Part shown: positions 1 to 64,000 of the stretch, one piece after another
How the letters are laid out: each line of letters starts with the position of its first letter
Position numbering within the stretch: the stretch's first letter is position 1
NCBI GenBank assembly: GCA_045564015.1
Contig: JBJLIB010000011.1
Coordinates: 689 to 64,688, forward strand
Reading direction: 5' to 3'
Length of the DNA: 64,000 bases
Source of the DNA: Gammaproteobacteria bacterium
Lineage (GTDB): Bacteria > Pseudomonadota > Gammaproteobacteria > Magnimaribacterales > D2472
Notes under the pieces: generated by a model
Databases searched by the model: none
Told to the model about the DNA's origin: nothing
The model's input: the letters and a program-made list of their open reading frames with translations, nothing else
Program-made: the position numbers and the translations under genes

Positions 1-62
1 TGGGAATAAGTATCTAGGGGCACCAAAAGAAGTGCAATAAAAAAAAATTTCATTCAAAAAAG

Positions 63-536
63 TTACTTAATTTCAACTCTTCTATTTTTAGCCCATGCAG
101 AATTATTAGAACCAAGAGATAGAGGTCTCTCCTCTCCGTAACTTTTTGTAATTAATCTATTTCTATTAATGCCATTTGCAATTAAATAATTTGCAACTGA
201 CTCAGCTCGTCTTTGACCTAAGGCTAAGTTATATTCCCTAGTCCCTCTTTCATCAGCATGCCCTTCAATTGAAATGGTAATTTTTGAATTTCTCTTCATT
301 AGATCGCTTACACCTTTCAAAGCTTGTATTGATTTAGCAGTAAGATTGAATTGATCATATTCAAAATAAACAACTGCATTTGCAAGCACTGCCTGAGTGG
401 CAGTAGATTTTGATGTAATGGATACCCCAGCAACACTTTGATCTGCTACTGCTTCCTCTGTTATTTGGACAGAACTACAAGCGGAAAAGATTAATATCGT
501 TATTAAAGCGAAAAAAGAATTAATTGATTTGTTCAT
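63..536 (-). CDS. pal: Peptidoglycan-associated lipoprotein Pal
   Basis: Signal peptide with lipobox (LIFSAC). OmpA-like C-terminal domain (ISIEGHADERGTREYNLALGQRRA, NRRVEIK). Directly downstream of tolB. Confidence 0.9.
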   Translation of the reverse strand: MNKSINSFFALITILIFSACSSVQITEEAVADQSVAGVSITSKSTATQAVLANAVVYFEYDQFNLTAKSIQALKGVSDLMKRNSKITISIEGHADERGTREYNLALGQRRAESVANYLIANGINRNRLITKSYGEERPLSLGSNNSAWAKNRRVEIK

Positions 537-557
537 AATAATTGTTCCATTTTGATG

Positions 558-1844
558 TTATCTTAAAAAATTTGACCAAGCAGGTTCTCTAACTTCACCG
601 TCTGAGGCTGGCAGCTTAAACTTTGCACCGCTAAGACTAAATCCAGCAAGCATACTTAGATCATTTTCTTTAATACCATAGATTACCATATTACCATTAG
701 GAGCAACACTGGGTGATTCATCCATCTTCGCTTCTGTTAATACTCTTATAAAATTTTCTCTCTTGTATTTAAGGGCGATATGAAATAACCCATCGTTGGA
801 TCGATGAACAAAGATAACCCCCTCTTCATTTGGAAGATATGAAGCTTTTGCATTATATGTCCCCTCAAATGAAATACGTTTGGCTTTTGGGTTTAACTTT
901 CTAAGATCTAATTCATAAATTTGAGGTGAGCCTGACCGACCGCTCGTAAAAAGAATTTTATTTCCCTTAGGAGACCAAGAAGACTCTGTGTCAATTGCAA
1001 ATTGATTAGTCATCCTGGTTAAAGTTCGATCTCGTAACCTTAAAATATAAATTTCTGCATTTCCATCTTGATAAAGAGTTAAAGAAAGATACTTTCCATC
1101 GGGAGACCATGAAGGAGAACTTATCTGAGTATCTTGTGATAAGACTGCCTCTCTTTTGCCAGATGCAATTTCTTGAATAAAAACTTTTGCAATGCCTGTT
1201 TCAAATGACACATATGCCACCCTCTTTCCATCAGGTGACCAAGATGGAGAGATAATAGGCTCGGAGCTTGATAAGAGAACTTTTTCATTAGCGCCATCAG
1301 AATCAGCCAACATAAGTTTGTAGATAGAGATGAAGCGAGAGTCTTTTACTTCATTTACATACAAAAGCCTAGTTGCAGCAATGCCTTTAATTCCAGTGAT
1401 TGATTCATAGATTCCATCACTAGTGTAGTGAGCAAGCTGTCTGATTTGGTTCGGGATTCCAAAAACTTTTGAACTTCTAACTTTTCTTTTTTTATGAATA
1501 TCAAAGATTTCATAACTAATATCTAGAGAGTTATTAGCATTAGCAATTGTTCCTGTAACCAAATAATCTATTCCGAGTAATTTCCAATCGCTAAATACCA
1601 ATTCATCATTAATAATCTTTACAGGCAATAATAATTCTTCATCAAGAATTGAAAATTCTCCTGTACGAATTAAGTCATTTCGCATTATGTCATTTAGTTG
1701 CTTTGAAACCCTTGAGTTACCTTCAAATGGAATCATTGCAACTCTATACGGATCTTCAGAACCCTTAGTAATTTCTAAAAAAAGCTCTCCATAGGTAAAA
1801 ATTGGAAACAACAATAAGACAACTAAAAAAAGATTTTTTTTCAT
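558..1844 (-). CDS. tolB: Tol-Pal system beta-propeller protein TolB
   Basis: Repeated SPSWSPDGK / SSWSPKGNK propeller blades, an N-terminal signal peptide, and an ATGA overlap with tolA. Confidence 0.92.
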   Translation of the reverse strand: MKKNLFLVVLLLFPIFTYGELFLEITKGSEDPYRVAMIPFEGNSRVSKQLNDIMRNDLIRTGEFSILDEELLLPVKIINDELVFSDWKLLGIDYLVTGTIANANNSLDISYEIFDIHKKRKVRSSKVFGIPNQIRQLAHYTSDGIYESITGIKGIAATRLLYVNEVKDSRFISIYKLMLADSDGANEKVLLSSSEPIISPSWSPDGKRVAYVSFETGIAKVFIQEIASGKREAVLSQDTQISSPSWSPDGKYLSLTLYQDGNAEIYILRLRDRTLTRMTNQFAIDTESSWSPKGNKILFTSGRSGSPQIYELDLRKLNPKAKRISFEGTYNAKASYLPNEEGVIFVHRSNDGLFHIALKYKRENFIRVLTEAKMDESPSVAPNGNMVIYGIKENDLSMLAGFSLSGAKFKLPASDGEVREPAWSNFLR

Positions 1845-2476
1845 GATGGGTTAAAACTTATGGCAATTATTTTGAACTCCTTGTCATATAAGGTTTTAGG
1901 CATTGAATCAAAAAAATTAAATGTCTCTACTCTTCTTACCGCCTGAAGGGCTGAGTTATCAAATCGAATATTGCCGCTGCTTTTAAGAAGTTCTGCACTT
2001 GCAATCCTTCCTGAAGAGCGAATTTTAAGCCTTAGATTCGCAACTAAACCTTCAGGTATATTTCTCGGCTTCATCCAAGCATTCTCTATTGTAGAAATAA
2101 TTTTTTGAGCATACATTGAAATTTCTTGCTGCTCACTGTTTTTTTCAATCTCGCTCTCCTCCGATAAAAGGTTAGCTATAGTTGATTCAATTAGCTCATT
2201 ATTTTGTGAGGTTTTGATTTCATCTTCAGCTTTTGAGTAGACAATATCCTCAGAAACTGGCTTGCTAGGTGTTGTATTAATATTTGCTAAAATTGGAATT
2301 TGTTTGTTTAAATCCTCGGATGGTAATTCAAACTTCAACTCTACTTGAAGAGGTTTTGATATCAAAAGTGTCTTAGAGGTATTTGCATCAAAGGTACCAT
2401 ATATATACATAAAGATAGCGGCATGAATGCAAAAAGAAAATAGCGATGCTTGCAAATATCGGTAATTAGCTATCAT
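1841..2476 (-). CDS. tolA: Short TolA-like cell envelope integrity protein
   Basis: Lies between tolR and tolB. Has an N-terminal TM helix, an acidic/helical linker and a TolA domain III-like C-terminus. Only 211 aa. Confidence 0.6.
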   Translation of the reverse strand: MIANYRYLQASLFSFCIHAAIFMYIYGTFDANTSKTLLISKPLQVELKFELPSEDLNKQIPILANINTTPSKPVSEDIVYSKAEDEIKTSQNNELIESTIANLLSEESEIEKNSEQQEISMYAQKIISTIENAWMKPRNIPEGLVANLRLKIRSSGRIASAELLKSSGNIRFDNSALQAVRRVETFNFFDSMPKTLYDKEFKIIAISFNPS

Positions 2477-2888
2477 ATCCAGATGTAATTATTCCTACTT
2501 TTTGAATTCCTAGACTTTGTATACTTGCCATCCCCTTGGCCACATAATCAAAAGGAACTTTTGCATCACTTTTAAAAACGATTTCAATATCTGGATTTGC
2601 TTGATAAATAATCTTAGCCTTATTTTTTAATTCCACTAAAGAGATAGGTAATTGCTCTTCGCCTAGGTTAATAAAATACTTTCCCTCTCCATTTATCGAG
2701 ATTACAAGTGGCTCACTTGAAACTGACATTTTGGTTGTATCAGTCTTAGGAAGATTTACCTCTATGCCTTGAATAAGCAGGGGAGAAAGAACCATGAAAA
2801 TAATTAAAAGCACTAACATCACATCAATATATGGCACAACGTTAATGTCAGCGTTTAATTTTTTTCTTTTACCTATTCTATATATCAA
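2466..2888 (-). CDS. tolR: Tol-Pal system protein TolR (ExbD/TolR family)
   Basis: The motif INVVPYIDVMLVLLIIFM is typical of TolR/ExbD. TTG start overlaps the tolQ stop (TTGA). Confidence 0.85.
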   Translation of the reverse strand: MIYRIGKRKKLNADINVVPYIDVMLVLLIIFMVLSPLLIQGIEVNLPKTDTTKMSVSSEPLVISINGEGKYFINLGEEQLPISLVELKNKAKIIYQANPDIEIVFKSDAKVPFDYVAKGMASIQSLGIQKVGIITSGYDS

Positions 2889-3565
2889 AGCTTTGCTTTA
2901 ACCGTTTGTCTATACAGGATGCTAGCTAGCTCCTCACCAAATACAGAAGATTGTTGTAACTGGGTGTCTGAATCTGATGCGAATCTGTTATATGCAACGA
3001 CTGCAGGAATTGCAGCAAAAAGTCCCAAAGCTGTTGCAACCAGTGCTTCTGAGATTCCAGGAGCAACAGCATTAATTGTTGCCTGAGTTGCATCTGAGAG
3101 GCCTTGAAAGGAATTAATAATTCCCCACACTGTTCCAAATAGGCCGACGTATGGGCTGACCGATCCAACGTTAGCTAGAAAAGGAAGGTGATGCATTAAA
3201 GATTCCTCCTCTCTAGCCAAGGATACTCTTATAGCCCTATTAACACTCTCAAGATCTTCAATTGTAATTTGCTGGCCCTCACTCAGTCTTAGAAACTCAC
3301 CAAATCCATGCTTGAAAACTCTCAGAGAGCCAACTAACTCATCGTTAGAGACTTCATCAATACCTTGATGTAATTCATTAAGATCCTTACCAGACCAAAA
3401 TTCTTTTTCAAATGCTTTGTTAGCTTCTTTGATTCGATTTAAATTAAAGTATCTTTCAAAGATAACTATCCATGAAATAATTGAAACGACTAACAATAAA
3501 ATCATTACCAATTGAACAATCAGACTAGCTTGGAGAAATAAGTCTATAACTGAAAAATCATCCAT
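2885..3565 (-). CDS. tolQ: Tol-Pal system protein TolQ (MotA/TolQ/ExbB channel)
   Basis: MDDFSVIDLFLQASLIVQL... and SPYVGLFGTVWGII match TolQ. I trimmed the ORF-track TTG start (3577) to the ATG at 3565, 1 nt after the ybgC stop. Confidence 0.9.
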   Translation of the reverse strand: MDDFSVIDLFLQASLIVQLVMILLLVVSIISWIVIFERYFNLNRIKEANKAFEKEFWSGKDLNELHQGIDEVSNDELVGSLRVFKHGFGEFLRLSEGQQITIEDLESVNRAIRVSLAREEESLMHHLPFLANVGSVSPYVGLFGTVWGIINSFQGLSDATQATINAVAPGISEALVATALGLFAAIPAVVAYNRFASDSDTQLQQSSVFGEELASILYRQTVKAKL

Positions 3566-3566
3566 A

Positions 3567-3983
3567 TCAACTCTCAAATAAATTTAGTAAGCCCACAGGA
3601 AAAGCTTTTGGTTTGCCTGAGTCATTATCAATGAAACAAACCTCGACCTCTCCTTTGCAAATGAGTGTATCATTTTTTATGTTTGAAACGGATTGAAAAA
3701 AAATAGTTCTGGCTTTGCTAACAAGCTCTATTTCTGTACTTACAGCTAAATCATCCTCTAATATTGCTGGATGGTAGTATGACAAATTAATTGATTTCAC
3801 AACATAAGATTCATTGCTTTTCGTCATTGCTTCTGTTTGAGATAAATGATTTTCAATCAAGAATTGAGATCGAGCTCTTTCAAGGTACTTGAGGTAATTT
3901 GCATGATAAACAACTCCCTGAAAATCGGTATCTTCAACGTAGACCCTACAATAGAAATCTTTAGACCTGAAACGAGGATTCAT
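3567..3983 (-). CDS. ybgC: Tol-Pal-associated acyl-CoA thioesterase YbgC (4HBT family)
   Basis: Hot-dog thioesterase motif VYVEDTDFQGVVYHANYLKYLERAR, located upstream of tolQ. The ATG at 3983 is preferred over the TTG at 3992. Confidence 0.85.
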   Translation of the reverse strand: MNPRFRSKDFYCRVYVEDTDFQGVVYHANYLKYLERARSQFLIENHLSQTEAMTKSNESYVVKSINLSYYHPAILEDDLAVSTEIELVSKARTIFFQSVSNIKNDTLICKGEVEVCFIDNDSGKPKAFPVGLLNLFES

Positions 3984-4383
3984 GTTGCTCAATATCTACC
4001 TGAAAAAGGTATCGAAGAATTTCTACAAAATCTTCCCACATTAAATCAATTGTCATTGATGAAAAATCTAACTCTGGAATCAAAGTCCCTGCAAGTATCC
4101 TCACTTTAATTGGTCGACGATTAAATTTATAGATTAAAGCTGGAAACTCTCCCTCTCCTGTTGCTGCCAAAACTTGATCCCACCAATCTTGTGATGGTTC
4201 GGCACCATCGCCATATCTTTTGCATTCTAAACACCATCTGCCTAATTTCAGATCAGGTAATTCTTTTGTTCGTGTTTGCTCAAGAATTCTTTTAACAGGC
4301 TGGGTTAAACCTAGCTGTTCAACAAGAAGATTGCCAATTTCCCTCTCGAAATTAGCTCCTTTAGTCCTTGAGTTAATCGCCAC
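3961..4383 (-). CDS. Hjc-like PD-(D/E)XK nuclease (putative Holliday junction resolvase)
   Basis: N-terminal TKGANFEREIGNLLVEQLG, then LPD44, E53-C-K55 and GEFPALIYKFNRRP give the E..D..ExK layout and block order of archaeal Hjc. GTG start has GAGGAG 5 nt upstream. Occupies the ruvC slot between yebC and ybgC. Confidence 0.6.
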   Translation of the reverse strand: MAINSRTKGANFEREIGNLLVEQLGLTQPVKRILEQTRTKELPDLKLGRWCLECKRYGDGAEPSQDWWDQVLAATGEGEFPALIYKFNRRPIKVRILAGTLIPELDFSSMTIDLMWEDFVEILRYLFQVDIEQHESSFQV

Positions 4384-4385
4384 GG

Positions 4386-5123
4386 TTACTCCTCTTCAGT
4401 AAAGTCCTCAGGAAACTCAGCATTTGTATGCACTTCCTGAACATCGTCAAGATCATCCATAAAAGTCATAATTTTTAAAACTTTTTCAGAAGCTTCATGA
4501 TCTAGGTTTACTAAAGTATCTGCTCTCATGGTATTTTCAGCCAGCAATGTTTCAATATTATTTTTATTGAAAGCCTCAATTACAACAGGAAGATTTGCAG
4601 GAGTAGAAACGATTTCAAAATAATCTTCAGTGACAGTAAAATCATCTGCACCAGCATCTAATGCAATTTCCATAATTTGATCTTCATTATGCGATAAATC
4701 AACGTGAACAACTCCTAGTTTATTAAACAGGTAAGCTACTGATCCATCTGTACCCATGTTTCCACCAAATTTCGAAAAAGCATGTCGTACATCTGCAACA
4801 GTTCTATTTCTATTATCTGTCATAGTCTCAACAAGAATAGCAACGCCATTCGGTCCATAACCTTCAAAAGTTAGCTCTTCAATGACGCCCATTTCTCCAG
4901 TTCCAGAACCTTTTTGAATTGCTCGCTTAATTGTATCTTTAGGCATATTGGCAGCGTTAGCTTTGTCCAAGGCTAGCCTCAGTCTTGGATTATCATTAGG
5001 ATCAGGACCCCCTTTAGCGGCAACTGTAATCTCTCTAATAACCTTAGTCCAAACCTTTCCTCGAGATGCATCTTGTCGTGCTTTACGATGCTTAATATTT
5101 GCCCATTTGGAGTGTCCAGCCAT
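4386..5123 (-). CDS. yebC: YebC/PmpR family DNA-binding transcriptional regulator
   Basis: MAGHSKWANIKHRKARQDASRGK is the hallmark N-terminus. Sits downstream of aspS as in other gammaproteobacteria. Confidence 0.92.
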   Translation of the reverse strand: MAGHSKWANIKHRKARQDASRGKVWTKVIREITVAAKGGPDPNDNPRLRLALDKANAANMPKDTIKRAIQKGSGTGEMGVIEELTFEGYGPNGVAILVETMTDNRNRTVADVRHAFSKFGGNMGTDGSVAYLFNKLGVVHVDLSHNEDQIMEIALDAGADDFTVTEDYFEIVSTPANLPVVIEAFNKNNIETLLAENTMRADTLVNLDHEASEKVLKIMTFMDDLDDVQEVHTNAEFPEDFTEEE

Positions 5124-6890
5124 CTATTGCTCCGGATCAAAAGTAGACTTAATATTTAACTCATCAAGCTGATCATCAGAAACTAAACCAGGCGCATCAG
5201 TAAGCAAACAAGATGCACTTTGAGTCTTAGGAAAGGCAATCACATCACGAATATTAGTCGTATCAGATAAAAGCATCACAATTCTATCTAAACCAAATGC
5301 TATTCCACCATGAGGAGGACATCCTGATGATAGCGCTGACAATAAGAAGCCAAATTTTTCTTTAGCTTCATCAGAAGAAATACCTAGTATAGAAAATATC
5401 TCTTTTTGCATTGATGGGTCATAAACCCTTAAAGATCCACCCCCTAGCTCATAACCATTTAAGACAAAATCATATGCACATGCCAATGAATTATCCGGAT
5501 CAGTCTTTAACTCTTCAACTGACACAGCGGGCAATGTAAATGGATGATGCAAAGATGTAAGATTGTTTTCTTTGTTTCTTTCAAACATTGGGAAATCAAT
5601 AATCCAACATGGAGCCCATGCAGATGTGGCTAAACTAAGATCTTCTCCAAGTTTCTTGATTAATGAGCTCATGGAAAGATTTACAATTTCTGACTTTCCT
5701 GCTCCAAAAAAAATAATGTCATTATTTTGCACATCCAAGGAAGAAATAATTGAGTCGATGGTTTCTTTTTGAAAAAATTTAAGAATTGGTGATTGAAGAC
5801 CATTTTCTTGATCAAGATCTACAACTTTTATGTAAGCAAGTCCTTTAGCGCCTAACTTACCAACATAATCAGTATACTCATCAATTTTTTTTCTGGTCAT
5901 TGATGCAGCTTCAGGAACCCTCAAAGCTACTACTCTGGATGCATGATCATTTGCAGGCCCAGAGAATACTTTAAATTCTTCATTTTTTACTAGCTCAGAA
6001 ATATCATTCAGTTCTAACGGAATTCTTAAATCAGGTTTATCACATCCATATTTTTCAATAGATTCTTTATATGTAATTCTTGGCACCTCTTTTTTTTGAT
6101 AGTCGGTAAATTCAGTAAGCAATTCAGTAATCAAATCTTCACCAAGTTCAATAATTTCGTCAGTAGAAACAAATGAGGCTTCGATATCGACCTGAGTGAA
6201 TTCAGGCTGCCTGTCAGCGCGCAAATCCTCGTCCCTAAAACATTTAGCTATTTGATAGTATTTATCTAACCCACCAATCATTAGCAACTGTTTAAATAGC
6301 TGAGGAGATTGAGGTAATGCAAAAAACTCACCAGGATGGACTCTACTCGGTACCAAATAATCTCTTGCTCCCTCAGGGGTGGCCCTAGTTAGAATGGGTG
6401 TCTCAATTTCGTGGAAATTGCGATTTTCTAATATCGATCTTATTTTTGAAGTTATTTTAGATCTCTTAACTAACCTATGGTTAACGTCCGGACGCCTTAA
6501 ATCTAAAAATCTATGTTTGAGCCTTACATCCTCATTAACATCTTGATAATCATCAAGAGGAAACTGGGGCGTAGCAGCTGAGCTAAAAATATTTAAGCTC
6601 GTTGCCTCAATCTCTATCTCTCCGGTGGTCATTTTTGGATTGACAGCACCCTCAATTCTCTTTCGGACTAGTCCTTTAATATTGACAACATATTCACTTC
6701 GGCATGAATCTGCAATATCAAAAATTTCTTTTAAATCTGGATTAAAAACAACTTGAACTATTCCATGTAAATCACGAATATCTAAAAAAATTACGCCACC
6801 ATGATCTCTTCGTTTATGCACCCATCCAGAAATCTCAATATTACTACCTATGTTTGAACTATTAATATCACCGCAATAATGTGAACGCAT
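5124..6890 (-). CDS. aspS: Aspartate--tRNA ligase (bacterial type)
   Basis: Class IIb motifs [35 protein letters not shown] and [14 protein letters not shown]. 588 aa. Confidence 0.97.
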
Positions 6891-6904
6891 TTTATCTCTC
6901 TTGT

Positions 6905-7201
6905 TTAAGTTTTTTTATCTGAACTTTTGCTTTTAGATTTATCAGTAGTTTTAGTTTTTTCTTTAGGCTGTTTTGATTTTTCATCCTTATCCTTATTGTC
7001 TACTATATTCTTTTTAGAGCCAGTTTTAAAATCAGTTTCATACCAACCTCCGCCCTTCAACCTAAAAGAAGGCGCAGAAACTAATTTTGATACTGCTTTT
7101 TTATTGCATTCAGGACAAATTTCTACTGGATTATCTGAAAATCTCTGAATAACTTCAAATTGATGCTCACATTTTGAGCATTTATATTCATAAATCGGCA
7201 T
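6905..7201 (-). CDS. FmdB-family zinc-ribbon protein with Lys/Ser/Asp-rich tail
   Basis: [17 protein letters not shown]...CPECN gives a CxxC...CxxC zinc ribbon typical of the FmdB/CxxC_CxxC_SSSS family. Confidence 0.8.
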
Positions 7202-7256
7202 AAGTCTCTAAAAAAAATATAGAATTATAAACTAAATGGAAATTCAAATATAAAAA

Positions 7257-8537
7257 ATGTTTTGGTCTAAGATTTTTTTGCCCACTCTAAAAGACTCACC
7301 GCAAGATGCCGAGATTATAAGTCATAAATTAATGCTGAGATCTGGAATGATACGTAGAGTTACATCCGGAATATATACTTGGCTTCCTCTTGGTTTAAGA
7401 GTGCTAAGGAAGGTTGAGAATATTGTTAGAGAAGAAATGAATGCCTCAGGAGCGCAAGAAGTTCTTATGCCGATGGTTCAACCAAGAGAGCTATGGGAAG
7501 AAACTAATAGATGGAAAAAAATGGGACCAGAACTGCTTCGAATTCAAGATAGACATGAAAGAGATTTCTGCCTTGGTCCTACTCATGAAGAGGTGATTAC
7601 AGACTTAATAAGAAATAATATTAAAAGTTATAAAGAATTACCCCTGAACCTTTATCAAATTCAAACTAAATTTAGAGATGAGGTCAGACCAAGATATGGA
7701 GTCATGCGTGGAAGAGAGTTTCTCATGAAAGATTCATATAGCTTCAATCTGAATGAAGAGTCATTGGCCGAATCATATCTTTTAATGAAAAATACATATA
7801 AAAAAATTATAGATAGATTAGGGCTTAAATTTAAAATTGTTAAAGCAGATTCAGGGGCAATTGGTGGAGATGTATCAGAAGAATTTCATATTTTGGCCGA
7901 GAATGGTGAAGATACCATTGCAGTAAGTGACTCCTCTGATTTTGCTATCAATACTGAACTTTTGCTAAAAGAGGGGGAAGATTTAAATTCTCTTCAAGGC
8001 AAGCCATCCCCAGATGGAGAAGGCGTAATTGAAATTAAAAAAGGGATTGAAATTGGTCATATTTTTCAACTTGGAAGAGTCTATGCGGATGCTATGAATG
8101 CAAATGTTTTAGATCAAGAAGGTAAGGCAAGGAGCCTTTTTATGGGTTGCTATGGAATTGGGGTGTCGAGACTTGTTGCTGCGGCTATTGAGCAAAATAA
8201 TGATGACAAAGGAATCATTTGGCCAGATTCCATCGCTCCATATGAAGTGAATATAGTAGCTATAGGTTTTGATAAGAATGAAGAGATAGCAAAAGCTGCT
8301 ATAGATTTATACAACCAATTATTATCTATGGGTTATGAAGCAATGCTAGATGATCGCAAAGATGGTTATGGGACCAAAATGAAAGATGCTGAGCTAATTG
8401 GAGTGCCAATCAATGTAATTATTGGCAAACAATACCTTCAAAATAATGAAATAGAGCTTAAACACAGAGATGGTCAAAGCTCTACTGGAAAAGTTGAAGA
8501 TATTTTAACAATCTTTGAGCACTACAAAAGTAGTTAA
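7257..8537 (+). CDS. proS: Proline--tRNA ligase, bacterial type lacking the INS editing domain
   Basis: RPRYGVMRGREFLMKDSYSF, GIEIGHIFQLG and MGCYGIGVSRLVAAAIEQ are present. 426 aa, with a direct junction NTELLLKEGEDLNSLQGKPSPDGEG where E. coli carries about 150 aa of INS. Confidence 0.93.
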   Translation: MFWSKIFLPTLKDSPQDAEIISHKLMLRSGMIRRVTSGIYTWLPLGLRVLRKVENIVREEMNASGAQEVLMPMVQPRELWEETNRWKKMGPELLRIQDRHERDFCLGPTHEEVITDLIRNNIKSYKELPLNLYQIQTKFRDEVRPRYGVMRGREFLMKDSYSFNLNEESLAESYLLMKNTYKKIIDRLGLKFKIVKADSGAIGGDVSEEFHILAENGEDTIAVSDSSDFAINTELLLKEGEDLNSLQGKPSPDGEGVIEIKKGIEIGHIFQLGRVYADAMNANVLDQEGKARSLFMGCYGIGVSRLVAAAIEQNNDDKGIIWPDSIAPYEVNIVAIGFDKNEEIAKAAIDLYNQLLSMGYEAMLDDRKDGYGTKMKDAELIGVPINVIIGKQYLQNNEIELKHRDGQSSTGKVEDILTIFEHYKSS

Positions 8538-9716
8538 TTAAATTCTTTCAATAATTGTTGCGTTGGCAGTTCCGCCACCCTCACAAATTGCTTGAAGACC
8601 ATACTTGCCATTTGTTCTTTCAAGCTCATGTAGGAGTGTCGTCATCAGTTTTGCTCCGGTTGCTCCTAAAGGATGCCCTAGAGCCATTGCTCCACCATTG
8701 ACATTTAATTTTGCCATGTCAGCTTTTAGCTCAATCGCCCAAGAGAGAGGGACCGGAGCAAATGCTTCATTAACCTCATAAAGATCAATATCATTAATGT
8801 TTAAATTTGTAGCTTTCAGAACTTTATGAGAAGCTGGAATTGGGCCACCTAACATCATAATGGGATCATCACCTACAACACTAATTCCAACAATCCTTGC
8901 TCTTGGATCTGATTTTACTTTTTTTAGCCCTTCATCATTACAAATCATTAGTGCGGCTGCGCCATCTGTAATTTGACTTGCATTTCCAGCGGTAATGACG
9001 CCTCCTTCAGTTACTGGATTTAATCCAGAAAGCGCCTCAAGACTTGCATCGTACCTAATCCCTTCATCATTTAGCACCAAATCACTCTTCCCTTCAGCAT
9101 TCTTTGCTTGAACAGGAAGAATCTCTCTATCAAAATACTTACCCTCAACTGCCGCTGCAGCTTTTTGATGACTGCTCAAAGCAAATTTATCAAGATCTTC
9201 TCTTGATAAATTCCACTTTTCTGCCATCAGTTCTGCCCCTGTGAATTGAGAAAAGAAAATACCAGGATATCTGTCTTTCATTCCATCAGAATCAAATGGT
9301 AAACCGTGACCTGCTTCATAACCATCTTTAATACTTGCTCCAATTGGCACCATAGACATTACCTCTACACCCCCACCAATTACAACATCCTGAGTACCAG
9401 ACATAACAGCCTGAATTGCAAAATGAATAGCTTGTTGAGATGAGCCACACTGACGATCAACTGATGTGCCAGGAACTGATTCCGGGAGGCTTGAAGAAAG
9501 AATTGCATTTCTGGCAACATTACCAGATTGTGCTCCCACCTGATCAACGCAACCAAAGATCACGTCATCTATCAATTCAGGATTAATACCAGATTGATGA
9601 ACTAACTCATCAAGAACTTTTGCGCCAAGATCGGCTGGATGCCATTGACTAAGACTTCCATTTTTCTTTCCTCCAGCTGTTCTAACAGCTGAAACTATAT
9701 ATGCATTATTTGACAT
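8538..9716 (-). CDS. Acetyl-CoA C-acetyltransferase (thiolase II)
   Basis: Active-site blocks VDRQCGSSQQAI, NGGAMALGHPLGATGAKL and CEGGGTANA. Start trimmed to the ATG at 9716 (MSNNAYIV), which is preceded by AGGAGAG. Confidence 0.9.
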   Translation of the reverse strand: MSNNAYIVSAVRTAGGKKNGSLSQWHPADLGAKVLDELVHQSGINPELIDDVIFGCVDQVGAQSGNVARNAILSSSLPESVPGTSVDRQCGSSQQAIHFAIQAVMSGTQDVVIGGGVEVMSMVPIGASIKDGYEAGHGLPFDSDGMKDRYPGIFFSQFTGAELMAEKWNLSREDLDKFALSSHQKAAAAVEGKYFDREILPVQAKNAEGKSDLVLNDEGIRYDASLEALSGLNPVTEGGVITAGNASQITDGAAALMICNDEGLKKVKSDPRARIVGISVVGDDPIMMLGGPIPASHKVLKATNLNINDIDLYEVNEAFAPVPLSWAIELKADMAKLNVNGGAMALGHPLGATGAKLMTTLLHELERTNGKYGLQAICEGGGTANATIIERI

Positions 9717-9780
9717 AACTCTCTCCTGTGTTGAGAGTATCTTAATCAATTTTAAGCTTGCATAACAAGTTTAAGAATAA

Positions 9781-10788
9781 TTATTTCTTTGTAGAATTTT
9801 TAACAGAGGGTATATAGGCCTTTCTGATCTCCTTGACCAGCGTATCTCTGATTTTTGTATTCTCTCTCAGAAACTTACTAGCATTAACCTTTCCTTGTCC
9901 AATTTTTTCACCATTATGGCTATACCAAGATCCAGATTTCTCAACTAACTCTAGTTTTTGACCGAGCTCTAAAATCTCACCCTCTGTGTTAATTCCTTCT
10001 CCATACATAATCTGAAACTCAGCTTGTTTAAATGGGGGTGACACTTTATTTTTAACAACCTTTACACGAGTTTCGTTTCCAACAACCTCTTCACCCTCTT
10101 TGACTGCACCTATGCGTCTGATATCAAGACGAACCGATGAATAGAATTTTAGAGCATTTCCACCAGTAGTTGTTTCAGGATTACCAAACATAACCCCAAT
10201 CTTCATTCTGATTTGGTTAATAAAAATTACCATTGCATTAGAGCGTTGAATGTTACCTGTAATTTTTCTTAGAGCTTGCGACATCAAACGGGCCTGAAGA
10301 CCCATATGATGATCCCCCATATCCCCTTCAATTTCAGCTCTTGGAGTTAGGGCGGCCACAGAATCAACAACAATTAAATCTACACTGCCAGATTTTACAA
10401 GCATATCGGTTACTTCTAATGCTTGTTCGCCAGTATCCGGTTGAGAAAGTAAAAGCTCATCCACATTCACGCCTAGTTTTTCAGCATAATTTGGATCAAG
10501 TGCATGCTCAGCATCGATAAAAGCTGCAGTACCTCCAGCTTTTTGACATTCAGCAATGGCTTGAAGTGTTAATGTGGTTTTTCCAGATGATTCTGGTCCA
10601 AAAATCTCTACAACCCTTCCCTTGGGGAGACCGCCAATGCCTAGCGCTATATCTAAGCCCAGTGAACCAGTGGAAACTGATGGCATATCTACAATTTCTC
10701 TGTCCCCCATTTTCATAACAGTCCCTTTACCAAACTGCTTTTCAATTTGAGATAAGGTCTCGTTTAGGTTTTTAACTTTATCTGACAT
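9781..10788 (-). CDS. recA: Recombinase RecA
   Basis: Walker [13 protein letters not shown] and full-length RecA similarity. An SOS box lies upstream. Confidence 0.98.
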
Positions 10789-10800
10789 AATGATCTCCTT

Positions 10801-10820
10801 TACTGTATGTTTATACAGTA
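10801..10820 (-). promoter_or_regulatory. LexA operator (SOS box) of recA
   Basis: TACTGTATGTTTATACAGTA is a perfect CTGT-N8-ACAG palindrome 13 nt upstream of the recA ATG. It lies between a TATAAT hexamer (10822-10827, minus strand) and the AAGGAG ribosome-binding site. Confidence 0.8.
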
Positions 10821-10927
10821 TATTATAAATTTAGGAAAAGTAAATTAAATATTATCAAATTCATGCTGACTTGTTCATAACTCATTGTTAAAATCTTTTT
10901 TATTCTAAATTTTCAAACAAATAAATA

Positions 10928-11251
10928 ATGGCATTCATAGTTACTGAATCGTGTATTAAGTGTAAACATACAGATTGTGTTGAGGTATGCCCCGTTGATT
11001 GTTTTTATGAAGGTCCTAACTTTCTTGTTATTCATCCAGAAGAATGCATTGACTGCGCGCTATGTGAACCTGAATGCCCAGTAGAAGCAATTTTCTCTGA
11101 AGATGAGCTTCCAGCTGATCAGATAGAATTTATTGAAATTAATGCAGAATTAAGTGAAATTTGGCCAAATATTACAGAGGAAAAAGATGAGCTGCCTGAA
11201 GCCAAAGAATTTGCACAAATTAAAGAAAAAAAACATCTTCTGGAAAAGTAA
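10928..11251 (+). CDS. fdxA: 7Fe-type ferredoxin (FdxA-like)
   Basis: Cys clusters [18 protein letters not shown] and [12 protein letters not shown]. 107 aa. Confidence 0.9.
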
Positions 11252-11266
11252 GAAAAGTTATAATTT

Positions 11267-11917
11267 TTAAAAAAAGGAGTTTAATTTTTCAGCTCTAATT
11301 GGCTTTCCATTTTTTCTTAACTGAAACCTTAGCATTGGGTATGCTGCCTCTGAATTACCAAGTTGAGCTATCATAGCTCCCTTTCCAACATCATCACCTC
11401 GCTCAACAAATATTTTATCGCAATGTGCATACAAGCTTAAATAACCATCTGGATGAGAAATCATAACTAAATTTCCGTAACCTGGAATATCTGGCCCAGA
11501 AACCACTACCCTTCCGCTATGAATAGAATGAATCGGAGAGCCTTTAGACTCCTTGAAAATTAGCCAAGATTCATCATTAATAGCTATTTTTGAATTCTCT
11601 CCTAGGGGATGATGCCAATTCATAACTTGCAATACTTTTTTTGAACTATTTTTGGCAAGCGCGCCCGAAAGACGTAATTCTTGATTTGGATAAATGGTGT
11701 ATGGTTTTTTTAAATTATTATTTTGAATCAATAACTCAGCATCCAAATTAAAATTTATAGCAATAGACCAAACGGAGTCTCCAGGCTCAACAATATAAGT
11801 GCTATCAGAAGAAGGAGGTAAAAAATTTTTATAGGATTGCTTTAATGAATCCAAACTGGAGCAACTTGTAATCATTAAAATTAGAATAATTAAGAGTATT
11901 GTATTAGATTTGATCAC
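11267..11917 (-). CDS. nlpD: NlpD-like lipoprotein (LysM plus degenerate LytM/M23 domain)
   Basis: Lipobox MITSC, LysM (YIVEPGDSVWSIAINFNL), and LytM (GYGNLVMISHPDGYLSLYAHCD) with LRFQL replacing the catalytic LHFE. Position relative to pcm matches nlpD. GTG start overlaps the upstream stop (GTGA). Confidence 0.8.
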   Translation of the reverse strand: MIKSNTILLIILILMITSCSSLDSLKQSYKNFLPPSSDSTYIVEPGDSVWSIAINFNLDAELLIQNNNLKKPYTIYPNQELRLSGALAKNSSKKVLQVMNWHHPLGENSKIAINDESWLIFKESKGSPIHSIHSGRVVVSGPDIPGYGNLVMISHPDGYLSLYAHCDKIFVERGDDVGKGAMIAQLGNSEAAYPMLRFQLRKNGKPIRAEKLNSFF

Positions 11918-12636
11918 AGTAAAAAGATGCCTGAAGAAAGTATAAGACCTGAAAAAACGTACATTAGATTATGCTCATTGGATGAATATATTGATAAAAC
12001 TAACTTTGGCAAAAATAAGAGAGAAATTAAACAACCTGATGCAAATGGGATCAATAAATTAAAATTAAATGTTGCAATAGCTTGAATGATAGGACCATAA
12101 ACTCCCAAAACTACTAACATGGCGCTACCAGAGATTCCAGGTATTAAAAAAAATGAAAAAGCCAATATTCCACTCAAAAATAAATACGGCATAGAAATAT
12201 TTCCTGAGCCTATATTCAATCCTTGCAAAAGAAATCCAATGCCTATCCCCAAAAATAAGAATAAAAATAGTTTTTTATCTATTAGTGCATCTTTAAAGTA
12301 TTGAACGATGTAAAAAGACAAAGCTATCATTAATAAACCAAGAGATAATAAAAATAAATCTTCAAAATTTATTAAAAGAAAATTAACTCCCTTAGAGCAA
12401 AAAATGATGGCAATAATCATAGATAGAATTAAAGGCAATGAAACATTAAATTGAAATGTTTGGGAAAGAGATGAAAGGTTTAATGTTATATTTTTTACTC
12501 TTATGTTGCTTAAAATCTTCATTAAGTTTGGGTAAATCCTAAAGATTACTGCAATGGTGGCCCCAGAAATACCAGGAATTAGCTCTGCAACTCCCATGCA
12601 AAATCCTGCTAAAGAGTATTTAACTTGATCATTCAT
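11914..12636 (-). CDS. DUF368 family polytopic membrane protein (candidate undecaprenyl-phosphate translocase)
   Basis: Two internal repeats with ELIPGISGATIAVIF and LIPGISGSAMLVVLGVY. Very hydrophobic. The ATG at 12636 is preferred over the TTG at 12642. Confidence 0.78.
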   Translation of the reverse strand: MNDQVKYSLAGFCMGVAELIPGISGATIAVIFRIYPNLMKILSNIRVKNITLNLSSLSQTFQFNVSLPLILSMIIAIIFCSKGVNFLLINFEDLFLLSLGLLMIALSFYIVQYFKDALIDKKLFLFLFLGIGIGFLLQGLNIGSGNISMPYLFLSGILAFSFFLIPGISGSAMLVVLGVYGPIIQAIATFNFNLLIPFASGCLISLLFLPKLVLSIYSSNEHNLMYVFSGLILSSGIFLL

Positions 12637-12638
12637 CT

Positions 12639-13274
12639 TCAAACTTCTCCATTTGAAACGCCTGGAAGCATTGGAACAAAAGCAACCTCCTCATAAATCA
12701 TTTCCTCATTTTCTGTATCACTTTTTTTAGTTACGACATAAAGTTTTTGCTCCCCTTCAAGTCCAACCGGTATAACGAGCTTCCCCCCAATCTCTAATAA
12801 TTCAAGCAGTTCTTCTGGATATTGTCTTGGAGCTGCTGCACAAATTATTCCATCAAATTTTAAGTCTTCTTCCCAACCATTGAATCCATCTGCATGTTTT
12901 ACAATTACATTTCTAATTTTGAGATCACTTAAATTTTCACGTGATTTTGAAACCAAAGGTTTGATTCTCTCAACTGCAAAGACATCACTCGCAAAATAAG
13001 ATAATACTGCTGATTGATAACCGCAGCCTGATCCTATTTCAAGAACCTTATTAAGAACTTTCCCTCTTTTTGATGTATGAGCAATTAAGTGTTCTGTCAT
13101 TCGTGCAACGATATATGGCTGAGAGATGGTTTGTTTGTAACCAATAGTCAATGCTCTGTTCTCATATGCTCTGCTCCAAAGAGCTTGATCTAAAAAGATA
13201 TGTCTAGGAACTTGGCTTAAAGCATCAAGAACACGAAAATCTGATATGCCCATATCAAGCAATTGCTGGATCAT
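12639..13274 (-). CDS. pcm: Protein-L-isoaspartate O-methyltransferase
   Basis: QTISQPYIVARMTE and the SAM motif VLEIGSGCGYQSAVL. Start set at the ATG at 13274 (MIQQLLDMG), which avoids a 47-nt overlap with surE. The ORF-track start at 13355 is also ATG and cannot be excluded. Confidence 0.9.
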   Translation of the reverse strand: MIQQLLDMGISDFRVLDALSQVPRHIFLDQALWSRAYENRALTIGYKQTISQPYIVARMTEHLIAHTSKRGKVLNKVLEIGSGCGYQSAVLSYFASDVFAVERIKPLVSKSRENLSDLKIRNVIVKHADGFNGWEEDLKFDGIICAAAPRQYPEELLELLEIGGKLVIPVGLEGEQKLYVVTKKSDTENEEMIYEEVAFVPMLPGVSNGEV

Positions 13275-13308
13275 TTGATCTTTGACTCTCGTAAATGTAA
13301 AGCCAGAG

Positions 13309-14058
13309 CTACTCACAATTAAAAACCTCCTTGTACAAGTCCCAGCGAACCACATCAGCGCTTAAATTGTAGTCAAGAATTGAAATAGAAATATAATTTT
13401 GTTCAATCGCCTGTATATCTGTTCCAGATTGATCAGGTAATAGTGAGCCAGAAGGTCCAAAACTATAAAATTTAGAAGAATCCCTAGATCTAATTAAATC
13501 AGGCGTATCTGGAACACCCCTTTTACCCAATGAAGTTATTTTAATTCCTTGGATTTTTGAGGACGGCAAATCAGGAAAATTTACATTTACCAACAAATTT
13601 TGATCTGAGGGAAGTTTGGATACCTGATTAGTAATTAATAGTGATTGTTCTGCAATAAATTTAAGGTTGTTTGGATTATAAGCTGCTACCGAAAAAGCAA
13701 CTGGAACATAATCTAGTCTTCTACCAGCAATTGCCGCCCCAACAGTACCGGAATAAAAAATATCTTCCCCTAGATTTGCTCCTAAATTAATTCCTGAAAC
13801 AATCATTTCAATCGGATCCTGAATCACTGATAACAATCCCAGATATGAGCAATCTGCAGGGGTGCCTGTAACCGAAAAAATATTTTCTGAGACTTCCTCG
13901 ACTTCTATTTCTTTTCGCAGGCTGATTGCCGCACTCATTCCGCTACAATTGTCTCGTGGTGCAATTAAAAAAACTTTATGCTCAGTGCTTAAAGCTTGAA
14001 ACAATTCATTTATGCCAGATGCTTTGTAGCCATCATCGTTAGTTAGCAAAATATTCAC
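13309..14058 (-). CDS. surE: 5'/3'-nucleotidase SurE
   Basis: N-terminal NILLTNDDGYKASGI and GINLGANLG. GTG start. Confidence 0.93.
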   Translation of the reverse strand: MNILLTNDDGYKASGINELFQALSTEHKVFLIAPRDNCSGMSAAISLRKEIEVEEVSENIFSVTGTPADCSYLGLLSVIQDPIEMIVSGINLGANLGEDIFYSGTVGAAIAGRRLDYVPVAFSVAAYNPNNLKFIAEQSLLITNQVSKLPSDQNLLVNVNFPDLPSSKIQGIKITSLGKRGVPDTPDLIRSRDSSKFYSFGPSGSLLPDQSGTDIQAIEQNYISISILDYNLSADVVRWDLYKEVFNCE

Positions 14059-15209
14059 TATTTATTCCTTAAAGAAGCAATTGCATACACAGCAATTCCA
14101 TTACCGTTACCAATTACTCCCATCTTTTCTGTAGTAGTTGCCTTCACTCCAATAAAACTTTCTTCGATCTTCAGAATTGCTGAAAGAGATTTTTTTATTT
14201 TATTTACATAGGGTCCAATTTTTGGTTGTTCACACACAACAACAAAATCAATATTTCTTGGCCATAAACCGTTTTCTTTTAATAAATCTAATGATTTTTC
14301 AATAATTATTAAGCTGCTCAAATTTTTATTTTTAGGATCGCTATCAGGAAAGTAGTATCCAATGTCTCTTAGGCCAGCTGCACCCAATAAAGCATCAGAA
14401 ATAGCATGCAAAATAATATCTCCATCTGAATGAGCCACAATGGAAAGTTCACAATCTATAAAAATATTTCCTAAAGTTAAACCACTTCCTGGTTGGAATT
14501 GATGAAAATCTATTCCTCTTCCGATTCGAAGATCTCTTCCCGCATAATTAGCTATATCGTCAGTATAAGTAATTTTAGTATTTGATCTTTCTCCTGGCGC
14601 AGCTAATAATTTAAATCCTGCGTGCTCCATTACCTGAGACTCATCACTCATATGGAGACCTTCTTTCTTAAGTTTATCAAATGCTGCTTTTAATGATTTA
14701 TGGTAAAAAATCTGGGGGGTTTGCACATGCAAAAATTGCTCACGCTCCACCGGAATTAAATCCTCACCCTCTTTCATACGCAGCGAATCAGTTGCAGAAA
14801 TTATAGGAAAAACTCCTTCAATAGATCGATCATTGATAAGTTGAGACAAAAGATACTCAAAATGACTTTTTCTTAACCATGGTCTTGCAGCATCATGAAT
14901 TACTATAATCTCCGTACTTTGATCAACTTCTACTAAGGCATGAAATACTGATTCACTTCTTGTGCTACCTCCTTCAACAAATCTCACTCTTGAGTGGCCA
15001 TAAAAAGACTGTGATTTAATTAAATTCTCATTTGAATTGATGGCGACTATAACTTCTCGGATACTAGAAATTTCTAAAAATAAATTAACAGATTTTTCTA
15101 AGACCGTCTCATCACCCAAGCTCAAAAATTGCTTGGGAATTGAACCACCAAAACGACTACTATTTCCTGCCGCAGGAATAATAACTGTTATTTTATTGCT
15201 GGGGTTCAT
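14058..15209 (-). CDS. ispDF: Bifunctional IspD/IspF (MEP cytidylyltransferase / MEcPP synthase fusion)
   Basis: The N-terminal half has VIIPAAGNSSRFG...PKQF (IspD). The C-terminal half has RIGRGIDFHQF and HSDGDIILHAISDALLGAAGLRDIG (IspF). Single uninterrupted 383-aa ORF. Confidence 0.92.
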   Translation of the reverse strand: MNPSNKITVIIPAAGNSSRFGGSIPKQFLSLGDETVLEKSVNLFLEISSIREVIVAINSNENLIKSQSFYGHSRVRFVEGGSTRSESVFHALVEVDQSTEIIVIHDAARPWLRKSHFEYLLSQLINDRSIEGVFPIISATDSLRMKEGEDLIPVEREQFLHVQTPQIFYHKSLKAAFDKLKKEGLHMSDESQVMEHAGFKLLAAPGERSNTKITYTDDIANYAGRDLRIGRGIDFHQFQPGSGLTLGNIFIDCELSIVAHSDGDIILHAISDALLGAAGLRDIGYYFPDSDPKNKNLSSLIIIEKSLDLLKENGLWPRNIDFVVVCEQPKIGPYVNKIKKSLSAILKIEESFIGVKATTTEKMGVIGNGNGIAVYAIASLRNK

Positions 15210-15495
15210 TTGGGTTAACTTCCTTAAATCTTAGAAAATCCTCGTCTTCGTATATTAAATTTAATTCTTCTCTAGCAAACTTTTCTGCATGAGCATCATT
15301 CTTTTGTTTGCTTAAAATGTCTTTCTCTAAAAAATTATTTTCTTTTGCAAGTGTATTATTTTTTACCAACAGTTCTTGATTTTCATTCTGAAGAACAGAA
15401 AAATTTCTTTTGCTATCAATCCCAAAAAAAAGATTATAGAAAGCTGCAAGAATAAGGATAAGAACAAGCAAATTTAAAAATTTAACCAATGACAT
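15193..15495 (-). CDS. ftsB: Cell division protein FtsB
   Basis: About 100 aa with an N-terminal TM helix followed by a coiled coil. Lies between eno and ispD as in E. coli/Pseudomonas. The ATG at 15495 is preferred over the TTG at 15531. Confidence 0.7.
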
Positions 15496-16770
15496 TTTTG
15501 GCAAAAGTGAGATCAGGCTGCTCAGCTTCAATCCATAGCAATCTATTATATTTTGCCACTCTGTCAGATCTACAAGGTGCGCCTGTTTTAATTTGGCCTG
15601 TCCCTAAACCAACGCACAGATCTGCAATGATGCTGTCTTCTGTTTCTCCTGATCTGTGAGAAATGATGGATTTAAATCCATTCTTGTTACCTAGATAAAT
15701 AGTTTTCATAGTTTCTGTAATCGTTCCAATTTGATTAAATTTAATTAGAATCGAGTTTGCTAAAGAATCATCAATTCCTCTTTGAAGCTCTACTACGTTG
15801 GTTACAAATAGATCATCTCCAACCAATTGACACTTATCTCCCAAAGCCTTTGTAAGGTTTTTCCATCCCTCAAAATCACTCTCATCCATACCATCTTCTA
15901 TAGAGAGGATAGGATATTTATGAGTTAGTTCAGAGAGGTAGTTAGTAAATTCACTTGAGTTTAGTTTGATGGATTCTCCCTCGAGGTTATAAGTACCATT
16001 TTTATAAAATTCTGAGGCGGCACAATCCAATGCAATCCCTACATCCCTTCCCTCAGTAAGATTATTATTTTGAATAGCCTGAATAATAAGCTCTATTGCT
16101 TCTTGATTAGATTGGAGGTTTGGAGCAAAGCCACCCTCATCACCAACGCTCGTGCTTAAACCTTTTGTATTTAAAATATGCTTGAGATCAGAGTATATCT
16201 CTGTTGCCCACTGCATGGCTTGAGAGAAGTTACTGGCCCCAACAGGCATAATCATAAACTCCTGTATATCAATATTATTATCAGCATGTTCACCGCCATT
16301 GATAATATTTAACATTGGAGTTGGCATTTGCATCTTTGGCTTTTCGCCGTTGATATGATCGAAAACTTGATTAATGTATTTATACAAGGGAAGTTCCAAC
16401 GCTTTCGAGCCTGCATCCAAAACAGCCAATGAAACACCAAGAATAGCATTTGCACCTAGCTTTGATTTAGATGAAGTTCCATCTAGAGCAAGCATTTTTT
16501 CATCAATATCTTGCTGATTTGTTACATCCATGCCTATCAGTGCAGGAGCAATAATTTCGTGAATATTTGCGACAGCTTTGCTAACTCCCTTCCCCAAATA
16601 AGCCTCATTACCATCTCTGAGTTCAAGGGCCTCTCTTGAACCTGTGGATGCTCCACTAGGAACCATGGAGGTCGCACAAATTCCATTTTCTAGAGTGACC
16701 TTACAGGAAACTGTTGGAGTTCCCCTAGAATCTATTATTTGAATAGCTTGGATAGATTGAATGACTGACA

Positions 16771-16771
<1 letters not shown>
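15482..16771 (-). CDS. eno: Enolase
   Basis: [27 protein letters not shown] and [10 protein letters not shown]. Confidence 0.98.
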
Positions 16772-19241
<2,470 letters not shown>

Positions 19242-19295
19242 TTAGGTTATGATGGGAATACAGAATATCAGATTCTGGACTTAATAAAAACTAAG

Positions 19296-20375
19296 TTAAG
19301 CAGATTCTTCAAATAATGGTCTTGATAAGTCAGCCCAATCTATATCAGCATCACTTTTAGCAGTGGCGTATTCTAAAATGCCCAGATCTTCAAATTTACC
19401 TTTAACAGAATCTCGTAGCAGGCCAATTCTTCTTAAATTTGGCATAACTCTTTGAAAAAGAAGTTTTTGAAAATGTTTGGTAATATCGGAACTTAACTGA
19501 AATTGTCTTGCATCTTCAGCATTCCAGCCAAAATGCTCAAAAACATCCATTGAAACCAACCTTTCCCTACTTAACCAGCATGCCTCGTATGCAAATTGAG
19601 CTCTATCCTCTTTTTCATCTTCTGATAGAGTTTCAACAAATTCTTCTAAATAATTTATTCCAAAAGTGACGTGTCTCGCTTCGTCCCGAATAATTAAGCC
19701 AAGCATGTCTCGTAATACTGGATCTTTGGTTAGCTCTCTGGAGGTTTGAAACGCAGCCAGCGCCAATCCTTCAATAATAATTTGCATGCCAATGAATTTG
19801 AGATCCCATCTTGGATCAGTAAGAATTTTATCTAAAATTGATTTCAAAGCATTGCCAATAGGATACATAAGCTTTGTTCTTGTTTGAATGTACTTATTAA
19901 AAGCTTCTACATGCCTGGCTTCATCAAATGTCTGAGATGCGGCATAGAGTTTTGCATTATAAGTTGGAGCGCATGAGGTAAGCTGAGAGGCAACGAGAAG
20001 CGCCCCTTGCTCCCCATGAAGGAATTGACTTTGACTCCAAGCAATTCGATGGTTAAGGAATTCTACTTTTTTATCATCAGAAAATTTTTGATATGGTGGA
20101 TAATCATCCCAAAATATTGGAGTTGGTTCAGTTAGAGGCTCAAATGGTCTTGACCAATCAACATCAACCTCAACATTCCAATTCAGCTCTTTGCCTAACT
20201 CATAAAGTTTTTTGATTCTATTATCCTGAACGGTGTAATCCCAGTTATATGCTCCAGATAAGGGAGTGTTAAAAATTTCTGCTATATCATTTGCAACCCC
20301 TTCAGTCATGTATGGAGGTAAGTCTTCCTCCAATTGAATTTCTCTAGGATTATCTTTTACGTAATTAATTTTCAT
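19296..20375 (-). CDS. Ferritin-like diiron-carboxylate protein (putative oxygenase, function unknown)
   Basis: Six-ligand pattern E (HGEQGAL) + DEARH (FDEARHVEAF) + E (IIEGLAL) + DEARH (IRDEARHVTFG). ATGA overlap with the alr stop. Confidence 0.55.
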   Translation of the reverse strand: MKINYVKDNPREIQLEEDLPPYMTEGVANDIAEIFNTPLSGAYNWDYTVQDNRIKKLYELGKELNWNVEVDVDWSRPFEPLTEPTPIFWDDYPPYQKFSDDKKVEFLNHRIAWSQSQFLHGEQGALLVASQLTSCAPTYNAKLYAASQTFDEARHVEAFNKYIQTRTKLMYPIGNALKSILDKILTDPRWDLKFIGMQIIIEGLALAAFQTSRELTKDPVLRDMLGLIIRDEARHVTFGINYLEEFVETLSEDEKEDRAQFAYEACWLSRERLVSMDVFEHFGWNAEDARQFQLSSDITKHFQKLLFQRVMPNLRRIGLLRDSVKGKFEDLGILEYATAKSDADIDWADLSRPLFEESA

Positions 20376-21421
20376 ATATTTAAGTATTCTCGTTTTACTC
20401 TCTCACTCATTTTGGTCATAAGCTCATAAGAAAGCAAACCATTTTTTTCTGTATTTTCCAAGATTGATAAATCCGGTGACCATAATTCACACCAATCTCC
20501 TATTTTACATTCAGGAATATCTGTAACATCAATTGAAATCAAATCCATGCTAACTCTTCCGATAATTTGAGATTGATGACTGTTAACTAGTACAGAGGTT
20601 CCATCTATAGCTGTTTGGGGGAACCCATCAGCATATCCACAATAAACAATAGCAATCTTAGCCGGTTGCTTTGTTTCAACCCTTCCACCGTATCCAATTC
20701 TCTCATCTTTATCTAATAATTGAATGGATATAATTTGACTTCTAAATGTCATAGCAGTTTTTAAACCAGGAAAGTTAATTCCTCCATACATTGCAATGCC
20801 CGGTCTAACCCAGTCATAGGCGTGGTCTGGAAAATTAAATGCTCCAGCAGAATTCAACACACTTCGCTGCATGGGTTTTGTAGTTTGATTCCATGCATGA
20901 TCAAAATTTTGAAATTGAGTTATATTAAGAGGATCTTCAGGATTATCAGCACAGGCTAAATGAGTCATTAAAACATTTGAATCTTTGAAGAGTGATTCAA
21001 ACTGATCTAGCTCATCCAATCTAATGCCTAGTCTATTCATTCCAGTATTTACTTTAATCCAAAAAAGCAAATCATCTTGATATTGCTTTGCCAGTGGTAG
21101 TTGAGAAATTGAATGGATGACTGACCAAATATTATTTTTTTTTAAAGCATCATAAGCATCAGATGAGTAGACGCCTTGCATGGCTAAAACTGGCTTAGAA
21201 GAGTTTTCTCTAATCTTGAGCGCTTCTTGCAATCTAACAACACCATATCCATCTATTGAATCATCCAATGCACGAGTTGTCTTTTCAAGATCATGTCCAT
21301 ATGCATTACTTTTGATAATGCCCATGATTTTGCAATTCGGAGCTAAGTTCTTCTTGATGACTTGGATATTGTTTCTTACAAGCTCGTAGTCAATTACAAG
21401 CTCAGAATTTGGTTCGATCAT
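20372..21421 (-). CDS. alr: Alanine racemase
   Basis: PLP-lysine motif IIKSNAYGHD. dnaB-alr adjacency as in E. coli/Pseudomonas. ATGA overlap with dnaB. Confidence 0.9.
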   Translation of the reverse strand: MIEPNSELVIDYELVRNNIQVIKKNLAPNCKIMGIIKSNAYGHDLEKTTRALDDSIDGYGVVRLQEALKIRENSSKPVLAMQGVYSSDAYDALKKNNIWSVIHSISQLPLAKQYQDDLLFWIKVNTGMNRLGIRLDELDQFESLFKDSNVLMTHLACADNPEDPLNITQFQNFDHAWNQTTKPMQRSVLNSAGAFNFPDHAYDWVRPGIAMYGGINFPGLKTAMTFRSQIISIQLLDKDERIGYGGRVETKQPAKIAIVYCGYADGFPQTAIDGTSVLVNSHQSQIIGRVSMDLISIDVTDIPECKIGDWCELWSPDLSILENTEKNGLLSYELMTKMSERVKREYLNI

Positions 21422-22788
21422 TGGATGGAGTCGTAATAGCTATCAACAGCAAAGTCTTCAAATCTAGTAAACTCCTTAAGGAAAGTAAGATTCACTTTAC
21501 CAATAGGCCCATTTCTCTGCTTGCCAATAATAATTTCAGCCTTATTTCCCTCTTCAGAGTCTTCATTATAGACCTCGTCCCTGTAGATGAATAAAATTAC
21601 ATCTGCATCTTGCTCAATGGCACCTGAATCTCTTAAATCAGCCATAATGGGTCTCTTGTTGGGTCTTTGTTCTACAGCTCGATTAAGCTGTGATAATGCA
21701 ATAACAGGTACATTAAGTTCTTTTGCAAGCATTTTTAAAGATCGAGAAATTTCTGAAATTTGATTTACTCTATTCTCTTGTGAGGTAGGTAACTGCATTA
21801 ACTGAAGATAATCAACAACTATCAATGACAGTCCGTTAGGCTCTTGTCTCGCAATTCGTCGAGCTCTTGCTCGTAACTCCATAGGTGAGAGCATTGAGCT
21901 ATCATCTATGTATAGTGGCAAATCCTTTAATTTAGAAGATGATTCCATAAACTTTTTAAGATCGGATTGATTCATTGAGGCTGATCTCACTTTTTGTTGA
22001 TCAATCTTAGCGTTGCTAGCGAGTAATCTAGTGGTCAATGACTCGGCTGGCATCTCAAGACTGAACACCAATACCCCACCAGGAATGTCTTTATTAAGAA
22101 CAAGATTTTCAACAATATTCATACTAAGAGCTGTTTTACCCATACTTGGTCTAGCGGCAATAATTATCAAGTCTCCGTCTTGAAGGCCCTGTAACTTACT
22201 ATCAAGATCCTTGTAGCCTGTAGATGCTCCAAGCAAGGAAGATCCGTTTTTTGCAATTTCATTCATTCTCTCAATTGATTGAGGAATAAGTTCATCTAGT
22301 TTCTGAATATTGGTTGATGTTCTGCTAGCCTCATCATTTAATGAAAAAATTTTTGTTTCGGCCTCATCAAGCAATTCAGCGGCATCCTTGCCTTGAGGGT
22401 TAATAATGAGCTCAGAGATTTCAGAATTGATTTTCATCAGCCTTCTTGAGATAGACTTCTGCCTGATCATCCCGGCATAGGCTTCTAAATTTGCGGCAGA
22501 GGGGCTCGTAGATGCTAAATCAATTAAATAATTCTTACCACCTGCTCTAGTTAAAAGGTTTTTACTGTCGAGTCGGTCCGAAACTGTTAACGGATCTAGG
22601 GGTTTATTAGAATTAACAAGCTCTCCCATAGACTGAAAAATATTTTGATGATCTTGACCCTCAAAATCTGTAAATTCAATGATTTCACTAACAGCATCAT
22701 ATCTTTCTGTTTCAAGCATTAGTCCGCCCAGGACAGCTCTTTCAAGCTCTCTAACTTGTTCTGTATTTTCTATGGATTTGCTAGACAT
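21418..22788 (-). CDS. dnaB: Replicative DNA helicase DnaB
   Basis: Walker A AARPSMGKTALSMN, plus SLEMPAE and DYLQLM blocks. Confidence 0.97.
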   Translation of the reverse strand: MSSKSIENTEQVRELERAVLGGLMLETERYDAVSEIIEFTDFEGQDHQNIFQSMGELVNSNKPLDPLTVSDRLDSKNLLTRAGGKNYLIDLASTSPSAANLEAYAGMIRQKSISRRLMKINSEISELIINPQGKDAAELLDEAETKIFSLNDEASRTSTNIQKLDELIPQSIERMNEIAKNGSSLLGASTGYKDLDSKLQGLQDGDLIIIAARPSMGKTALSMNIVENLVLNKDIPGGVLVFSLEMPAESLTTRLLASNAKIDQQKVRSASMNQSDLKKFMESSSKLKDLPLYIDDSSMLSPMELRARARRIARQEPNGLSLIVVDYLQLMQLPTSQENRVNQISEISRSLKMLAKELNVPVIALSQLNRAVEQRPNKRPIMADLRDSGAIEQDADVILFIYRDEVYNEDSEEGNKAEIIIGKQRNGPIGKVNLTFLKEFTRFEDFAVDSYYDSIQ

Positions 22789-22824
22789 AAATATGATTCT
22801 TACATCATATTATTAAGATAACAA

Positions 22825-23271
22825 CTACTCTGGCTGAACAGAGACCTCAACGACACATGAAACTTCTGGATGAAATAAAAGAGTAATTGAATAATCACCA
22901 AGCTCTTTTAAAGGTCCATCAGGCAATTGAATAACGCTTTTATCTACAATATGATCAGCCTCAGTAAATGCATCTGAAATTTCTCTGGTTCCAACTGAAC
23001 CATAAAGTGCACCCTCTTCAGTTACTGGAACTTTGATTTCAACTTTGGCACCAGAAACTGCATCAGCTTTACCCTGTGCATTTGCCATCTCATCAGCAGA
23101 AGCTGCGGCTAGTTCGGCTTTCTTGCTCTCAACATACTTTAGGTTTTCATCAGAGGCAAACATAGCTTTCTTCTTAGGAATAAGGAAATTTCTGGCATAT
23201 CCTGAGCTAACCTCAACGACATCACCAATTTCACCTAATTTTTGGATTTTATCTAAAAGTATAATTTTCAT
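22825..23271 (-). CDS. rplI: 50S ribosomal protein L9
   Basis: MKIILLDKIQKLGEIGDVVEVSSGYARNFLIPKKKA. Confidence 0.93.
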   Translation of the reverse strand: MKIILLDKIQKLGEIGDVVEVSSGYARNFLIPKKKAMFASDENLKYVESKKAELAAASADEMANAQGKADAVSGAKVEIKVPVTEEGALYGSVGTREISDAFTEADHIVDKSVIQLPDGPLKELGDYSITLLFHPEVSCVVEVSVQPE

Positions 23272-23274
23272 AAT

Positions 23275-23466
23275 TTATCTATGTGAGTCTGTATATGGAA
23301 GTAAAGCCAAAAAGCGAGCAATCTTTATTGCTTTTGTTAATTTCCTCTGTTCCGATGCGCTGATATTTGAAACTCTCGCAGGTATGATTTTCCCTGTCTC
23401 AGTGATGTACCTTTTCAAAAGATCAACATTCTTGTAACTAAAATTTTTGTTATTAGATTCAGTCAT
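23275..23466 (-). CDS. rpsR: 30S ribosomal protein S18 (short, 63 aa)
   Basis: [38 protein letters not shown]. Confidence 0.9.
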
Positions 23467-23906
23467 TATTCACCATCCTTTGATTCTTCTTTAGCAACAG
23501 GTTCTGTCACTTCATTTTGTTCTGCTGGATTGACTTTTGGCTTCTCTTGGCTCTGCTCTTCCTCTTGTGGGGCTTTTTTTGCTTCCCTTGATTCTATAAG
23601 TAACAATGAATCCTCTAGAGATGGGGAATCAACCTTTAATAAAAGGTGGCGTATAACAGATGTATCATATTTTAATTTAGACTCAAGCTCTATAGCAGAT
23701 TCTGATGGCCCTTCTATTTGAAAAATAGCATAGTGCCCTTTGTTGTGGTTAAGAATGCTGTAAGCTAACTGCCTACGACCAATGTTTTCAAGCTTGTTGA
23801 GTTTAAAATTTATATCACTCAAGGTTTTTTCAAACTTTGTTTGAAAGTGATCAAACTTAGTGGATAAGTCGGGGTTGAGTATTAAAGTTAATTCGTAATT
23901 ATTCAT
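23466..23906 (-). CDS. rpsF: 30S ribosomal protein S6 with acidic C-terminal tail
   Basis: [14 protein letters not shown] and GRRQLAYSI. rpsF-rpsR-rplI order. Confidence 0.9.
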
Positions 23907-23961
23907 ATTTTTCCTTATGGGTTAGTAGATTTTTTGAACATCAAAAAACCAAGGAGCGTGA

Positions 23962-23990
23962 ATTCTATGCCAAATATTCCTAGCAATCAA
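23962..23990 (-). promoter_or_regulatory. Putative sigma70 promoter of rpsF-rpsR-rplI
   Basis: On the minus strand TTGATT-N17-TAGAAT. The -35 hexamer overlaps the ftsA stop codon, about 55 nt upstream of the rpsF ATG. Confidence 0.45.
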
Positions 23991-25216
23991 TAATTATTTT
24001 TTAAGAAACCAAAAGCTCTATCAAAAAAGCTTTTATTATTTTCTAGAGTGTAGCCCTGTTTCATTTGATCAAAACCAAAGCCTACTAGACCTAAAGCAGT
24101 GGCATATATTGGATTTTTTAGCACTGACTCCATTCCATTAAATTTTTCTGGAATACCTAGTCTTACACTTGTTTGAAATATAGACTCAGCCAGAGGAACA
24201 GCTCCCTCCATTTTTGAAGTACCCCCTGTAAGTACTATTCCGGCCGGGATTTTATTTTCGAAACCATTTCGCTTAATTTCTGCTTTAACTAAATCAAAAA
24301 GCTCCACATATCTTGGCTCAATAATTTCAGCCAATGAACGTCTTGATAAGTCTTCCGGAGGTCTGCCACCAACCCTCATTACTTCTAAGGTTTCTCCATC
24401 TTGGGTAAGTTCCGCTGCTGCACAACCATGCTTTTGTTTAATGTCTTCTGCCTGAGCAGTAGGAGTTCTAAGGGCTACAGCTATATCACTAGTAACCTGA
24501 TCACCTGCTATAGGAATCACCCCAGTAAATGATATTGAGCCAGAATTAAATACTGCAATATCGGTGGTGCCTCCACCTATGTCCACCAAACAGACTCCAA
24601 GCTCTTTCTCATCCTCAGATAAAACAGAATATGAGCTGGCTAGCTGCTCTAAAACAAAACCATCAACACCAATGCCGCATCGTTTAACACATTTTTCTAT
24701 ATTCTGTATCGCATTATTGGCGCAAGTAACTAAATGAACATGGGATTCCAATCTAACACCAGACATTCCAAGCGGCTCTCTAATAGAGTCTTGATTATCA
24801 ATCACATATTCTTGAGGAAGAACATGAAGCACTCTTTGATCTGAAGGTATTGCAACTGCTTGAGCTGCTTCAATTACCCTGTCTATATCACTTGCTTCAA
24901 CTTCTTTATCTTTTATTCCTACTATTCCATGAGAATTTAAACTACGAATATGATTTCCTGCAATCCCAACATATACGTTCTTAATTTTTCCTTCAAATGA
25001 TGCCTGAGCCTGATCTAAAGATTTTTGAATTGCATCTGTAGTTGCATCAATATTCACTACAACCCCTTTTTTAAGACCGCTAGATGGATAAGATCCCATC
25101 GATACAACCTCAAGAGAATGTTGATCAACATACCTGCCAATAATACAAACAACCTTTGAAGTTCCAATATCTAGCCCGACGACATAGTCAGAATCTTTTG
25201 TTCCATTATTTGCCAT
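23987..25216 (-). CDS. ftsA: Cell division protein FtsA
   Basis: Actin-fold motifs VGLDIGTSKVVCIIG and VDIGGGTTDIAVF. Confidence 0.95.
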   Translation of the reverse strand: MANNGTKDSDYVVGLDIGTSKVVCIIGRYVDQHSLEVVSMGSYPSSGLKKGVVVNIDATTDAIQKSLDQAQASFEGKIKNVYVGIAGNHIRSLNSHGIVGIKDKEVEASDIDRVIEAAQAVAIPSDQRVLHVLPQEYVIDNQDSIREPLGMSGVRLESHVHLVTCANNAIQNIEKCVKRCGIGVDGFVLEQLASSYSVLSEDEKELGVCLVDIGGGTTDIAVFNSGSISFTGVIPIAGDQVTSDIAVALRTPTAQAEDIKQKHGCAAAELTQDGETLEVMRVGGRPPEDLSRRSLAEIIEPRYVELFDLVKAEIKRNGFENKIPAGIVLTGGTSKMEGAVPLAESIFQTSVRLGIPEKFNGMESVLKNPIYATALGLVGFGFDQMKQGYTLENNKSFFDRAFGFLKNNY

Positions 25217-25865
25217 AATTTAAAGCTGCTCCATCTTTGTATCTTAAATCAATAATACTAGGAGTTAAGTTTTTTTCGAAAATATATTTTAAAGTTAATT
25301 CTAGTTTTTCCAATGCACTAAAAGATAAATCTGAACCTAACTTTATATGCAAATTACTATTACTCTTGAAATGCCACCCTTCTGCTTCAGAATAAGAAAT
25401 AGAAGAAATTTTAAGGTTATAGGCTGAGGTTAAAGCATATATTTTCTCTTCAACTTCTAACCATTCATCAATAAATTCAATAGGCATATCTAACTGCAAC
25501 AAGTCAGGATATTCACCAAAATATAAAAACTTACTTAGATTGTCATCTAAATAAAATTTTTCCTGCCAGATATATTTTGGCTCTTTTGAATCAATATATA
25601 TTTCTAGTGGTTTGAATGCGTGTTTTTTAATCAAAAAAGAATTAATCCAATTTTGGTTATCTAGAAATTTTGATAGATTTTTATTTGAGTTGTTAATTGA
25701 TAAATTAAATATTAATTCCTGAGCTTTTTTTAAAGTTGGGGGCTTTTCAAATACTATTAAAATTTTTTGGTTTTTATCACCTGAGCAGCTAAATAAAATA
25801 GCCATTAAAAATAAAAATATTGGCCCTAATCTATTTAGCATTGATAATTTCTTGCACAAGGTCAT
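25206..25865 (-). CDS. ftsQ: Cell division protein FtsQ
   Basis: Lies between ddl and ftsA, with an N-terminal hydrophobic anchor and POTRA-like region. Start uncertain: ATG at 25865 or 25841, ORF-track TTG at 25880. Confidence 0.7.
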   Translation of the reverse strand: MTLCKKLSMLNRLGPIFLFLMAILFSCSGDKNQKILIVFEKPPTLKKAQELIFNLSINNSNKNLSKFLDNQNWINSFLIKKHAFKPLEIYIDSKEPKYIWQEKFYLDDNLSKFLYFGEYPDLLQLDMPIEFIDEWLEVEEKIYALTSAYNLKISSISYSEAEGWHFKSNSNLHIKLGSDLSFSALEKLELTLKYIFEKNLTPSIIDLRYKDGAALNYGK

Positions 25866-26745
25866 TGTATGAGAGCCCAATTGACTCAGCGGATTTAGGA
25901 AATAAACTATGAGAAGTCATTCCAGGAGCAGTATTAACTTCGAGCACATAAAAATTATTATTTCTGTCACGCATAAGATCAACCCTTAACCAACCTGAAC
26001 AACCCGTAACATCGACTGTCTTAAGGCAAATTTCTTCAAGCTTATTTTTTTCATCTTTTGAAAGTACAAGCTCGGTAAGTTGAGTATCTTCATTCACGTA
26101 TTTTGCATTGAAGTTATAAAAAGATTCAGAGGTTTTGATCTCTACGGCAGGTAAACATTTTCCGTTTAAAATTGGAACAGTAAGCTCCTTAAAGTCTATG
26201 CTTTCCTCCAGAATGAATGTTCGTCTTGGATCTACGCAACCTAAAATAGCATTCTCTAAATCCTTGTTACAGGTAATTTTGAATACATCTATGCTTGATC
26301 CATCCTCTGCAGGCTTTAAAAAAAGCTCCTTGAATGGTCTAAGTTGATTAAAAAAAGGGTTTCCTAAATCTTTCTCCATTTCATGCAATGATGGAATGGT
26401 AATCCAGTTTGGAGTAGGAATTTTATTATCTTTAAGAAGCACTTTACAAGTATTCTTATTCCAAGTATTTACGCAAGCCTCATAATGGCTGCCAGAAAAT
26501 GGAATGCACTTTTGTTGTAAAAGTTTTTGCAATGCTCCTGATTCACCATCCTGACCATGAAGTGCAATAAAAATGAAGTCTTCTTCTGTAAGTTGATGAG
26601 ATGAAAAGTTTTTTGGATAGTCAATAAGCTGCGCTTCGTATCCTAAATCTTTCACTGCTTGAAATATATATTTTCCACTCTCAAGAGAAACTTCACGCTC
26701 AGAAGATTCACCCCCATACAAAACTTTAATTTTTTTTATTGCCAC
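25831..26745 (-). CDS. ddl: D-alanine--D-alanine ligase
   Basis: YGGESSEREVSLESG and EVNTAPGMTSHSLFP. GTG start. Confidence 0.93.
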   Translation of the reverse strand: MAIKKIKVLYGGESSEREVSLESGKYIFQAVKDLGYEAQLIDYPKNFSSHQLTEEDFIFIALHGQDGESGALQKLLQQKCIPFSGSHYEACVNTWNKNTCKVLLKDNKIPTPNWITIPSLHEMEKDLGNPFFNQLRPFKELFLKPAEDGSSIDVFKITCNKDLENAILGCVDPRRTFILEESIDFKELTVPILNGKCLPAVEIKTSESFYNFNAKYVNEDTQLTELVLSKDEKNKLEEICLKTVDVTGCSGWLRVDLMRDRNNNFYVLEVNTAPGMTSHSLFPKSAESIGLSYNDLVQEIINAK

Positions 26746-28127
26746 TTTTTTTTAATCTTCTTATTCAGTTTTGAAATTGTTCCTGCGCCTTGAGTGATTA
26801 AAATAGAAAAGTCTTGATGATTTTCATGAAGCCAGTTCATAGGATCTTTCTTTCCTATGTAATAAACATTTTTATTTTTTTCTAATATCTCTGAAGCAAG
26901 TTTTTTAGAAGAGATTCCTTTAATAGGTTTTTCACTTGCTGGATATATATCTAACAATAGAAGAAAATCTACCCTAGATAGTACTTTTTTAAAATCATCA
27001 AAAAGCTGTTGTGTTCTTGTAAATCTATGAGGCTCAAAAATCATGCATATCTTTTGCCGAGGAAATTTTTCTTTAGCAGCAAGAACAGTTGATAAAATTT
27101 CAGCAGGATGATGGCCATAATCATCTATCAGCACATGCGGATGCTTGGAAAAATAAATTTCTGAAAGCTCAAACCTTCTTCCAACACCTCTAAAACCAGC
27201 CAACCCTTTAGCAATGTCCTTTACCGATATGTTCTCTTCAATGGCTACACAAATTGCAGCAGTAACATTGTATAAATTATGTCTGCCACTTAAATTAGTG
27301 GAAAATTTATAGTGTTTTTTATTGGCATGATCTATTAATTGAAAATTTTGAAGGCCATGTTCTAACTTTACATCAGTTATTTGAAATCTATTTTTTGAAT
27401 GAAAACCAAAAGTTATCTGTCTTCTATGTATGTCTTTTGAGATTTTACGAATATTTGAATCGTCTAAGTTAAGCAAAATATAGCCATAAAAAGGTAAATT
27501 TTCGGCAAAACTAACAAAAGACTGATTTAATTTTTCTTGATTTAATTCATAGAAACTTAAATGGTCGTTATCAATGTTGGTGATTACAGAAATGTCAGGT
27601 TGAAGATGTAAAAAAGATCCATCGCTTTCGTCTGCCTCAACTATTATATAGTCACCATCGCCAAGGTTAGAACTTCTCCCAACACTCAGAACTTGGCCTC
27701 CCACCACATATGTCGGACTCAAATTAGCTGCATTAAAGATGCTGGCAATGATGCTCGTTGTAGATGTCTTGCCATGACTTCCAGCAATCGCAATACTGCG
27801 ATATGGTTTCATCAGAGTTCCCAGCATCTCTGCCCTTGGAATAATAGTTAAACCAGATTTCTTGGCATATGAAAGCTCAGGATTTTTCTTGGATATTGCT
27901 GACGAAGCAACAACTAAATCTGCTTTTTGAACAAGCCTTGGTTCATGACCTATTTGCACTTTGGCACCAAGTTTTTTTAATTCCTTCAGCTCATCTGTGA
28001 TGACAAGGTCTGAACCTGTAACTTTAAAACCCCTTTTTTGCAAAATAGTGGCCACTCCAATCATTCCCGATCCACCAATTCCAATCATGTGAATTTTTTT
28101 GAACTTTTGAAATCCTAGTGAGTGCAT
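26736..28127 (-). CDS. murC: UDP-N-acetylmuramate--L-alanine ligase
   Basis: IHMIGIGGSGMIGVA and IAGSHGKTSTTS. Confidence 0.95.
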   Translation of the reverse strand: MHSLGFQKFKKIHMIGIGGSGMIGVATILQKRGFKVTGSDLVITDELKELKKLGAKVQIGHEPRLVQKADLVVASSAISKKNPELSYAKKSGLTIIPRAEMLGTLMKPYRSIAIAGSHGKTSTTSIIASIFNAANLSPTYVVGGQVLSVGRSSNLGDGDYIIVEADESDGSFLHLQPDISVITNIDNDHLSFYELNQEKLNQSFVSFAENLPFYGYILLNLDDSNIRKISKDIHRRQITFGFHSKNRFQITDVKLEHGLQNFQLIDHANKKHYKFSTNLSGRHNLYNVTAAICVAIEENISVKDIAKGLAGFRGVGRRFELSEIYFSKHPHVLIDDYGHHPAEILSTVLAAKEKFPRQKICMIFEPHRFTRTQQLFDDFKKVLSRVDFLLLLDIYPASEKPIKGISSKKLASEILEKNKNVYYIGKKDPMNWLHENHQDFSILITQGAGTISKLNKKIKKKWQ

Positions 28128-28136
28128 CTATTTTTT

Positions 28137-29168
28137 TTAAAATTTTAAAATTGAACTTAACATTCTTCTAGCGGCTTGAAAATGATCTAAATTGCTTTCT
28201 TTGTTTGACCATTGTTCATAAAGTTTATTCTTAATTACCTTTTCGAGCTTGCTAGAAAGAGACTCTAAAGATTCTGACTCTTCATGCATCAACCCCATAT
28301 CCAAATCCACAATATTAATTGCATTTAAGAGCTGATGATTATCTATGGCTGATGGCAAAGGAATAATCACTGATCCTCTTTTTAAACTTATAGCCTCTGA
28401 GAGAGAAAGTGCACCTGCCCTGGAAATAATAAAATCTGACCATAAAATTTCCTCATGAGGCGAATTATAGAATTCCTCTACCTCGACAGAAATATTACTT
28501 GAATACAATTCCTTAACTCCTTGAGATTTCCCTTTTCCACATTGATGCTTTACCTCTAATGGTATATTTAATGAATTTAAAGCTTTAGGTATATTCTTAT
28601 TGATAAATTCAGAGCCTTGACTGCCACCGGTCACATAAACCCTGGGTGATTCATGCTGTTGAGTGACTGATGCGCTGTCTTTTGATTGCCTTATTGGATT
28701 GCCTACTAGCATCATCTTTTTTGTGAATGGTTCATTTATTGAAAATCCTAAAAAAATTATTTTTGAGAATTTTTTTAATACATTATTGGAAGTTCCTATG
28801 ATTGCGTTTTGCTCGTGTAAGAAAAGAGGTTTTCTACAAATCCATGCTGATAAACCCACTGGCAATGAGATATACCCTCCGAAGCACACAACATAATCAA
28901 TCTTATTTTTTTGCAAGTAAAAAATACTTTTAAAAATTGATGCGATTAGACCTATTAATGAAATAATTTTTAAAATTAAATTCTTTCCTCTGAAGCCGCT
29001 CATTGGAATTGTTAAAAGTTTTATATTGTGAGGAACAACTCTTTTTTCTATACCAGTTTTTGTTCCAATCCAAATAACCTCATGATTATTTTTAATACAT
29101 TCCTTGCCAAATTCTAATGCCGGAAAAACATGGCCTCCAGTTCCTGCTGCAGAAATTAAAAATTTCAT
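28137..29168 (-). CDS. murG: Lipid II synthase MurG (UDP-GlcNAc transferase)
   Basis: AAGTGGHVFPAL and its position in the dcw cluster. Confidence 0.93.
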   Translation of the reverse strand: MKFLISAAGTGGHVFPALEFGKECIKNNHEVIWIGTKTGIEKRVVPHNIKLLTIPMSGFRGKNLILKIISLIGLIASIFKSIFYLQKNKIDYVVCFGGYISLPVGLSAWICRKPLFLHEQNAIIGTSNNVLKKFSKIIFLGFSINEPFTKKMMLVGNPIRQSKDSASVTQQHESPRVYVTGGSQGSEFINKNIPKALNSLNIPLEVKHQCGKGKSQGVKELYSSNISVEVEEFYNSPHEEILWSDFIISRAGALSLSEAISLKRGSVIIPLPSAIDNHQLLNAINIVDLDMGLMHEESESLESLSSKLEKVIKNKLYEQWSNKESNLDHFQAARRMLSSILKF

Positions 29169-30271
29169 TACTTTATCGTTTTATTTTCAAAATTAATTCT
29201 TAGTACCATGCCCATTAAAAACATAAATAAAATTAAGCTTGTTCCCCCATAGCTTACAAAAGGCAGCGTTAAACCTTTTGTCGGTAATATTCCAAGATTC
29301 ACACCTATGTTAAATACTACTTGAATTGCGATTAAAATACCTGCACCAAAAGCAAGCAATCCTTGAAATAATTTTCCAAGCTCTAGTGCTTTAATGGATG
29401 TTTTGATAATACCAAAAATCATTGCAGCAAAAAGAAATATCACCATCAATCCTCCAATCAGTCCAAATTCTTCAACAATTACTGCAAAAATAAAATCAGT
29501 ATGTGGCTCAGGTAGATATAAATTCTTTTGAAGGCCATTACCCAAACCCACACCTAGCCACTCACCTCTGCCAATACCAAGCAGGGCATTTGATAGCTGC
29601 CATCCGGGCCCGTAAAAATGGTCGAATGGTTCAGTAAATGAAATAAATCTTATATATCTATATGGCTCTAGATAGACAGCAATAGCTGCCAAACCACCCA
29701 TTAATAAAATTAATAGTAAAAATTGAGAAAATGAAATGCCTGCAAAAAATAGCACAGCAATTACTAAAGCTCCAATTACCAATGTTGATCCAAGATCAGG
29801 TTGAGACATAATCAATAGCCCAAAAAGAGCTAATACAATCAAGGGTCTAAAAAATCCTAGTGAAGTATTAATTTCACTTAGTCTTCTAACACAATATCCT
29901 GAAATATATATAACTAAAGCAAGCTTGCTAACTTCAGAGGGTTGGATGTTTATCGGTCCGATTCTGATCCACCTTAAACTTCCATTGACCTCTGTACCCA
30001 CCCCAGGAAAAAAAAGAGCAATAAGTAAAAGCAATGAACCAATTAAAATTAGCCAATCCAATGTGAGAAATAAGTTTGAGGGAATACTTAAGGCAATTAT
30101 TGTTGCAAAAATACCCAGAATCAAAAAAATTACTTGCCTCGAAGCAAAATGAAAGGGAGTGCCATAAAGATCTTCTGAAACGTATACACTTGATGAAGCA
30201 ACCATTACCAATCCAATGAATAACAAACAGAAATATGGAAAGATAATTAATATATTTTCTCGATCAATCAT
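29168..30271 (-). CDS. ftsW: SEDS peptidoglycan polymerase FtsW
   Basis: Polytopic membrane protein with GLTLPFVSYGGTSL. Confidence 0.93.
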   Translation of the reverse strand: MIDRENILIIFPYFCLLFIGLVMVASSSVYVSEDLYGTPFHFASRQVIFLILGIFATIIALSIPSNLFLTLDWLILIGSLLLLIALFFPGVGTEVNGSLRWIRIGPINIQPSEVSKLALVIYISGYCVRRLSEINTSLGFFRPLIVLALFGLLIMSQPDLGSTLVIGALVIAVLFFAGISFSQFLLLILLMGGLAAIAVYLEPYRYIRFISFTEPFDHFYGPGWQLSNALLGIGRGEWLGVGLGNGLQKNLYLPEPHTDFIFAVIVEEFGLIGGLMVIFLFAAMIFGIIKTSIKALELGKLFQGLLAFGAGILIAIQVVFNIGVNLGILPTKGLTLPFVSYGGTSLILFMFLMGMVLRINFENKTIK

Positions 30272-31325
30272 CTGAGCACAATGCTAATTTAATAAAATGA
30301 TCTCCACGTTCCTCAAAATTTTTATAATCTTGACCGCTTGGATGACCCGGTGAAAAAAGTATATTAGTCTGGCAATGATATTCATCTTTAAAAATCTCAT
30401 TCATTACCGATGAAAGACCTTGATTGCGGAACAATATTTTTTCTGGATGAAATACTTTTTTTGATATCTCCTCTGCATGTTTACCAAAAATATATACCTT
30501 TGTTGGACCAATAATTTCATAGTTATCATATTGCTCTTTGCTTGGGTCCCCACAAAGAATCAATACGTAAGGACCAGACATCTTATTAAGCGCAAATTTC
30601 AATGCAGTTAAATTAGTTGCCTTTGAATCATTTATAAATACTAGTTGATTCCGTGTTAAAACATGCTGCCGTCTATGCGGTAATTCTTCCAATTTAACAT
30701 CCTGAACATCACTTAGCTTTTTTCCAGTGATCATTGACCAGAGTTTTTTTGGGTTTGATTCTTCTGTTGATATTCCTGATTCTTTGATTCTATTTTTTAC
30801 ATTTGTATACTCTGCAAAAGTTCCATGATGATCAATATGGTCAGGCGCAATGTTTAATAGCACTCCAAAGTCTAGCTTAATATCCTTGACCTTCTCAAGC
30901 TGAAAACTTGAAAGCTCAATAATAGAATATGAGCAAGAATTTATACCATCTAAAACAGGGGTACCAATATTTCCAATCAATTGAGAATCTTCTAAAAGCT
31001 GATGTAGCTTATAACAGCAAGTACTTTTTCCGTTTGTTCCTGTAACTCCAATTTTAAAAGAACTATCTTCTTGAAAAAAAATATCTAGATCTGTTAGATA
31101 AGGTATTTTTTTAAATTCTCCTTTTTTATATAGCTTCTTTAGATTAATTCCTGGACTCAAATAAATCATTTCATAAGAACCTAATGTAGCTTGATCAGGT
31201 AATTGATTATATATATTTGGCCCTTTTAGATTTTCATCGTAAATGTCAAAAGCTTTGCCTTTTTTTATCAAATATCTTTCAAAAGATTGGCCTGTGATCC
31301 CATAACCAAAAATAAGAGATTTCAT
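30264..31325 (-). CDS. murD: UDP-N-acetylmuramoylalanine--D-glutamate ligase, unusually short (353 aa)
   Basis: GVTGTNGKST, NIAPDHIDHHG, INDSKATN and SPGHPSGQDYKNFEERGDHF are present. The segment between the DH and NDSKATN motifs is much shorter than in E. coli MurD. Confidence 0.85.
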   Translation of the reverse strand: MKSLIFGYGITGQSFERYLIKKGKAFDIYDENLKGPNIYNQLPDQATLGSYEMIYLSPGINLKKLYKKGEFKKIPYLTDLDIFFQEDSSFKIGVTGTNGKSTCCYKLHQLLEDSQLIGNIGTPVLDGINSCSYSIIELSSFQLEKVKDIKLDFGVLLNIAPDHIDHHGTFAEYTNVKNRIKESGISTEESNPKKLWSMITGKKLSDVQDVKLEELPHRRQHVLTRNQLVFINDSKATNLTALKFALNKMSGPYVLILCGDPSKEQYDNYEIIGPTKVYIFGKHAEEISKKVFHPEKILFRNQGLSSVMNEIFKDEYHCQTNILFSPGHPSGQDYKNFEERGDHFIKLALCSDD

Positions 31326-31331
31326 TGAAAT

Positions 31332-32417
31332 TTATCTTAACTTCAGCGTTGCTAGAGCGAATAAAACCAGTACAAAAGTTATAATCCAAAATCTAACGAT
31401 AACTTTTGGCTCTGCCCAACCCTTCAATTCAAAATGATGATGAATTGGTGCCATTAAAAAAACTCTCTTACCCCTTAATTTATATGAGCCTACTTGAATA
31501 ATAACGCTCAAAGTTTCCATCACAAAAACTCCTGCCATAATTGCAAAAACTATCTCATGCCTGACTAACACTGCCAGAGTGCCAAGAATTCCACCGAGTG
31601 TTAAAGATCCCAGATCGCCCATAAATATCTGCGCAGGATATGTGTTATACCAAAGAAACCCTATACCAGCTCCAATTAATGCTCCACAAAAAACAATCAA
31701 CTCACCGCTAAGAGGGTTAAATGGAATAAATAAGTAATTAGAGATAATTAAATTTCCAGATGCGTAAGCAATCAGACCTAGGCCTCCAGCTATCAAGACA
31801 GATGGCAAAATTGCTAACCCATCGAGGCCATCGGTAAGATTAACAGCATTAGATGAGCCCATAATTACAAAAATACTTATAAGCAGGAAAATAAGTGGTG
31901 AAATTATAAAAATATACTCTTTGTTGAAAGGTAAAATAAAAATTTGTTCATTTCCACTAGGAGAAACCTGCAACATAAACAACATAGCAATTAAAGAAAA
32001 AATAAACTGCAACATGAGTTTATATTTTCCCTTCAAGCCTTTTGAATTTTTTTCTTTAATTTTCAACCAATCATCAAGAAAACCTATTGTGCTAAAAGAG
32101 ATAGTGATAAAAATTAGAATCCAAATGTATGGATTCTGAAAATTAGACCAAAGTAATGTTGAGATAATTAGTGAAGAGATAATAATCAAACCTCCCATAG
32201 TAGGTGTTCCAGATTTTGAAAGATGTGATTTGGGTCCATCTCCTCTGATTGATTGTGAGAACTGAATATGTGTTAAGAATCTAATCAAGGCTGGCCCAAG
32301 AAAAATGGAAAGCATGAGCGCAGTCAGAGTTCCTCCGATGGTTCTGACAGTTAAATAACGCAATACATCGAAACCGGAATCGTATGTCATTAACCATGTA
32401 CCTAATAATTCGATCAT
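31332..32417 (-). CDS. mraY: Phospho-N-acetylmuramoyl-pentapeptide transferase
   Basis: TPTMGGL and NAVNLTDGLDGLA. Confidence 0.96.
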   Translation of the reverse strand: MIELLGTWLMTYDSGFDVLRYLTVRTIGGTLTALMLSIFLGPALIRFLTHIQFSQSIRGDGPKSHLSKSGTPTMGGLIIISSLIISTLLWSNFQNPYIWILIFITISFSTIGFLDDWLKIKEKNSKGLKGKYKLMLQFIFSLIAMLFMLQVSPSGNEQIFILPFNKEYIFIISPLIFLLISIFVIMGSSNAVNLTDGLDGLAILPSVLIAGGLGLIAYASGNLIISNYLFIPFNPLSGELIVFCGALIGAGIGFLWYNTYPAQIFMGDLGSLTLGGILGTLAVLVRHEIVFAIMAGVFVMETLSVIIQVGSYKLRGKRVFLMAPIHHHFELKGWAEPKVIVRFWIITFVLVLFALATLKLR

Positions 32418-32418
32418 A

Positions 32419-33765
32419 TTATTTCCATAAATCTAAAACTTCTTCCATCCGCATGGATCTTGAACCTTTTAATAAAATATTCTCTTTTCCTGCTAGATTT
32501 TTTTTTAAGAAATCAATTAACTCTATTTTATTGTTAAAGAAAAACCCATTATCACCAAATGCAAATACTGTATGTCGTATCAAATCTCCATATCCAAGCA
32601 AAATATCTACTCCATGTATTTTGGCATAGTCCCCCAAATCAATGTGTAGTTTTTTTCTGTATCTACCAAGTTCTGCCATATCTCCAAGAATTGCAATCTT
32701 TCTACCTTTAAATTGACATAAAACGTCTATTGCTGCTCTCATGGAATCTGGATTAGCATTGTAAGTATCATCGATGACCTGTGACTGCATTACCCACGTT
32801 TTAAGGTCTAAGCGCTGGGAGGGGTTTTTAAGGCCTCTCAAACCGTCTACAAATTCTTCTATGCTTAACTTAGCAGCATGGATCGCTGCAAATGAAGCAA
32901 GAATGTTTAACACATTATGCATTCCTACAAGCTTTGTTTTTATTGGAACTCTTTTTTTCAAATGGATAGATTTGATAAAAAAAGATAGGCCTTGTTTTGT
33001 CATCCTAATTTGACTTGGGAAGTAAGATGCTGAGGATTTCTCACCAAAAGTATAAAAATTAATATCGTCCCTCATTTTTTTCCAATGATTCAGATATTTA
33101 CCATCCGGAACAATTGCTGCACCATCTTTTTTTATATTGCGGATGAGCTCTGATTTTACCTCTAATACTCCTCTAACTGAGTTCAACCCATCTAAATGTG
33201 AATGACCTATGTGAGTAATAATGCCGATATTTGGCTTAATTATTTTAGATAAAAGATCTATATCCCCTGATTTCGCTGCTCCCATTTCAAAAATTGCTGT
33301 ACTATTTTTTGAATCTAACTCCAAAGCACAAAGCGGCAAACCAATTTCATTATTATAATTCTGAAAAGTTGCATAACTGCTTTTTATGCAGTTCTTTAAA
33401 ATATTTTTTGTGGTTGTTTTACCATTACTGCCAGTAACCCCAATAATGTTTCCCTTGTATCTTCCCATAGCAATCTTAGCAGATTCAATAAGACACTTTT
33501 CAGGACTTTTAACTAGAATAATTTTTGATGGCCGCGCTGAAGAATCTACAATTTTACTCTCTTTTATAATTGCAAGTGATGCACCTTTGTTTAAAGCGTC
33601 CTCGGCATAAAGACTTCCATCCTCATTAGAACCGGTCAAACCAAAAAATACTGAATTCTTTGTTACTTTTCTAGAATCTATTTGAAAATTTCTGATTGGT
33701 AAGTTTGATTTACCATCAAGCTTGAGTGAAGTTAATAAATCTTGTGTATTTTTAATTAATTTCAT
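32419..33765 (-). CDS. murF: UDP-MurNAc-tripeptide--D-alanyl-D-alanine ligase
   Basis: GVTGSNGKTTTK and DDTYNANPDSM. Confidence 0.93.
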   Translation of the reverse strand: MKLIKNTQDLLTSLKLDGKSNLPIRNFQIDSRKVTKNSVFFGLTGSNEDGSLYAEDALNKGASLAIIKESKIVDSSARPSKIILVKSPEKCLIESAKIAMGRYKGNIIGVTGSNGKTTTKNILKNCIKSSYATFQNYNNEIGLPLCALELDSKNSTAIFEMGAAKSGDIDLLSKIIKPNIGIITHIGHSHLDGLNSVRGVLEVKSELIRNIKKDGAAIVPDGKYLNHWKKMRDDINFYTFGEKSSASYFPSQIRMTKQGLSFFIKSIHLKKRVPIKTKLVGMHNVLNILASFAAIHAAKLSIEEFVDGLRGLKNPSQRLDLKTWVMQSQVIDDTYNANPDSMRAAIDVLCQFKGRKIAILGDMAELGRYRKKLHIDLGDYAKIHGVDILLGYGDLIRHTVFAFGDNGFFFNNKIELIDFLKKNLAGKENILLKGSRSMRMEEVLDLWK

Positions 33766-35212
33766 TGTCTAAAATTTCTAAGACGCAATCTCTATCGTTA
33801 AATGGAACTTTATTTCCTGATATTTCCATTGAAGTCTCATGACCCTTACCTAATATTACCAATATATTTTCTTTAGTTAAGTGTCGAAGCGCTGAGGTTA
33901 TCGCCATCTGCCTATCCTCTAAAATTTCAACATTTACTTGATCGTTTTCATTCATTGCATCTGATGCAATTACTGAAAAAGATTCATAGCGATTATTATC
34001 TGATGTAAAAAATATCTTGCTAGAAAACTCTTGAGCCACTTTCATCATTTTTGGTCTTTTTGATTTATCACGATCTCCGCCACAACCAAAAACTAAAATA
34101 ATGTCATCATAATAATCGCCTAATTCAGATAAAATATTTTGCATAGCTTGTTGGTCGTGAGCATAGTCAATTAATATCTTTCCCTCTTTTAATCTTAATA
34201 TCTCTCCTCTTCCCTGAGGCATTTTAATAGCGGCTCTATTTATTTTGTTGAGATTATTTGAATCAACATGCTCCGAAATTAATGCAATAGCTGAAATATA
34301 ATTCTCGATATTAAATTTAAGAAATAATGAGACCGATGCTTCCAGGGCGAGGCTGGGGAAATCCAAATTAATCCTTGATCGTCCCTCAGGGTTATAGACA
34401 AAAGAATACTTAAACAGGGCAGAGGGATTTTTTGCACTTAAAAATTGTGTTTTGGAGAGCTGATCTTTCTGAACTTCAGATAGACGAGGTAGCAAATCTT
34501 GCATTTGATCTATTGAAATTATTGTAGGATTTTGATTATTGAGATTGGCAATAGATAATTTTGCATCAATATAGTTTGTTTCTGTTTTATGGTAATCAAG
34601 ATGATCAGATTGAATATTAAGTATGATGGTCTGTAAAAAGGGTAAATTACATAACCTTTTTTGTACTAAAGCATGAGAAGAGATTTCAAGAAAAACATAT
34701 GTTTTTTGTTCAAGTTTGCATGTTTGCAAAATTTCAAACAACTCAAATATTCCAGGAGTTGTATTGCCTTTGGTTTGCATAGGATCGTCATCAATAATTG
34801 CCCCTAGAGTGCCAATATATACTGAAGGTTTTTGAAGCTCCCTCATAATGTTATGCGCCATAAATGCGGTTGTTGTTTTTCCATTAGTACCGGTGACACC
34901 ATGAAAGATGAAATCATCCTCAGACAATTCATGAAATCTAAATAGGATCTCAACCACCATATCCTCTAAATTATTAATGCAATAAATTGGTATATCTATT
35001 TCTTCGTTGAGTTCTTGGTCGCTAATGATGCAGGATGCTCCTTTTTTTACTGCTTCTTTTATAAATTCTTTTCCATGTGATTCCGCTCCCTGTCGAGCTA
35101 CAAATAAAGAATTTTTATGCACGTCTCTTGAGTTATCAGTTATTGATGCGATAAAACATTGGTCAAACACATTTGTTTTAATCAGGGGTTTAATAAGAGG
35201 TAATTTATTCAT
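33752..35212 (-). CDS. murE: UDP-MurNAc-L-Ala-D-Glu--2,6-diaminopimelate ligase
   Basis: GVTGTNGKTTTA, IDYAHDQQA and GCGGDRDKSKRP. Confidence 0.93.
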   Translation of the reverse strand: MNKLPLIKPLIKTNVFDQCFIASITDNSRDVHKNSLFVARQGAESHGKEFIKEAVKKGASCIISDQELNEEIDIPIYCINNLEDMVVEILFRFHELSEDDFIFHGVTGTNGKTTTAFMAHNIMRELQKPSVYIGTLGAIIDDDPMQTKGNTTPGIFELFEILQTCKLEQKTYVFLEISSHALVQKRLCNLPFLQTIILNIQSDHLDYHKTETNYIDAKLSIANLNNQNPTIISIDQMQDLLPRLSEVQKDQLSKTQFLSAKNPSALFKYSFVYNPEGRSRINLDFPSLALEASVSLFLKFNIENYISAIALISEHVDSNNLNKINRAAIKMPQGRGEILRLKEGKILIDYAHDQQAMQNILSELGDYYDDIILVFGCGGDRDKSKRPKMMKVAQEFSSKIFFTSDNNRYESFSVIASDAMNENDQVNVEILEDRQMAITSALRHLTKENILVILGKGHETSMEISGNKVPFNDRDCVLEILDNEIN

Positions 35213-36809
35213 CTAAATAATTCAAGACATCATCAGAAATAGCTGCAAATAATGGTGCTGCAACGCTACCACCAGAATAATTATTTAATCCTGGCTCATC
35301 AATGGTTACAAAAATTGTAAGTCTCTTAGATTTTAATGGCGCTATTCCTGCAAAGGATGCTATATATTTGCTTTGATCATAACCACCCTTAGAGCTAGTT
35401 TTATGAGATGTGCCTGTTTTTCCTGCAACTTCGTAATTTGATAATCTTGCTAAGTTTCCTGTTCCATCTGAAACAACCAACTTTAAAGACTCTAATACAT
35501 CGTTGGCAGCATCTTTGCTAATTACTCGCTGCTTGTATCCTTCATCATTATCTTTAAAAATTTTAAAATCTTTTAGATAGCCTTCATTAGCAAAAACTGA
35601 ATATGCTTGTGCTAGCTGTAAAGAAGATGCGGTCATGCTGTACCCAAATCCAATACTTGCAATTTCATGATCGGAGATATTATTTCTTGAATTAATAACC
35701 CCATAAGCGACTCCAGGAAAAAATATATTTGGCGGTTTTGAAAGGCCAAACCCTTTGTATCCTGAAATAAGCCCATCTATTCCAACTTGCAAAGCTAACT
35801 TGGAAGCTCCAACCTGGCTCGATTTTGCAATAATCTCACTAACAGTTAGCATTTTGTAATTTTTTGGATCTGATACAGTTCTGCCACTTAAATTTATAAA
35901 TCCTGGACTGGTATCAACTATCTGATTGGTAGAGAGTATACCCATGTCAATGCCCTTGGCTAATGCTAGCGGTTTTATTATTGAGCCCGGCTCAAATGCA
36001 TCAACCAGAGCCCTATTCCTTTGAATCTGTCTCTGAGCGCTATTAGGGTTATATGAGGGATAGCTGGCTATAGCAAGAATTTCTCCAGATATATTGTCTA
36101 AAACTATAGCGCTGCCACCCTTTGCATTATTCGCCTTAACAAAACTTGAAAGGTGTTTATATGCATAAAATTGAACCCTGCTATCAATAGTCAACTTTTT
36201 ATCAAAACCCTGGATGACTTCTTGAGTTACTTTAGGTCTCCTGCTTGCATTTTTGTAAATAATTTCTTGCCCAGCCACACCGGACAATTCAGAATCTAAA
36301 ATATTTTCAAGTCCCTCTAAGCCAAATCCATCTTTGCCAGAAAATCCAACTAAAGTAGCTATTTGTTCCCCTAATGGATAATATCGTTTTTGAAATGATT
36401 CAATCTCGATACCAGATAGCTTCAGATTTGTAATGCTCTCATATTGAGCAAAATTTAAGTTAGAAAATATTAAAGTTTTTTTATTAATTTGTTTAATCGT
36501 ATGAAAATCTTTTTTTAAAATAAGAAAATCTTTTAATTTCTTAAAATCGTCTTCTGAAAAATTCTTTAAAGCATATAAATCATATTGATTGATTGATACA
36601 GCAAGAGGAAAATCATTTCTATCGAGTATACTCCCTCGGTTAGCAGGTATTGACCTAGAGGTCTCGAGCATGCTTTCACCTTTAGATTTTAAGAAGTCTC
36701 CTTCTATGTATTGAAGACTAACTATTCTAAAAACTAAGATTAGTAAACTCAGAAATAAAAAGATATATATTAGATATGCCCGCCAACTATAGCCAAAGTT
36801 ATTTTTCAT
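35205..36809 (-). CDS. ftsI: Division-specific transpeptidase FtsI (PBP3)
   Basis: N-terminal TM anchor, SxxK (GSIIKP) and KTGT (AGKTGTS). Position in the dcw cluster. Confidence 0.92.
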   Translation of the reverse strand: MKNNFGYSWRAYLIYIFLFLSLLILVFRIVSLQYIEGDFLKSKGESMLETSRSIPANRGSILDRNDFPLAVSINQYDLYALKNFSEDDFKKLKDFLILKKDFHTIKQINKKTLIFSNLNFAQYESITNLKLSGIEIESFQKRYYPLGEQIATLVGFSGKDGFGLEGLENILDSELSGVAGQEIIYKNASRRPKVTQEVIQGFDKKLTIDSRVQFYAYKHLSSFVKANNAKGGSAIVLDNISGEILAIASYPSYNPNSAQRQIQRNRALVDAFEPGSIIKPLALAKGIDMGILSTNQIVDTSPGFINLSGRTVSDPKNYKMLTVSEIIAKSSQVGASKLALQVGIDGLISGYKGFGLSKPPNIFFPGVAYGVINSRNNISDHEIASIGFGYSMTASSLQLAQAYSVFANEGYLKDFKIFKDNDEGYKQRVISKDAANDVLESLKLVVSDGTGNLARLSNYEVAGKTGTSHKTSSKGGYDQSKYIASFAGIAPLKSKRLTIFVTIDEPGLNNYSGGSVAAPLFAAISDDVLNYLDE

Positions 36810-37074
36810 AAGTTATATTAATTGCTTTCGTAATCTCCACCATATGTAAAATTTCCTTGGCATGGCGTTCAACTTTAGCTGGAGAACTAAGATGATGGTA
36901 TTCCGTTTTTAAATTGAAATTTATTTCAGTCAATTTATTGTTTGCGACTTGAAGATAAGCATTATTTTCATGTTCTTGACTAAATTGCCATCTAATTTTT
37001 ATAGTCTCCAGACACAGGCAAAATAAAATAAAAATATTGATAAATAAAATATAAACAAAAATATCTTTTTTCAT
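36799..37074 (-). CDS. ftsL: Cell division protein FtsL
   Basis: 91-aa bitopic protein between rsmH and ftsI. Called mainly from position and topology. Confidence 0.65.
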   Translation of the reverse strand: MKKDIFVYILFINIFILFCLCLETIKIRWQFSQEHENNAYLQVANNKLTEINFNLKTEYHHLSSPAKVERHAKEILHMVEITKAINITYEK

Positions 37075-37964
37075 AGCTTTGAAAATACCCTCATTACTGC
37101 GCTTCTTGAACGAGGATTCATTTTGATCTCATGAGTGGATGGTTTTATTTTCTTTTTGATACATCGATAAGTTTCTTTTACTGAAGTATTAATTGGGATA
37201 TCTTTTGGCAGTTGTTCAATTTCAGGTTTAAAAAAATTTTTTACAATTCTATCCTCCAGAGAATGAAATGAAATAATTACAACAACCCCGCCCTCTTCAA
37301 GAATATTATGGAGCTTCGAAAGCGCTATTCTTAAATGATGAAGCTCTTGATTTACATGGATTCTTATTGCTTGAAATGACTTTGTAGCAGGGTGAGTTTT
37401 ACCAGTTCTTTTGAGCACGGTTTCGATTACTCTTGTCAGCTCAATTGTTGTTTGAATAGGTTTCGTTACTCTAAACTCTACTATCGCTCTGGCAATTTTT
37501 CTGGATGCTCTCTCATCGCTGTATTGATATAAGATATCGCTGATCTCTTTTTCAGTCGCGCTATTTAGCCACTCAGCTGCGCTAAAACCGGCAGATGTAT
37601 CCATTCGCATATCCAAAGGGCCATTGCTTTGGAAGCTAAAACCTCTTTTTGGATTATCTAAATGAGTTGAGCAAGTTCCGAGATCCAATAATATCCCATC
37701 AAATTTCTGTCGAGGAAACAATGAATCAATTTCAGAATAATTTGAGTGATAAATGCTAAAACGTGAGTCTGTTATATTTTCTTTTCCAAATGAAACTGCT
37801 TCTGGATCTCTATCAACAGCATGAAGTCTTCCTTGGGGAGATATTCTGTTTAAAAGTTCCTGAGAGTGGCTTCCTCTTCCGAAGGTGAGATCTAAGTATG
37901 TTCCAGATAAATCATGGAGCAAGAAACCTAATGATTCTTCCAGCAGAACTGGAACATGAAGCAT
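37071..37964 (-). CDS. rsmH: 16S rRNA (cytosine1402-N4)-methyltransferase RsmH
   Basis: HVPVLLEE, DLTFGRGSHS and ISFHSLEDRIVK. Confidence 0.95.
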   Translation of the reverse strand: MLHVPVLLEESLGFLLHDLSGTYLDLTFGRGSHSQELLNRISPQGRLHAVDRDPEAVSFGKENITDSRFSIYHSNYSEIDSLFPRQKFDGILLDLGTCSTHLDNPKRGFSFQSNGPLDMRMDTSAGFSAAEWLNSATEKEISDILYQYSDERASRKIARAIVEFRVTKPIQTTIELTRVIETVLKRTGKTHPATKSFQAIRIHVNQELHHLRIALSKLHNILEEGGVVVIISFHSLEDRIVKNFFKPEIEQLPKDIPINTSVKETYRCIKKKIKPSTHEIKMNPRSRSAVMRVFSKL

Positions 37965-37968
37965 AGAT

Positions 37969-39096
37969 TTAGTCTACTTGCTTTCTCATGAAGGTTGGCA
38001 CATCAAGGAAATCTATATCCTCTGCAGACGATGTGCCACCTGACTTGACTGATTGATCTATTGGGGGAGTATCTAATCCAACTGGATTAAGTTGCACTGT
38101 AGCTCTTCTTGAATTATCAACTGCTAAAGTTGCTGTTTTTTGATTGACACCTGTTGCCACAACTGTGACTAAAAGTTCTTCTTCATCCATTGAATCTTCC
38201 ATTACGGTTCCATAAATAATCGTTGCATCATCAGCAGTAAAGTCTCTGATTACTGAATCAACCTCATCAAAATCAGCCATTGTGGGCGATTTTGCGGTGA
38301 TATTTACCAAAATCCCTCTAGCATCTTTTAGTTCGATATCTTCTAGTAACTCTGAACTTACAGCTTGATTGGCTGCATCAATTCCTCTCTCATCAGCACT
38401 TGATTGGCCTGTGCCCATCATAGCAATACCTTTTTCTGACATAACTGTTTTTACATCAGCAAAGTCAACATTTATATATCCCGGCTTCATGATAATGTCA
38501 GAAATACCTTGAACAGCTCCTTTTAAAATATCATCTGCCTTAGCGAAGGCTTCTTCCATAGATGTCTTTCTGCCTAATATATCCATTAATTTTTGATTGG
38601 GTATGGTGATCAAGCTATCAACTTCCTCAACTAGCTCTGCTATTCCTTGCTCCGCTGCAGCTTTCCTTTTATGCCCTTCAAAATTAAATGGTTTAGTTAC
38701 TACTGCTACTGTTAATGCTCCGAGTTCCTTGGCAATTTCAGCAATTACTGGGGCAGCACCAGTTCCTGTGCCACCTCCCATTCCTGCAGTGATAAAGATC
38801 ATATCCGCTCCGGATAATAGCTCTTCGATTGCAGCTCTATCTCTTTCTGCTGCTGCCTTTCCTACCTGGGGATCTGCTCCAGCTCCCAAGCCTCTAGTGA
38901 CATTATCACCAAGCTTTAAAATAGTTGAGCCCTTTGCCCTATCTAATGCTTGAGAATCAGTATTTGCGCAAATAAATTCGGCTCCCTGAATTTCATGATT
39001 AATCATATGAATAACTGCATTTCCACCTGCACCACCCACACCAATAACTTTGATCTTGGCTAGTCCTGCGTTTTCTTCAATTATTTCCCAATTCAT
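37969..39096 (-). CDS. ftsZ: Cell division GTPase FtsZ (in a non-canonical position)
   Basis: IKVIGVGGAGGNAV, GGGTGTGAAPV and NFEG. C-terminal conserved peptide DIDFLDVPTFMRKQ. An AGGGG SD lies 8 nt upstream. Confidence 0.98.
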   Translation of the reverse strand: MNWEIIEENAGLAKIKVIGVGGAGGNAVIHMINHEIQGAEFICANTDSQALDRAKGSTILKLGDNVTRGLGAGADPQVGKAAAERDRAAIEELLSGADMIFITAGMGGGTGTGAAPVIAEIAKELGALTVAVVTKPFNFEGHKRKAAAEQGIAELVEEVDSLITIPNQKLMDILGRKTSMEEAFAKADDILKGAVQGISDIIMKPGYINVDFADVKTVMSEKGIAMMGTGQSSADERGIDAANQAVSSELLEDIELKDARGILVNITAKSPTMADFDEVDSVIRDFTADDATIIYGTVMEDSMDEEELLVTVVATGVNQKTATLAVDNSRRATVQLNPVGLDTPPIDQSVKSGGTSSAEDIDFLDVPTFMRKQVD

Positions 39097-39108
39097 TTTC
39101 TTACCCCT

Positions 39109-39576
39109 TTAAAAAGATATTGTTTTTAACCGTTCTGGCAATACAACTTCTAAAATTTCAGTAGATAGAGCACCGCCTGTTTGCCTCATTTCCCAGTTTT
39201 TGTCATTCCAGACTTCAAATTTATTTCCCATCCCTATTAAAGATACTTTTTCTGCTGTTTTGATTTCTGCATATTCACGAAGCTCGGAAGGTAAGAGGAT
39301 TAACATTCTCCCTTTAGGATCAAATGAGCTCACGCTAGCATTTCCTAGAATTGTCCATTGTAAGTTTCTTACAATAGGATCAAGGCCTTGCAATGACTGA
39401 AGCTCGTTAGATATGGTATTCCAAATTGAACCTGGATAAATTTTTAATGATGGATATTGGGGATCTCTTGTAACAACAATACTTTCTTCATTTTGAGAAA
39501 GAAGTTGATCTCGGTATTTTGCCGGGATAGCTAGCCTTCCCTTTGCATCAATCGAAATTGTTGTAAAACCAAACAT
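39109..39576 (-). CDS. mraZ: Transcriptional regulator MraZ
   Basis: Duplicated SpoVT/AbrB-like halves with IDAKGRLAIPAKYRD and DPKGRMLILLPSELRE. Confidence 0.93.
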   Translation of the reverse strand: MFGFTTISIDAKGRLAIPAKYRDQLLSQNEESIVVTRDPQYPSLKIYPGSIWNTISNELQSLQGLDPIVRNLQWTILGNASVSSFDPKGRMLILLPSELREYAEIKTAEKVSLIGMGNKFEVWNDKNWEMRQTGGALSTEILEVVLPERLKTISF

Positions 39577-39601
39577 AATGTATGTAAAAAATTAATATCT
39601 A

Positions 39602-39640
39602 CACACTTTATACTACATTTATCACACTTTTACACACTTT
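39602..39640 (-). promoter_or_regulatory. Putative MraZ operator: phased AAAGTGTG direct repeats
   Basis: On the mraZ strand there are three exact AAAGTGTG boxes (plus-strand CACACTTT at 39602, 39623, 39633) and one degenerate AAATGTAG box (39613). Spacing is 11/10/10 bp, ending 25 nt upstream of the mraZ ATG. Confidence 0.5.
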
Positions 39641-39656
39641 TTTTTAAAAAAATTAG

Positions 39657-39990
39657 ATGAGTTGATCTATAAGCCGGATTCTGTATTAAATGACCATCTA
39701 TCTAGGCAGTATGTCACCATATTGCTCAAGCAACCTACCCGAATCCTAAGCGAGTAACCTAAACGGATTCCTATTTGGTTTTGCTTCAAAGTGGGGTTTA
39801 CATTGCCGTATTTGTTACCAAATACGCGGTAGGCTCTTACCCTGCCATTTCACCCTTACCAATTTCTTGGCGGTATAATTTCTGTTGCACTTGCCGTGGA
39901 CTCACGCCCCCCAGGAATTACCTGGCACTCTACTCTATGAAGTCCGGACTTTCCTCTAACAAATTGCTAGCGGTCATCCGATCAACTCAA
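39657..39990 (-). ncRNA. rnpB: RNase P RNA, bacterial type A
   Basis: The reverse complement contains GAGGAAAGTCCGGAC (P4 5' strand), ACAGAATCCGGCTTA (P4 3' strand) and GGTAAGGGTGAAA. A P1 helix GAGTTGATC/GATCAACTC closes the molecule. It is a GC-rich island in AT-rich DNA and sits between rsmI and mraZ as in Pseudomonas. Ends approximate to within a few nt. Confidence 0.9.
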
Positions 39991-40013
39991 ATGCATTTTA
40001 ATACCTTTTAGTG

Positions 40014-40835
40014 CTATTTAGAAATCCTTAAAAGAAATTTATATACTTCTTGTTTTGAGAAAGAAGTAATTTTAGCTATTAGTTTTGAGGCCTCTGTTGG
40101 AGACAAGTAATCTAGAAATGGTAGGCAAAAATTTTCATCTAAATCAAGGCTTTCACTATGAGATAAACCGGAGTAAATAACAATAACAAACTCTCCCAGC
40201 AATGGAATCTCATCGCTCTTAATACGGGCTATCATTTCTTTTATGGTTCCTCTATAGATTGATTCATATTCTTTAGTCATCTCTCGACAAATTGCTACAT
40301 GGGTATCTGGGTTAAGGACCTCAGAAAAAATTGACATAGTTTTGACTATCCTCCTGGCAGATTCAAAAAAAATATTAGTCAAATTAGAATTTTGTAGCTT
40401 TATTGCAATTTTTCTTTTCGCCTCATGCTGCTTTGGTAAAAACCCATAAAAGGAAAATTGATCTGAAGGCAAACCTGAGAGAATTAAGGCATTTATAAGA
40501 GCAGAGGCACCTGGAAGAACCGTAAAAGAAAGATCCTCTTTTATACATTTTTGAATCAATGGATAGCCTGGATCAGATATCAGTGGTGCCCCTGCATCAG
40601 ACAACAAGGCAATAGTCTTACCACTTTTAAGTAATTCTGTGATTACTTTGCTAGCCTCATGCTCGTTATGCTCATGAAATGGTTTGGTTTTTTTTTGAAT
40701 ATCAAAATGCTGCAAAAGTTTTGCCGCAACCCTGGTATCTTCTGCAAAAATATTATCTACTTGCTTTAAAGTATTAATTGACCTCAATGAAAAATCATTT
40801 AAATTACCAATGGGAGTACAAATTATATATAGCAT
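40014..40835 (-). CDS. rsmI: 16S rRNA (cytidine1402-2'-O)-methyltransferase RsmI
   Basis: Tetrapyrrole-methylase fold motifs LYIICTPIGNLNDFSLRSI and SDAGAPLISDPG. Confidence 0.92.
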   Translation of the reverse strand: MLYIICTPIGNLNDFSLRSINTLKQVDNIFAEDTRVAAKLLQHFDIQKKTKPFHEHNEHEASKVITELLKSGKTIALLSDAGAPLISDPGYPLIQKCIKEDLSFTVLPGASALINALILSGLPSDQFSFYGFLPKQHEAKRKIAIKLQNSNLTNIFFESARRIVKTMSIFSEVLNPDTHVAICREMTKEYESIYRGTIKEMIARIKSDEIPLLGEFVIVIYSGLSHSESLDLDENFCLPFLDYLSPTEASKLIAKITSFSKQEVYKFLLRISK

Positions 40836-40847
40836 GAATTTAAGTAA

Positions 40848-41951
40848 ATGATTTTTAGAAAGAGTATATATTTACAGTATTTTTTAACATTAATTATCTT
40901 AGCATCTTGCTCAACAACAACTAGGATTTCAATCCCAAATTCAAATGGAGTTCTTAAAGAGGGTGATCTAAAAAAATTTGAAGATATTTATGACTATCAA
41001 AGTTACTTTGTTGATGACTTAGAAAAAATACAGAAAGTCATTGATAGTCAAAAGCTAGATCAAGATCAATTAAAAAATGTAAAAGCATTAAAAAGAAATT
41101 ATCAAAAAATTTTATCTAAGAAAGAATATAATCTGACTCTTAATCTCAACCAGAAATACTCTAAAGAATTAATAGAATTAGCTTACATGCTAAATCTTCC
41201 TTTGAATATTTTTTGGACTGAGAGTAAGCAAGTTTCGCTCCCAGAAAATTTATTGTCACAAAAGATTGATGGGTTTTGCTCAAGCCTTTATGAGGATGCA
41301 ATTTCATCATTAAAAAGGAAAATAAATAAAGATAATGATTCAGTACTAATTATTTATTCACAAGAATATGAATCCATGATTCAAGACTTTGAATCAGATG
41401 ATAGAAACTTTATGAAAGCTAAGTATGACTCAAGTAATTTTCAAGAGTTTTCTGCTGAGATTTTGGAGATTAATTCAAGCGACAAAAGATTTAAAAAAAT
41501 TTCTAGCCTAAACCCAAATCAAAATTTAAATTTTACCCCTCGACCTAGATATGATTTCAAACAAATTATCATTCTGCTAAATCCCCAAGAGTACAAATCA
41601 ATGATTCCAGCTCTCAGATACCATGGAAGCGATAGGTTTGAATATTTAAATTTTATTTCTTCTTTGGAGGCAATAAATACCCCTTTGCAGTTATTCGATT
41701 ATGAAGATTCCTGGGCTCCCATATCCGTTCGCACAATATCAAAAATTCAAAAAGATGAGTTGCAATCACTTGAGAGGTATTTAGAGCTTGGAGTATTGAA
41801 TGAATGGTTGTTATTACAAATACTCAATCAAGCCGGTGTTCAATCTGCAAGAGTAAATGGCACCACAGGAAGGATAATTTACAGATCTAATGCATGTACC
41901 AAAAGAGAGATTCCTTTAAAAAAAATTAGTACAAATTTATTTTTATCTTAG
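40848..41951 (+). CDS. Lipoprotein, probable half-length LpoA-like PBP activator
   Basis: Lipobox ILASC. Divergent from rsmI, exactly where lpoA (yraM) lies in E. coli/Pseudomonas. The C-terminal GTTGRIIYRSNACTKREIPL is reminiscent of the LpoA C-terminus (from memory). 367 aa versus roughly 600-680. Confidence 0.5.
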   Translation: MIFRKSIYLQYFLTLIILASCSTTTRISIPNSNGVLKEGDLKKFEDIYDYQSYFVDDLEKIQKVIDSQKLDQDQLKNVKALKRNYQKILSKKEYNLTLNLNQKYSKELIELAYMLNLPLNIFWTESKQVSLPENLLSQKIDGFCSSLYEDAISSLKRKINKDNDSVLIIYSQEYESMIQDFESDDRNFMKAKYDSSNFQEFSAEILEINSSDKRFKKISSLNPNQNLNFTPRPRYDFKQIIILLNPQEYKSMIPALRYHGSDRFEYLNFISSLEAINTPLQLFDYEDSWAPISVRTISKIQKDELQSLERYLELGVLNEWLLLQILNQAGVQSARVNGTTGRIIYRSNACTKREIPLKKISTNLFLS

Positions 41952-42556
41952 TCCCTTAGGTCTCTTTCTATCAGAGACAGGCTGTCCTGAAAACTAGGTC
42001 TAGCAAATATCTTTGCTTGATAATCCAATAAAGGTTTTAGATGTCTATTCAGCGGAAGATTTATCCCAAGAGAAGGAAGTCTCCATAAAATTGGAGCAAG
42101 ATAACAATCAATTAATGAAAAATCCTCGCTCATAAAAAAATCAAATTCTTTGAAAGTAGGCGCAACGGTGCTTATTTCATTGAGCAGTTCTTCTCTTACA
42201 ATTAAAAGTTCCTTCTCTGATAGCTCCTTAACAATCAAAGTATCAACTAATGGGCACCATTCCTTGTCTATTCTTAGCATAAGCGTCCTACTGTTCGCTC
42301 TTGATACTGGATATACTGGAAGAAGGGGGGGATGAGGGAAGCGTTCATCAAGATACTCAAGCATGACTCCTGCATCATATAAACCAAGATCTCTATCGGC
42401 TAAAATAGGCAAAGTATGATATGGATTAAGTGCTAGCACTTCCTCTGGAGCTTCTTCATTAGAAGTTTCTCTTATTTCGCATGCAATATCTTTTTCGGCA
42501 AGAACAATTCTTACTCTGTGGCTGTAATGGTCATCTTTGTCAGAATATAAAATCAT
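41948..42556 (-). CDS. sspA: Stringent starvation protein A (GST-like)
   Basis: ILYSDKDDHYSHRVRIVLAEKDI and a GST fold. Lies downstream of the bc1 genes as in Pseudomonas. Confidence 0.9.
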   Translation of the reverse strand: MILYSDKDDHYSHRVRIVLAEKDIACEIRETSNEEAPEEVLALNPYHTLPILADRDLGLYDAGVMLEYLDERFPHPPLLPVYPVSRANSRTLMLRIDKEWCPLVDTLIVKELSEKELLIVREELLNEISTVAPTFKEFDFFMSEDFSLIDCYLAPILWRLPSLGINLPLNRHLKPLLDYQAKIFARPSFQDSLSLIERDLRD

Positions 42557-42582
42557 GCTTCCCCTTTGTTTTTGGTTAAATT

Positions 42583-43380
42583 CTAATGGTAATCTTTTTG
42601 GTATTCTCTAAAGAGAAGATAGGCGAGTGCTGTAAATACTATAAAAAATAATATTGCGTACCAACCCATTCTCTCTCTATCTGATCGGCTTGGCTCTCCA
42701 ACGTATGTCATAAAATTTACTAGGTTAAAAATGACCTCATCAAACTCTTGGACAGATAAAGAGCCAGATCCTTCTACAGTTTTGAGATAACCGCACTTTT
42801 CTTCAGTTATATCATTACCCATTTCATCCCTTCTCACGCCTCCATTGCTAGCGATTAATGGAATATCCTTACAAGATAATATTTGCTGACCTTGCATCGA
42901 AGCTAAAACATTTGGCATTGCTGCACCAGGGTAAACCATGTTATTTACTCCATAAGGCTTTGATGAGTCCTCATAAAAAGTTCTTAAATAAGTATAGACC
43001 CAATCAGAGCCATGTAATCTTGTAACAAGCGTTAAATCGGGCGGAGCTATGCCAAACCAAGTTTCAGAAACAGCAGGTTTCATTGAACCGGTCATTCTAT
43101 CTCCAAGCTTTACATTTGCACCAAAAACTAGATTGTCATTAAAAATGTCCTCAGGAATATCTAAGTCTTTTGCAATTCTTCCCCATCGAGAATATTTCAA
43201 CGAATGGCAACCATAACAATGATTAATATAGGTCAGAGCACCTAATTGCAGTGACTCCATATTATTAAGCTCAGGTTTGAATGAATCGCATTCTCCATAA
43301 TCACCACATGGCGCACCGACCGCTGCAAAAGCTTCTTGAGAACTAATGAATAAGAAAGCTATTAATAAGAATTTCTTCAT
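42583..43380 (-). CDS. petC: Cytochrome c1 of the bc1 complex
   Basis: Heme motif CYGCHS, a C-terminal TM anchor, and an ATGA overlap with petB. Confidence 0.9.
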   Translation of the reverse strand: MKKFLLIAFLFISSQEAFAAVGAPCGDYGECDSFKPELNNMESLQLGALTYINHCYGCHSLKYSRWGRIAKDLDIPEDIFNDNLVFGANVKLGDRMTGSMKPAVSETWFGIAPPDLTLVTRLHGSDWVYTYLRTFYEDSSKPYGVNNMVYPGAAMPNVLASMQGQQILSCKDIPLIASNGGVRRDEMGNDITEEKCGYLKTVEGSGSLSVQEFDEVIFNLVNFMTYVGEPSRSDRERMGWYAILFFIVFTALAYLLFREYQKDYH

Positions 43381-44594
43381 AACCTTTCGGGTACTGGCTT
43401 AGTTTTTTCGATAGAAGTATAAATTGGCATTAATAAGAAAAATGCAAAATAAATTATGGTGCCGATGATACTAAGTGTTGTTCTTAGAGCTGTTACAGGT
43501 ACAGTGCCCAACCATGCCAGCATAAGCCAACTAATAATAAAAATAGTCATTGCTATCTTGCTAAGTATTCCCTTATACCTAATAGAAGCAGCTTTACTTC
43601 TATCAAGCCATGGTACAACAAATAGAATAGCTATAGCAGCACCCATCACTATAAGACCACCAAGCTTATCAGGCACAGCTCTTAACATTGCATAATATGG
43701 TGAGTAATACCAAACTGGAGCAATATGCTCAGGTGTGCTTAATGGGTTAGCTTCTTCAAAGTTAGCTAACTCCAGCATGTAGCCACCACCTTCGGGAAAA
43801 AAGAACATAATAATTGAAAAAACAATGCCGAATATTCCAATAGCTACCAATGCATTCAAAACTTTATATGGGAAAAATGGAACACTGTCCAATGGAACCC
43901 CATCCTCATCTAGATGTTTTTCAATATCCACGCCCTCTGGATTACCTGCACCAACTTCATGCAAAGCAACCAAGTGCATAAACACCAATGCTATTAATAT
44001 TAGGGGCAAAGCTACCACGTGCAATGCAAAGAATCTTGAGATGGTTGCACCAGAAATATAGTAATCACCTCTAACCCAAATTTCTAATGACTCACCAATA
44101 TAGGGAATAGCCCCAAAAAGAGAAATGATAACTTGGGCCCCCCAGTAAGACATCTGACCATATGGCAGAACATACCCTAAGAAACCCTCAGCCATCATTA
44201 CAAGGTAAATAGTCATGCCAAAGACCCAGACCAATTCCCTTGGTTTATGGTAAGAGCCGTATAACAACCCTCTAAACATATGAAGATATACAACAGCAAA
44301 GAACATTGAGGCACCAGTAGTATGCATATATCTGATAACCCAGCCGTATTCAATATCTCGCATAATATATTCAATAGAAGCAAAAGCGCCCTCTTCAGTA
44401 TTCTCATATCCAAACATCAACCATATTCCTGAAACGATTTGAATAATTAAAACTACTGATGCCAAAGCACCAAACATATACCAGAAATTTACCTTTTTGG
44501 GGACAGGATGTTTTGATAAATGGCGTTCATATGTATTTAGTATAGGTAAACGAGCGTTAATCCAATTAAAAAATCCTAATGATTTTTGGGTCAT
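43377..44594 (-). CDS. petB: Cytochrome b of the bc1 complex
   Basis: Polytopic membrane protein with conserved His-containing helices (RYMHTTGASMFF, FFALHVVALP) and a PEWY-like PVWYYSPYY. Confidence 0.96.
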   Translation of the reverse strand: MTQKSLGFFNWINARLPILNTYERHLSKHPVPKKVNFWYMFGALASVVLIIQIVSGIWLMFGYENTEEGAFASIEYIMRDIEYGWVIRYMHTTGASMFFAVVYLHMFRGLLYGSYHKPRELVWVFGMTIYLVMMAEGFLGYVLPYGQMSYWGAQVIISLFGAIPYIGESLEIWVRGDYYISGATISRFFALHVVALPLILIALVFMHLVALHEVGAGNPEGVDIEKHLDEDGVPLDSVPFFPYKVLNALVAIGIFGIVFSIIMFFFPEGGGYMLELANFEEANPLSTPEHIAPVWYYSPYYAMLRAVPDKLGGLIVMGAAIAILFVVPWLDRSKAASIRYKGILSKIAMTIFIISWLMLAWLGTVPVTALRTTLSIIGTIIYFAFFLLMPIYTSIEKTKPVPERL

Positions 44595-45178
44595 TATGCA
44601 GTGCCTCTCTCTTCCCCTATTGTTAATATACTTCCGTCAAAATAATGTGGCGGAACCTTTAAGTTAGTTGGAGCAGGAACTCCTTTGAATACTCTTCCAA
44701 CAATATCAAACATTGATCCATGGCAAGGACAGAAAAATCCACCAACCCAAGACTCATCCCAAGGCTGAGATTCCATTTCAGGATAATACTTTGGAGCACA
44801 TCCCAAATGTGTGCAAACTCCTGCAATTACAGTATATTCGTTCGAGGTTGATCTTGTTGGATTAACATCTCTATAAGGTTCTTCAATCTTTAGTGAGCTT
44901 GGATCATCTAGCTTGGATTCAACTTTTGAAAGACTTTCCAAAGCTTCTTTGCTATGTCGGATAACAAAAACTGGTTGCTTTCTCCAGGAAACTTGAATTT
45001 TTTGTCCAACCTGCATTTTTGAAACGTCAACTCTTACCGGACCACCAACTGCCTTAGCTTTTGCACTTGGATTCCACGAAGCAACAAAGGGAACAACTGC
45101 GAATGATGCGCCAACTGCACCGACAGCTGAGGTCATACCTATAAGTACTTTTCTTCGCGTGGTAATTTTTTTTTCCAT
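44594..45178 (-). CDS. petA: Ubiquinol-cytochrome c reductase Rieske iron-sulfur subunit
   Basis: CTHLGCAP and CPCHGSMF Rieske boxes, with a Tat-like N-terminus (TRRKVLIG). Confidence 0.95.
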   Translation of the reverse strand: MEKKITTRRKVLIGMTSAVGAVGASFAVVPFVASWNPSAKAKAVGGPVRVDVSKMQVGQKIQVSWRKQPVFVIRHSKEALESLSKVESKLDDPSSLKIEEPYRDVNPTRSTSNEYTVIAGVCTHLGCAPKYYPEMESQPWDESWVGGFFCPCHGSMFDIVGRVFKGVPAPTNLKVPPHYFDGSILTIGEERGTA

Positions 45179-45224
45179 TAAAACCTATATTGGGATGAAC
45201 GGTAATATTTAAATATATAAGAAA

Positions 45225-45617
45225 TTAACGCTTGGAAAATTGAGAGCTTTTTCTTGCTTTCTTTAATCCTGGCTTTTTCCTCTCTACTTTTCTATCATCT
45301 CTTGTCAAAAACCCTGCAGATTTTAGCTGTGGTCTTAAACTTTCATCAAATTCAAGTAAAGCTCTTGAAATACCATGTCTGATAGCTCCAGCTTGACCAA
45401 AGCTTCCACCACCCTTAACCATAGCTTTGATATCTACCTGCTCATCAAGTTCTGTTAATTTTAGTGGTTGCATGACCAACATTTGAGCCACTTGTCTGCC
45501 AAAGTAATGAGATAATTCCTTATTGTTCACTAGTATTTTCCCCTTGCCTTTTGATAAATAAACTCTAGCTGATGAAGTTTTCCTCCTTCCGGTTGCGTAA
45601 TGGATTGCTGCACTCAT
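45225..45617 (-). CDS. rpsI: 30S ribosomal protein S9
   Basis: [19 protein letters not shown], ending in KR. The ATG at 45617 forms an ATGA overlap with the rplM stop, so the ORF-track TTG at 45632 was rejected. Confidence 0.95.
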
Positions 45618-46048
45618 AGTTTTGGTTCCCAAATTTGAGGTTCTTGTGATTCATGAGGATGATTTTCACCCTTGTATACTTTGAGTTTTTTAAACATTTG
45701 CTTTCCAAGTTTGTTTTTTGGAAGCATGCCTTTAACAGCCTCCTCTATAATATATTCAGGCTTATCTTCGATAATATCTTTAAAAACTTTGGTCTTTAGC
45801 CCACCAGGATAAAGTGAATGAGTGTAATATTTTTTGTCGTCAAACTTTTTTCCTGTGACTTGAACTTTTTCAGCATTAATCACTACAACATAGTCTCCAC
45901 CATCAGTATGTGGCGTAAAGGTAGGTTTGTCTTTGCCTCTGATTCGATCGGCTATTTTTGTGGCCAAACGACCTAGAATTTTATCGGAAGCATCAATAAC
46001 ATACCAATCATGTTGAGCGTCTTCTTTTCTGAGTGAAAGAGTTTTCAT
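45614..46048 (-). CDS. rplM: 50S ribosomal protein L13
   Basis: [18 protein letters not shown]. Confidence 0.96.
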
Positions 46049-46083
46049 TACTTTTTATGTTTAAAGAAAAAAATTAGATGCGA

Positions 46084-46112
46084 ATGTTAATGTTTAAGCG
46101 CTATTTAATCAA
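46084..46112 (-). promoter_or_regulatory. Putative sigma70 promoter of rplM-rpsI
   Basis: On the minus strand TTGATT-N17-TAACAT, about 35 nt upstream of the rplM ATG. Confidence 0.4.
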
Positions 46113-46130
46113 TATTTTAATTCATTTAGT

Positions 46131-47180
46131 TTAGTTTTTCTCTAAATTTTGAAGATATTTTTTTGATGCTATTTGATGCAGTCTACTTTCAGTTCTTACC
46201 CATAAATGATGTAACTGATCTCCGGAATACAAATTAATCATTAAATTTGGATCATAGAAACATTTTAGTTTTTGTTTTTCTTGGTAAGCAATGTCAATAA
46301 AGCTTATAAATCTTCTTACCTTATCAAGATGATCATCATTACAAGCATGAAAATTATTAATAAATACCCATTCAAATGTTTTAACAATCTCAATAAAATC
46401 TTTGCTTGCACATGGCGATGAAAAAAAGTCTTCAAAAGATAGCCAAAGCGCCTTATCAGAACAGCCTAAACAATTAAATTTTCTATCATTAGCCAAAAAC
46501 TCAGTTGTATAAGTAATATCTTGATTGAAAGTTCTTTGTAAAAAATCTTTAACGCCTCCAAAACTATTCCCATCTTTGGCTGAACTATCAAACTTAGCAA
46601 TTTCTTTTAGTCTATAGTCCTCGCTCCCCAATAGATGGTGAATAAAAAAATTTTTATTAATAAAATCTATAGTTTGTAAAAATTTAGCCCTTTGAAGACC
46701 ATCTTTATAGAGATCATCTGGGTGTGAATTAGATGAAATGAACATCCTTGTTCCTTTTTGCGATAATGCTTCAATTAATGTACCTATAATCATTGCATCA
46801 GCAATATCCTCAATCTGAAACTCATCTATAAAAATAATCTTAAAATCATTCGAAAGACTTTTTACAACCTTTAATATTGGATCACTGTTTCCTGAAAATT
46901 CTGATAATTTTTTATGAATAAGTTGCATAAATTCAATGAAATGAAATTGGCCTGCTTGAGGAAAATATGAATCTTGGAGACCCTGAAGAAGCATTGTTTT
47001 ACCCCTTCCAACTGGACCCCATAGATATAAATTTCCAATTGAATTATTTTTAGAAAAAAATGTAGGGGGTTTGTAGGCTGAATCTTGCTCAATAAACTTC
47101 TCTAGAAATGAAGCTTGTGCATTATCAATTGTCACACTCTGAATAGATAAATTCTCAAGTACAACTTTTATATCCTTCAT
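46131..47180 (-). CDS. zapE: ZapE/YhcM (AFG1-like) cell-division ATPase
   Basis: Walker A LWGPVGRGKTMLL and Walker B IFIDEFQIEDIADAMI. Lies upstream of rplM as in E. coli. Confidence 0.8.
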   Translation of the reverse strand: MKDIKVVLENLSIQSVTIDNAQASFLEKFIEQDSAYKPPTFFSKNNSIGNLYLWGPVGRGKTMLLQGLQDSYFPQAGQFHFIEFMQLIHKKLSEFSGNSDPILKVVKSLSNDFKIIFIDEFQIEDIADAMIIGTLIEALSQKGTRMFISSNSHPDDLYKDGLQRAKFLQTIDFINKNFFIHHLLGSEDYRLKEIAKFDSSAKDGNSFGGVKDFLQRTFNQDITYTTEFLANDRKFNCLGCSDKALWLSFEDFFSSPCASKDFIEIVKTFEWVFINNFHACNDDHLDKVRRFISFIDIAYQEKQKLKCFYDPNLMINLYSGDQLHHLWVRTESRLHQIASKKYLQNLEKN

Positions 47181-47200
47181 ATTATTGATTTAATGATCAT

Positions 47201-48205
47201 ATGAAATTTTTTAATAATAAACTTTCAAGGATAAATTTTTTAATCTTGGTTGGTATTCTGACATATCTTTATACAAATATGTCGAATAGCGATGGTTATG
47301 GAGCAGCAATCGCGAAGGCATCTCCCTCTGTAATTAATATCAGCTCAAAGAAAAATATTGATACTAGATCATTTAATGGAAGGCTGCCAAATGATCTTAT
47401 GGGCTCTGGAATTATTATTTCTAATGACGGATATATTATTACCAATCTTCATGTGATTGAAGGCACTAGAAGTATTGAAGTAGAACTAGATGATGGGCAA
47501 GTTTATTCAGCGTCCTTGATTGGTTTTGATGAGCGTTCTGATCTTGCAGTGATCAAAATTACTCCAATAGATACACTACAACCTATTGAGGTATCAAACA
47601 GCTCATCAGTGCAAATAGGTGATCAAGTGATAGCTATTGGAAATGCATTTGGTTTAGGAAAAACTTTTACCAGTGGAATTATTAGTGCAACTGGAAGAGA
47701 TTATGGAAATCCATATCTTGAGCTTATTCAGACTGATGCAGCAATTAATCCAGGAAATTCTGGTGGAGCATTGATCAATCACAAAGGTAACCTTATTGGC
47801 ATGAATACAAAAATTTTTTCTCAGACTGGCTCTTATGCAGGAATTGGCTTTGCTCTTCCAGCAAATAAAATGATTGAAGTTGCCTCGGAGATTATTCAGT
47901 ATGGTTCAGTCAAACGATCGTGGATTGGAGATTTTAGAGTTAAGGTGAAAAGGTTCTTATTAAACAATAATCCTACCTATGGTTTAGAGATATTGGAACT
48001 CAGAAATTATGGGCCACTTTTTAATAGCGGAAAAATAAAGCCAGGAGCAATAATCTTATCCATCAACAATGAATCACCAACATGGGAAAATTTAACTGGC
48101 GCTTTAAAAAATTCCTTTCCAGGAGATGAGATCGACTTCCAAATATTACAAAACTCTAATCTAAAGGATTACAAAGTTGTGACAGAGGCTATTCCCGCTC
48201 AATAG
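47201..48205 (+). CDS. DegS/AlgW-like S1C serine endoprotease with one PDZ domain
   Basis: N-terminal membrane anchor. Catalytic His (TNLHVI), Asp (DLAVIK) and Ser (GNSGGALIN). A single C-terminal PDZ-like region. Confidence 0.8.
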   Translation: MKFFNNKLSRINFLILVGILTYLYTNMSNSDGYGAAIAKASPSVINISSKKNIDTRSFNGRLPNDLMGSGIIISNDGYIITNLHVIEGTRSIEVELDDGQVYSASLIGFDERSDLAVIKITPIDTLQPIEVSNSSSVQIGDQVIAIGNAFGLGKTFTSGIISATGRDYGNPYLELIQTDAAINPGNSGGALINHKGNLIGMNTKIFSQTGSYAGIGFALPANKMIEVASEIIQYGSVKRSWIGDFRVKVKRFLLNNNPTYGLEILELRNYGPLFNSGKIKPGAIILSINNESPTWENLTGALKNSFPGDEIDFQILQNSNLKDYKVVTEAIPAQ

Positions 48206-48206
48206 G

Positions 48207-49013
48207 TCACTCATCTTTCCAGATGGGATCTCGTTTTTCTAAAAACGAAGCAATGCCCTCCTTTGCATCATCTGCTAGAGAGTTTTCAGTCATTACTTTT
48301 GACGTGTATACATATGCTTCGGTGAGACTCATTTCATGCTGTCGATAAAAAGCTTCTTTACCAATTTTTACCGTGGAAAGAGGCTTATTTGCAATTTTCT
48401 TTGCAAGAGACATAACGCTGTCATTTAGTTTTTCAGGGGAGACATGATCATTAATTAGGGATATTCTCTTGGCTTCGGCTGCATCAATCATATCGCCTGT
48501 AAGCAGCATTTTCATTGCATCTTTTTTGCTAACATTTCTTGAGAGTGCAACCATTGGAGTTGAGCAAAATAAACCTATATTGACTCCTGGTGTTGCAAAC
48601 TTTGATAGATCAGAGGCTATGGCTAAGTCGCAACTAGCAACTAATTGGCAACCAGCGGCAGTTGCGACCCCATTGATTTCTGCTATGACTGGTTTTGAGC
48701 ATGTAGTTATTATCTGCATTAATGAAGAGCATAAATTAAAGAGATCGGAAAGGTATTCTTTCCCAGAATCTGAGTTGGCTCTGGCTGCAGTTATATCTTT
48801 TAAGTTATGCCCTGAACAAAAAACATCGCCGACGGCTGCAATGATAATCACCTTGACCGAATCATTTGATGATGCTTCAACTATGAGATCTTGAAGTTGT
48901 TGCATCATCTTGTCTGAGAGAGCATTTTTATTATTAGGATCATTCAAAATCAAACGTAGAATATCTGGTTGGGTTTGGTCAACCTGCAAAATATCTTTTA
49001 TCTTTTTATTCAT
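48207..49013 (-). CDS. Enoyl-CoA hydratase/isomerase (crotonase) family protein
   Basis: Oxyanion-hole motifs FCSGHNLKD and GVATAAGCQLVASCDLAIAS. Confidence 0.85.
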   Translation of the reverse strand: MNKKIKDILQVDQTQPDILRLILNDPNNKNALSDKMMQQLQDLIVEASSNDSVKVIIIAAVGDVFCSGHNLKDITAARANSDSGKEYLSDLFNLCSSLMQIITTCSKPVIAEINGVATAAGCQLVASCDLAIASDLSKFATPGVNIGLFCSTPMVALSRNVSKKDAMKMLLTGDMIDAAEAKRISLINDHVSPEKLNDSVMSLAKKIANKPLSTVKIGKEAFYRQHEMSLTEAYVYTSKVMTENSLADDAKEGIASFLEKRDPIWKDE

Positions 49014-49024
49014 AATCTGATTAA

Positions 49025-49423
49025 TTAATTTTTAAGAATTTTTTTTGGACATTGGTCCATAACCACTTTTAATCCAGCATTTTCTCCTAAATATTTTGCT
49101 TCTTCACTATACAAGCCTTCTTGGGTCCATAAGATTTTTGCTTTAATATTTATTGCCTCATTTGCAATGCTGGGAATATGTTCTATAGCTCGGAATACAT
49201 CCACCATATCAACTTTTTCCTCTATAGCATCAAGGCTTGAATAGCATTCTTGATCTAGAATTTTAGAATTAACCAGCTTTGGATTAACTGGGAATACTTT
49301 AAAACCATAATCTTGAAGAAATTTCATCACTTTGTAACTATCTCTTTCTGGGTTAGAGCTAACGCCAACTATGGCAATAGATTTAACCTCATCCAATATT
49401 AATTTTAAATTATCTTTATTCAA
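49025..49423 (-). CDS. CoA-binding domain protein (YccU-like)
   Basis: KSIAIVGVSSNPERDSYKV and FPVNPK. 132 aa. TTG start, with no in-frame ATG nearby. Confidence 0.75.
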   Translation of the reverse strand: MNKDNLKLILDEVKSIAIVGVSSNPERDSYKVMKFLQDYGFKVFPVNPKLVNSKILDQECYSSLDAIEEKVDMVDVFRAIEHIPSIANEAINIKAKILWTQEGLYSEEAKYLGENAGLKVVMDQCPKKILKN

Positions 49424-49429
49424 ATTTTT

Positions 49430-50290
49430 CTATTTAAAGTATGAGATTATTCTAGCCGAACTCTTCTCACAGCTTGGACCCATCAGATGAACCCCATCAA
49501 TACATGGTAGATCCATAATTTTTTCTATCAACTCTTGGCAGATTGCTTCACCAGTTTCTGCTGGTGATCCACTATCCTCAAGGCGTTTAAGAATTTCATC
49601 AGAGATGTTTACACCCCATAAATTTTTACGCATCCAGTCACCCTGTTTAGCTGATTTTAAAGGCCCCATTCCGATTATAACTTTGCAATTTTTAAAGGAG
49701 CCTTGGGTGTTTAATTTTTCTGAATATTGTTTAATGACATCATAATCAAAACAATATTGAGTTTGAACAAAGCTTGCTCCCTGTTCTATTTTTGTAACTA
49801 ATTTATCTAGTGCATCTGGTTTTGAAATTTGAGTATACAAATCATCCGCAGCACCTGGGTAAATGGGTAATGGATTTTTGATTGCTGTACCGTCAGATAA
49901 AGCACCTCCTGCAATGACCTTGCATAACTTAATCAGCCCATTGCCATTAAATTCATTTACAACAGCTGGTCCATTCTCATCTGGCTGATCTCCACTTAAA
50001 CAAAGAACTTTATTGATGCCAACTGACAGCGCGCCTAATAACACTGACTCAAGGGCAATCTGATTTCTATCTCTTCCAGTTAGTTGCAAAATAACATCTA
50101 AACCGCTCCTTTTAATCTCTGAGGCAACTAACAAGCTATTCAAACGACTCTTGCAGTTTGGTGAATCTGTAACATTTACACCATCTGCAACACCAATAAG
50201 CTCTTCAACCTGTTGCACGCATGCTGTTAAATCAGTCGTTACATCAGGAGTCGTTTCTGAGGTAAATATAAAATCATTTGTGTTAAACAT
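49430..50290 (-). CDS. Methylenetetrahydrofolate reductase (MetF)-family protein
   Basis: TIM-barrel block order resembles MetF (TSETTPD, VNVTDSP, QLTGRD, CLSGDQ, TQYCFD, IGMGPL). The ATG at 50290 is preceded by AGGAGAAATAAAA, so the ORF-track TTG at 50311 was rejected. Confidence 0.6.
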   Translation of the reverse strand: MFNTNDFIFTSETTPDVTTDLTACVQQVEELIGVADGVNVTDSPNCKSRLNSLLVASEIKRSGLDVILQLTGRDRNQIALESVLLGALSVGINKVLCLSGDQPDENGPAVVNEFNGNGLIKLCKVIAGGALSDGTAIKNPLPIYPGAADDLYTQISKPDALDKLVTKIEQGASFVQTQYCFDYDVIKQYSEKLNTQGSFKNCKVIIGMGPLKSAKQGDWMRKNLWGVNISDEILKRLEDSGSPAETGEAICQELIEKIMDLPCIDGVHLMGPSCEKSSARIISYFK

Positions 50291-50389
50291 TTTTATTTCT
50301 CCTGCACTCAATAGTTATCACGGAAATATTTCGTGAATTCAAGTCTATTGATGCACTAAATATAATAATTGTTTCTGAGAAAAGCGCTA

Positions 50390-51649
50390 CTAATTAGGCA
50401 GCCTTGTAATATCTGCTCCAAGATATGATAACTTCTCCTCAATCCTTTCGTATCCCCTATCAATGTGATAGATACGGTCTACAATGGTCTCGCCCTTGGC
50501 ACACAACCCTGCCAAAATTAAGCTTGCAGATGCACGCAAATCTGTAGCCATTACCGGTGCTCCATTTAACGCATTAACTCCCTTGATAAATGCATTGCTT
50601 CCTTTAACTGTAATATCACAACCCATTCTATTTAACTCTTGCACATGCATAAATCTATTTTCAAATACATTTTCTGTAACAACTGATGAGCCCTCAGATA
50701 ATGCGTTTAAGACAGTAAATTGTGCTTGCATATCTGTTGGAAATCCTGGAAACGGAGCTGTTGAGATATCGACTGGCAAAATGGAATCATTTTCCATGAT
50801 CAATTGGATGGTATCATCGCCTACTATAACTGAAGCTCCGCTTAATTTTAATTTGTCTAAAATATTATTCATGCGAGGAGCCTGAACATTTGAAATGGTT
50901 ACATCACCACCAGTTATGGCTGCAGCAATTAAGTAAGTTCCAGCCTCTATCCTGTCAGCTGGAATTGAAAATTCCGTCCCATCTAGGTTCTCAACACCAT
51001 CAATGATAATTTCATCAGTTCCAGCTCCGATGATTTTAGCTCCCATTGAATTAAGAAAGTTTGCTAAATCTTCTACCTCAGGTTCTTTTGCAACATTTCT
51101 TAAAACAGTCTGACCTTTAGCAAGTACTGCAGCCATCATGATATTCTCTGTTCCAGTTACAGAAACTCCTGGAAAATTAATTTCGCACCCAATTAATTTT
51201 TTAGAAGTAGCTTCAATATAGCCATTTTTTAATTCAATTTTAGCTCCCAGTTTTTCTAGCGCATCCAAATGAAAATCTACTGGCCTAGTACCAATCGCGC
51301 AGCCCCCAGGGAGTGCAATTCTTGCGAATCCATGACGAGCTACAAGCGAACCAAGAACCAAAATTGAAGCACGCATGGTCTTGACTAGCTCATATCTAGC
51401 CTCATAGTCATGCAAATGAGATGTAGAAATAATGAAATCCATATTTTCATTTAAGGTTATATCAGCTCCCATGGAGCCTAAGATTTCAAACATAGTTGTA
51501 ATGTCTTGCAGGTAAGGTAAATTTTTGAAAGTGATGGGTTTGTCACTTAATATTGTTGCGGCCAACATTGGTAAGGCTGCATTTTTTGCACCAGAGCAAG
51601 AAATAGAACCTGAGAGTTTTTTACCACCAATAATCTTTAATTTTTCCAT
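50390..51649 (-). CDS. murA: UDP-N-acetylglucosamine 1-carboxyvinyltransferase
   Basis: Active-site Cys loop ALPGGCAIGTRPVDFHL and full-length MurA similarity. Confidence 0.97.
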   Translation of the reverse strand: MEKLKIIGGKKLSGSISCSGAKNAALPMLAATILSDKPITFKNLPYLQDITTMFEILGSMGADITLNENMDFIISTSHLHDYEARYELVKTMRASILVLGSLVARHGFARIALPGGCAIGTRPVDFHLDALEKLGAKIELKNGYIEATSKKLIGCEINFPGVSVTGTENIMMAAVLAKGQTVLRNVAKEPEVEDLANFLNSMGAKIIGAGTDEIIIDGVENLDGTEFSIPADRIEAGTYLIAAAITGGDVTISNVQAPRMNNILDKLKLSGASVIVGDDTIQLIMENDSILPVDISTAPFPGFPTDMQAQFTVLNALSEGSSVVTENVFENRFMHVQELNRMGCDITVKGSNAFIKGVNALNGAPVMATDLRASASLILAGLCAKGETIVDRIYHIDRGYERIEEKLSYLGADITRLPN

Positions 51650-51651
51650 GA

Positions 51652-51873
51652 TTATCCTATTTCAGATGGAGATTTTGTATTTAAACTCAGAGCATGAAGC
51701 TCACCTGTTTGAAATTGCTCTCTTAAAACGCCTAAAACCAACTTATGTCTTTGAAGAGAGGTTAAGCCCTCAAATTGTTTGCTCACAATCAAAACCTTTG
51801 AATTGCAATCCTCTCCATCAAAAGATATCTCAGCTTCTGGAAATTTTGATTTAAGAAAATTAGTTATGTCCAT
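51652..51873 (-). CDS. ibaG: BolA-family protein IbaG
   Basis: 73-aa BolA-like protein (LQRHKLV...HALSL) immediately upstream of murA, as ibaG/yrbA is in E. coli. Confidence 0.8.
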   Translation of the reverse strand: MDITNFLKSKFPEAEISFDGEDCNSKVLIVSKQFEGLTSLQRHKLVLGVLREQFQTGELHALSLNTKSPSEIG

Positions 51874-51894
51874 TTGATAATTTCTAGCAGGAGA

Positions 51895-52509
51895 TTAATC
51901 AAGATTAGCATCAGATGTCCAATGCTTTATGATCTCATCAATATTTTCATCATGCTCTTTTGCAAGAGCCTGGAATTGATTTCTAAAAGTTAGGCCTAAG
52001 TTCACTCCATTTACAATTATATTAATAATTAACCAATTTCCATTTTTATCTTTTCTTACTTTATAGGTTATTGGGTAAATGTTGCTAGAAGTAATTAAAT
52101 TTTGCTGGACATCCTCAGTTTTTTTAAACTCTGATACCTCTGGAAAAATGGTAATAATTTTTTGATCTCCCCATTGAGCCAAGGTTGAAGAATATGTATC
52201 AAGCAAAGAAGTTTTAAAAGACTGAATAAATTGAAGCCTTTGTGATGAAGAGGCAGCAAGATAATATTTTTTACCCATAACACTTGCACCAACCCTTCTA
52301 AAATCAACCATTGGTTCAAAAACTACATTAATCTTATCTTTAAATAACTCAGGATCTTTAGCATAAAGATCTTGATTATTCCTAATAATAGAAACCATTT
52401 CTTGTGCTTGGGAATCAACAAATTGGTGAGGGTTGGATGCGCTATCCACATTGATAGGAAAGCATAAAATTCCGAGCAAAAAAGCTAGAGATTTCAAAGT
52501 AGTATTCAT
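51895..52509 (-). CDS. mlaC: Periplasmic phospholipid-binding protein MlaC (Ttg2D family)
   Basis: Signal peptide. VDFRRVGASVMGKKYYLAASSSQRLQFIQSFKTSLLDTY is typical of MlaC. Lies upstream of ibaG-murA. Confidence 0.8.
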   Translation of the reverse strand: MNTTLKSLAFLLGILCFPINVDSASNPHQFVDSQAQEMVSIIRNNQDLYAKDPELFKDKINVVFEPMVDFRRVGASVMGKKYYLAASSSQRLQFIQSFKTSLLDTYSSTLAQWGDQKIITIFPEVSEFKKTEDVQQNLITSSNIYPITYKVRKDKNGNWLIINIIVNGVNLGLTFRNQFQALAKEHDENIDEIIKHWTSDANLD

Positions 52510-52548
52510 AAAGGTATTATAACATTAGTAAAAAACTATAAATGCAAT

Positions 52549-53523
52549 ATGAAAGATAAGAATTTTATCAACTCGGCTCTAAAGGTTATTGAAATAGAGT
52601 CAAAGGCTGTTAAGAGTTTAAGCAATCAGATACAGTCTGATTTTGATGATCTATGCACAAAAATTCTTGATACTAAAGGAAAATTAATTTTAATGGGGAT
52701 TGGTAAATCTGGTCATATAGCTCAAAAAATCTCAGCAACATTATCAAGCACCGGGACTTCATCATTTTTTATACATCCAACTGAAGCGGCTCATGGTGAT
52801 TTGGGGATGATCAGCAAGCAAGATGCTATCTTAATTTTATCTAACTCAGGAGAAACTAAGGAGATCATTGAAATTTTACCTGCATTAAAACGCTCAACTG
52901 CAAATATTTTTACGCTAACTAATAACAATCAATCAACTATCGCAAAGGCTGGAAAAATTAATTTAGTAATAAATGCAGATGAGGAAGCCTGCCCATTAGA
53001 TCTAGCTCCAACCTCATCAACTACAATTGCTTTGGTGTTTGGAGATGCGCTTGCAATAGCCTTGTTGGAAGCTCGAGGTTTCGGTAAAGATGATTTTGCA
53101 AAATCTCACCCAGCCGGACAACTTGGTAAAAAACTCACAACACTAGTTCAAGATTTAGCAGTAATGCATGAAAAAGCACCAGTGGTTGATCAAGCCACAT
53201 TTTTAAAAGATGCATTGATGGAGGTAACTGAAAAGAAGCTTGGGGTAACTTTGGTTACACATAATAAAAAAATTACTGGGATTTTTACGGATGGCGATCT
53301 AAGAAGATGCCTGAACAACGAAGTAGATTTAAATAAAACTCCTATTAAGGATGTCATGACTGCTAATTTTAAAAGTATTAAAAGCAATGCTCTTGCTATT
53401 GATGCTGCTGACATGATGGAAAAAAATAAAATTTTTAGCTTGGTTGTAAATTCCTCAACAACCAAAGGAGATAGCATAGGCCTTATTACCATGCATCAGC
53501 TACTAGAAGCAGGCATCATTTAA
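52549..53523 (+). CDS. kdsD: Arabinose-5-phosphate isomerase KdsD (SIS plus tandem CBS)
   Basis: GIGKSGHIAQKISATLSSTGTSSFFIHPTEAAHGDLGM. Confidence 0.93.
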   Translation: MKDKNFINSALKVIEIESKAVKSLSNQIQSDFDDLCTKILDTKGKLILMGIGKSGHIAQKISATLSSTGTSSFFIHPTEAAHGDLGMISKQDAILILSNSGETKEIIEILPALKRSTANIFTLTNNNQSTIAKAGKINLVINADEEACPLDLAPTSSTTIALVFGDALAIALLEARGFGKDDFAKSHPAGQLGKKLTTLVQDLAVMHEKAPVVDQATFLKDALMEVTEKKLGVTLVTHNKKITGIFTDGDLRRCLNNEVDLNKTPIKDVMTANFKSIKSNALAIDAADMMEKNKIFSLVVNSSTTKGDSIGLITMHQLLEAGII

Positions 53524-53533
53524 AATAAAGAAA

Positions 53534-53935
53534 ATGTCTAAAAGGTACAAAATTTTATCAATTATATTTGGATGTTTTTTTCTTCCTGTTTTAACTTCGG
53601 AAGAGAGTGTTAGCTTTCAAAATATTTCAATTCAAGCAGATCAAGTTACAATTGATGAAGAAATTAGGCAGTTAGCTTTTAAAAATAATATTAAGATAAT
53701 AATTGATGGATACATCATCAAAGGCTCCGATGCTCTCCTCAGTCAAAAAGACAAAAAATTGGAAATATATGGAAAGCCTGCAACTATTAAATCTAATGCT
53801 GTAAATGGTGAGGCTGAGATATTTGTTATATATCCAAATAAATCAATGGATTTAATTGGAAATGCAAAGCTCTTGAACAAAGGTAATTCAATAACATCTA
53901 ATCTTATTTCATATCAAATTAGTCCAAATGAATAA
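53534..53935 (+). CDS. lptA: LPS transport periplasmic protein LptA (short, 133 aa)
   Basis: Signal peptide and an OstA-like fold, with ISIQADQVTID and YGKPATIKS aligning to E. coli LptA IHIESDQQSLD and YGKPATFYQ. Immediately upstream of lptB. Confidence 0.7.
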   Translation: MSKRYKILSIIFGCFFLPVLTSEESVSFQNISIQADQVTIDEEIRQLAFKNNIKIIIDGYIIKGSDALLSQKDKKLEIYGKPATIKSNAVNGEAEIFVIYPNKSMDLIGNAKLLNKGNSITSNLISYQISPNE

Positions 53936-54653
53936 CGATCAAATAAGTCTAGCTAATATTGAAAAGACAATTGGCTCTAAAAAGATTCTTTCAGATGTTA
54001 GTTTCTCAATTGGCTCAAATGAGATTGTAGGTTTACTCGGTCCAAATGGAGCTGGTAAGACAACAGCTTTTTACATAGCAGCCGGCCTAATTTTTCCGGA
54101 TCAGGGCAGAGTGTTTATTAATAATAAAGATGTTACAGAAATACCTATGCACTCTCGAGCTAAACTTGGGCTAGGCTATTTACCTCAAGAAGCATCGATA
54201 TTTACAGATTTAAGTGTTGAAAATAATCTTTTGGGAATAGCAGAATTATCTAATAATGATAAAAATCAAACATTTGAAAAAGTAGCAAAAATTATCGATG
54301 AGTTTGATTTAAGCAAAATTCTTCAATTGAAGGGAAGAATGTTATCTGGTGGACAAAGGAGAAAAGTTGAGATAGCCCGTACTTTAATTTGTGAACCTAG
54401 TATTATCCTTCTAGATGAGCCTTTTGCTGGCATAGACCCAATTGCTGTTGAAGAAATCAAAGAATTGCTTAAAGCGATTTGTAAGAAAAATATTTCGATT
54501 TTAATAACTGATCATAATGTGAGAGAAACCTTAAGCTTATGCCATAAAGCTATTATCCTCAGTGAAGGAAGTATTATTGCTGAGGGTAATGAAAAAAGTT
54601 TAAAAGAGAATGGTCATGTGCGGCAGAAATATTTTGGCAAAATGTTTTCTTAA
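53928..54653 (+). CDS. lptB: LPS export ABC transporter ATPase LptB
   Basis: GPNGAGKTT, LSGGQRRKVEIAR and LLDEPFAGIDP. Confidence 0.95.
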   Translation: MNNDQISLANIEKTIGSKKILSDVSFSIGSNEIVGLLGPNGAGKTTAFYIAAGLIFPDQGRVFINNKDVTEIPMHSRAKLGLGYLPQEASIFTDLSVENNLLGIAELSNNDKNQTFEKVAKIIDEFDLSKILQLKGRMLSGGQRRKVEIARTLICEPSIILLDEPFAGIDPIAVEEIKELLKAICKKNISILITDHNVRETLSLCHKAIILSEGSIIAEGNEKSLKENGHVRQKYFGKMFS

Positions 54654-54656
54654 AAG

Positions 54657-55922
54657 ATGGCAATTAAGCTTGTAAGAGAATTTAAACAAAATCAACAGTT
54701 ATCAATAACTCCACAATTAAAAAAATCAATCGATCTTCTGCAGCTTTCAAGGCTTGAAATTATTAATAAAATTAACAATGAGATTGAAGAGAATCCTTTT
54801 CTTAAAAAGGATTTTGATAATGAGTCAACTTCAAGGTTTGATGATATGGATCTTTTAGAGAATTTGCCTAATGAATTAACTCTGCAAGATCATCTTGAAA
54901 GTCAATTGCATGATATCAAGCTTAGCGATACAGAAAAAAAAATTGCATTAGTAATTATTCAATCCCTAGAAGAAAATGGGTTGCTTCAAATAGATCTAGA
55001 TGAAATAGAGGAGCTGATGGATTACGCGTACTCTATACAAGAAATTAAAAATGTCTTAAATAATATAATTCATGATCTAGAACCGGCTGGAGTTGGCGCA
55101 AGAAATTTTAAAGAAACAATTTTTATACAATTAAAGAAACAGAAAATTCCAGTTGAGGAATTAGAAATTGCTAATAAAATTCTTTTTAATCCACAGTTTT
55201 CTAGCTTTGAAGATGCAAAAGCTCATTTGGCGACACATTACTCTGAAGATGCAATCGAATCAGTTCTTGAAAAAATAAAACAGTGCGATCTTTCACCTGG
55301 TTTAGAATTTGAATCCACGCATATTATCCAACCTGACTTAGAGATTGTTCCTGATAATAATCAAAATCTTAATGTCGAATTTAAACAAGATAACTTTCCT
55401 TTAATCAGCCTTGATGAAGATTTAGAAAAATTAGTTAAAAATAAAAAAAATGGAGCAAGTAAAGAATTAAAAGAAAAAATAGGAGAAGCAAAATGGTTGA
55501 TTAGGGCAATTAACAAAAGAAATGAAACTGTACAAAATGTAGGTACCTTAATTTGCAAAATACAGGCTGATTTTTTATCAAATAAATCTGCTGAATTAAA
55601 GCCTGTATCAAATATTGAGCTAGCGAAAGAGTTGAAGATTAGCGCATCAACCGTTTCTAGAATCTTAAGATCAAAATATATACAAACACCCAAAGGTGCT
55701 GTTTCCATGAAGTCACTGTTAGCTAGCTCTGTATCAAAAACTAGAAAAGTTACCCCAATGCAATTAATGGAAGAAATTGAAAAGATAGTTGCAGGGGAAA
55801 GAAAAAAATTAAGCGATCAAAAGATTTCAGATCTGCTTAATAAACGGGGATTTAATCTAGCTCGAAGAACAATCTCAAAATATAGAAAAAAAATAAATCT
55901 ACCAAGTTCAAGAAATAGATAA
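54657..55922 (+). CDS. rpoN: RNA polymerase sigma-54 factor
   Basis: N-terminal region I (QQLSITPQLKKSIDLLQLS), an HTH, and the RpoN box ARRTISKYR. 421 aa. Confidence 0.93.
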   Translation: MAIKLVREFKQNQQLSITPQLKKSIDLLQLSRLEIINKINNEIEENPFLKKDFDNESTSRFDDMDLLENLPNELTLQDHLESQLHDIKLSDTEKKIALVIIQSLEENGLLQIDLDEIEELMDYAYSIQEIKNVLNNIIHDLEPAGVGARNFKETIFIQLKKQKIPVEELEIANKILFNPQFSSFEDAKAHLATHYSEDAIESVLEKIKQCDLSPGLEFESTHIIQPDLEIVPDNNQNLNVEFKQDNFPLISLDEDLEKLVKNKKNGASKELKEKIGEAKWLIRAINKRNETVQNVGTLICKIQADFLSNKSAELKPVSNIELAKELKISASTVSRILRSKYIQTPKGAVSMKSLLASSVSKTRKVTPMQLMEEIEKIVAGERKKLSDQKISDLLNKRGFNLARRTISKYRKKINLPSSRNR

Positions 55923-55946
55923 TTCATAATCTGGTGAGTTAGAATT

Positions 55947-57308
55947 GTGAGTATGAAAGAGATTGCCCCTCACCACTTCTCGTCTGAAGATCTACTTAAA
56001 AGGATTCAGGGTCAAGAGGTTGAGCCCTCCATTAACCAAATTAAAAGAATTTTATCTGGCATGCATCCTTCTGAGGTAGCACACAGCATAGAATCTCTAC
56101 CACCTAAAGAAAGGAAATTTTTATGGTCACTGATTGATACTCAAGATGAGGGTGAGATCATTGCTGAGTTACATGATGAAATTCAACAAGAGCTTATCTC
56201 AGAAATTTCACCAGAAGAACTCATTACTATAATTGGTGACTTAGAGCTTGATGAAATTGTGGACATTCTTCAAATTCTTCCAAATCAAAAAACAGAAAAT
56301 ATTTTATCTGCAATGTCGCAAAGGGATAGGCAGAGAATTCAAGAAGCACTAGAATATCCTGAAGATTCAGCTGGTGGGTTAATGAACACTGATATTATAA
56401 GTGTTAGGCCAAAGCATAACCTAGAGGTTGTAATGAGGTATCTTCGGGCTCAACGAGAGTTACCAAAAAATACTGATCAAATCTTTGTTGTTTCAAGAGA
56501 AAATAAATACCTAGGCTCTTTGCCAATTTCTTTAATCGTTGTTTCAGATCCTGGCCTCAATGTAAGAGAACTCATGGAAACTGAAACTCAACCATTGGAC
56601 GCATATTTAAATGATAAAGATGTATCAAGATTATTTGAACAAAATGATTGGGTCTCAGCGCCAGTAGTTGATGATGAATCAAGATTGATTGGAAGAGTGA
56701 CCATTGATGATGTTGTTGATGTGATTATGGAAGATGCAGATCAAAATTTTCTTGGAATGGCTGGAGTGGCTGAGGACACATTTGCTGCGCCAGCAAGAGC
56801 GGCAAGAAGTAGAATTTTATGGCTATCGATCAATCTTCTAACAGCTTTCATAGCATCGATGACAATCAGCCTATTTCAAGCAACAATCGATGAGATAGTA
56901 TATTTAGCTATTCTAATGCCTATTGTTGCAAGTATGGGTGGAGTTGCTGGCACCCAAACTTTGACGATTATGATTCGAGGATTAACACTTCAACAAATCA
57001 ACCAATCGAATCTAAAATGGTTATATAAACGGGAAATAGCGGTATCAATCGTAAATGGAATCCTATTATCCATCTTAGTTGGTGGAATTACCTATCTCTG
57101 GTTTGATGACATGATCATTGCAACTCTTATTTGTATAGCTATGGTTACGAATTTAATATTTTCAGCGATTGCAGGTATTTTTATACCCATAATTTTAAGA
57201 AAATTTAATCAAGATCCAGCAATTGCTGGAAGCGTTGTTGTAACGACTGTGACAGATGTAATAGGTTTCTTCTCTTTTCTTGGTCTTGCTACTGTATTTC
57301 TTGTTTAA
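55947..57308 (+). CDS. mgtE: Magnesium transporter MgtE
   Basis: MgtE N-domain, a CBS pair, and a TM domain with PIVASMGGVAGTQT. GTG start at 55947 has GGTGAG 8 nt upstream; the alternative ATG is at 55953. Confidence 0.93.
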   Translation: MSMKEIAPHHFSSEDLLKRIQGQEVEPSINQIKRILSGMHPSEVAHSIESLPPKERKFLWSLIDTQDEGEIIAELHDEIQQELISEISPEELITIIGDLELDEIVDILQILPNQKTENILSAMSQRDRQRIQEALEYPEDSAGGLMNTDIISVRPKHNLEVVMRYLRAQRELPKNTDQIFVVSRENKYLGSLPISLIVVSDPGLNVRELMETETQPLDAYLNDKDVSRLFEQNDWVSAPVVDDESRLIGRVTIDDVVDVIMEDADQNFLGMAGVAEDTFAAPARAARSRILWLSINLLTAFIASMTISLFQATIDEIVYLAILMPIVASMGGVAGTQTLTIMIRGLTLQQINQSNLKWLYKREIAVSIVNGILLSILVGGITYLWFDDMIIATLICIAMVTNLIFSAIAGIFIPIILRKFNQDPAIAGSVVVTTVTDVIGFFSFLGLATVFLV

Positions 57309-60300
57309 CCCTTTCCAATTTTGGTTCTGCAATAGTGCCAAGAATTTCATATTGATAATTAGTAAGATTATTTATATCTTCTTCAAATATTTCATTTATC
57401 ACAGCAGAGCCAGCAACGGCTGGAAGCCCGCCAAGGATTGCTGCATACCATGGTAAGTTTTCTCCCACTCGAATCCTCAAGTCTAAGTTAAGATCTAAAT
57501 CATCCAGATTATTTTTAGAGTTTTTATTAATCTGACCTACCCACCTCATTTTTGCTGCATTTGTTTCAATGAATAGTGGTGATACTAATCGAAGCTTTGA
57601 CTTACTAAATAGCAAATCCCCCTCAACCCTTCCCAATTGCGTAGAAGTAAACTCATCAATTGAGAGATCTAAGTTTGCTAACTTGCCAAGGATATTTCTT
57701 AAATTTAGAACACCGAGTAGATTAAATGCTAATGAATCAGAGATAGAATCTTGAATTACTAAATCTTTCAAAATAAAATCGCTCTCCCCCTCTATATGAC
57801 TTAAAGTTGAGAGCTCCTTCCATTGTAGGTTTATAGATCCATTAAAATAAGAAAAATCTGCGACATCACTTAAGTATGGAATTTTATTCGAATCTTTAAT
57901 CAGAAAATCTCCTCTAATTTTATAGAGAGGCTTCACTTTATCGACTGAAAAATATGCACTTGAAGATTTATGTGACGGCTTGATAGATACCAGATTTGAA
58001 GTTAATTTAATATTATTAGCTGAAAAATTCTTTTGATCATTTACAAGGTAGACATCAAGATCTTTAATCTTAATTTTACTAAAAGAAGAGTTTTTAACTA
58101 TCAATCTTGAATTTATTGCTATACCAGAGGTTGATTGTGATGAATTGATAAATTCTATATCAGGAATAATGGAGTCCTTTACCTCTATTCTCATAAAACC
58201 TGTCTGATCCATCTTGAGGTTCAAATTAAGCCTATCTGCAGCTAAATTACCTTTAATTCCTGAGTTATTTAAGTCAAATAAACCAGAAAAATCAGCAAAG
58301 TTATTATTAAAAAGTTTAAAATTTTTAATATCGAAGGCCAGTTTTTTAATGTTTAATGATGCTGATTCATTGTTAGAAGGCAACAAAGAAATTAATAGAT
58401 TTTCATCAAAAAATTGTGAATAAAGATACATATTCAATCCGGGCTCGACATTAAAACTCTTATACTTATTAGGGAGTTTTTTGCCTATTGAAATATATCC
58501 ATCATATTTGCTTAAGTTTTTAATATGCATATCTAGTTTTTGATTGGTAATTTTTAGCGATGGATTTGAAAAATTGGTGATTGAAATTTCTGTAGGCAAT
58601 CTTATTAATTTATTTTTTGAAAGCTCATTTAATGGCGAATTTAGCTCAATATTTTTTAGATCAGAATTTAGCCTTAAGATTGGCAGAGAGTCTTTTTGAA
58701 TATTTAGATCAATCTTAAAAAAATCATTACCGGAAACCTGAAGATAGGGTGAATCTGAAATAAAGTTCGCTGCATCTAATTTGATATTTCCAGAGAAAGT
58801 TAAATCATATTTATTTGTTAAGCCTGTGCCCAAAAGATTGACTGACATTTCCTCTTTCATAAATGTTGATGGTAATAATCCGTGGATTAAATCTAAATCA
58901 ACAATGAAGATTTTTGCCTGATCAAATTGGATCTTATGAGACTGAAATATTGGTACAAAAAAATTTTTTGTTTTGACTGAAATGGCATTATTGAATTTCA
59001 AAGCAGAAAGTTTCATTTCACCTTTGTGTTCTGCATACATATCAGGAAAATTAAAGCTCTCTGCTCCTATGCTGAATGCATTCTTAAGATCAATTGATTT
59101 CATATCATGCAAAGAATAAAAGCTGAGCTTTTTAGTTTTATAATTAATTAACCCATATGCTTCATCATAGGAAAAATTTACAGCTTTGCCGGAAGGAGAA
59201 AATATATATAGATTTTTATTATCAACTTCAATTATTGCTCTAGCAAAGTCAATCGCTGAATCTTTATTAAGCACTAATTTTGATTCATTGATTAATATTT
59301 TTGCTTTCAAATCAGCATTAAGGCCAATGCTAGGAATAAAGTAGTTAAAATAAATTGAATTTTTAATTCCTAGATTAATGCTTGTATCAATATATGAACT
59401 CGCCTCTTTCAGGGATTTGGGAAGCGAAAATGTAATTAAGTCTTTTGAAATATCATGCCCTTTGAGCTCAATGGATAAAGGGTTGCTTTGCTCGGGATTA
59501 ATCTTCAAAGCGAGATCTATTCCAGCGGATTTATTGTTAATGCGAGCTTTTAGATCAAAAACGGAACCATAAAGATTTCCTTCTCCAGAAATTGATACTG
59601 GAATGAGGTTTTGATTATAGTTTTTAAGTATGGAGGAATTGGAATTTACTAAGAATTTTATCTTGTTTCCATAGCCAGAAAAGTCCCCACTAAGATTATT
59701 GATTTCTTTGAAATAAAGGTCATTAATGTCTATATCCTTTACAAATCCAGAATATTTTGGAAGGAAGGCATCGAATGATAGAAAAAAATTTTCAATAACT
59801 AAATTGGATATCTTCAATGTCTTGCTTTGTAAAATCTGAGGCGAAAGAAAAAATCTTGGAACTGCTAAAGTTTTTTGGTGAAGATTAATTTGAATTGGAT
59901 ATTCTTCATCTATTAATGGGTGTAGAAATTCAGTTAATGATAATGTGCCTATATTTTCTTGAGACTGGAAATGAAAAGATCCTTTATTTTGGTTAATTGA
60001 TAAGGATTTAAAAGATAGACTGCTGGAGTTAAAAGAGCCCTTAATGTTTGATTGCTTGTCCTTCAATTCACCAAGTGCATTGATTTGGAATGCCAAATCT
60101 TTAACAGGCGAAGTATTAAAAGCAGGAATAAAATTTAGCCACTCATATGAATGAAGGTTTAATGAGAAACGATAAGAACCCTCAAAACTATTCACAGCAA
60201 TGGTACTTAATTGATTGTTATGCAAAAAACTAAGCTGACCAGAAATTGATCTTGAAAAGTCTCTCAAAAGATCGCCATTGATTTCAAATATTAAATCATC

Positions 60301-60729
60301 AATTTCGTATTTAAAATTTTTAAATGACAATGAAAATTTATCACTAAGATTTACCATGGAACTTGGAGATGAATTACTGGTTCGTATATTTGAGCTATCA
60401 AAGTAACCATCTTTTATGACGATGCTATTAACAGTAAGAAAGTTAAAAAGGTTATGAGGTTTTAAAGAGAATCCCAGTTCTAATTCTTTAGCCTGAATTA
60501 GCACCTTATCATTGCGCATGATCTGAAAATTATTAAAAATCAAATTCCTATGCAAAGCATTTCCAGAGTTTTGAAGTGTAGAAAACTCTATTGAATGAGT
60601 GGTCAAAACATGCCGATCAATGCTTTGAATTAGGCTCAAAGGTGAGAAAACCAGGATTGTAAGAAATAAAAAAAATATCCAACTTGCAATACTCAGGCAA
60701 ATTGCAGAGACACTCAATAACTTTTTCAT
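57289..60729 (-). CDS. yhdP: YhdP-like AsmA-family giant envelope protein (putative phospholipid transporter)
   Basis: 1146 aa with an N-terminal TM anchor, a long beta-rich Asn/Ser/Lys-rich body and a conserved C-terminal block (WYAAILGGLPAVAGSAVI...YQYEILGTIAEPKL). Lies downstream of mreBCD, where yhdP sits in E. coli/Pseudomonas. Confidence 0.7.
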   Translation of the reverse strand: MKKLLSVSAICLSIASWIFFLFLTILVFSPLSLIQSIDRHVLTTHSIEFSTLQNSGNALHRNLIFNNFQIMRNDKVLIQAKELELGFSLKPHNLFNFLTVNSIVIKDGYFDSSNIRTSNSSPSSMVNLSDKFSLSFKNFKYEIDDLIFEINGDLLRDFSRSISGQLSFLHNNQLSTIAVNSFEGSYRFSLNLHSYEWLNFIPAFNTSPVKDLAFQINALGELKDKQSNIKGSFNSSSLSFKSLSINQNKGSFHFQSQENIGTLSLTEFLHPLIDEEYPIQINLHQKTLAVPRFFLSPQILQSKTLKISNLVIENFFLSFDAFLPKYSGFVKDIDINDLYFKEINNLSGDFSGYGNKIKFLVNSNSSILKNYNQNLIPVSISGEGNLYGSVFDLKARINNKSAGIDLALKINPEQSNPLSIELKGHDISKDLITFSLPKSLKEASSYIDTSINLGIKNSIYFNYFIPSIGLNADLKAKILINESKLVLNKDSAIDFARAIIEVDNKNLYIFSPSGKAVNFSYDEAYGLINYKTKKLSFYSLHDMKSIDLKNAFSIGAESFNFPDMYAEHKGEMKLSALKFNNAISVKTKNFFVPIFQSHKIQFDQAKIFIVDLDLIHGLLPSTFMKEEMSVNLLGTGLTNKYDLTFSGNIKLDAANFISDSPYLQVSGNDFFKIDLNIQKDSLPILRLNSDLKNIELNSPLNELSKNKLIRLPTEISITNFSNPSLKITNQKLDMHIKNLSKYDGYISIGKKLPNKYKSFNVEPGLNMYLYSQFFDENLLISLLPSNNESASLNIKKLAFDIKNFKLFNNNFADFSGLFDLNNSGIKGNLAADRLNLNLKMDQTGFMRIEVKDSIIPDIEFINSSQSTSGIAINSRLIVKNSSFSKIKIKDLDVYLVNDQKNFSANNIKLTSNLVSIKPSHKSSSAYFSVDKVKPLYKIRGDFLIKDSNKIPYLSDVADFSYFNGSINLQWKELSTLSHIEGESDFILKDLVIQDSISDSLAFNLLGVLNLRNILGKLANLDLSIDEFTSTQLGRVEGDLLFSKSKLRLVSPLFIETNAAKMRWVGQINKNSKNNLDDLDLNLDLRIRVGENLPWYAAILGGLPAVAGSAVINEIFEEDINNLTNYQYEILGTIAEPKLERVKQEIQ

Positions 60730-60740
60730 GTTTTATAAAT

Positions 60741-61223
60741 TTAAAAAATACTTCTTCGAAAAGCTCTCATAATTAAATAAAGTCCTACCCATAAAACTGC
60801 ATTAATTAGAAAGCTGAGTATCAAGACAATATAAGAGTAATTATTGGGAGAAAGCAAAAGGTACTTACATGCTATGTAAAATGTAGATGAGCCTGAGAAG
60901 AAAACTGATAGCTGAAAATAAGAAAAAATTCTAAAACGAAAAACATATAAGTGAATTAAGTAAGATATTGCAATAAAAAACAGCATATTAAAACCAATCA
61001 CATTTGAAAAAAGTAAATCAGCAACTAGCCCATAAAATAATGCTGCAGAGCTATGCAATTTCTCTGGAATTGCAAAAACCCAATATGCAAAAATTAAAAA
61101 ACCAAAATTTAATTCCAAATATAATTTTATAGTTAGGGGGTTCAGGAAATCATCTATCCAAAATCCTAAAATAATAGTTGAAAGAATAATGAGGTGATTG
61201 CTAAATTTCATCAGCCTCTTCAC
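60741..61223 (-). CDS. mreD: Rod shape-determining protein MreD
   Basis: 160-aa polytopic membrane protein directly after mreC. Start is GTG at 61223 or ATG at 61211. Confidence 0.75.
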   Translation of the reverse strand: MKRLMKFSNHLIILSTIILGFWIDDFLNPLTIKLYLELNFGFLIFAYWVFAIPEKLHSSAALFYGLVADLLFSNVIGFNMLFFIAISYLIHLYVFRFRIFSYFQLSVFFSGSSTFYIACKYLLLSPNNYSYIVLILSFLINAVLWVGLYLIMRAFRRSIF

Positions 61224-62043
61224 TCATAATGCCATAGAAGGTTTCTTCAAGGGGGTTTGCTTTTAAAGTTATCAAAACCTCGACCTCATTGATTGAAAAT
61301 GAAGTAATAGCTGAAATAAAACCAATTTCTATATCTTTCAAAAAAACTCCGCCTAATCCAGATGTATAGACGGCATCACCAATCTGATTTTTAAAATTTT
61401 TGTTATTTTTATTTAGTTTGCAAGAAATTAACATCGGCTTGCCTTTGCCTCTAGCATCACAGTACAAAAAATTCGATTTAATGGGCAGTACGTGACTCGT
61501 ATCTGATAAAAGAATAACTTCAATAAAATTTAAATAGGTATCTTTTGTTTGGCCTACAATTGATCTGCCTGCAAAGACTGGAGCATTTTTACCTACTGAG
61601 ACATTTCTAGTATTTTGTAAAAAAACTCTATGTGTTGAGCAACAAAGATAATTTCGCAGATCTATTGAAGCGATTTTATATATATCAACATCATCATTTT
61701 TGAGTGAATTAATTAAACCCTTATGAAAATTAATAATTTGGATCTTCTCTTCATTATCTTTTCTATGGATGAAATCCTTTGTCCTGATTTGCAGAATTTT
61801 TTCTTTTAGTTCCTTATTTTCTTGTAAGATAATTTTATTTCTTTGGAAAGAGGAAAATGTCTCGCCAATATTTTCAAATATGCCATTAGAAATCATCTTG
61901 GCATATAGTGTAGAAGCATTAACAAAACCTCTCAAAGGAGCAAATGCTCCATAGCTAATATCACTAAATAACAGTAATGCTGAGAGAGAAAAGCCAATTG
62001 CGTAATTTCTTACTGGAGTATATGTAGGCGTAGATCTCGCCAT
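61201..62043 (-). CDS. mreC: Rod shape-determining protein MreC
   Basis: N-terminal anchor, coiled coil (ILQENKELKEKILQI), and a beta-barrel domain with AVYTSGLGGVF. Confidence 0.85.
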   Translation of the reverse strand: MARSTPTYTPVRNYAIGFSLSALLLFSDISYGAFAPLRGFVNASTLYAKMISNGIFENIGETFSSFQRNKIILQENKELKEKILQIRTKDFIHRKDNEEKIQIINFHKGLINSLKNDDVDIYKIASIDLRNYLCCSTHRVFLQNTRNVSVGKNAPVFAGRSIVGQTKDTYLNFIEVILLSDTSHVLPIKSNFLYCDARGKGKPMLISCKLNKNNKNFKNQIGDAVYTSGLGGVFLKDIEIGFISAITSFSINEVEVLITLKANPLEETFYGIMSEEADEI

Positions 62044-62053
62044 ATTTAATTAA

Positions 62054-63103
62054 TTATTCTGTTGAAAGTAAATCAATATTGTACTTGTCAATAATTTCAA
62101 GAGCCTTGCCGCCACCTCTTGCTACACATGTTAACGGATCTTCAGCACAAATTACTGGGATTCCAGTAGAGGAAGAAATTAATTTATCTAAATCTCTCAT
62201 CAATGCTCCCCCACCCGTCAGAACAATGCCTCTTTCAGCAATATCTGCTGCAAGCTCTGGAGGAGAAAGCTCAAGAGCATTTCTGATAGCTCTTACCATC
62301 CCAGATAAAGGATCTCGCATAGCCTCATATACTTGAGAGCTTTTTAATGTAAAAGTTTCCGGGATTCCTTCTGCTAAATTACGTCCAGTTACATTCATTT
62401 CCAGATCTTCTGAATCAGGAGATGCACACCCAATAGTATATTTAATTTTTTCAGCAGTGGATTCTCCAATAACGCAGCCATAATTTCTTCTAACCCAAGA
62501 AGTGATTGAGCTATCCATGAGATCTCCGCCAATTTTAACTGACTCAGCATATACAACCCCATTCAAAGAAAGAATGGCAATTTCAGAAGTTCCTCCGCCA
62601 ATATCGACTACCATATTACCATTAGCCTCTTCAACGGGAAGACCAGCGCCAATAGCAGCAGCCATAGGCTCTTCTATCAATTTCACATCTCTTGCTCCAG
62701 CACCCAAGACAGATTCTCTAATAGCCCTTCTTTCTACTTGAGTAGATCTACAAGGCACACATACAAGAACTCTGGGGCTAGGTTTAATAAATCTTTGCTC
62801 ATGAACTTTTGCTATAAAATGTTGAAGCATTTTTTCTGTAACTTGAAAGTCGGCAATTACCCCTTCTGATAAAGGTCTAATAGCTTTAATATTTCCAGGT
62901 GTTCTTCCAAGCATTTTTTTAGCCTCATGCCCAACCGCAACAACTGTTTTTTGACCTCGGCTTTCACGAATTGCCACAACAGAAGGCTCATTTAGGACTA
63001 TTCCTATGTCCTTTGTATAAATTAAAGTATTTGCTGTACCTAAATCGATTGATAAATCATTAGAAAATAGGCCACGAACAGTTTTAAATAGATTGAAATC
63101 CAC
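62054..63103 (-). CDS. mreB: Rod shape-determining actin homolog MreB
   Basis: [19 protein letters not shown] and [15 protein letters not shown] start. Confidence 0.97.
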
Positions 63104-63177
63104 TATGATATTCCCTGTAAATTCATTTTAAGATGCTTTTAGTTTAATATTGCGCATCAGAAATAAAATAATATCAT

Positions 63178-63459
63178 ATGGATCAAGAAACCGTCAGAAC
63201 TATTTGCTATCTAGCCAGACTGGAAATAGATCAAAGCAAATCTGAAAAAATACAAAAAGATCTTGAGACAATTATTGATCTCATAAGTAGCTTGCAAACT
63301 ATTGATACCTCAGATGTTGAGCCTCTTTATAGTCCACTTGAAATGACAGCTTTTATTCATGAAGACATTGAAAAATCAGATAATAAAAAAGAGAAATTTC
63401 TTGAAAATGCTGCCGCATCGAATGAAGACTACTTTCTAGTTCCGCGAGTCGTTGAATGA
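63178..63459 (+). CDS. gatC: Asp/Glu-tRNA(Asn/Gln) amidotransferase subunit C
   Basis: 93 aa. Divergent from mreB and overlapping the gatA start (ATGA), as in Pseudomonas. Confidence 0.9.
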
Positions 63460-64000
63460 GTATTCAATTTAAATCAATTGTTGAACTTCGAGCAATGCTT
63501 GATGAAAAATCAATATCTACTTCGGAGCTAATTCAAGAATCTTTTGAATTAGCTAAAAAATATAAAGAATTAAATTGTTTTATAACGATGAATGAGGAAT
63601 CAGGCACTAAAAAAGCTAACGCCATAGATCAAAATGAAAAAGGCTCCTCATGGCTTTCAGGGATTCCTTTAGCACAAAAAGATTTATTTTGTACAGAAGG
63701 CTTAAGGACAACATGTTCTTCAAAAATACTTAGTAATTTTATCCCTCCGTATACTGCAACAGCAGTTCAAAAACTTGAAGATGCTGGCTCTATTACTATT
63801 GGCAAAACAAATATGGATGAGTTTGCAATGGGGTCTTCTAATGAAACTAGTTTTTTTGGAAATGTGCATAACCCATGGAAAAAAGGGTATGTACCAGGAG
63901 GAAGCTCTGGTGGGTCTGCTTCAGCTGTAGCAGCTGGAATTGTCCCAGCCGCAACTGGAACTGATACAGGAGGATCAATCCGCCAGCCTGCTGCACATTG
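63456..64000 (+). CDS. gatA: Asp/Glu-tRNA(Asn/Gln) amidotransferase subunit A (5' part; truncated by the window end)
   Basis: Frame opening at the ATG at 63456 translates to [18 protein letters not shown]...[18 protein letters not shown]...[14 protein letters not shown] (amidase signature). It runs off the window. Confidence 0.93.

What the first reader, a model, noticed from the sequence alone, without database searches (positions are those of the whole stretch)
3961..4383. Archaeal/phage-type Hjc-like nuclease sits exactly where ruvC-ruvA-ruvB should be
Seen in the sequence:
- A 140-aa ORF has a GTG start with GAGGAG 5 nt upstream. It is wedged between yebC (2-nt gap) and ybgC (23-nt overlap), so it is integrated into the operon and is not an island.
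- Its sequence runs TKGANFEREIGNLLVEQLG, then LPD44, then E53-C-K55, then GEFPALIYKFNRRPIKVRI.
- That reproduces the E..D..ExK catalytic layout and the block order I remember for archaeal Hjc (Pyrococcus Hjc, from memory: RKGAQAERELIKLLEKHGF ... VDL ... IEVK ... GGIPVLAVKF).
- No RuvC-, RuvA- or RuvB-like sequence exists anywhere in the window.

Established knowledge: Pseudomonas-type gammaproteobacteria carry aspS-yebC-ruvC-ruvA-ruvB-ybgC-tolQ-tolR-tolA-tolB-pal. Here every flanking gene is present and collinear.

Inference: the roughly 2.5-kb RuvABC resolvasome module may have been displaced in situ by a single 0.42-kb Hjc-family resolvase. That would be an unusual route to Holliday-junction resolution for a free-living proteobacterium.
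Basis: partly seen in the sequence, partly recalled or inferred. Interest (0 to 1): 0.75.

Follow-up and report, generated by a model that had tools for sequence, protein, structure and literature searches.

The report
Phage-type resolvase replaces ruvCAB in SAR86
In this SAR86 marine bacterium, the slot that normally holds the three-gene RuvABC machinery for untangling recombining chromosomes holds one small, strongly conserved nuclease of phage origin that looks like the archaeal Holliday-junction cutter Hjc, which suggests a minimal, untested way of finishing recombination in one of the ocean's most abundant bacteria.

Summary
The 140-aa ORF at 3961-4383 (-) lies between yebC and ybgC inside a tightly packed aspS-yebC-X-ybgC-tolQRAB-pal string.

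- **Family and fold:** X passes the Pfam threshold for PF24608 (phage putative PD-(D/E)XK endonuclease) and matches PHROG 244. G9, E13, D44 and K55 are invariant and E53 is nearly invariant in 45 homologues. In the confident AlphaFold model, the closest solved structures are all archaeal Hjc/Hje.
- **Synteny:** 73 of 80 gammaproteobacterial yebC loci have ruvC directly after yebC, and 57 show the full yebC-ruvCAB…tolQ string. Only a SAR86 single-cell genome and one other low-GC lineage carry X there.
- **RuvABC loss:** A published marker table for the closed SAR86 isolate genome HIMB1674 lists RuvA, RuvB and RuvC as absent, as they are in nearly all SAR86 genomes.
- **Selection and origin:** X evolves like a core gene (dN/dS 0.018). 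Relatives below about 50% identity sit on phage contigs.

In-situ displacement of ruvCAB by a domesticated phage Hjc-like nuclease is therefore well supported. Junction cleavage, dimer formation and the source of branch migration (RecG?) are not tested. I found no text mention of the swap. I rate it a new variant of a known kind, interest about 0.6.

The parts
3961..4383 (-). Gene X: 140-aa PD-(D/E)XK nuclease of Pfam PF24608 with an Hjc-like fold. Predicted catalytic residues are E13, D44, E53 and K55. The N-terminal R6-x-K8-G9 motif is also conserved.
   Evidence: ORF and translation. Pfam and PHROG hits. Residue conservation. AF2 model. Fold matches to Hjc/Hje and to phage proteins. dN/dS 0.018.
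4389..4394 (-). GAGGAG Shine-Dalgarno-like hexamer 5 nt upstream of the GTG start. It lies inside the last codons of yebC, which suggests translational coupling.
   Evidence: Read directly from the sequence.
4386..5123 (-). yebC (TACO1/YebC family), the usual upstream neighbour of ruvC. Its stop codon is 2 nt before the X start.
   Evidence: Pfam PF20772 and PF01709. Synteny across 80 loci.
5124..6890 (-). aspS (aspartyl-tRNA synthetase). It abuts yebC with no gap and is the first gene of the collinear string.
   Evidence: ORF. tblastn synteny. Pfam annotation of the ortholog in L081.
3567..3983 (-). ybgC (4HBT-type acyl-CoA thioesterase), the usual downstream neighbour of ruvB. It overlaps the 3' end of X by 23 nt when the ATG start is used.
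   Evidence: Pfam PF13279 and PF03061. The same 23-nt overlap is called in L081.
63..3577 (-). tolQ (2885-3577), tolR (2466-2888), tolA (1841-2476), tolB (558-1844) and pal (63-536). This is the Tol-Pal cluster that follows ybgC, as in other Gammaproteobacteria.
   Evidence: ORFs. tblastn of TolQ across loci. Pfam annotation of orthologs in L081.
9781..10788 (-). recA, about 5.4 kb upstream on the same strand. RecA makes the junctions X would have to resolve. It is a functional partner, not part of the operon.
   Evidence: ORF translation. RecA_N and RecA_C Pfam hits on the ortholog in L081, which has the same layout.

Best explanation
X is a domesticated, phage-derived PD-(D/E)XK structure-selective endonuclease (Pfam PF24608, Hjc-like fold). 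In an ancestor of the SAR86 order it took over the chromosomal slot, and most likely the junction-resolving job, of ruvC-ruvA-ruvB.

Shown:
- family membership;
- the catalytic motif and its conservation;
- the Hjc-like predicted fold;
- the location exactly in the ruvCAB slot;
- core-gene-like purifying selection across deep SAR86 lineages;
- phage residence of the more distant relatives;
- published absence of RuvA, RuvB and RuvC markers from a closed SAR86 genome.

Inferred mechanism, by analogy with Hjc and phage resolvases:
- X acts as a homodimer that binds the four-way junctions made by RecA.
- Mg2+ is held by E13, D44 and E53, and K55 stabilises the transition state.
- X makes two symmetric nicks in opposing strands, giving nicked duplexes that ligase seals.
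- It is co-translated with yebC (2-nt gap, Shine-Dalgarno site inside yebC) from the same operon context that drives ruvC in relatives.
- Because RuvAB, and also RadA, are missing, cleavage is probably sequence-tolerant. Any branch migration would be spontaneous or supplied by RecG or another helicase, neither of which was checked.
For: Family and motif:
- Pfam PF24608 scores above its gathering threshold, and all 45 aligned homologues match it.
- PHROG 244, a resolvase-annotated phage family, matches at 5.5e-11.
- G9, E13, D44 and K55 are invariant; E53, R6, K8, W67, W68 and Q70 are at least 90% conserved.

Fold:
- AF2 model: pLDDT 85.7, pTM 0.83.
- The top 15 PDB matches are all Hjc/Hje (2wcw, 1ob8, 1gef, 2eo0), with probability 0.80-1.00 and TM 0.38-0.63.
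- The family profile against PDB sequences returns 7 Hjc/Hje among 9 hits, with the KG..ERE, D and ExK blocks aligned.
- Three homologues also touch Pfam Hjc.
- In BFVD the best phage match has E 6e-12 and TM 0.81, and several matches are annotated as Holliday junction resolvase or Hjc.

Synteny:
- 73 of 80 loci have yebC followed by ruvC, and 57 have the full yebC-ruvCAB…tolQ string. X sits in that slot only in L001 (SAR86) and L021.
- The same aspS-yebC-X-ybgC-tol context holds for homologues at 67%, 61%, 59% and 56% identity.

Selection:
- X identity across three lineages is 96/67/56%, against AspS 91/69/57% and YebC 94/80/54%.
- dN/dS is 0.018, the lowest of seven neighbouring genes.

Phage origin:
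- Homologues at 49% identity or less sit on phage contigs with primase, tail-fibre, lysozyme and helicase genes. One such contig is catalogued in IMG/VR.
- There are 20 hits in isolated phage genomes.
- Non-SAR86 members lie on contigs of at most 65 kb, whereas SAR86 members lie on contigs up to 1.29 Mb.

RuvABC loss:
- Ramfelt et al. 2024, Table S1.

Precedent from the literature:
- Methanothermobacter Hjc complements E. coli ruvC, and RusA suppresses ruv mutants (review PMC10956419).
Against: - No biochemical or genetic test exists for any PF24608 protein that I could find.
- The window protein itself does not hit Pfam Hjc. Foldseek E-values to Hjc are only 1e-3 to 5e-2, with TM about 0.45-0.63, so the similarity is at superfamily level.
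- Dimerisation could not be modelled.
- SAR86 keeps YqgF/RuvX (PF03652 is present in Table S1), which some authors regard as a resolvase.
- The RuvABC-absence evidence comes from CheckM marker HMMs on other SAR86 genomes, not from this window's own genome. The same table also scores Ffh and FtsY markers as absent, so some of its 'absences' could be divergence rather than loss.
- One putative SAR86 genome (GCA_001627995.1) scores positive for RuvA and RuvC.
- RecG status is unknown.
Confidence: 0.62

Rival explanations
1. X is a general branched-DNA or fork-processing nuclease, a phage-type 'debrancher', kept for replication-fork rescue or for removing aberrant structures. Holliday junctions in SAR86 would instead be handled by YqgF/RuvX, by helicase-topoisomerase dissolution, or by reverse branch migration.
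For: - Phage resolvases are typically promiscuous on branched substrates (abstract of PMC3864405, listed).
- YqgF (PF03652) is present in SAR86.
- RecG-type reverse branch migration is a known alternative route (review PMC10956419).
Against: - The exact positional replacement of ruvCAB, together with the loss of all three Ruv proteins, points to functional substitution.
- From established knowledge, E. coli YqgF acts mainly in rRNA maturation, so its presence says little.
- This rival overlaps the main explanation mechanistically: same enzyme chemistry, broader substrate range.
Confidence: 0.2
2. X is a selfish or defensive nuclease, such as a restriction-like, toxin or anti-phage effector, or a decaying prophage remnant that happens to lie next to yebC.
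For: - The family is phage-borne.
- UniRef names one SAR86 ortholog 'Restriction endonuclease'.
- Two homologues weakly hit Mrr_cat, and a restriction enzyme (3ndh) appears at rank 16 in the fold search.
Against: - There is no PADLOC defence-family hit.
- There is no methyltransferase, immunity gene or other phage gene nearby; the flanks are aspS, yebC, ybgC and tolQ with a 2-nt gap and a 23-nt overlap.
- X is single-copy, syntenic and conserved like AspS and YebC down to 56% identity, with dN/dS 0.018. This is the opposite of a patchy, fast-evolving defence gene or a remnant.
Confidence: 0.05
3. X is a mismatch- or lesion-specific endonuclease, functionally like NucS/EndoMS, that compensates for the loss of MutS and MutL in SAR86 rather than for the loss of RuvABC.
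For: - The SAR86 marker table also lacks MutS domain I and the MutL C-terminal domain.
- From established knowledge, NucS is a PD-(D/E)XK enzyme that replaces MutSL in Actinobacteria and archaea.
Against: - No NucS structure appears among the 50 best fold matches, while Hjc/Hje fill the top ranks.
- X has no NucS Pfam hit and, at 140 aa, lacks a NucS-type N-terminal domain.
- Its position is the ruv slot, not the mutS or mutL slot.
Confidence: 0.04

Closest known systems
Phage PF24608 (PDDEXK_15) / PHROG 244 proteins, for example in Roseobacter phages CRP-406/701/811 and Salmonella phage BP63-like viruses
   Same: - Same sequence family: X scores above the Pfam threshold and matches the PHROG at 5.5e-11.
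- Same length class, about 125-150 aa.
- Same invariant G/E/D/ExK residues and WWxQ motif.
- The best predicted-structure match has TM 0.81.
- tblastn identity to phage genomes is 26-41%.
   Different: - Phage copies sit in phage replication, recombination or lysis modules on contigs of at most 65 kb.
- X is a single-copy core chromosomal gene in the ruvCAB slot of a free-living bacterium and is under housekeeping-level constraint.
- SAR86 copies carry an extra C-terminal helix, roughly residues 128-140.
- I found no experimental study of any member of the family.
Archaeal Holliday junction resolvases Hjc/Hje (Pfam PF01870; PDB 1gef, 2wcw, 1ob8, 2eo0)
   Same: - They are the closest solved structures.
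- The order and spacing of the catalytic blocks match: KG-x2-ERE, D, ExK, then a hydrophobic beta strand ending in KF.
- Similar size.
   Different: - The window protein has no PF01870 hit.
- TM is only 0.45-0.63 and identity about 20%.
- The lineage is bacterial/phage, not archaeal.
- The W67-W68-x-Q70 motif is specific to the X family.
- The Hjc dimer and its cleavage pattern are experimentally known; those of X are not.
RecU of Firmicutes and Mollicutes
   Same: A PD-(D/E)XK-superfamily resolvase that non-orthologously replaced RuvC in a large bacterial group (Zhang et al. 2012, PMC3403352).
   Different: - RecU-bearing bacteria keep RuvAB, and recU is unlinked to ruvAB.
- Here RuvA and RuvB are gone as well, and the substitute sits in the vacated slot.
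- There is no RecU Pfam hit and no RecU structure in the top 50 fold matches.
RusA of the defective prophage DLP12 in E. coli
   Same: A small, phage-derived, homodimeric resolvase that can substitute for the entire RuvABC system when expressed. It is the precedent for a phage resolvase taking over from Ruv (review PMC10956419).
   Different: - RusA has a different fold and catalytic triad. The PHROG label 'RusA-like' is functional, and X has no RusA Pfam hit.
- RusA is a cryptic suppressor in a laboratory setting and depends on RecG.
- X is a fixed, constitutive core gene of a whole bacterial order.
RuvABC resolvasome
   Same: Same chromosomal position and operon context (downstream of yebC, upstream of ybgC-tol-pal), and presumably the same substrates made by RecA.
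   Different: - No sequence or fold relationship: RuvC is an RNase H-like enzyme.
- X is one 0.42-kb gene instead of about 2.3-2.5 kb.
- There is no branch-migration motor.

Membership tests
Pfam PF24608 (PDDEXK_15, phage putative PD-(D/E)XK endonuclease) | Whole-protein HMM score at or above the curated gathering threshold | tested here: met
   The score is 30.1 bits against a cut-off of 27, E 5.3e-7, covering residues 4-96. All 45 aligned homologues match, with a best E of 1.7e-19.
Pfam PF24608 (PDDEXK_15, phage putative PD-(D/E)XK endonuclease) | Family members are encoded by phages | tested here: met
   This holds for relatives: phage contigs L084-L088, an IMG/VR viral contig and 20 isolated phage genomes. 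The window copy itself is chromosomal, so it is a domesticated member.
PD-(D/E)XK nuclease superfamily | Conserved E...D...(D/E)xK catalytic residues | tested here: met
   E13, D44 and K55 are invariant and E53 is at least 90% conserved in 45 sequences whose identity to X runs from 29% to 94%. The same holds in the set of 36 homologues drawn from outside the SAR86 group.
PD-(D/E)XK nuclease superfamily | Alpha-beta-beta-beta-alpha-beta core fold | tested here: met
   The AF2 model has H5-24, E45-47, E50-57, H65-74, E80-87 and E93-97, with pLDDT 85.7. All confident structural matches are PD-(D/E)XK enzymes.
Archaeal Hjc (Pfam PF01870) | Match to the Hjc profile HMM | tested here: not met
   The window protein has no PF01870 hit at E <= 1. 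Only 3 of 45 homologues reach E <= 0.1, with a best of 2.4e-4. The profile against PDB Hjc sequences gives E 0.08-0.8.
Archaeal Hjc (Pfam PF01870) | Hjc is the nearest solved fold | tested here: met
   Ranks 1-15 are all Hjc/Hje, with probability 0.80-1.00. For 1gef, TMq is 0.55 and TMt 0.63.
Archaeal Hjc (Pfam PF01870) | Homodimer that makes paired, symmetric nicks specifically in four-way junctions | not testable with these tools
   This needs multimer modelling or biochemistry. Only single-chain prediction of window sequences was possible.
RusA (Pfam PF05866) | RusA profile match and fold | tested here: not met
   There is no RusA Pfam hit and no RusA structure among the fold matches. The PHROG 244 name 'RusA-like' is an annotation label.
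RecU (PF03838), YraN/UPF0102 (PF02021), RuvC (PF02075) | Profile match | tested here: not met
   None is listed at E <= 1. There is no NCBIfam hit. tblastn with RuvC finds nothing in the window.
Restriction-modification or anti-phage defence nuclease | Match to a defence-system model, plus a partner methylase or immunity gene and patchy distribution | tested here: not met
   PADLOC gives only a noise hit at E 0.059. The neighbours are yebC and ybgC. Synteny is conserved and dN/dS is 0.018.
Non-orthologous gene displacement in situ | Relatives carry the displaced genes in exactly this slot | tested here: met
   yebC-ruvC adjacency is found in 73 of 80 loci, and the full yebC-ruvCAB-(ybgC)-tolQ string in 57 of 80.
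Non-orthologous gene displacement in situ | The displaced genes are absent from the whole genome, not just moved | tested here: inconclusive
   They are absent from the 64-kb window. Published Table S1 lists the RuvA_N, RuvA_C, RuvB_C and RuvC markers as absent in the closed SAR86 genome HIMB1674 and in about 45 of 47 visible SAR86 genomes. The genome this window comes from could not be scanned here.

The most novel reading that the evidence does not exclude
The whole SAR86 order (Magnimaribacterales), among the most abundant bacteria in the surface ocean, completes homologous recombination without RuvA, RuvB, RuvC or RadA. It would instead use a single 140-aa Hjc-like resolvase captured from a marine phage and fixed in the vacated ruvCAB operon slot. 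That would make it a natural 'minimal resolvasome' and the first bacterial lineage known to rely on an Hjc-type or phage-type enzyme as its primary chromosomal junction resolvase.
Probability: 0.5. Interest if true: 0.72.

Novelty: new variant of a known kind. Interest (0 to 1): 0.62.

Why it matters
RuvAB is close to universal in bacteria. Zhang et al. 2012 found RuvA and RuvB in almost all sequenced genomes, and RuvC is replaced only by RecU in Firmicutes.

A free-living, globally dominant clade that has discarded the whole resolvasome and kept one phage-derived nuclease in its place would bear on several questions:

- It would show how far recombination and repair can be streamlined.
- It would be a clean natural example of in-situ non-orthologous displacement by a domesticated phage gene.
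- It would give the uncharacterised family PF24608 / PHROG 244 a testable cellular function.
- It would help explain why completeness tools that count RuvABC markers underestimate SAR86 genomes.
- It would bear on recombination rates and population structure in SAR86, which also lacks MutSL, RecN and RadA markers.

The first SAR86 isolate, HIMB1674, now makes the biology experimentally reachable.

Tried and rejected
Searches that found nothing:
- NCBIfam and a single-sequence search of PDB sequences gave no hits.
- PADLOC gave only noise.
- Literature searches for SAR86 with ruvC, SAR86 with Holliday junction, and PF24608/PDDEXK_15 returned nothing.
- The Dupont 2012 paper has no supplements held as text.

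Searches that fell short of their aim:
- The genome-contig scan with YebC was meant to sample many SAR86 species. It still gave a good sample of canonical loci.
- RecG, RecQ and related terms are not in the Ramfelt supplements, so the branch-migration question stays open.
- I could not devise a capped search that would detect a SAR86 RuvB or RecG among millions of orthologues.
- The taxonomy of L021 (SZUA-1006) could not be resolved from the supplements.
- The viral-contig scan with the alignment failed because no conserved 7-mer was available. With the window protein it found no viral copy.

Analyses that were not informative:
- The promoter and terminator scan of 1-7400 showed nothing above shuffled expectation, so it neither supports nor contradicts co-transcription.
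- A neighbour-joining tree placed one phage sequence (P0135) inside the clade of SAR86-type sequences. With 129 columns this is too weak to decide the direction of transfer.

Readings rejected: YraN, RecU, RusA, NucS, restriction/defence nuclease and prophage remnant. See the rival explanations and the membership tests.
Full report
**1. Observation**

- Read, the minus strand upstream of the start is GAA-GAG-GAG-TAA-CC-GTG. This gives a GAGGAG hexamer (4389-4394), a 5-nt spacer, and the yebC stop codon 2 nt before the start.
- The 3' end of X overlaps ybgC by 23 nt if ybgC starts at the ATG at 3983. A gene caller chose that start in the orthologous locus L081. The overlap is 32 nt with the mechanical TTG start.
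- The minus-strand gene order is aspS, yebC, X, ybgC, tolQ, tolR, tolA, tolB, pal, with essentially no intergenic space.
- A consensus scan finds no excess of promoter-like or terminator-like sites in this stretch: 23 against 24.5 expected, and 6 against 4.2 expected.
- tblastn with Pseudomonas RuvC, RuvA and RuvB finds nothing in the 64-kb window.

**2. What the protein is**

- **Family.** X passes the Pfam gathering threshold for PF24608, 'Phage putative PDDEXK endonuclease' (30.1 bits against 27, E 5.3e-7). It matches PHROG 244, annotated 'RusA-like Holliday junction resolvase', at 5.5e-11.
- **Families it does not match.** There is no NCBIfam hit, no PADLOC hit, and no Pfam hit to Hjc, RecU, RusA, YraN or RuvC.
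- **Family size.** An exhaustive search of 1.84 billion cluster representatives finds 360 clusters at E <= 1e-3.
- **Conserved residues.** In 45 full-length homologues whose identity to X runs from 94% down to 29%, G9, E13, D44 and K55 are invariant. R6, K8, R32, Q36, E53, W67, W68, Q70 and P81 are at least 90% conserved.
- **Predicted structure.** The AlphaFold2 model built on that alignment is confident (pLDDT 85.7, pTM 0.83) and has the alpha-beta-beta-beta-alpha-beta core.
- **Solved structures.** The 15 best PDB matches are all archaeal Hjc or Hje (A. fulgidus 2wcw/2wiw, S. solfataricus 1ob8, P. furiosus 1gef, S. tokodaii 2eo0). Probabilities are 0.80-1.00, but E-values are modest (1e-3 to 5e-2) and TM is 0.38-0.63. 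A restriction enzyme appears only at rank 16. No RecU, RusA, T7 endonuclease I or NucS structure is in the top 50.
- **Sequence link to Hjc.** The family profile against PDB sequences returns Hjc/Hje for 7 of 9 sub-threshold hits. The KG-x2-ERE, D and ExK blocks are aligned residue for residue. Three family members weakly touch Pfam Hjc, best E 2.4e-4.
- **Predicted viral structures.** Matches are much stronger: best E 6e-12, TM 0.81, 33% identity. Several are annotated as Holliday junction resolvase or Hjc.

In short, X is a member of a phage PD-(D/E)XK family whose nearest characterised relatives, at superfamily level, are the archaeal junction resolvases. It is not a member of the Hjc Pfam family proper.

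**3. Where the family lives**

- The 120 closest homologues (at least 64% identity, 139-142 aa) come from SAR86 MAGs, single-cell genomes and marine metagenomes. They lie on contigs up to 1.29 Mb.
- Their context is the same as in the window. This holds for P0083 at 67% identity, which has recA…aspS-yebC-X-ybgC-tolQRAB-pal and lies on a 1.1-Mb contig. It also holds for P0122 at 61%, P0123 at 59% and L021 at 56%.
- Below about 50% identity the context changes to phage.
  - P0135 (49%) lies next to a VapE/Toprim primase and DUF3799. Its contig is catalogued in IMG/VR.
  - P0140 (46%) lies among Peptidase_S74 tail fibres, a phage lysozyme and an AAA_25 helicase.
  - P0163 lies among small phage genes.
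- Twenty isolated phage genomes carry homologues at 26-41% identity, including Roseobacter CRP phages and Salmonella/Escherichia BP63-like phages.
- A profile of the non-SAR86 members retrieves proteins whose longest contigs are at most 65 kb. Several are labelled 'Holliday junction resolvase' by JGI.
- The SAR86 form was not found in IMG/VR.

**4. The slot**

I fetched 80 loci around YebC from species-representative genomes and typed them by tblastn.

- 73 have ruvC directly after yebC.
- 57 show the complete yebC-ruvC-ruvA-ruvB-(ybgC)-tolQ string.
- 5 have neither ruvC nor X within the fetched stretch.
- 2 have X between yebC and ybgC: L001 (SAR86 SAG AG-313-N18, 94% YebC identity to the window) and L021 (MAG SZUA-1006, 35% GC).
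- None has both X and ruvCAB.

X sits in a slot that holds about 2.3-2.5 kb of ruv genes in relatives. With roughly 1,300 genes in a SAR86 genome, a random insertion would land in that one slot about once in a thousand. This figure is my own inference.

**5. Are ruvABC really gone?**

I could not scan this organism's whole genome. The evidence comes from Ramfelt et al. 2024 (ISME J, PMC11582366).

[quoted passage not shown] 27 of the 28 are systematically absent from 732 SAR86 genomes.
- In their Table S1, PF01330 (RuvA_N), PF07499 (RuvA_C), PF05491 (RuvB_C) and PF02075 (RuvC) are marked absent in HIMB1674. They score zero in about 45 of the 47 genomes visible in the stored part of the table.
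- RadA, RecN, MutS domain I and the MutL C-terminal domain are absent too. PF03652 (YqgF/RuvX), RecF, RecO and RecR are present.
- The paper's text does not mention Ruv, resolvases or X. Full-text searches pairing SAR86 with ruvC or Holliday junction returned nothing.

The loss is therefore on record only in a supplementary marker table, and I found no text describing the replacement.

**6. Is X functional?**

- Across three depths of divergence, X is as conserved as the flanking housekeeping genes. X is 96/67/56% identical, against AspS 91/69/57%, YebC 94/80/54% and TolQ 93/63/49%.
- Between the window and L001, synonymous sites are near saturation (dS about 0.9). X has dN/dS 0.018, the lowest of seven neighbours.
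- In L021, X is 56% identical while AspS is 57%. This fits vertical descent from an ancestor that already had X in place, so the swap is old.

**7. Mechanism (inferred)**

By analogy with Hjc and phage resolvases, X should be a Mg2+-dependent homodimer that recognises four-way junctions made by RecA. recA lies 5.4 kb upstream at 9781-10788. X would nick two opposing strands, with E13, D44 and E53 binding the metal and K55 stabilising the transition state.

The literature gives precedents. An archaeal Hjc complements E. coli ruvC, and the phage-derived RusA suppresses ruvA, ruvB and ruvC mutants provided RecG is present (review PMC10956419).

With RuvAB and RadA gone, there are two possibilities: X cuts with little sequence preference and needs no motor, or RecG or another helicase supplies branch migration. 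RecG status is unknown.

**8. Rivals**

- **Broader debranching or fork-processing role, with junctions handled otherwise (YqgF, dissolution).** This is compatible with the same chemistry and cannot be excluded (about 0.2).
- **Defence nuclease, toxin or prophage remnant.** This is contradicted by synteny, single-copy core status, the lack of partner genes and dN/dS (about 0.05).
- **NucS-like mismatch role compensating MutSL loss.** This is contradicted by the fold ranking, the protein's size and its position (about 0.04).

**9. Comparison and novelty**

The closest sequence family is PF24608/PHROG 244 of phages. The closest characterised fold is Hjc/Hje.

The closest evolutionary precedents are RecU, a PD-(D/E)XK enzyme that replaces RuvC while RuvAB is retained and the gene is unlinked, and RusA, a phage resolvase that suppresses ruv mutants in the laboratory.

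What is different here is the combination of four things:
- a phage-family Hjc-like enzyme;
- fixation as a core gene of an entire free-living, very abundant order;
- loss of the motor subunits as well as the nuclease;
- occupation of the very slot the Ruv genes vacated.

I class it as a new variant of a known kind. Function remains to be shown, which keeps the score at about 0.6.

Noticed in passing
window 37071-39576 (-), with 23987-25216 (-): The order of the division/cell-wall cluster is unusual. ftsZ (37969-39096) lies between mraZ (39109-39576) and rsmH (37071-37964), at the head of the cluster. It is not after ftsA (23987-25216), which is followed directly by rpsF. The identities were confirmed by Pfam.
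   Followed up: partly
window 14058-15209 (-): A single 383-aa ORF fuses IspD (residues 7-220) and IspF/YgbB (residues 227-380). My recollection is that these are usually separate genes in Gammaproteobacteria.
   Followed up: partly
window 30264-31325 (-): MurD is short, at 353 aa. Its Pfam matches are only partial for Mur_ligase_M and sub-threshold for the MurD N-terminal domain, and no C-terminal Mur ligase domain is reported. This may be a streamlined or divergent enzyme.
   Followed up: no
Ramfelt et al. 2024 Table S1; not in the window: Besides RuvABC, the SAR86 marker table scores RadA, RecN, MutS, MutL, YbaB/EbfC, ClpB, PrfC and LolA/LolD as absent, and even Ffh and FtsY domains. One putative SAR86 genome (GCA_001627995.1) scores positive for RuvA_N, RuvA_C and RuvC. 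It could be a lineage that predates the swap, or it could be contamination.
   Followed up: no
L021 5149-5565 (MAG SZUA-1006, DQKS01000035.1): A low-GC (35%) gammaproteobacterial MAG has AspS and YebC no closer to the window than those of Pseudomonas (54-57%). It nevertheless has the same aspS-yebC-X-ybgC-tolQ arrangement, with X 56% identical. It is either a very deep SAR86 relative or a second lineage with the same swap. Its taxonomy was not resolved.
   Followed up: partly
L085 5718-6125, L086 and L093 (IMGVR_UViG_3300004369_000639): The phage contig with the closest non-SAR86 homologue (49% identity) places it right after a DUF3799 gene and near a VapE/Toprim primase. In a rough NJ tree this phage sequence falls inside the clade of SAR86-type sequences. 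It may be a SAR86-infecting phage lineage related to the donor, or one that took the gene from the host.
   Followed up: partly
window 40848-42556: The gene downstream of the lpoA-like ORF (40848-41951, +) is a convergent sspA-like ORF (41948-42556, -). No yraN (UPF0102) gene follows lpoA as I recall it does in E. coli, so another small PD-(D/E)XK gene seems to be missing from its usual place. This was judged by eye from the translations only.
   Followed up: no

What the first reader, a model, noticed from the sequence alone, without database searches (positions are those of the whole stretch)
37969..39096. ftsZ moved from the distal end of the dcw cluster to between mraZ and rsmH
Seen in the sequence:
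- An unmistakable FtsZ (GGGTGTGAAPV, C-terminal DIDFLDVPTFMRKQ) lies 12 nt after mraZ, with its own AGGGG SD, and 4 nt before rsmH.
- ftsA (23987-25216) is the last dcw gene. Its stop codon overlaps the -35 of the rpsF promoter.
- There is no ftsZ or lpxC after ftsA.

Established knowledge: the order mraZ-rsmH-ftsL-ftsI-murE-murF-mraY-murD-ftsW-murG-murC-ddl-ftsQ-ftsA-ftsZ is one of the most conserved in bacteria. In E. coli, internal ftsQ/ftsA promoters help set the FtsZ:FtsA ratio.

Inference: ftsZ is now the second, promoter-proximal cistron, directly under the MraZ-controlled promoter and about 14 kb upstream of ftsA. This could give a high FtsZ:FtsA ratio through operon polarity in a genome with very few promoters.
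Basis: partly seen in the sequence, partly recalled or inferred. Interest (0 to 1): 0.6.

Follow-up and report, generated by a model that had tools for sequence, protein, structure and literature searches.

The report
SAR86 ftsZ moved behind mraZ
In this abundant marine SAR86 bacterium, the only copy of the cell-division gene ftsZ sits second in the cell-wall and division operon, just behind the repressor gene mraZ. The change is real, old and shared by the whole family, but its effect on FtsZ dosage has not been tested.

Summary
On the minus strand the order is rsmI, RNase P RNA, four phased GTG boxes, mraZ, a 12-nt gap, ftsZ, a 4-nt gap, rsmH-ftsL-ftsI-murE-murF-mraY-murD-ftsW-murG-murC-ddl-ftsQ-ftsA, then rpsF.

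- **Not a misassembly.** All 10 genera of the family (f1) and the single-cell genome SCGC AAA076-P13 (SAR86) share this order. Closed relatives carry exactly one ftsZ.
- **The gene is native.** The FtsZ tree agrees with a tree of eight other proteins.
- **The pattern is order-wide.**
  - The sister family f4 has ftsZ-rsmH but has lost mraZ (0 of 30 genomes).
  - The other basal clade (f2 and f3) has mraZ-rsmH-ftsL-ftsQ-ftsA-ftsZ-ftsI.
  - Two independent forward moves are the most parsimonious history.
- **An earlier inversion.** All SAR86 genomes checked also have rnr-rlmB-lpxC-secA. This is the reciprocal junction of dcw|rpsF and records a stem inversion that cut exactly at the distal end of the cluster.
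- **Rarity.** In other Pseudomonadota, 0 of 56 mraZ loci are followed by ftsZ. Published locus tags show that SAR11 HTCC1062 has mraZ-ftsZ too.

This scan has reported the same thing several times on other SAR86 and SAR11 DNA.

The parts
40014..40835 (-). rsmI-like tetrapyrrole-type methylase. It is the conserved upstream flank of the cluster in all four SAR86 families.
   Evidence: Pfam TP_methylase 2.3e-30; synteny
39654..39989 (-). RNase P RNA gene (rnpB), followed by a T-run at 39646-39652
   Evidence: Rfam RF00010, 314.8 bits, E 1.2e-102. It holds the same position in f2, f3 and f4.
39602..39640 (-). Four direct repeats on a 10-10-11 nt spacing: AAAGTGTG (39640-39633), AAAGTGTG (39630-39623), AAATGTAG (39620-39613) and AAAGTGTG (39609-39602). 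This is the candidate MraZ operator and promoter region.
   Evidence: Sequence. Conserved in all f1 genera and in f2/f3, and lost together with mraZ in f4. It matches the published GTG(G/T) box consensus and the four-box AAAGTGT form (PMC12957436).
39109..39576 (-). mraZ (155 aa)
   Evidence: Pfam MraZ 5.4e-21, two stretches
39097..39108 (-). 12-nt mraZ-ftsZ spacer containing the Shine-Dalgarno sequence AGGGG
   Evidence: Across the family the spacer is 10-18 nt and always holds RGGGG.
37969..39096 (-). ftsZ (375 aa), the only copy, at position 2 of the operon
37071..37964 (-). rsmH (mraW), starting 4 nt after the ftsZ stop
   Evidence: Pfam Methyltransf_5 3.1e-98. The spacing across the family is -1 to 4 nt.
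36799..37074 (-). ftsL-like gene (91 aa)
   Evidence: Weak Pfam DivIC hit below the cut-off, plus position
25831..36809 (-). ftsI, murE, murF, mraY, murD, ftsW, murG, murC and ddl in canonical order, with overlaps or gaps of 9 nt or less
   Evidence: Pfam; coordinates
25206..25880 (-). ftsQ-like gene
   Evidence: Pfam FtsQ_DivIB_C 0.0012, just below the cut-off, plus position
23987..25216 (-). ftsA, the last dcw gene
   Evidence: Pfam FtsA 7.5e-46 and SHS2_FTSA 6.3e-32
23907..23990 (-). ftsA-rpsF junction, with a TTGATT-17-TAGAAT promoter-like match whose -35 overlaps the ftsA stop. This is the new junction created by the stem inversion.
   Evidence: reciprocal junction rlmB|lpxC
21418..23906 (-). 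rpsF, rpsR, rplI and dnaB, the conserved downstream flank in all four SAR86 families
   Evidence: Pfam; synteny

Best explanation
**Shown**
- This is the native, single-copy and essential ftsZ of a SAR86-order gammaproteobacterium.
- In the common ancestor of the window's family (f1) and its sister family (f4), ftsZ was cut from the distal end of the dcw cluster (after ftsA) and re-inserted between mraZ and rsmH. It has been inherited vertically since then.

**Inferred from the anatomy**
- ftsZ is now transcribed as the second cistron of one 15.6-kb, 16-gene operon, mraZ to ftsA. No intergenic gap in that stretch exceeds 12 nt.
- The operon starts in the 77-nt spacer after the RNase P RNA gene. 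That spacer holds four helically phased GTG boxes of the kind MraZ binds.
- ftsZ is translated from its own conserved GGGG Shine-Dalgarno sequence.
- ftsZ mRNA is therefore made in fixed proportion to the mRNA of the operon's own repressor, and ahead of all other division genes. MraZ autoregulation would then directly buffer ftsZ transcription.
- Position, natural polarity and the strong ribosome-binding site would set a high FtsZ:FtsA ratio. They would replace the internal ftsQ/ftsA/ftsZ promoters used by E. coli.

**History (inferred)**
- An older inversion in the SAR86 stem had already cut the chromosome exactly between the last dcw gene and lpxC.
- ftsZ was then moved forward twice, in two different ways, in the two basal SAR86 clades.
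For: **Identity**
- Pfam domains and sequence motifs identify the gene as ftsZ.
- It is single-copy: one hit in the window's genome, and one hit in each genome with a hit among 126 of 138 family genomes, including three closed ones. The exception is one spurious 34-aa second hit.

**Distribution**
- The same order occurs in 19 of 19 loci from the same genus.
- It occurs in representatives of all 10 genera.
- It occurs in L032 and in SAG AAA076-P13.

**Vertical descent**
- In the FtsZ tree the order is monophyletic (97/99), f1 is monophyletic (94/96) and f2+f3 group together (98/96).
- This is congruent with a tree of eight proteins that excludes FtsZ: f1+f4 100/99, f2+f3 99/99.
- Identity to other families is similar for FtsZ (47-56%) and FtsA (49-55%).

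**Canonical outgroup state**
- ftsA lies directly upstream of ftsZ in most of 78 outgroup loci, and none of them has mraZ upstream.
- ftsZ-lpxC adjacency occurs in 35 of those 78 loci.
- 54 of 56 mraZ loci from other Pseudomonadota read mraZ-rsmH-ftsI, and none is followed by ftsZ.

**Other SAR86 architectures**
- f2: 29 of 30 loci, and f3: 30 of 30 loci, read ftsA-ftsZ-ftsI.
- ftsL and ftsQ lie between rsmH and ftsA there.
- f4: 25 of 29 loci read rsmI-ftsZ-rsmH, and no genome has MraZ (0 of 30).

**Stem inversion**
- rnr-rlmB-lpxC-secA is found in five closed genomes of f1, f2 and f3, on the opposite strand 150-175 kb from dcw.
- 14 of 28 outgroup rpsF loci have (rnr-)rlmB-rpsF.

**Operon and operator**
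- Gene coordinates show no gap above 12 nt.
- The junctions and the Shine-Dalgarno sequence are conserved.
- The boxes are conserved and co-lost with mraZ.
- The published box consensus matches (PMC12957436).
- Terminator-like sites inside the operon occur at the chance rate, 11 against 10.1 expected.
Against: - There is no transcript, TSS or protein data.
- Promoter-like matches in this AT-rich DNA are at chance level (73 found, 72.7 expected). The actual promoter in the 77-nt spacer is not located. Read-through from rnpB is not excluded.
- f4 keeps ftsZ at the head after losing mraZ and the boxes, so the head position does not depend on MraZ control.
- The parsimony margin for two independent moves is small (2 events against 3).
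- The trees use genes from this one locus, not genome-wide markers.
Confidence: 0.8

Rival explanations
1. The relocation is real but selectively neutral. It would be a by-product of the many rearrangements and deletions that came with genome streamlining, kept only because every gene in the operon is essential. FtsZ dosage would be set by translation and proteolysis as elsewhere, and position would change nothing important.
For: - The same lineage shows other rearrangements at this locus, namely the stem inversion.
- It also shows gene losses, namely mraZ in f4.
- f4 keeps ftsZ at the head without MraZ.
- No expression data exist.
Against: - ftsZ moved forward in both basal SAR86 clades by different routes. 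The same mraZ-ftsZ adjacency exists in SAR11 (PMC2704228 and PMC3870248).
- By contrast, 0 of 56 other Pseudomonadota loci show it.
- After the move, the junctions stayed extremely tight and the Shine-Dalgarno sequence stayed conserved across 10 genera.
Confidence: 0.3
2. There was one forward move in the SAR86 stem. The ancestor already had either the f1-type or the f2/f3-type order, and the other type arose from it by further rearrangements. On this reading there is no convergence within SAR86.
For: All four families share the flanks rsmI-rnpB and rpsF-rpsR-rplI-dnaB, and none has the canonical order.
Against: Converting one derived order into the other needs at least two block transpositions (a breakpoint count on the orders). 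That gives three events in total, against two for independent moves from a canonical ancestor.
Confidence: 0.3
3. A foreign ftsZ was inserted behind mraZ by horizontal transfer, for example from SAR11, which has the same adjacency. The native distal copy was then lost.
For: SAR11 shares the rnpB-mraZ-ftsZ order and the same habitat.
Against: - SAR86 FtsZ sequences form one clade. Its internal branching matches the tree of eight other proteins.
- The nearest outgroup FtsZ sequences are gammaproteobacterial, at 51-53% identity.
- The C-terminal peptide is of the gammaproteobacterial type.
- mraZ and rsmH identities to the other families are in the same range as those of ftsZ.
- No alphaproteobacterial FtsZ was included in the tree.
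Confidence: 0.04
4. Assembly or binning artefact in this MAG.
Against: The identical order appears in dozens of independently assembled genomes, including closed ones and a single-cell genome.
Confidence: 0.01

Closest known systems
Canonical proteobacterial dcw cluster (E. coli/Pseudomonas type: mraZ-rsmH-ftsL-ftsI-murE-murF-mraY-murD-ftsW-murG-murC-ddl-ftsQ-ftsA-ftsZ-lpxC)
   Same: The same 16 genes lie on one strand, tightly packed, with mraZ first and GTG(G/T) boxes upstream. All genes other than ftsZ are in canonical order.
   Different: ftsZ is at position 2 instead of position 16. lpxC is 150-175 kb away, behind rnr-rlmB. rpsF follows ftsA. There is no room for the internal ftsQ/ftsA/ftsZ promoters in front of ftsZ.
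SAR86 families f2 and f3 (the other basal clade of the same order)
   Same: They share the flanks (rsmI-rnpB ... rpsF-rpsR-rplI-dnaB) and the GTG boxes. ftsZ is also in the promoter-proximal third of the operon.
   Different: There the whole ftsQ-ftsA-ftsZ block sits between ftsL and ftsI, so the ftsA-ftsZ pair is kept and ddl is the last gene.
SAR86 family f4 (sister of the window's family)
   Same: ftsZ lies directly upstream of rsmH, and ftsA is last before rpsF.
   Different: mraZ and its boxes are lost (0 of 30 genomes). ftsZ starts 19 nt after the RNase P RNA gene. Its FtsZ is on a very long branch and lacks the canonical C-terminal peptide.
SAR11, 'Candidatus Pelagibacter ubique' HTCC1062
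   Same: The RNase P RNA gene lies directly upstream of mraZ (SAR11_0033), and ftsZ is the next locus tag (SAR11_0032) (PMC2704228, PMC3870248). SAR11 is another streamlined, very abundant marine oligotroph.
   Different: It is an alphaproteobacterium, so the origin is independent. I saw only locus tags, not the sequence, and did not check the rest of its cluster.
Mollicutes minimal operon mraZ-rsmH(mraW)-ftsA-ftsZ with a four-box AAAGTGT operator
   Same: It has a four-box AAAGTG(T/G) operator on a 10-nt period, and ftsZ lies close to mraZ under one promoter (PMC12957436).
   Different: There ftsZ is near mraZ because the genes in between were deleted. The relative order is still canonical and ftsZ is last.

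Membership tests
FtsZ (bacterial tubulin homologue) | Tubulin/FtsZ GTPase domain plus FtsZ C-terminal domain | tested here: met
   PF00091 5.9e-49 and PF12327 5.4e-23, both far above their cut-offs
FtsZ (bacterial tubulin homologue) | GGGTG(T/S)G nucleotide-binding signature and T7 synergy loop (NxDxxD) | tested here: met
   GGGTGTGAAPV and NVDFADV are present in the translation
FtsZ (bacterial tubulin homologue) | Conserved C-terminal peptide that binds FtsA/ZipA | tested here: met
   DIDFLDVPTFMRKQVD is invariant or nearly so in all f1 genera
FtsZ (bacterial tubulin homologue) | GTP-dependent polymerisation and Z-ring formation | not testable with these tools
   Needs biochemistry or imaging
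dcw (division and cell wall) cluster | Full gene set on one strand, tightly linked | tested here: met
   16 genes, 39576-23987, largest gap 12 nt
dcw (division and cell wall) cluster | Canonical gene order with ftsQ-ftsA-ftsZ at the distal end | tested here: not met
   ftsZ lies between mraZ and rsmH, and ftsA is last. The other 15 genes are in canonical order.
MraZ-regulated promoter | MraZ protein with two SpoVT/AbrB-like halves, each carrying the DxKGR DNA-binding motif | tested here: met
   Pfam MraZ gives two stretches. DAKGR and DPKGR are seen in the translation of 39109-39576. Contact residues Lys13, Arg15 and Arg86 are described in PMC12957436.
MraZ-regulated promoter | Three or four GTG(G/T) boxes, 10 nt start to start, upstream of mraZ | tested here: met
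   Four boxes at 39640-39602, conserved across f1, f2 and f3 and lost with mraZ in f4
MraZ-regulated promoter | MraZ binding and repression of the operon | not testable with these tools
   Needs EMSA or a reporter assay
Single polycistronic mraZ-to-ftsA transcript | RNA molecules spanning the mraZ/ftsZ and ftsZ/rsmH junctions | not tested
Only spacing (12 nt and 4 nt), the non-conservation of the one promoter-like match in the mraZ 3' end and chance-level terminator matches speak for it.

The most novel reading that the evidence does not exclude
Streamlined, promoter-poor ocean oligotrophs have repeatedly moved ftsZ to the head of the dcw operon: twice in SAR86 and once in SAR11. On this reading the move is adaptive. 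It ties ftsZ transcription one-to-one to the MraZ autorepressor, or in family f4 to the RNase P RNA gene, as a minimal dosage-control circuit that replaces the internal promoters of larger genomes. Gene position itself would then be the regulator of the FtsZ:FtsA ratio.
Probability: 0.3. Interest if true: 0.7.

Novelty: new variant of a known kind. Interest (0 to 1): 0.5.

Why it matters
The dcw order is one of the most conserved gene orders in bacteria. The distal position of ftsZ, fed by internal promoters, is part of the textbook account of how the FtsZ:FtsA ratio is set.

Here, two of the most abundant bacterial groups in the surface ocean break that rule in the same direction, and SAR86 does so in three different layouts. 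This provides a natural experiment on why the order is normally kept and on what MraZ is for.

There is also a practical consequence for metatranscriptomic growth indices that use ftsZ transcripts (for example PMC13349992). In these clades ftsZ mRNA is part of a different transcription unit than in model bacteria.

The full-text searches I made found no paper that describes the SAR86 arrangement.

Tried and rejected
- **Read and RNA evidence.** Cross-genome conservation was used instead.
- **Internal ftsZ promoter.** The scan gave TTGCCA-16-TATCTT in the mraZ 3' end (39141-39114). It is not conserved at synonymous sites in other genera, and promoter-like hits are at chance level overall. I rejected it as evidence.
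- **Locating the mraZ promoter in the 77-nt spacer.** There is no convincing -35/-10 pair in the window. Some genera have a good TTGCAA-17-TATATT, but it is not alignable in spacing with the window.
- **lpxC in the window's own genome.** It was not found. The genome is 60% complete, so I used closed relatives instead.
- **Relics of an old ftsZ copy.** There is no FtsZ-like tblastn hit in the ftsA-rpsF spacer (80 nt) or elsewhere in the loci.
- **Literature.** Megrian et al. 2022 on dcw evolution (cited from memory) is not held. Searches for SAR86+ftsZ, SAR86+dcw and dcw+gene order+mraZ found nothing on this arrangement.
- **Phylum sample.** It held no genome of SAR11 size, so SAR11 was checked only through published locus tags.
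It was not tested.
I saw only the conserved RGGGG Shine-Dalgarno sequence at the mraZ-ftsZ junction.
Full report
**1. The observation**

The minus strand of the window carries a complete division and cell-wall cluster:

| Gene | Coordinates |
|---|---|
| mraZ | 39109-39576 |
| ftsZ | 37969-39096 |
| rsmH | 37071-37964 |
| ftsL | 36799-37074 |
| ftsI | 35205-36809 |
| murE, murF, mraY, murD, ftsW, murG, murC, ddl | 25831-35212, in that order |
| ftsQ-like | 25206-25880 |
| ftsA | 23987-25216 |
| rpsF, rpsR, rplI, dnaB | 21418-23906 |

The ORF at 37969-39096 is an ordinary, complete FtsZ.
- It matches Pfam Tubulin/FtsZ (5.9e-49) and FtsZ_C (5.4e-23).
- It carries GGGTGTGAAPV, the T7 loop NVDFADV, and the C-terminal FtsA/ZipA-binding peptide DIDFLDVPTFMRKQVD.

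- There are 12 nt (AGGGGTAAGAAA) between mraZ and ftsZ, and 4 nt between ftsZ and rsmH.
- From mraZ to ftsA (15.6 kb, 16 genes) no gap exceeds 12 nt, and most genes overlap.
- The ftsA stop lies inside TTGATT. With a 17-nt spacer and TAGAAT, this makes a good sigma-70-like match in front of rpsF. It is only a consensus match.

**2. Not an artefact, and only one ftsZ**

- The window's genome (0.98 Mb, 15 contigs, 60% complete) has a single FtsZ hit.
- In the family, 126 of 138 genomes have a hit. Each has exactly one, apart from a spurious 34-aa fragment in one genome. This includes the closed genomes G078, G084 and G141.
- The order rsmI, mraZ, ftsZ, rsmH, ftsL, ftsI is found in 19 of 19 loci from the same genus.
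- The full order through ftsA|rpsF-rpsR-rplI-dnaB is found in representatives of all 10 genera of the family.
- Two named public records show it too. One is an uncultured gammaproteobacterial MAG (L032). The other is the single-cell genome 'Gamma proteobacterium SCGC AAA076-P13' (L033, FtsZ 69% identical). From my own knowledge this is a SAR86 single-cell genome, and it identifies the group.
It is not needed to exclude misassembly.

**3. What lies upstream**

- Rfam finds a class-A RNase P RNA gene at 39654-39989 (314.8 bits) between rsmI and mraZ.
- After its 3' end and a T-run, the 77-nt spacer holds four direct repeats: AAAGTGTG, AAAGTGTG, AAATGTAG and AAAGTGTG, at 39640-39602. Their start-to-start spacing is 10, 10 and 11 nt.
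- The boxes are conserved in every genus of the family and, as three or four boxes, in families f2 and f3.
- They match the published MraZ operator: GTG(G/T) boxes six nucleotides apart, and the four-box AAAGTGT-N3 form of Mycoplasma genitalium, for which binding and repression were shown (PMC12957436).
- The window's MraZ has both DxKGR motifs (DAKGR and DPKGR).
- The description 'second cistron behind an MraZ-type operator' is therefore well founded. MraZ binding itself is untested.

**4. Junction anatomy across the family**

- The mraZ-ftsZ spacer is 10-18 nt and always contains RGGGG 5-9 nt before the ATG.
- The ftsZ-rsmH spacing is -1 to 4 nt.
- The one promoter-like match inside the mraZ 3' end of the window varies freely at synonymous sites in other genera.
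- Promoter-like and terminator-like matches in the region are at chance frequency: 73 against 72.7 expected, and 11 against 10.1 expected.
- The simplest reading is one transcript, with ftsZ translated from its own strong ribosome-binding site and rsmH translationally coupled to it. This is inference from spacing, not from RNA.

**5. The wider picture in the order**

The other families of the order do not have the canonical order either.

| Family | Order | Tally |
|---|---|---|
| f1 (the window's family) | rsmI, rnpB, mraZ-ftsZ-rsmH-ftsL-ftsI ... ddl-ftsQ-ftsA, then rpsF | all 10 genera |
| f2 and f3 | rsmI, rnpB, mraZ-rsmH-ftsL-ftsQ-ftsA-ftsZ-ftsI-murE ... ddl, then rpsF-rpsR-rplI-dnaB | f2 29 of 30 loci, f3 30 of 30 loci |
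| f4 | rsmI, rnpB, ftsZ-rsmH-ftsI ... ddl-ftsA, then rpsF | 25 of 29 loci |

- In f2 and f3, ftsL and ftsQ were identified by Pfam.
- In f4 there is no MraZ anywhere in 30 genomes, 7 of them of high quality, and no boxes.
- A maximum-likelihood tree of eight proteins of the locus, without FtsZ and rooted with 19 outgroups, splits the order into (f2+f3), support 99/99, and (f1+f4), support 100/99. The layouts therefore map exactly on the two basal clades.
- The FtsZ tree is congruent: the order is monophyletic at 97/99, f2+f3 at 98/96, and f1 at 94/96. f4 sits on a very long branch and is unresolved.
- FtsZ identities between families (47-56%) resemble those of FtsA (49-55%).
- The gene is thus native and moved. 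It is not a foreign replacement.

**6. Direction and number of events**

Outgroups are canonical.
- Most of 78 diverse FtsZ loci have ftsA directly upstream, and none has mraZ upstream.
- In a separate sample of 56 MraZ loci from other Pseudomonadota, 54 read mraZ-rsmH-ftsI, two were truncated or weak, and none is followed by ftsZ.

Counting events on the gene orders:
- From a canonical ancestor, each SAR86 layout is one block transposition: ftsZ alone in f1+f4, and ftsQ-ftsA-ftsZ in f2+f3.
- Turning one derived layout into the other needs at least two transpositions.
- Two independent forward moves (2 events) are therefore more parsimonious than one stem move followed by reshuffling (3 events). 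The margin is small.

**7. An older inversion at the same spot**

- lpxC, which follows ftsZ in 35 of 78 outgroup loci, lies 150-175 kb away in closed SAR86 genomes of f1, f2 and f3. It is on the opposite strand, in the order rnr-rlmB-lpxC-secA.
- In 14 of 28 other gammaproteobacterial genomes sampled, (rnr-)rlmB lies directly upstream of rpsF.
- The two SAR86 junctions, dcw|rpsF and rlmB|lpxC, are thus the reciprocal products of a single inversion with breakpoints at (last dcw gene|lpxC) and (rlmB|rpsF).
- Both basal clades share both junctions, so the inversion predates their split.
- The distal end of the cluster, where ftsZ normally sits, was therefore already disturbed in the SAR86 stem before ftsZ moved forward. 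Whether this favoured the later moves is speculation.

**8. Convergence outside SAR86**

- Earlier notes of this scan said that SAR11 has the same order. I checked this in print.
- In 'Ca. Pelagibacter ubique' HTCC1062, the RNase P RNA gene lies between SAR11_0034 and SAR11_0033 (mraZ, minus strand) (PMC2704228). SAR11_0032 is ftsZ (PMC3870248).
- rnpB-mraZ-ftsZ therefore also exists in an alphaproteobacterial oligotroph. It has been visible in a public genome for years without comment in the papers I could search.
- The main comparative dcw paper (Megrian et al. 2022, cited from memory) is not held, so I cannot exclude that it lists these cases.

**9. Mechanism**

*Shown:*
- position, tight packing and a conserved Shine-Dalgarno sequence;
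- a conserved operator;
- a single gene copy;
- vertical descent.

*Inferred:*
- ftsZ is co-transcribed with mraZ and the rest of the operon;
- MraZ autoregulation therefore acts directly on ftsZ mRNA;
- being second of 16 cistrons, with a strong ribosome-binding site, gives FtsZ an excess over FtsA. FtsA is last, and its start overlaps ftsQ by 11 nt.

The caveat is f4. It shows that the head position survives without MraZ, so MraZ control cannot be the whole reason. A neutral origin remains a serious rival.

**10. Verdict**

- This is a real, ancient, clade-wide variant of a known system, not a new kind of system.
- It is ordinary for this clade but unusual for bacteria.
- This scan has already reported it several times on other SAR86 and SAR11 DNA.
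  - the reciprocal-junction evidence for the stem inversion;
  - the complete per-family tallies;
  - the rooted mapping of layouts on the two basal clades;
  - the co-loss of mraZ and its boxes in f4;
  - the 0-of-56 baseline;

Noticed in passing
L128 16611-16959; L129 16628-16975 (family f4): In the sister family f4, the RNase P RNA gene ends 19 nt before the ftsZ start codon. There is no T-run, no GTG boxes and no mraZ (0 of 30 genomes). ftsZ may be made as the 3' trailer of the rnpB transcript, or from a promoter inside rnpB.
   Followed up: partly
L134 2459-3560; L136 (family f4): f4 FtsZ sits on a very long branch (about 3.5 substitutions per site). It lacks the canonical C-terminal FtsA/ZipA-binding peptide and ends ...NIFGRLKN or ...SEVLGRLKN, although ftsA is retained.
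   Followed up: partly
L141-L145 (closed SAR86 genomes G078, G084, G033, G141, G025): The order rnr-rlmB-lpxC-secA is the reciprocal junction of dcw|rpsF. It points to one inversion of about 150-175 kb in the SAR86 stem, with a breakpoint exactly at the distal end of the dcw cluster.
   Followed up: yes
window 30264-31325; L116, L121: MurD is short (341-357 aa) in the window, in most genera of the family and in f4. In the two genera closest to the window's genus (g14, g18) it is 414-442 aa and only 28-30% identical. This suggests either a replacement or repeated shortening.
   Followed up: no
window 39654-39989: The RNase P RNA gene lies directly upstream of mraZ in all four SAR86 families, and, according to PMC2704228, also in SAR11 HTCC1062.
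   Followed up: partly
L118, L120, L131, L033 (upstream of mraZ): In several genera a good TTGCAA-17-TATATT promoter match overlaps boxes 3 and 4. Its -10 ends only 6 nt before the mraZ ATG, which would make mraZ leaderless. The window itself has no match at that spacing.
   Followed up: no
window 23962-23990: A TTGATT-17-TAGAAT promoter-like site for rpsF has its -35 overlapping the ftsA stop codon.
   Followed up: partly
G207:C3:50327-51273 (f4); G070:C1:598633-599742 (f1): The ftsZ matches carry in-frame stops: four in G207 and one TGA in G070. These may be sequencing errors or pseudogenes in those MAGs.
   Followed up: no
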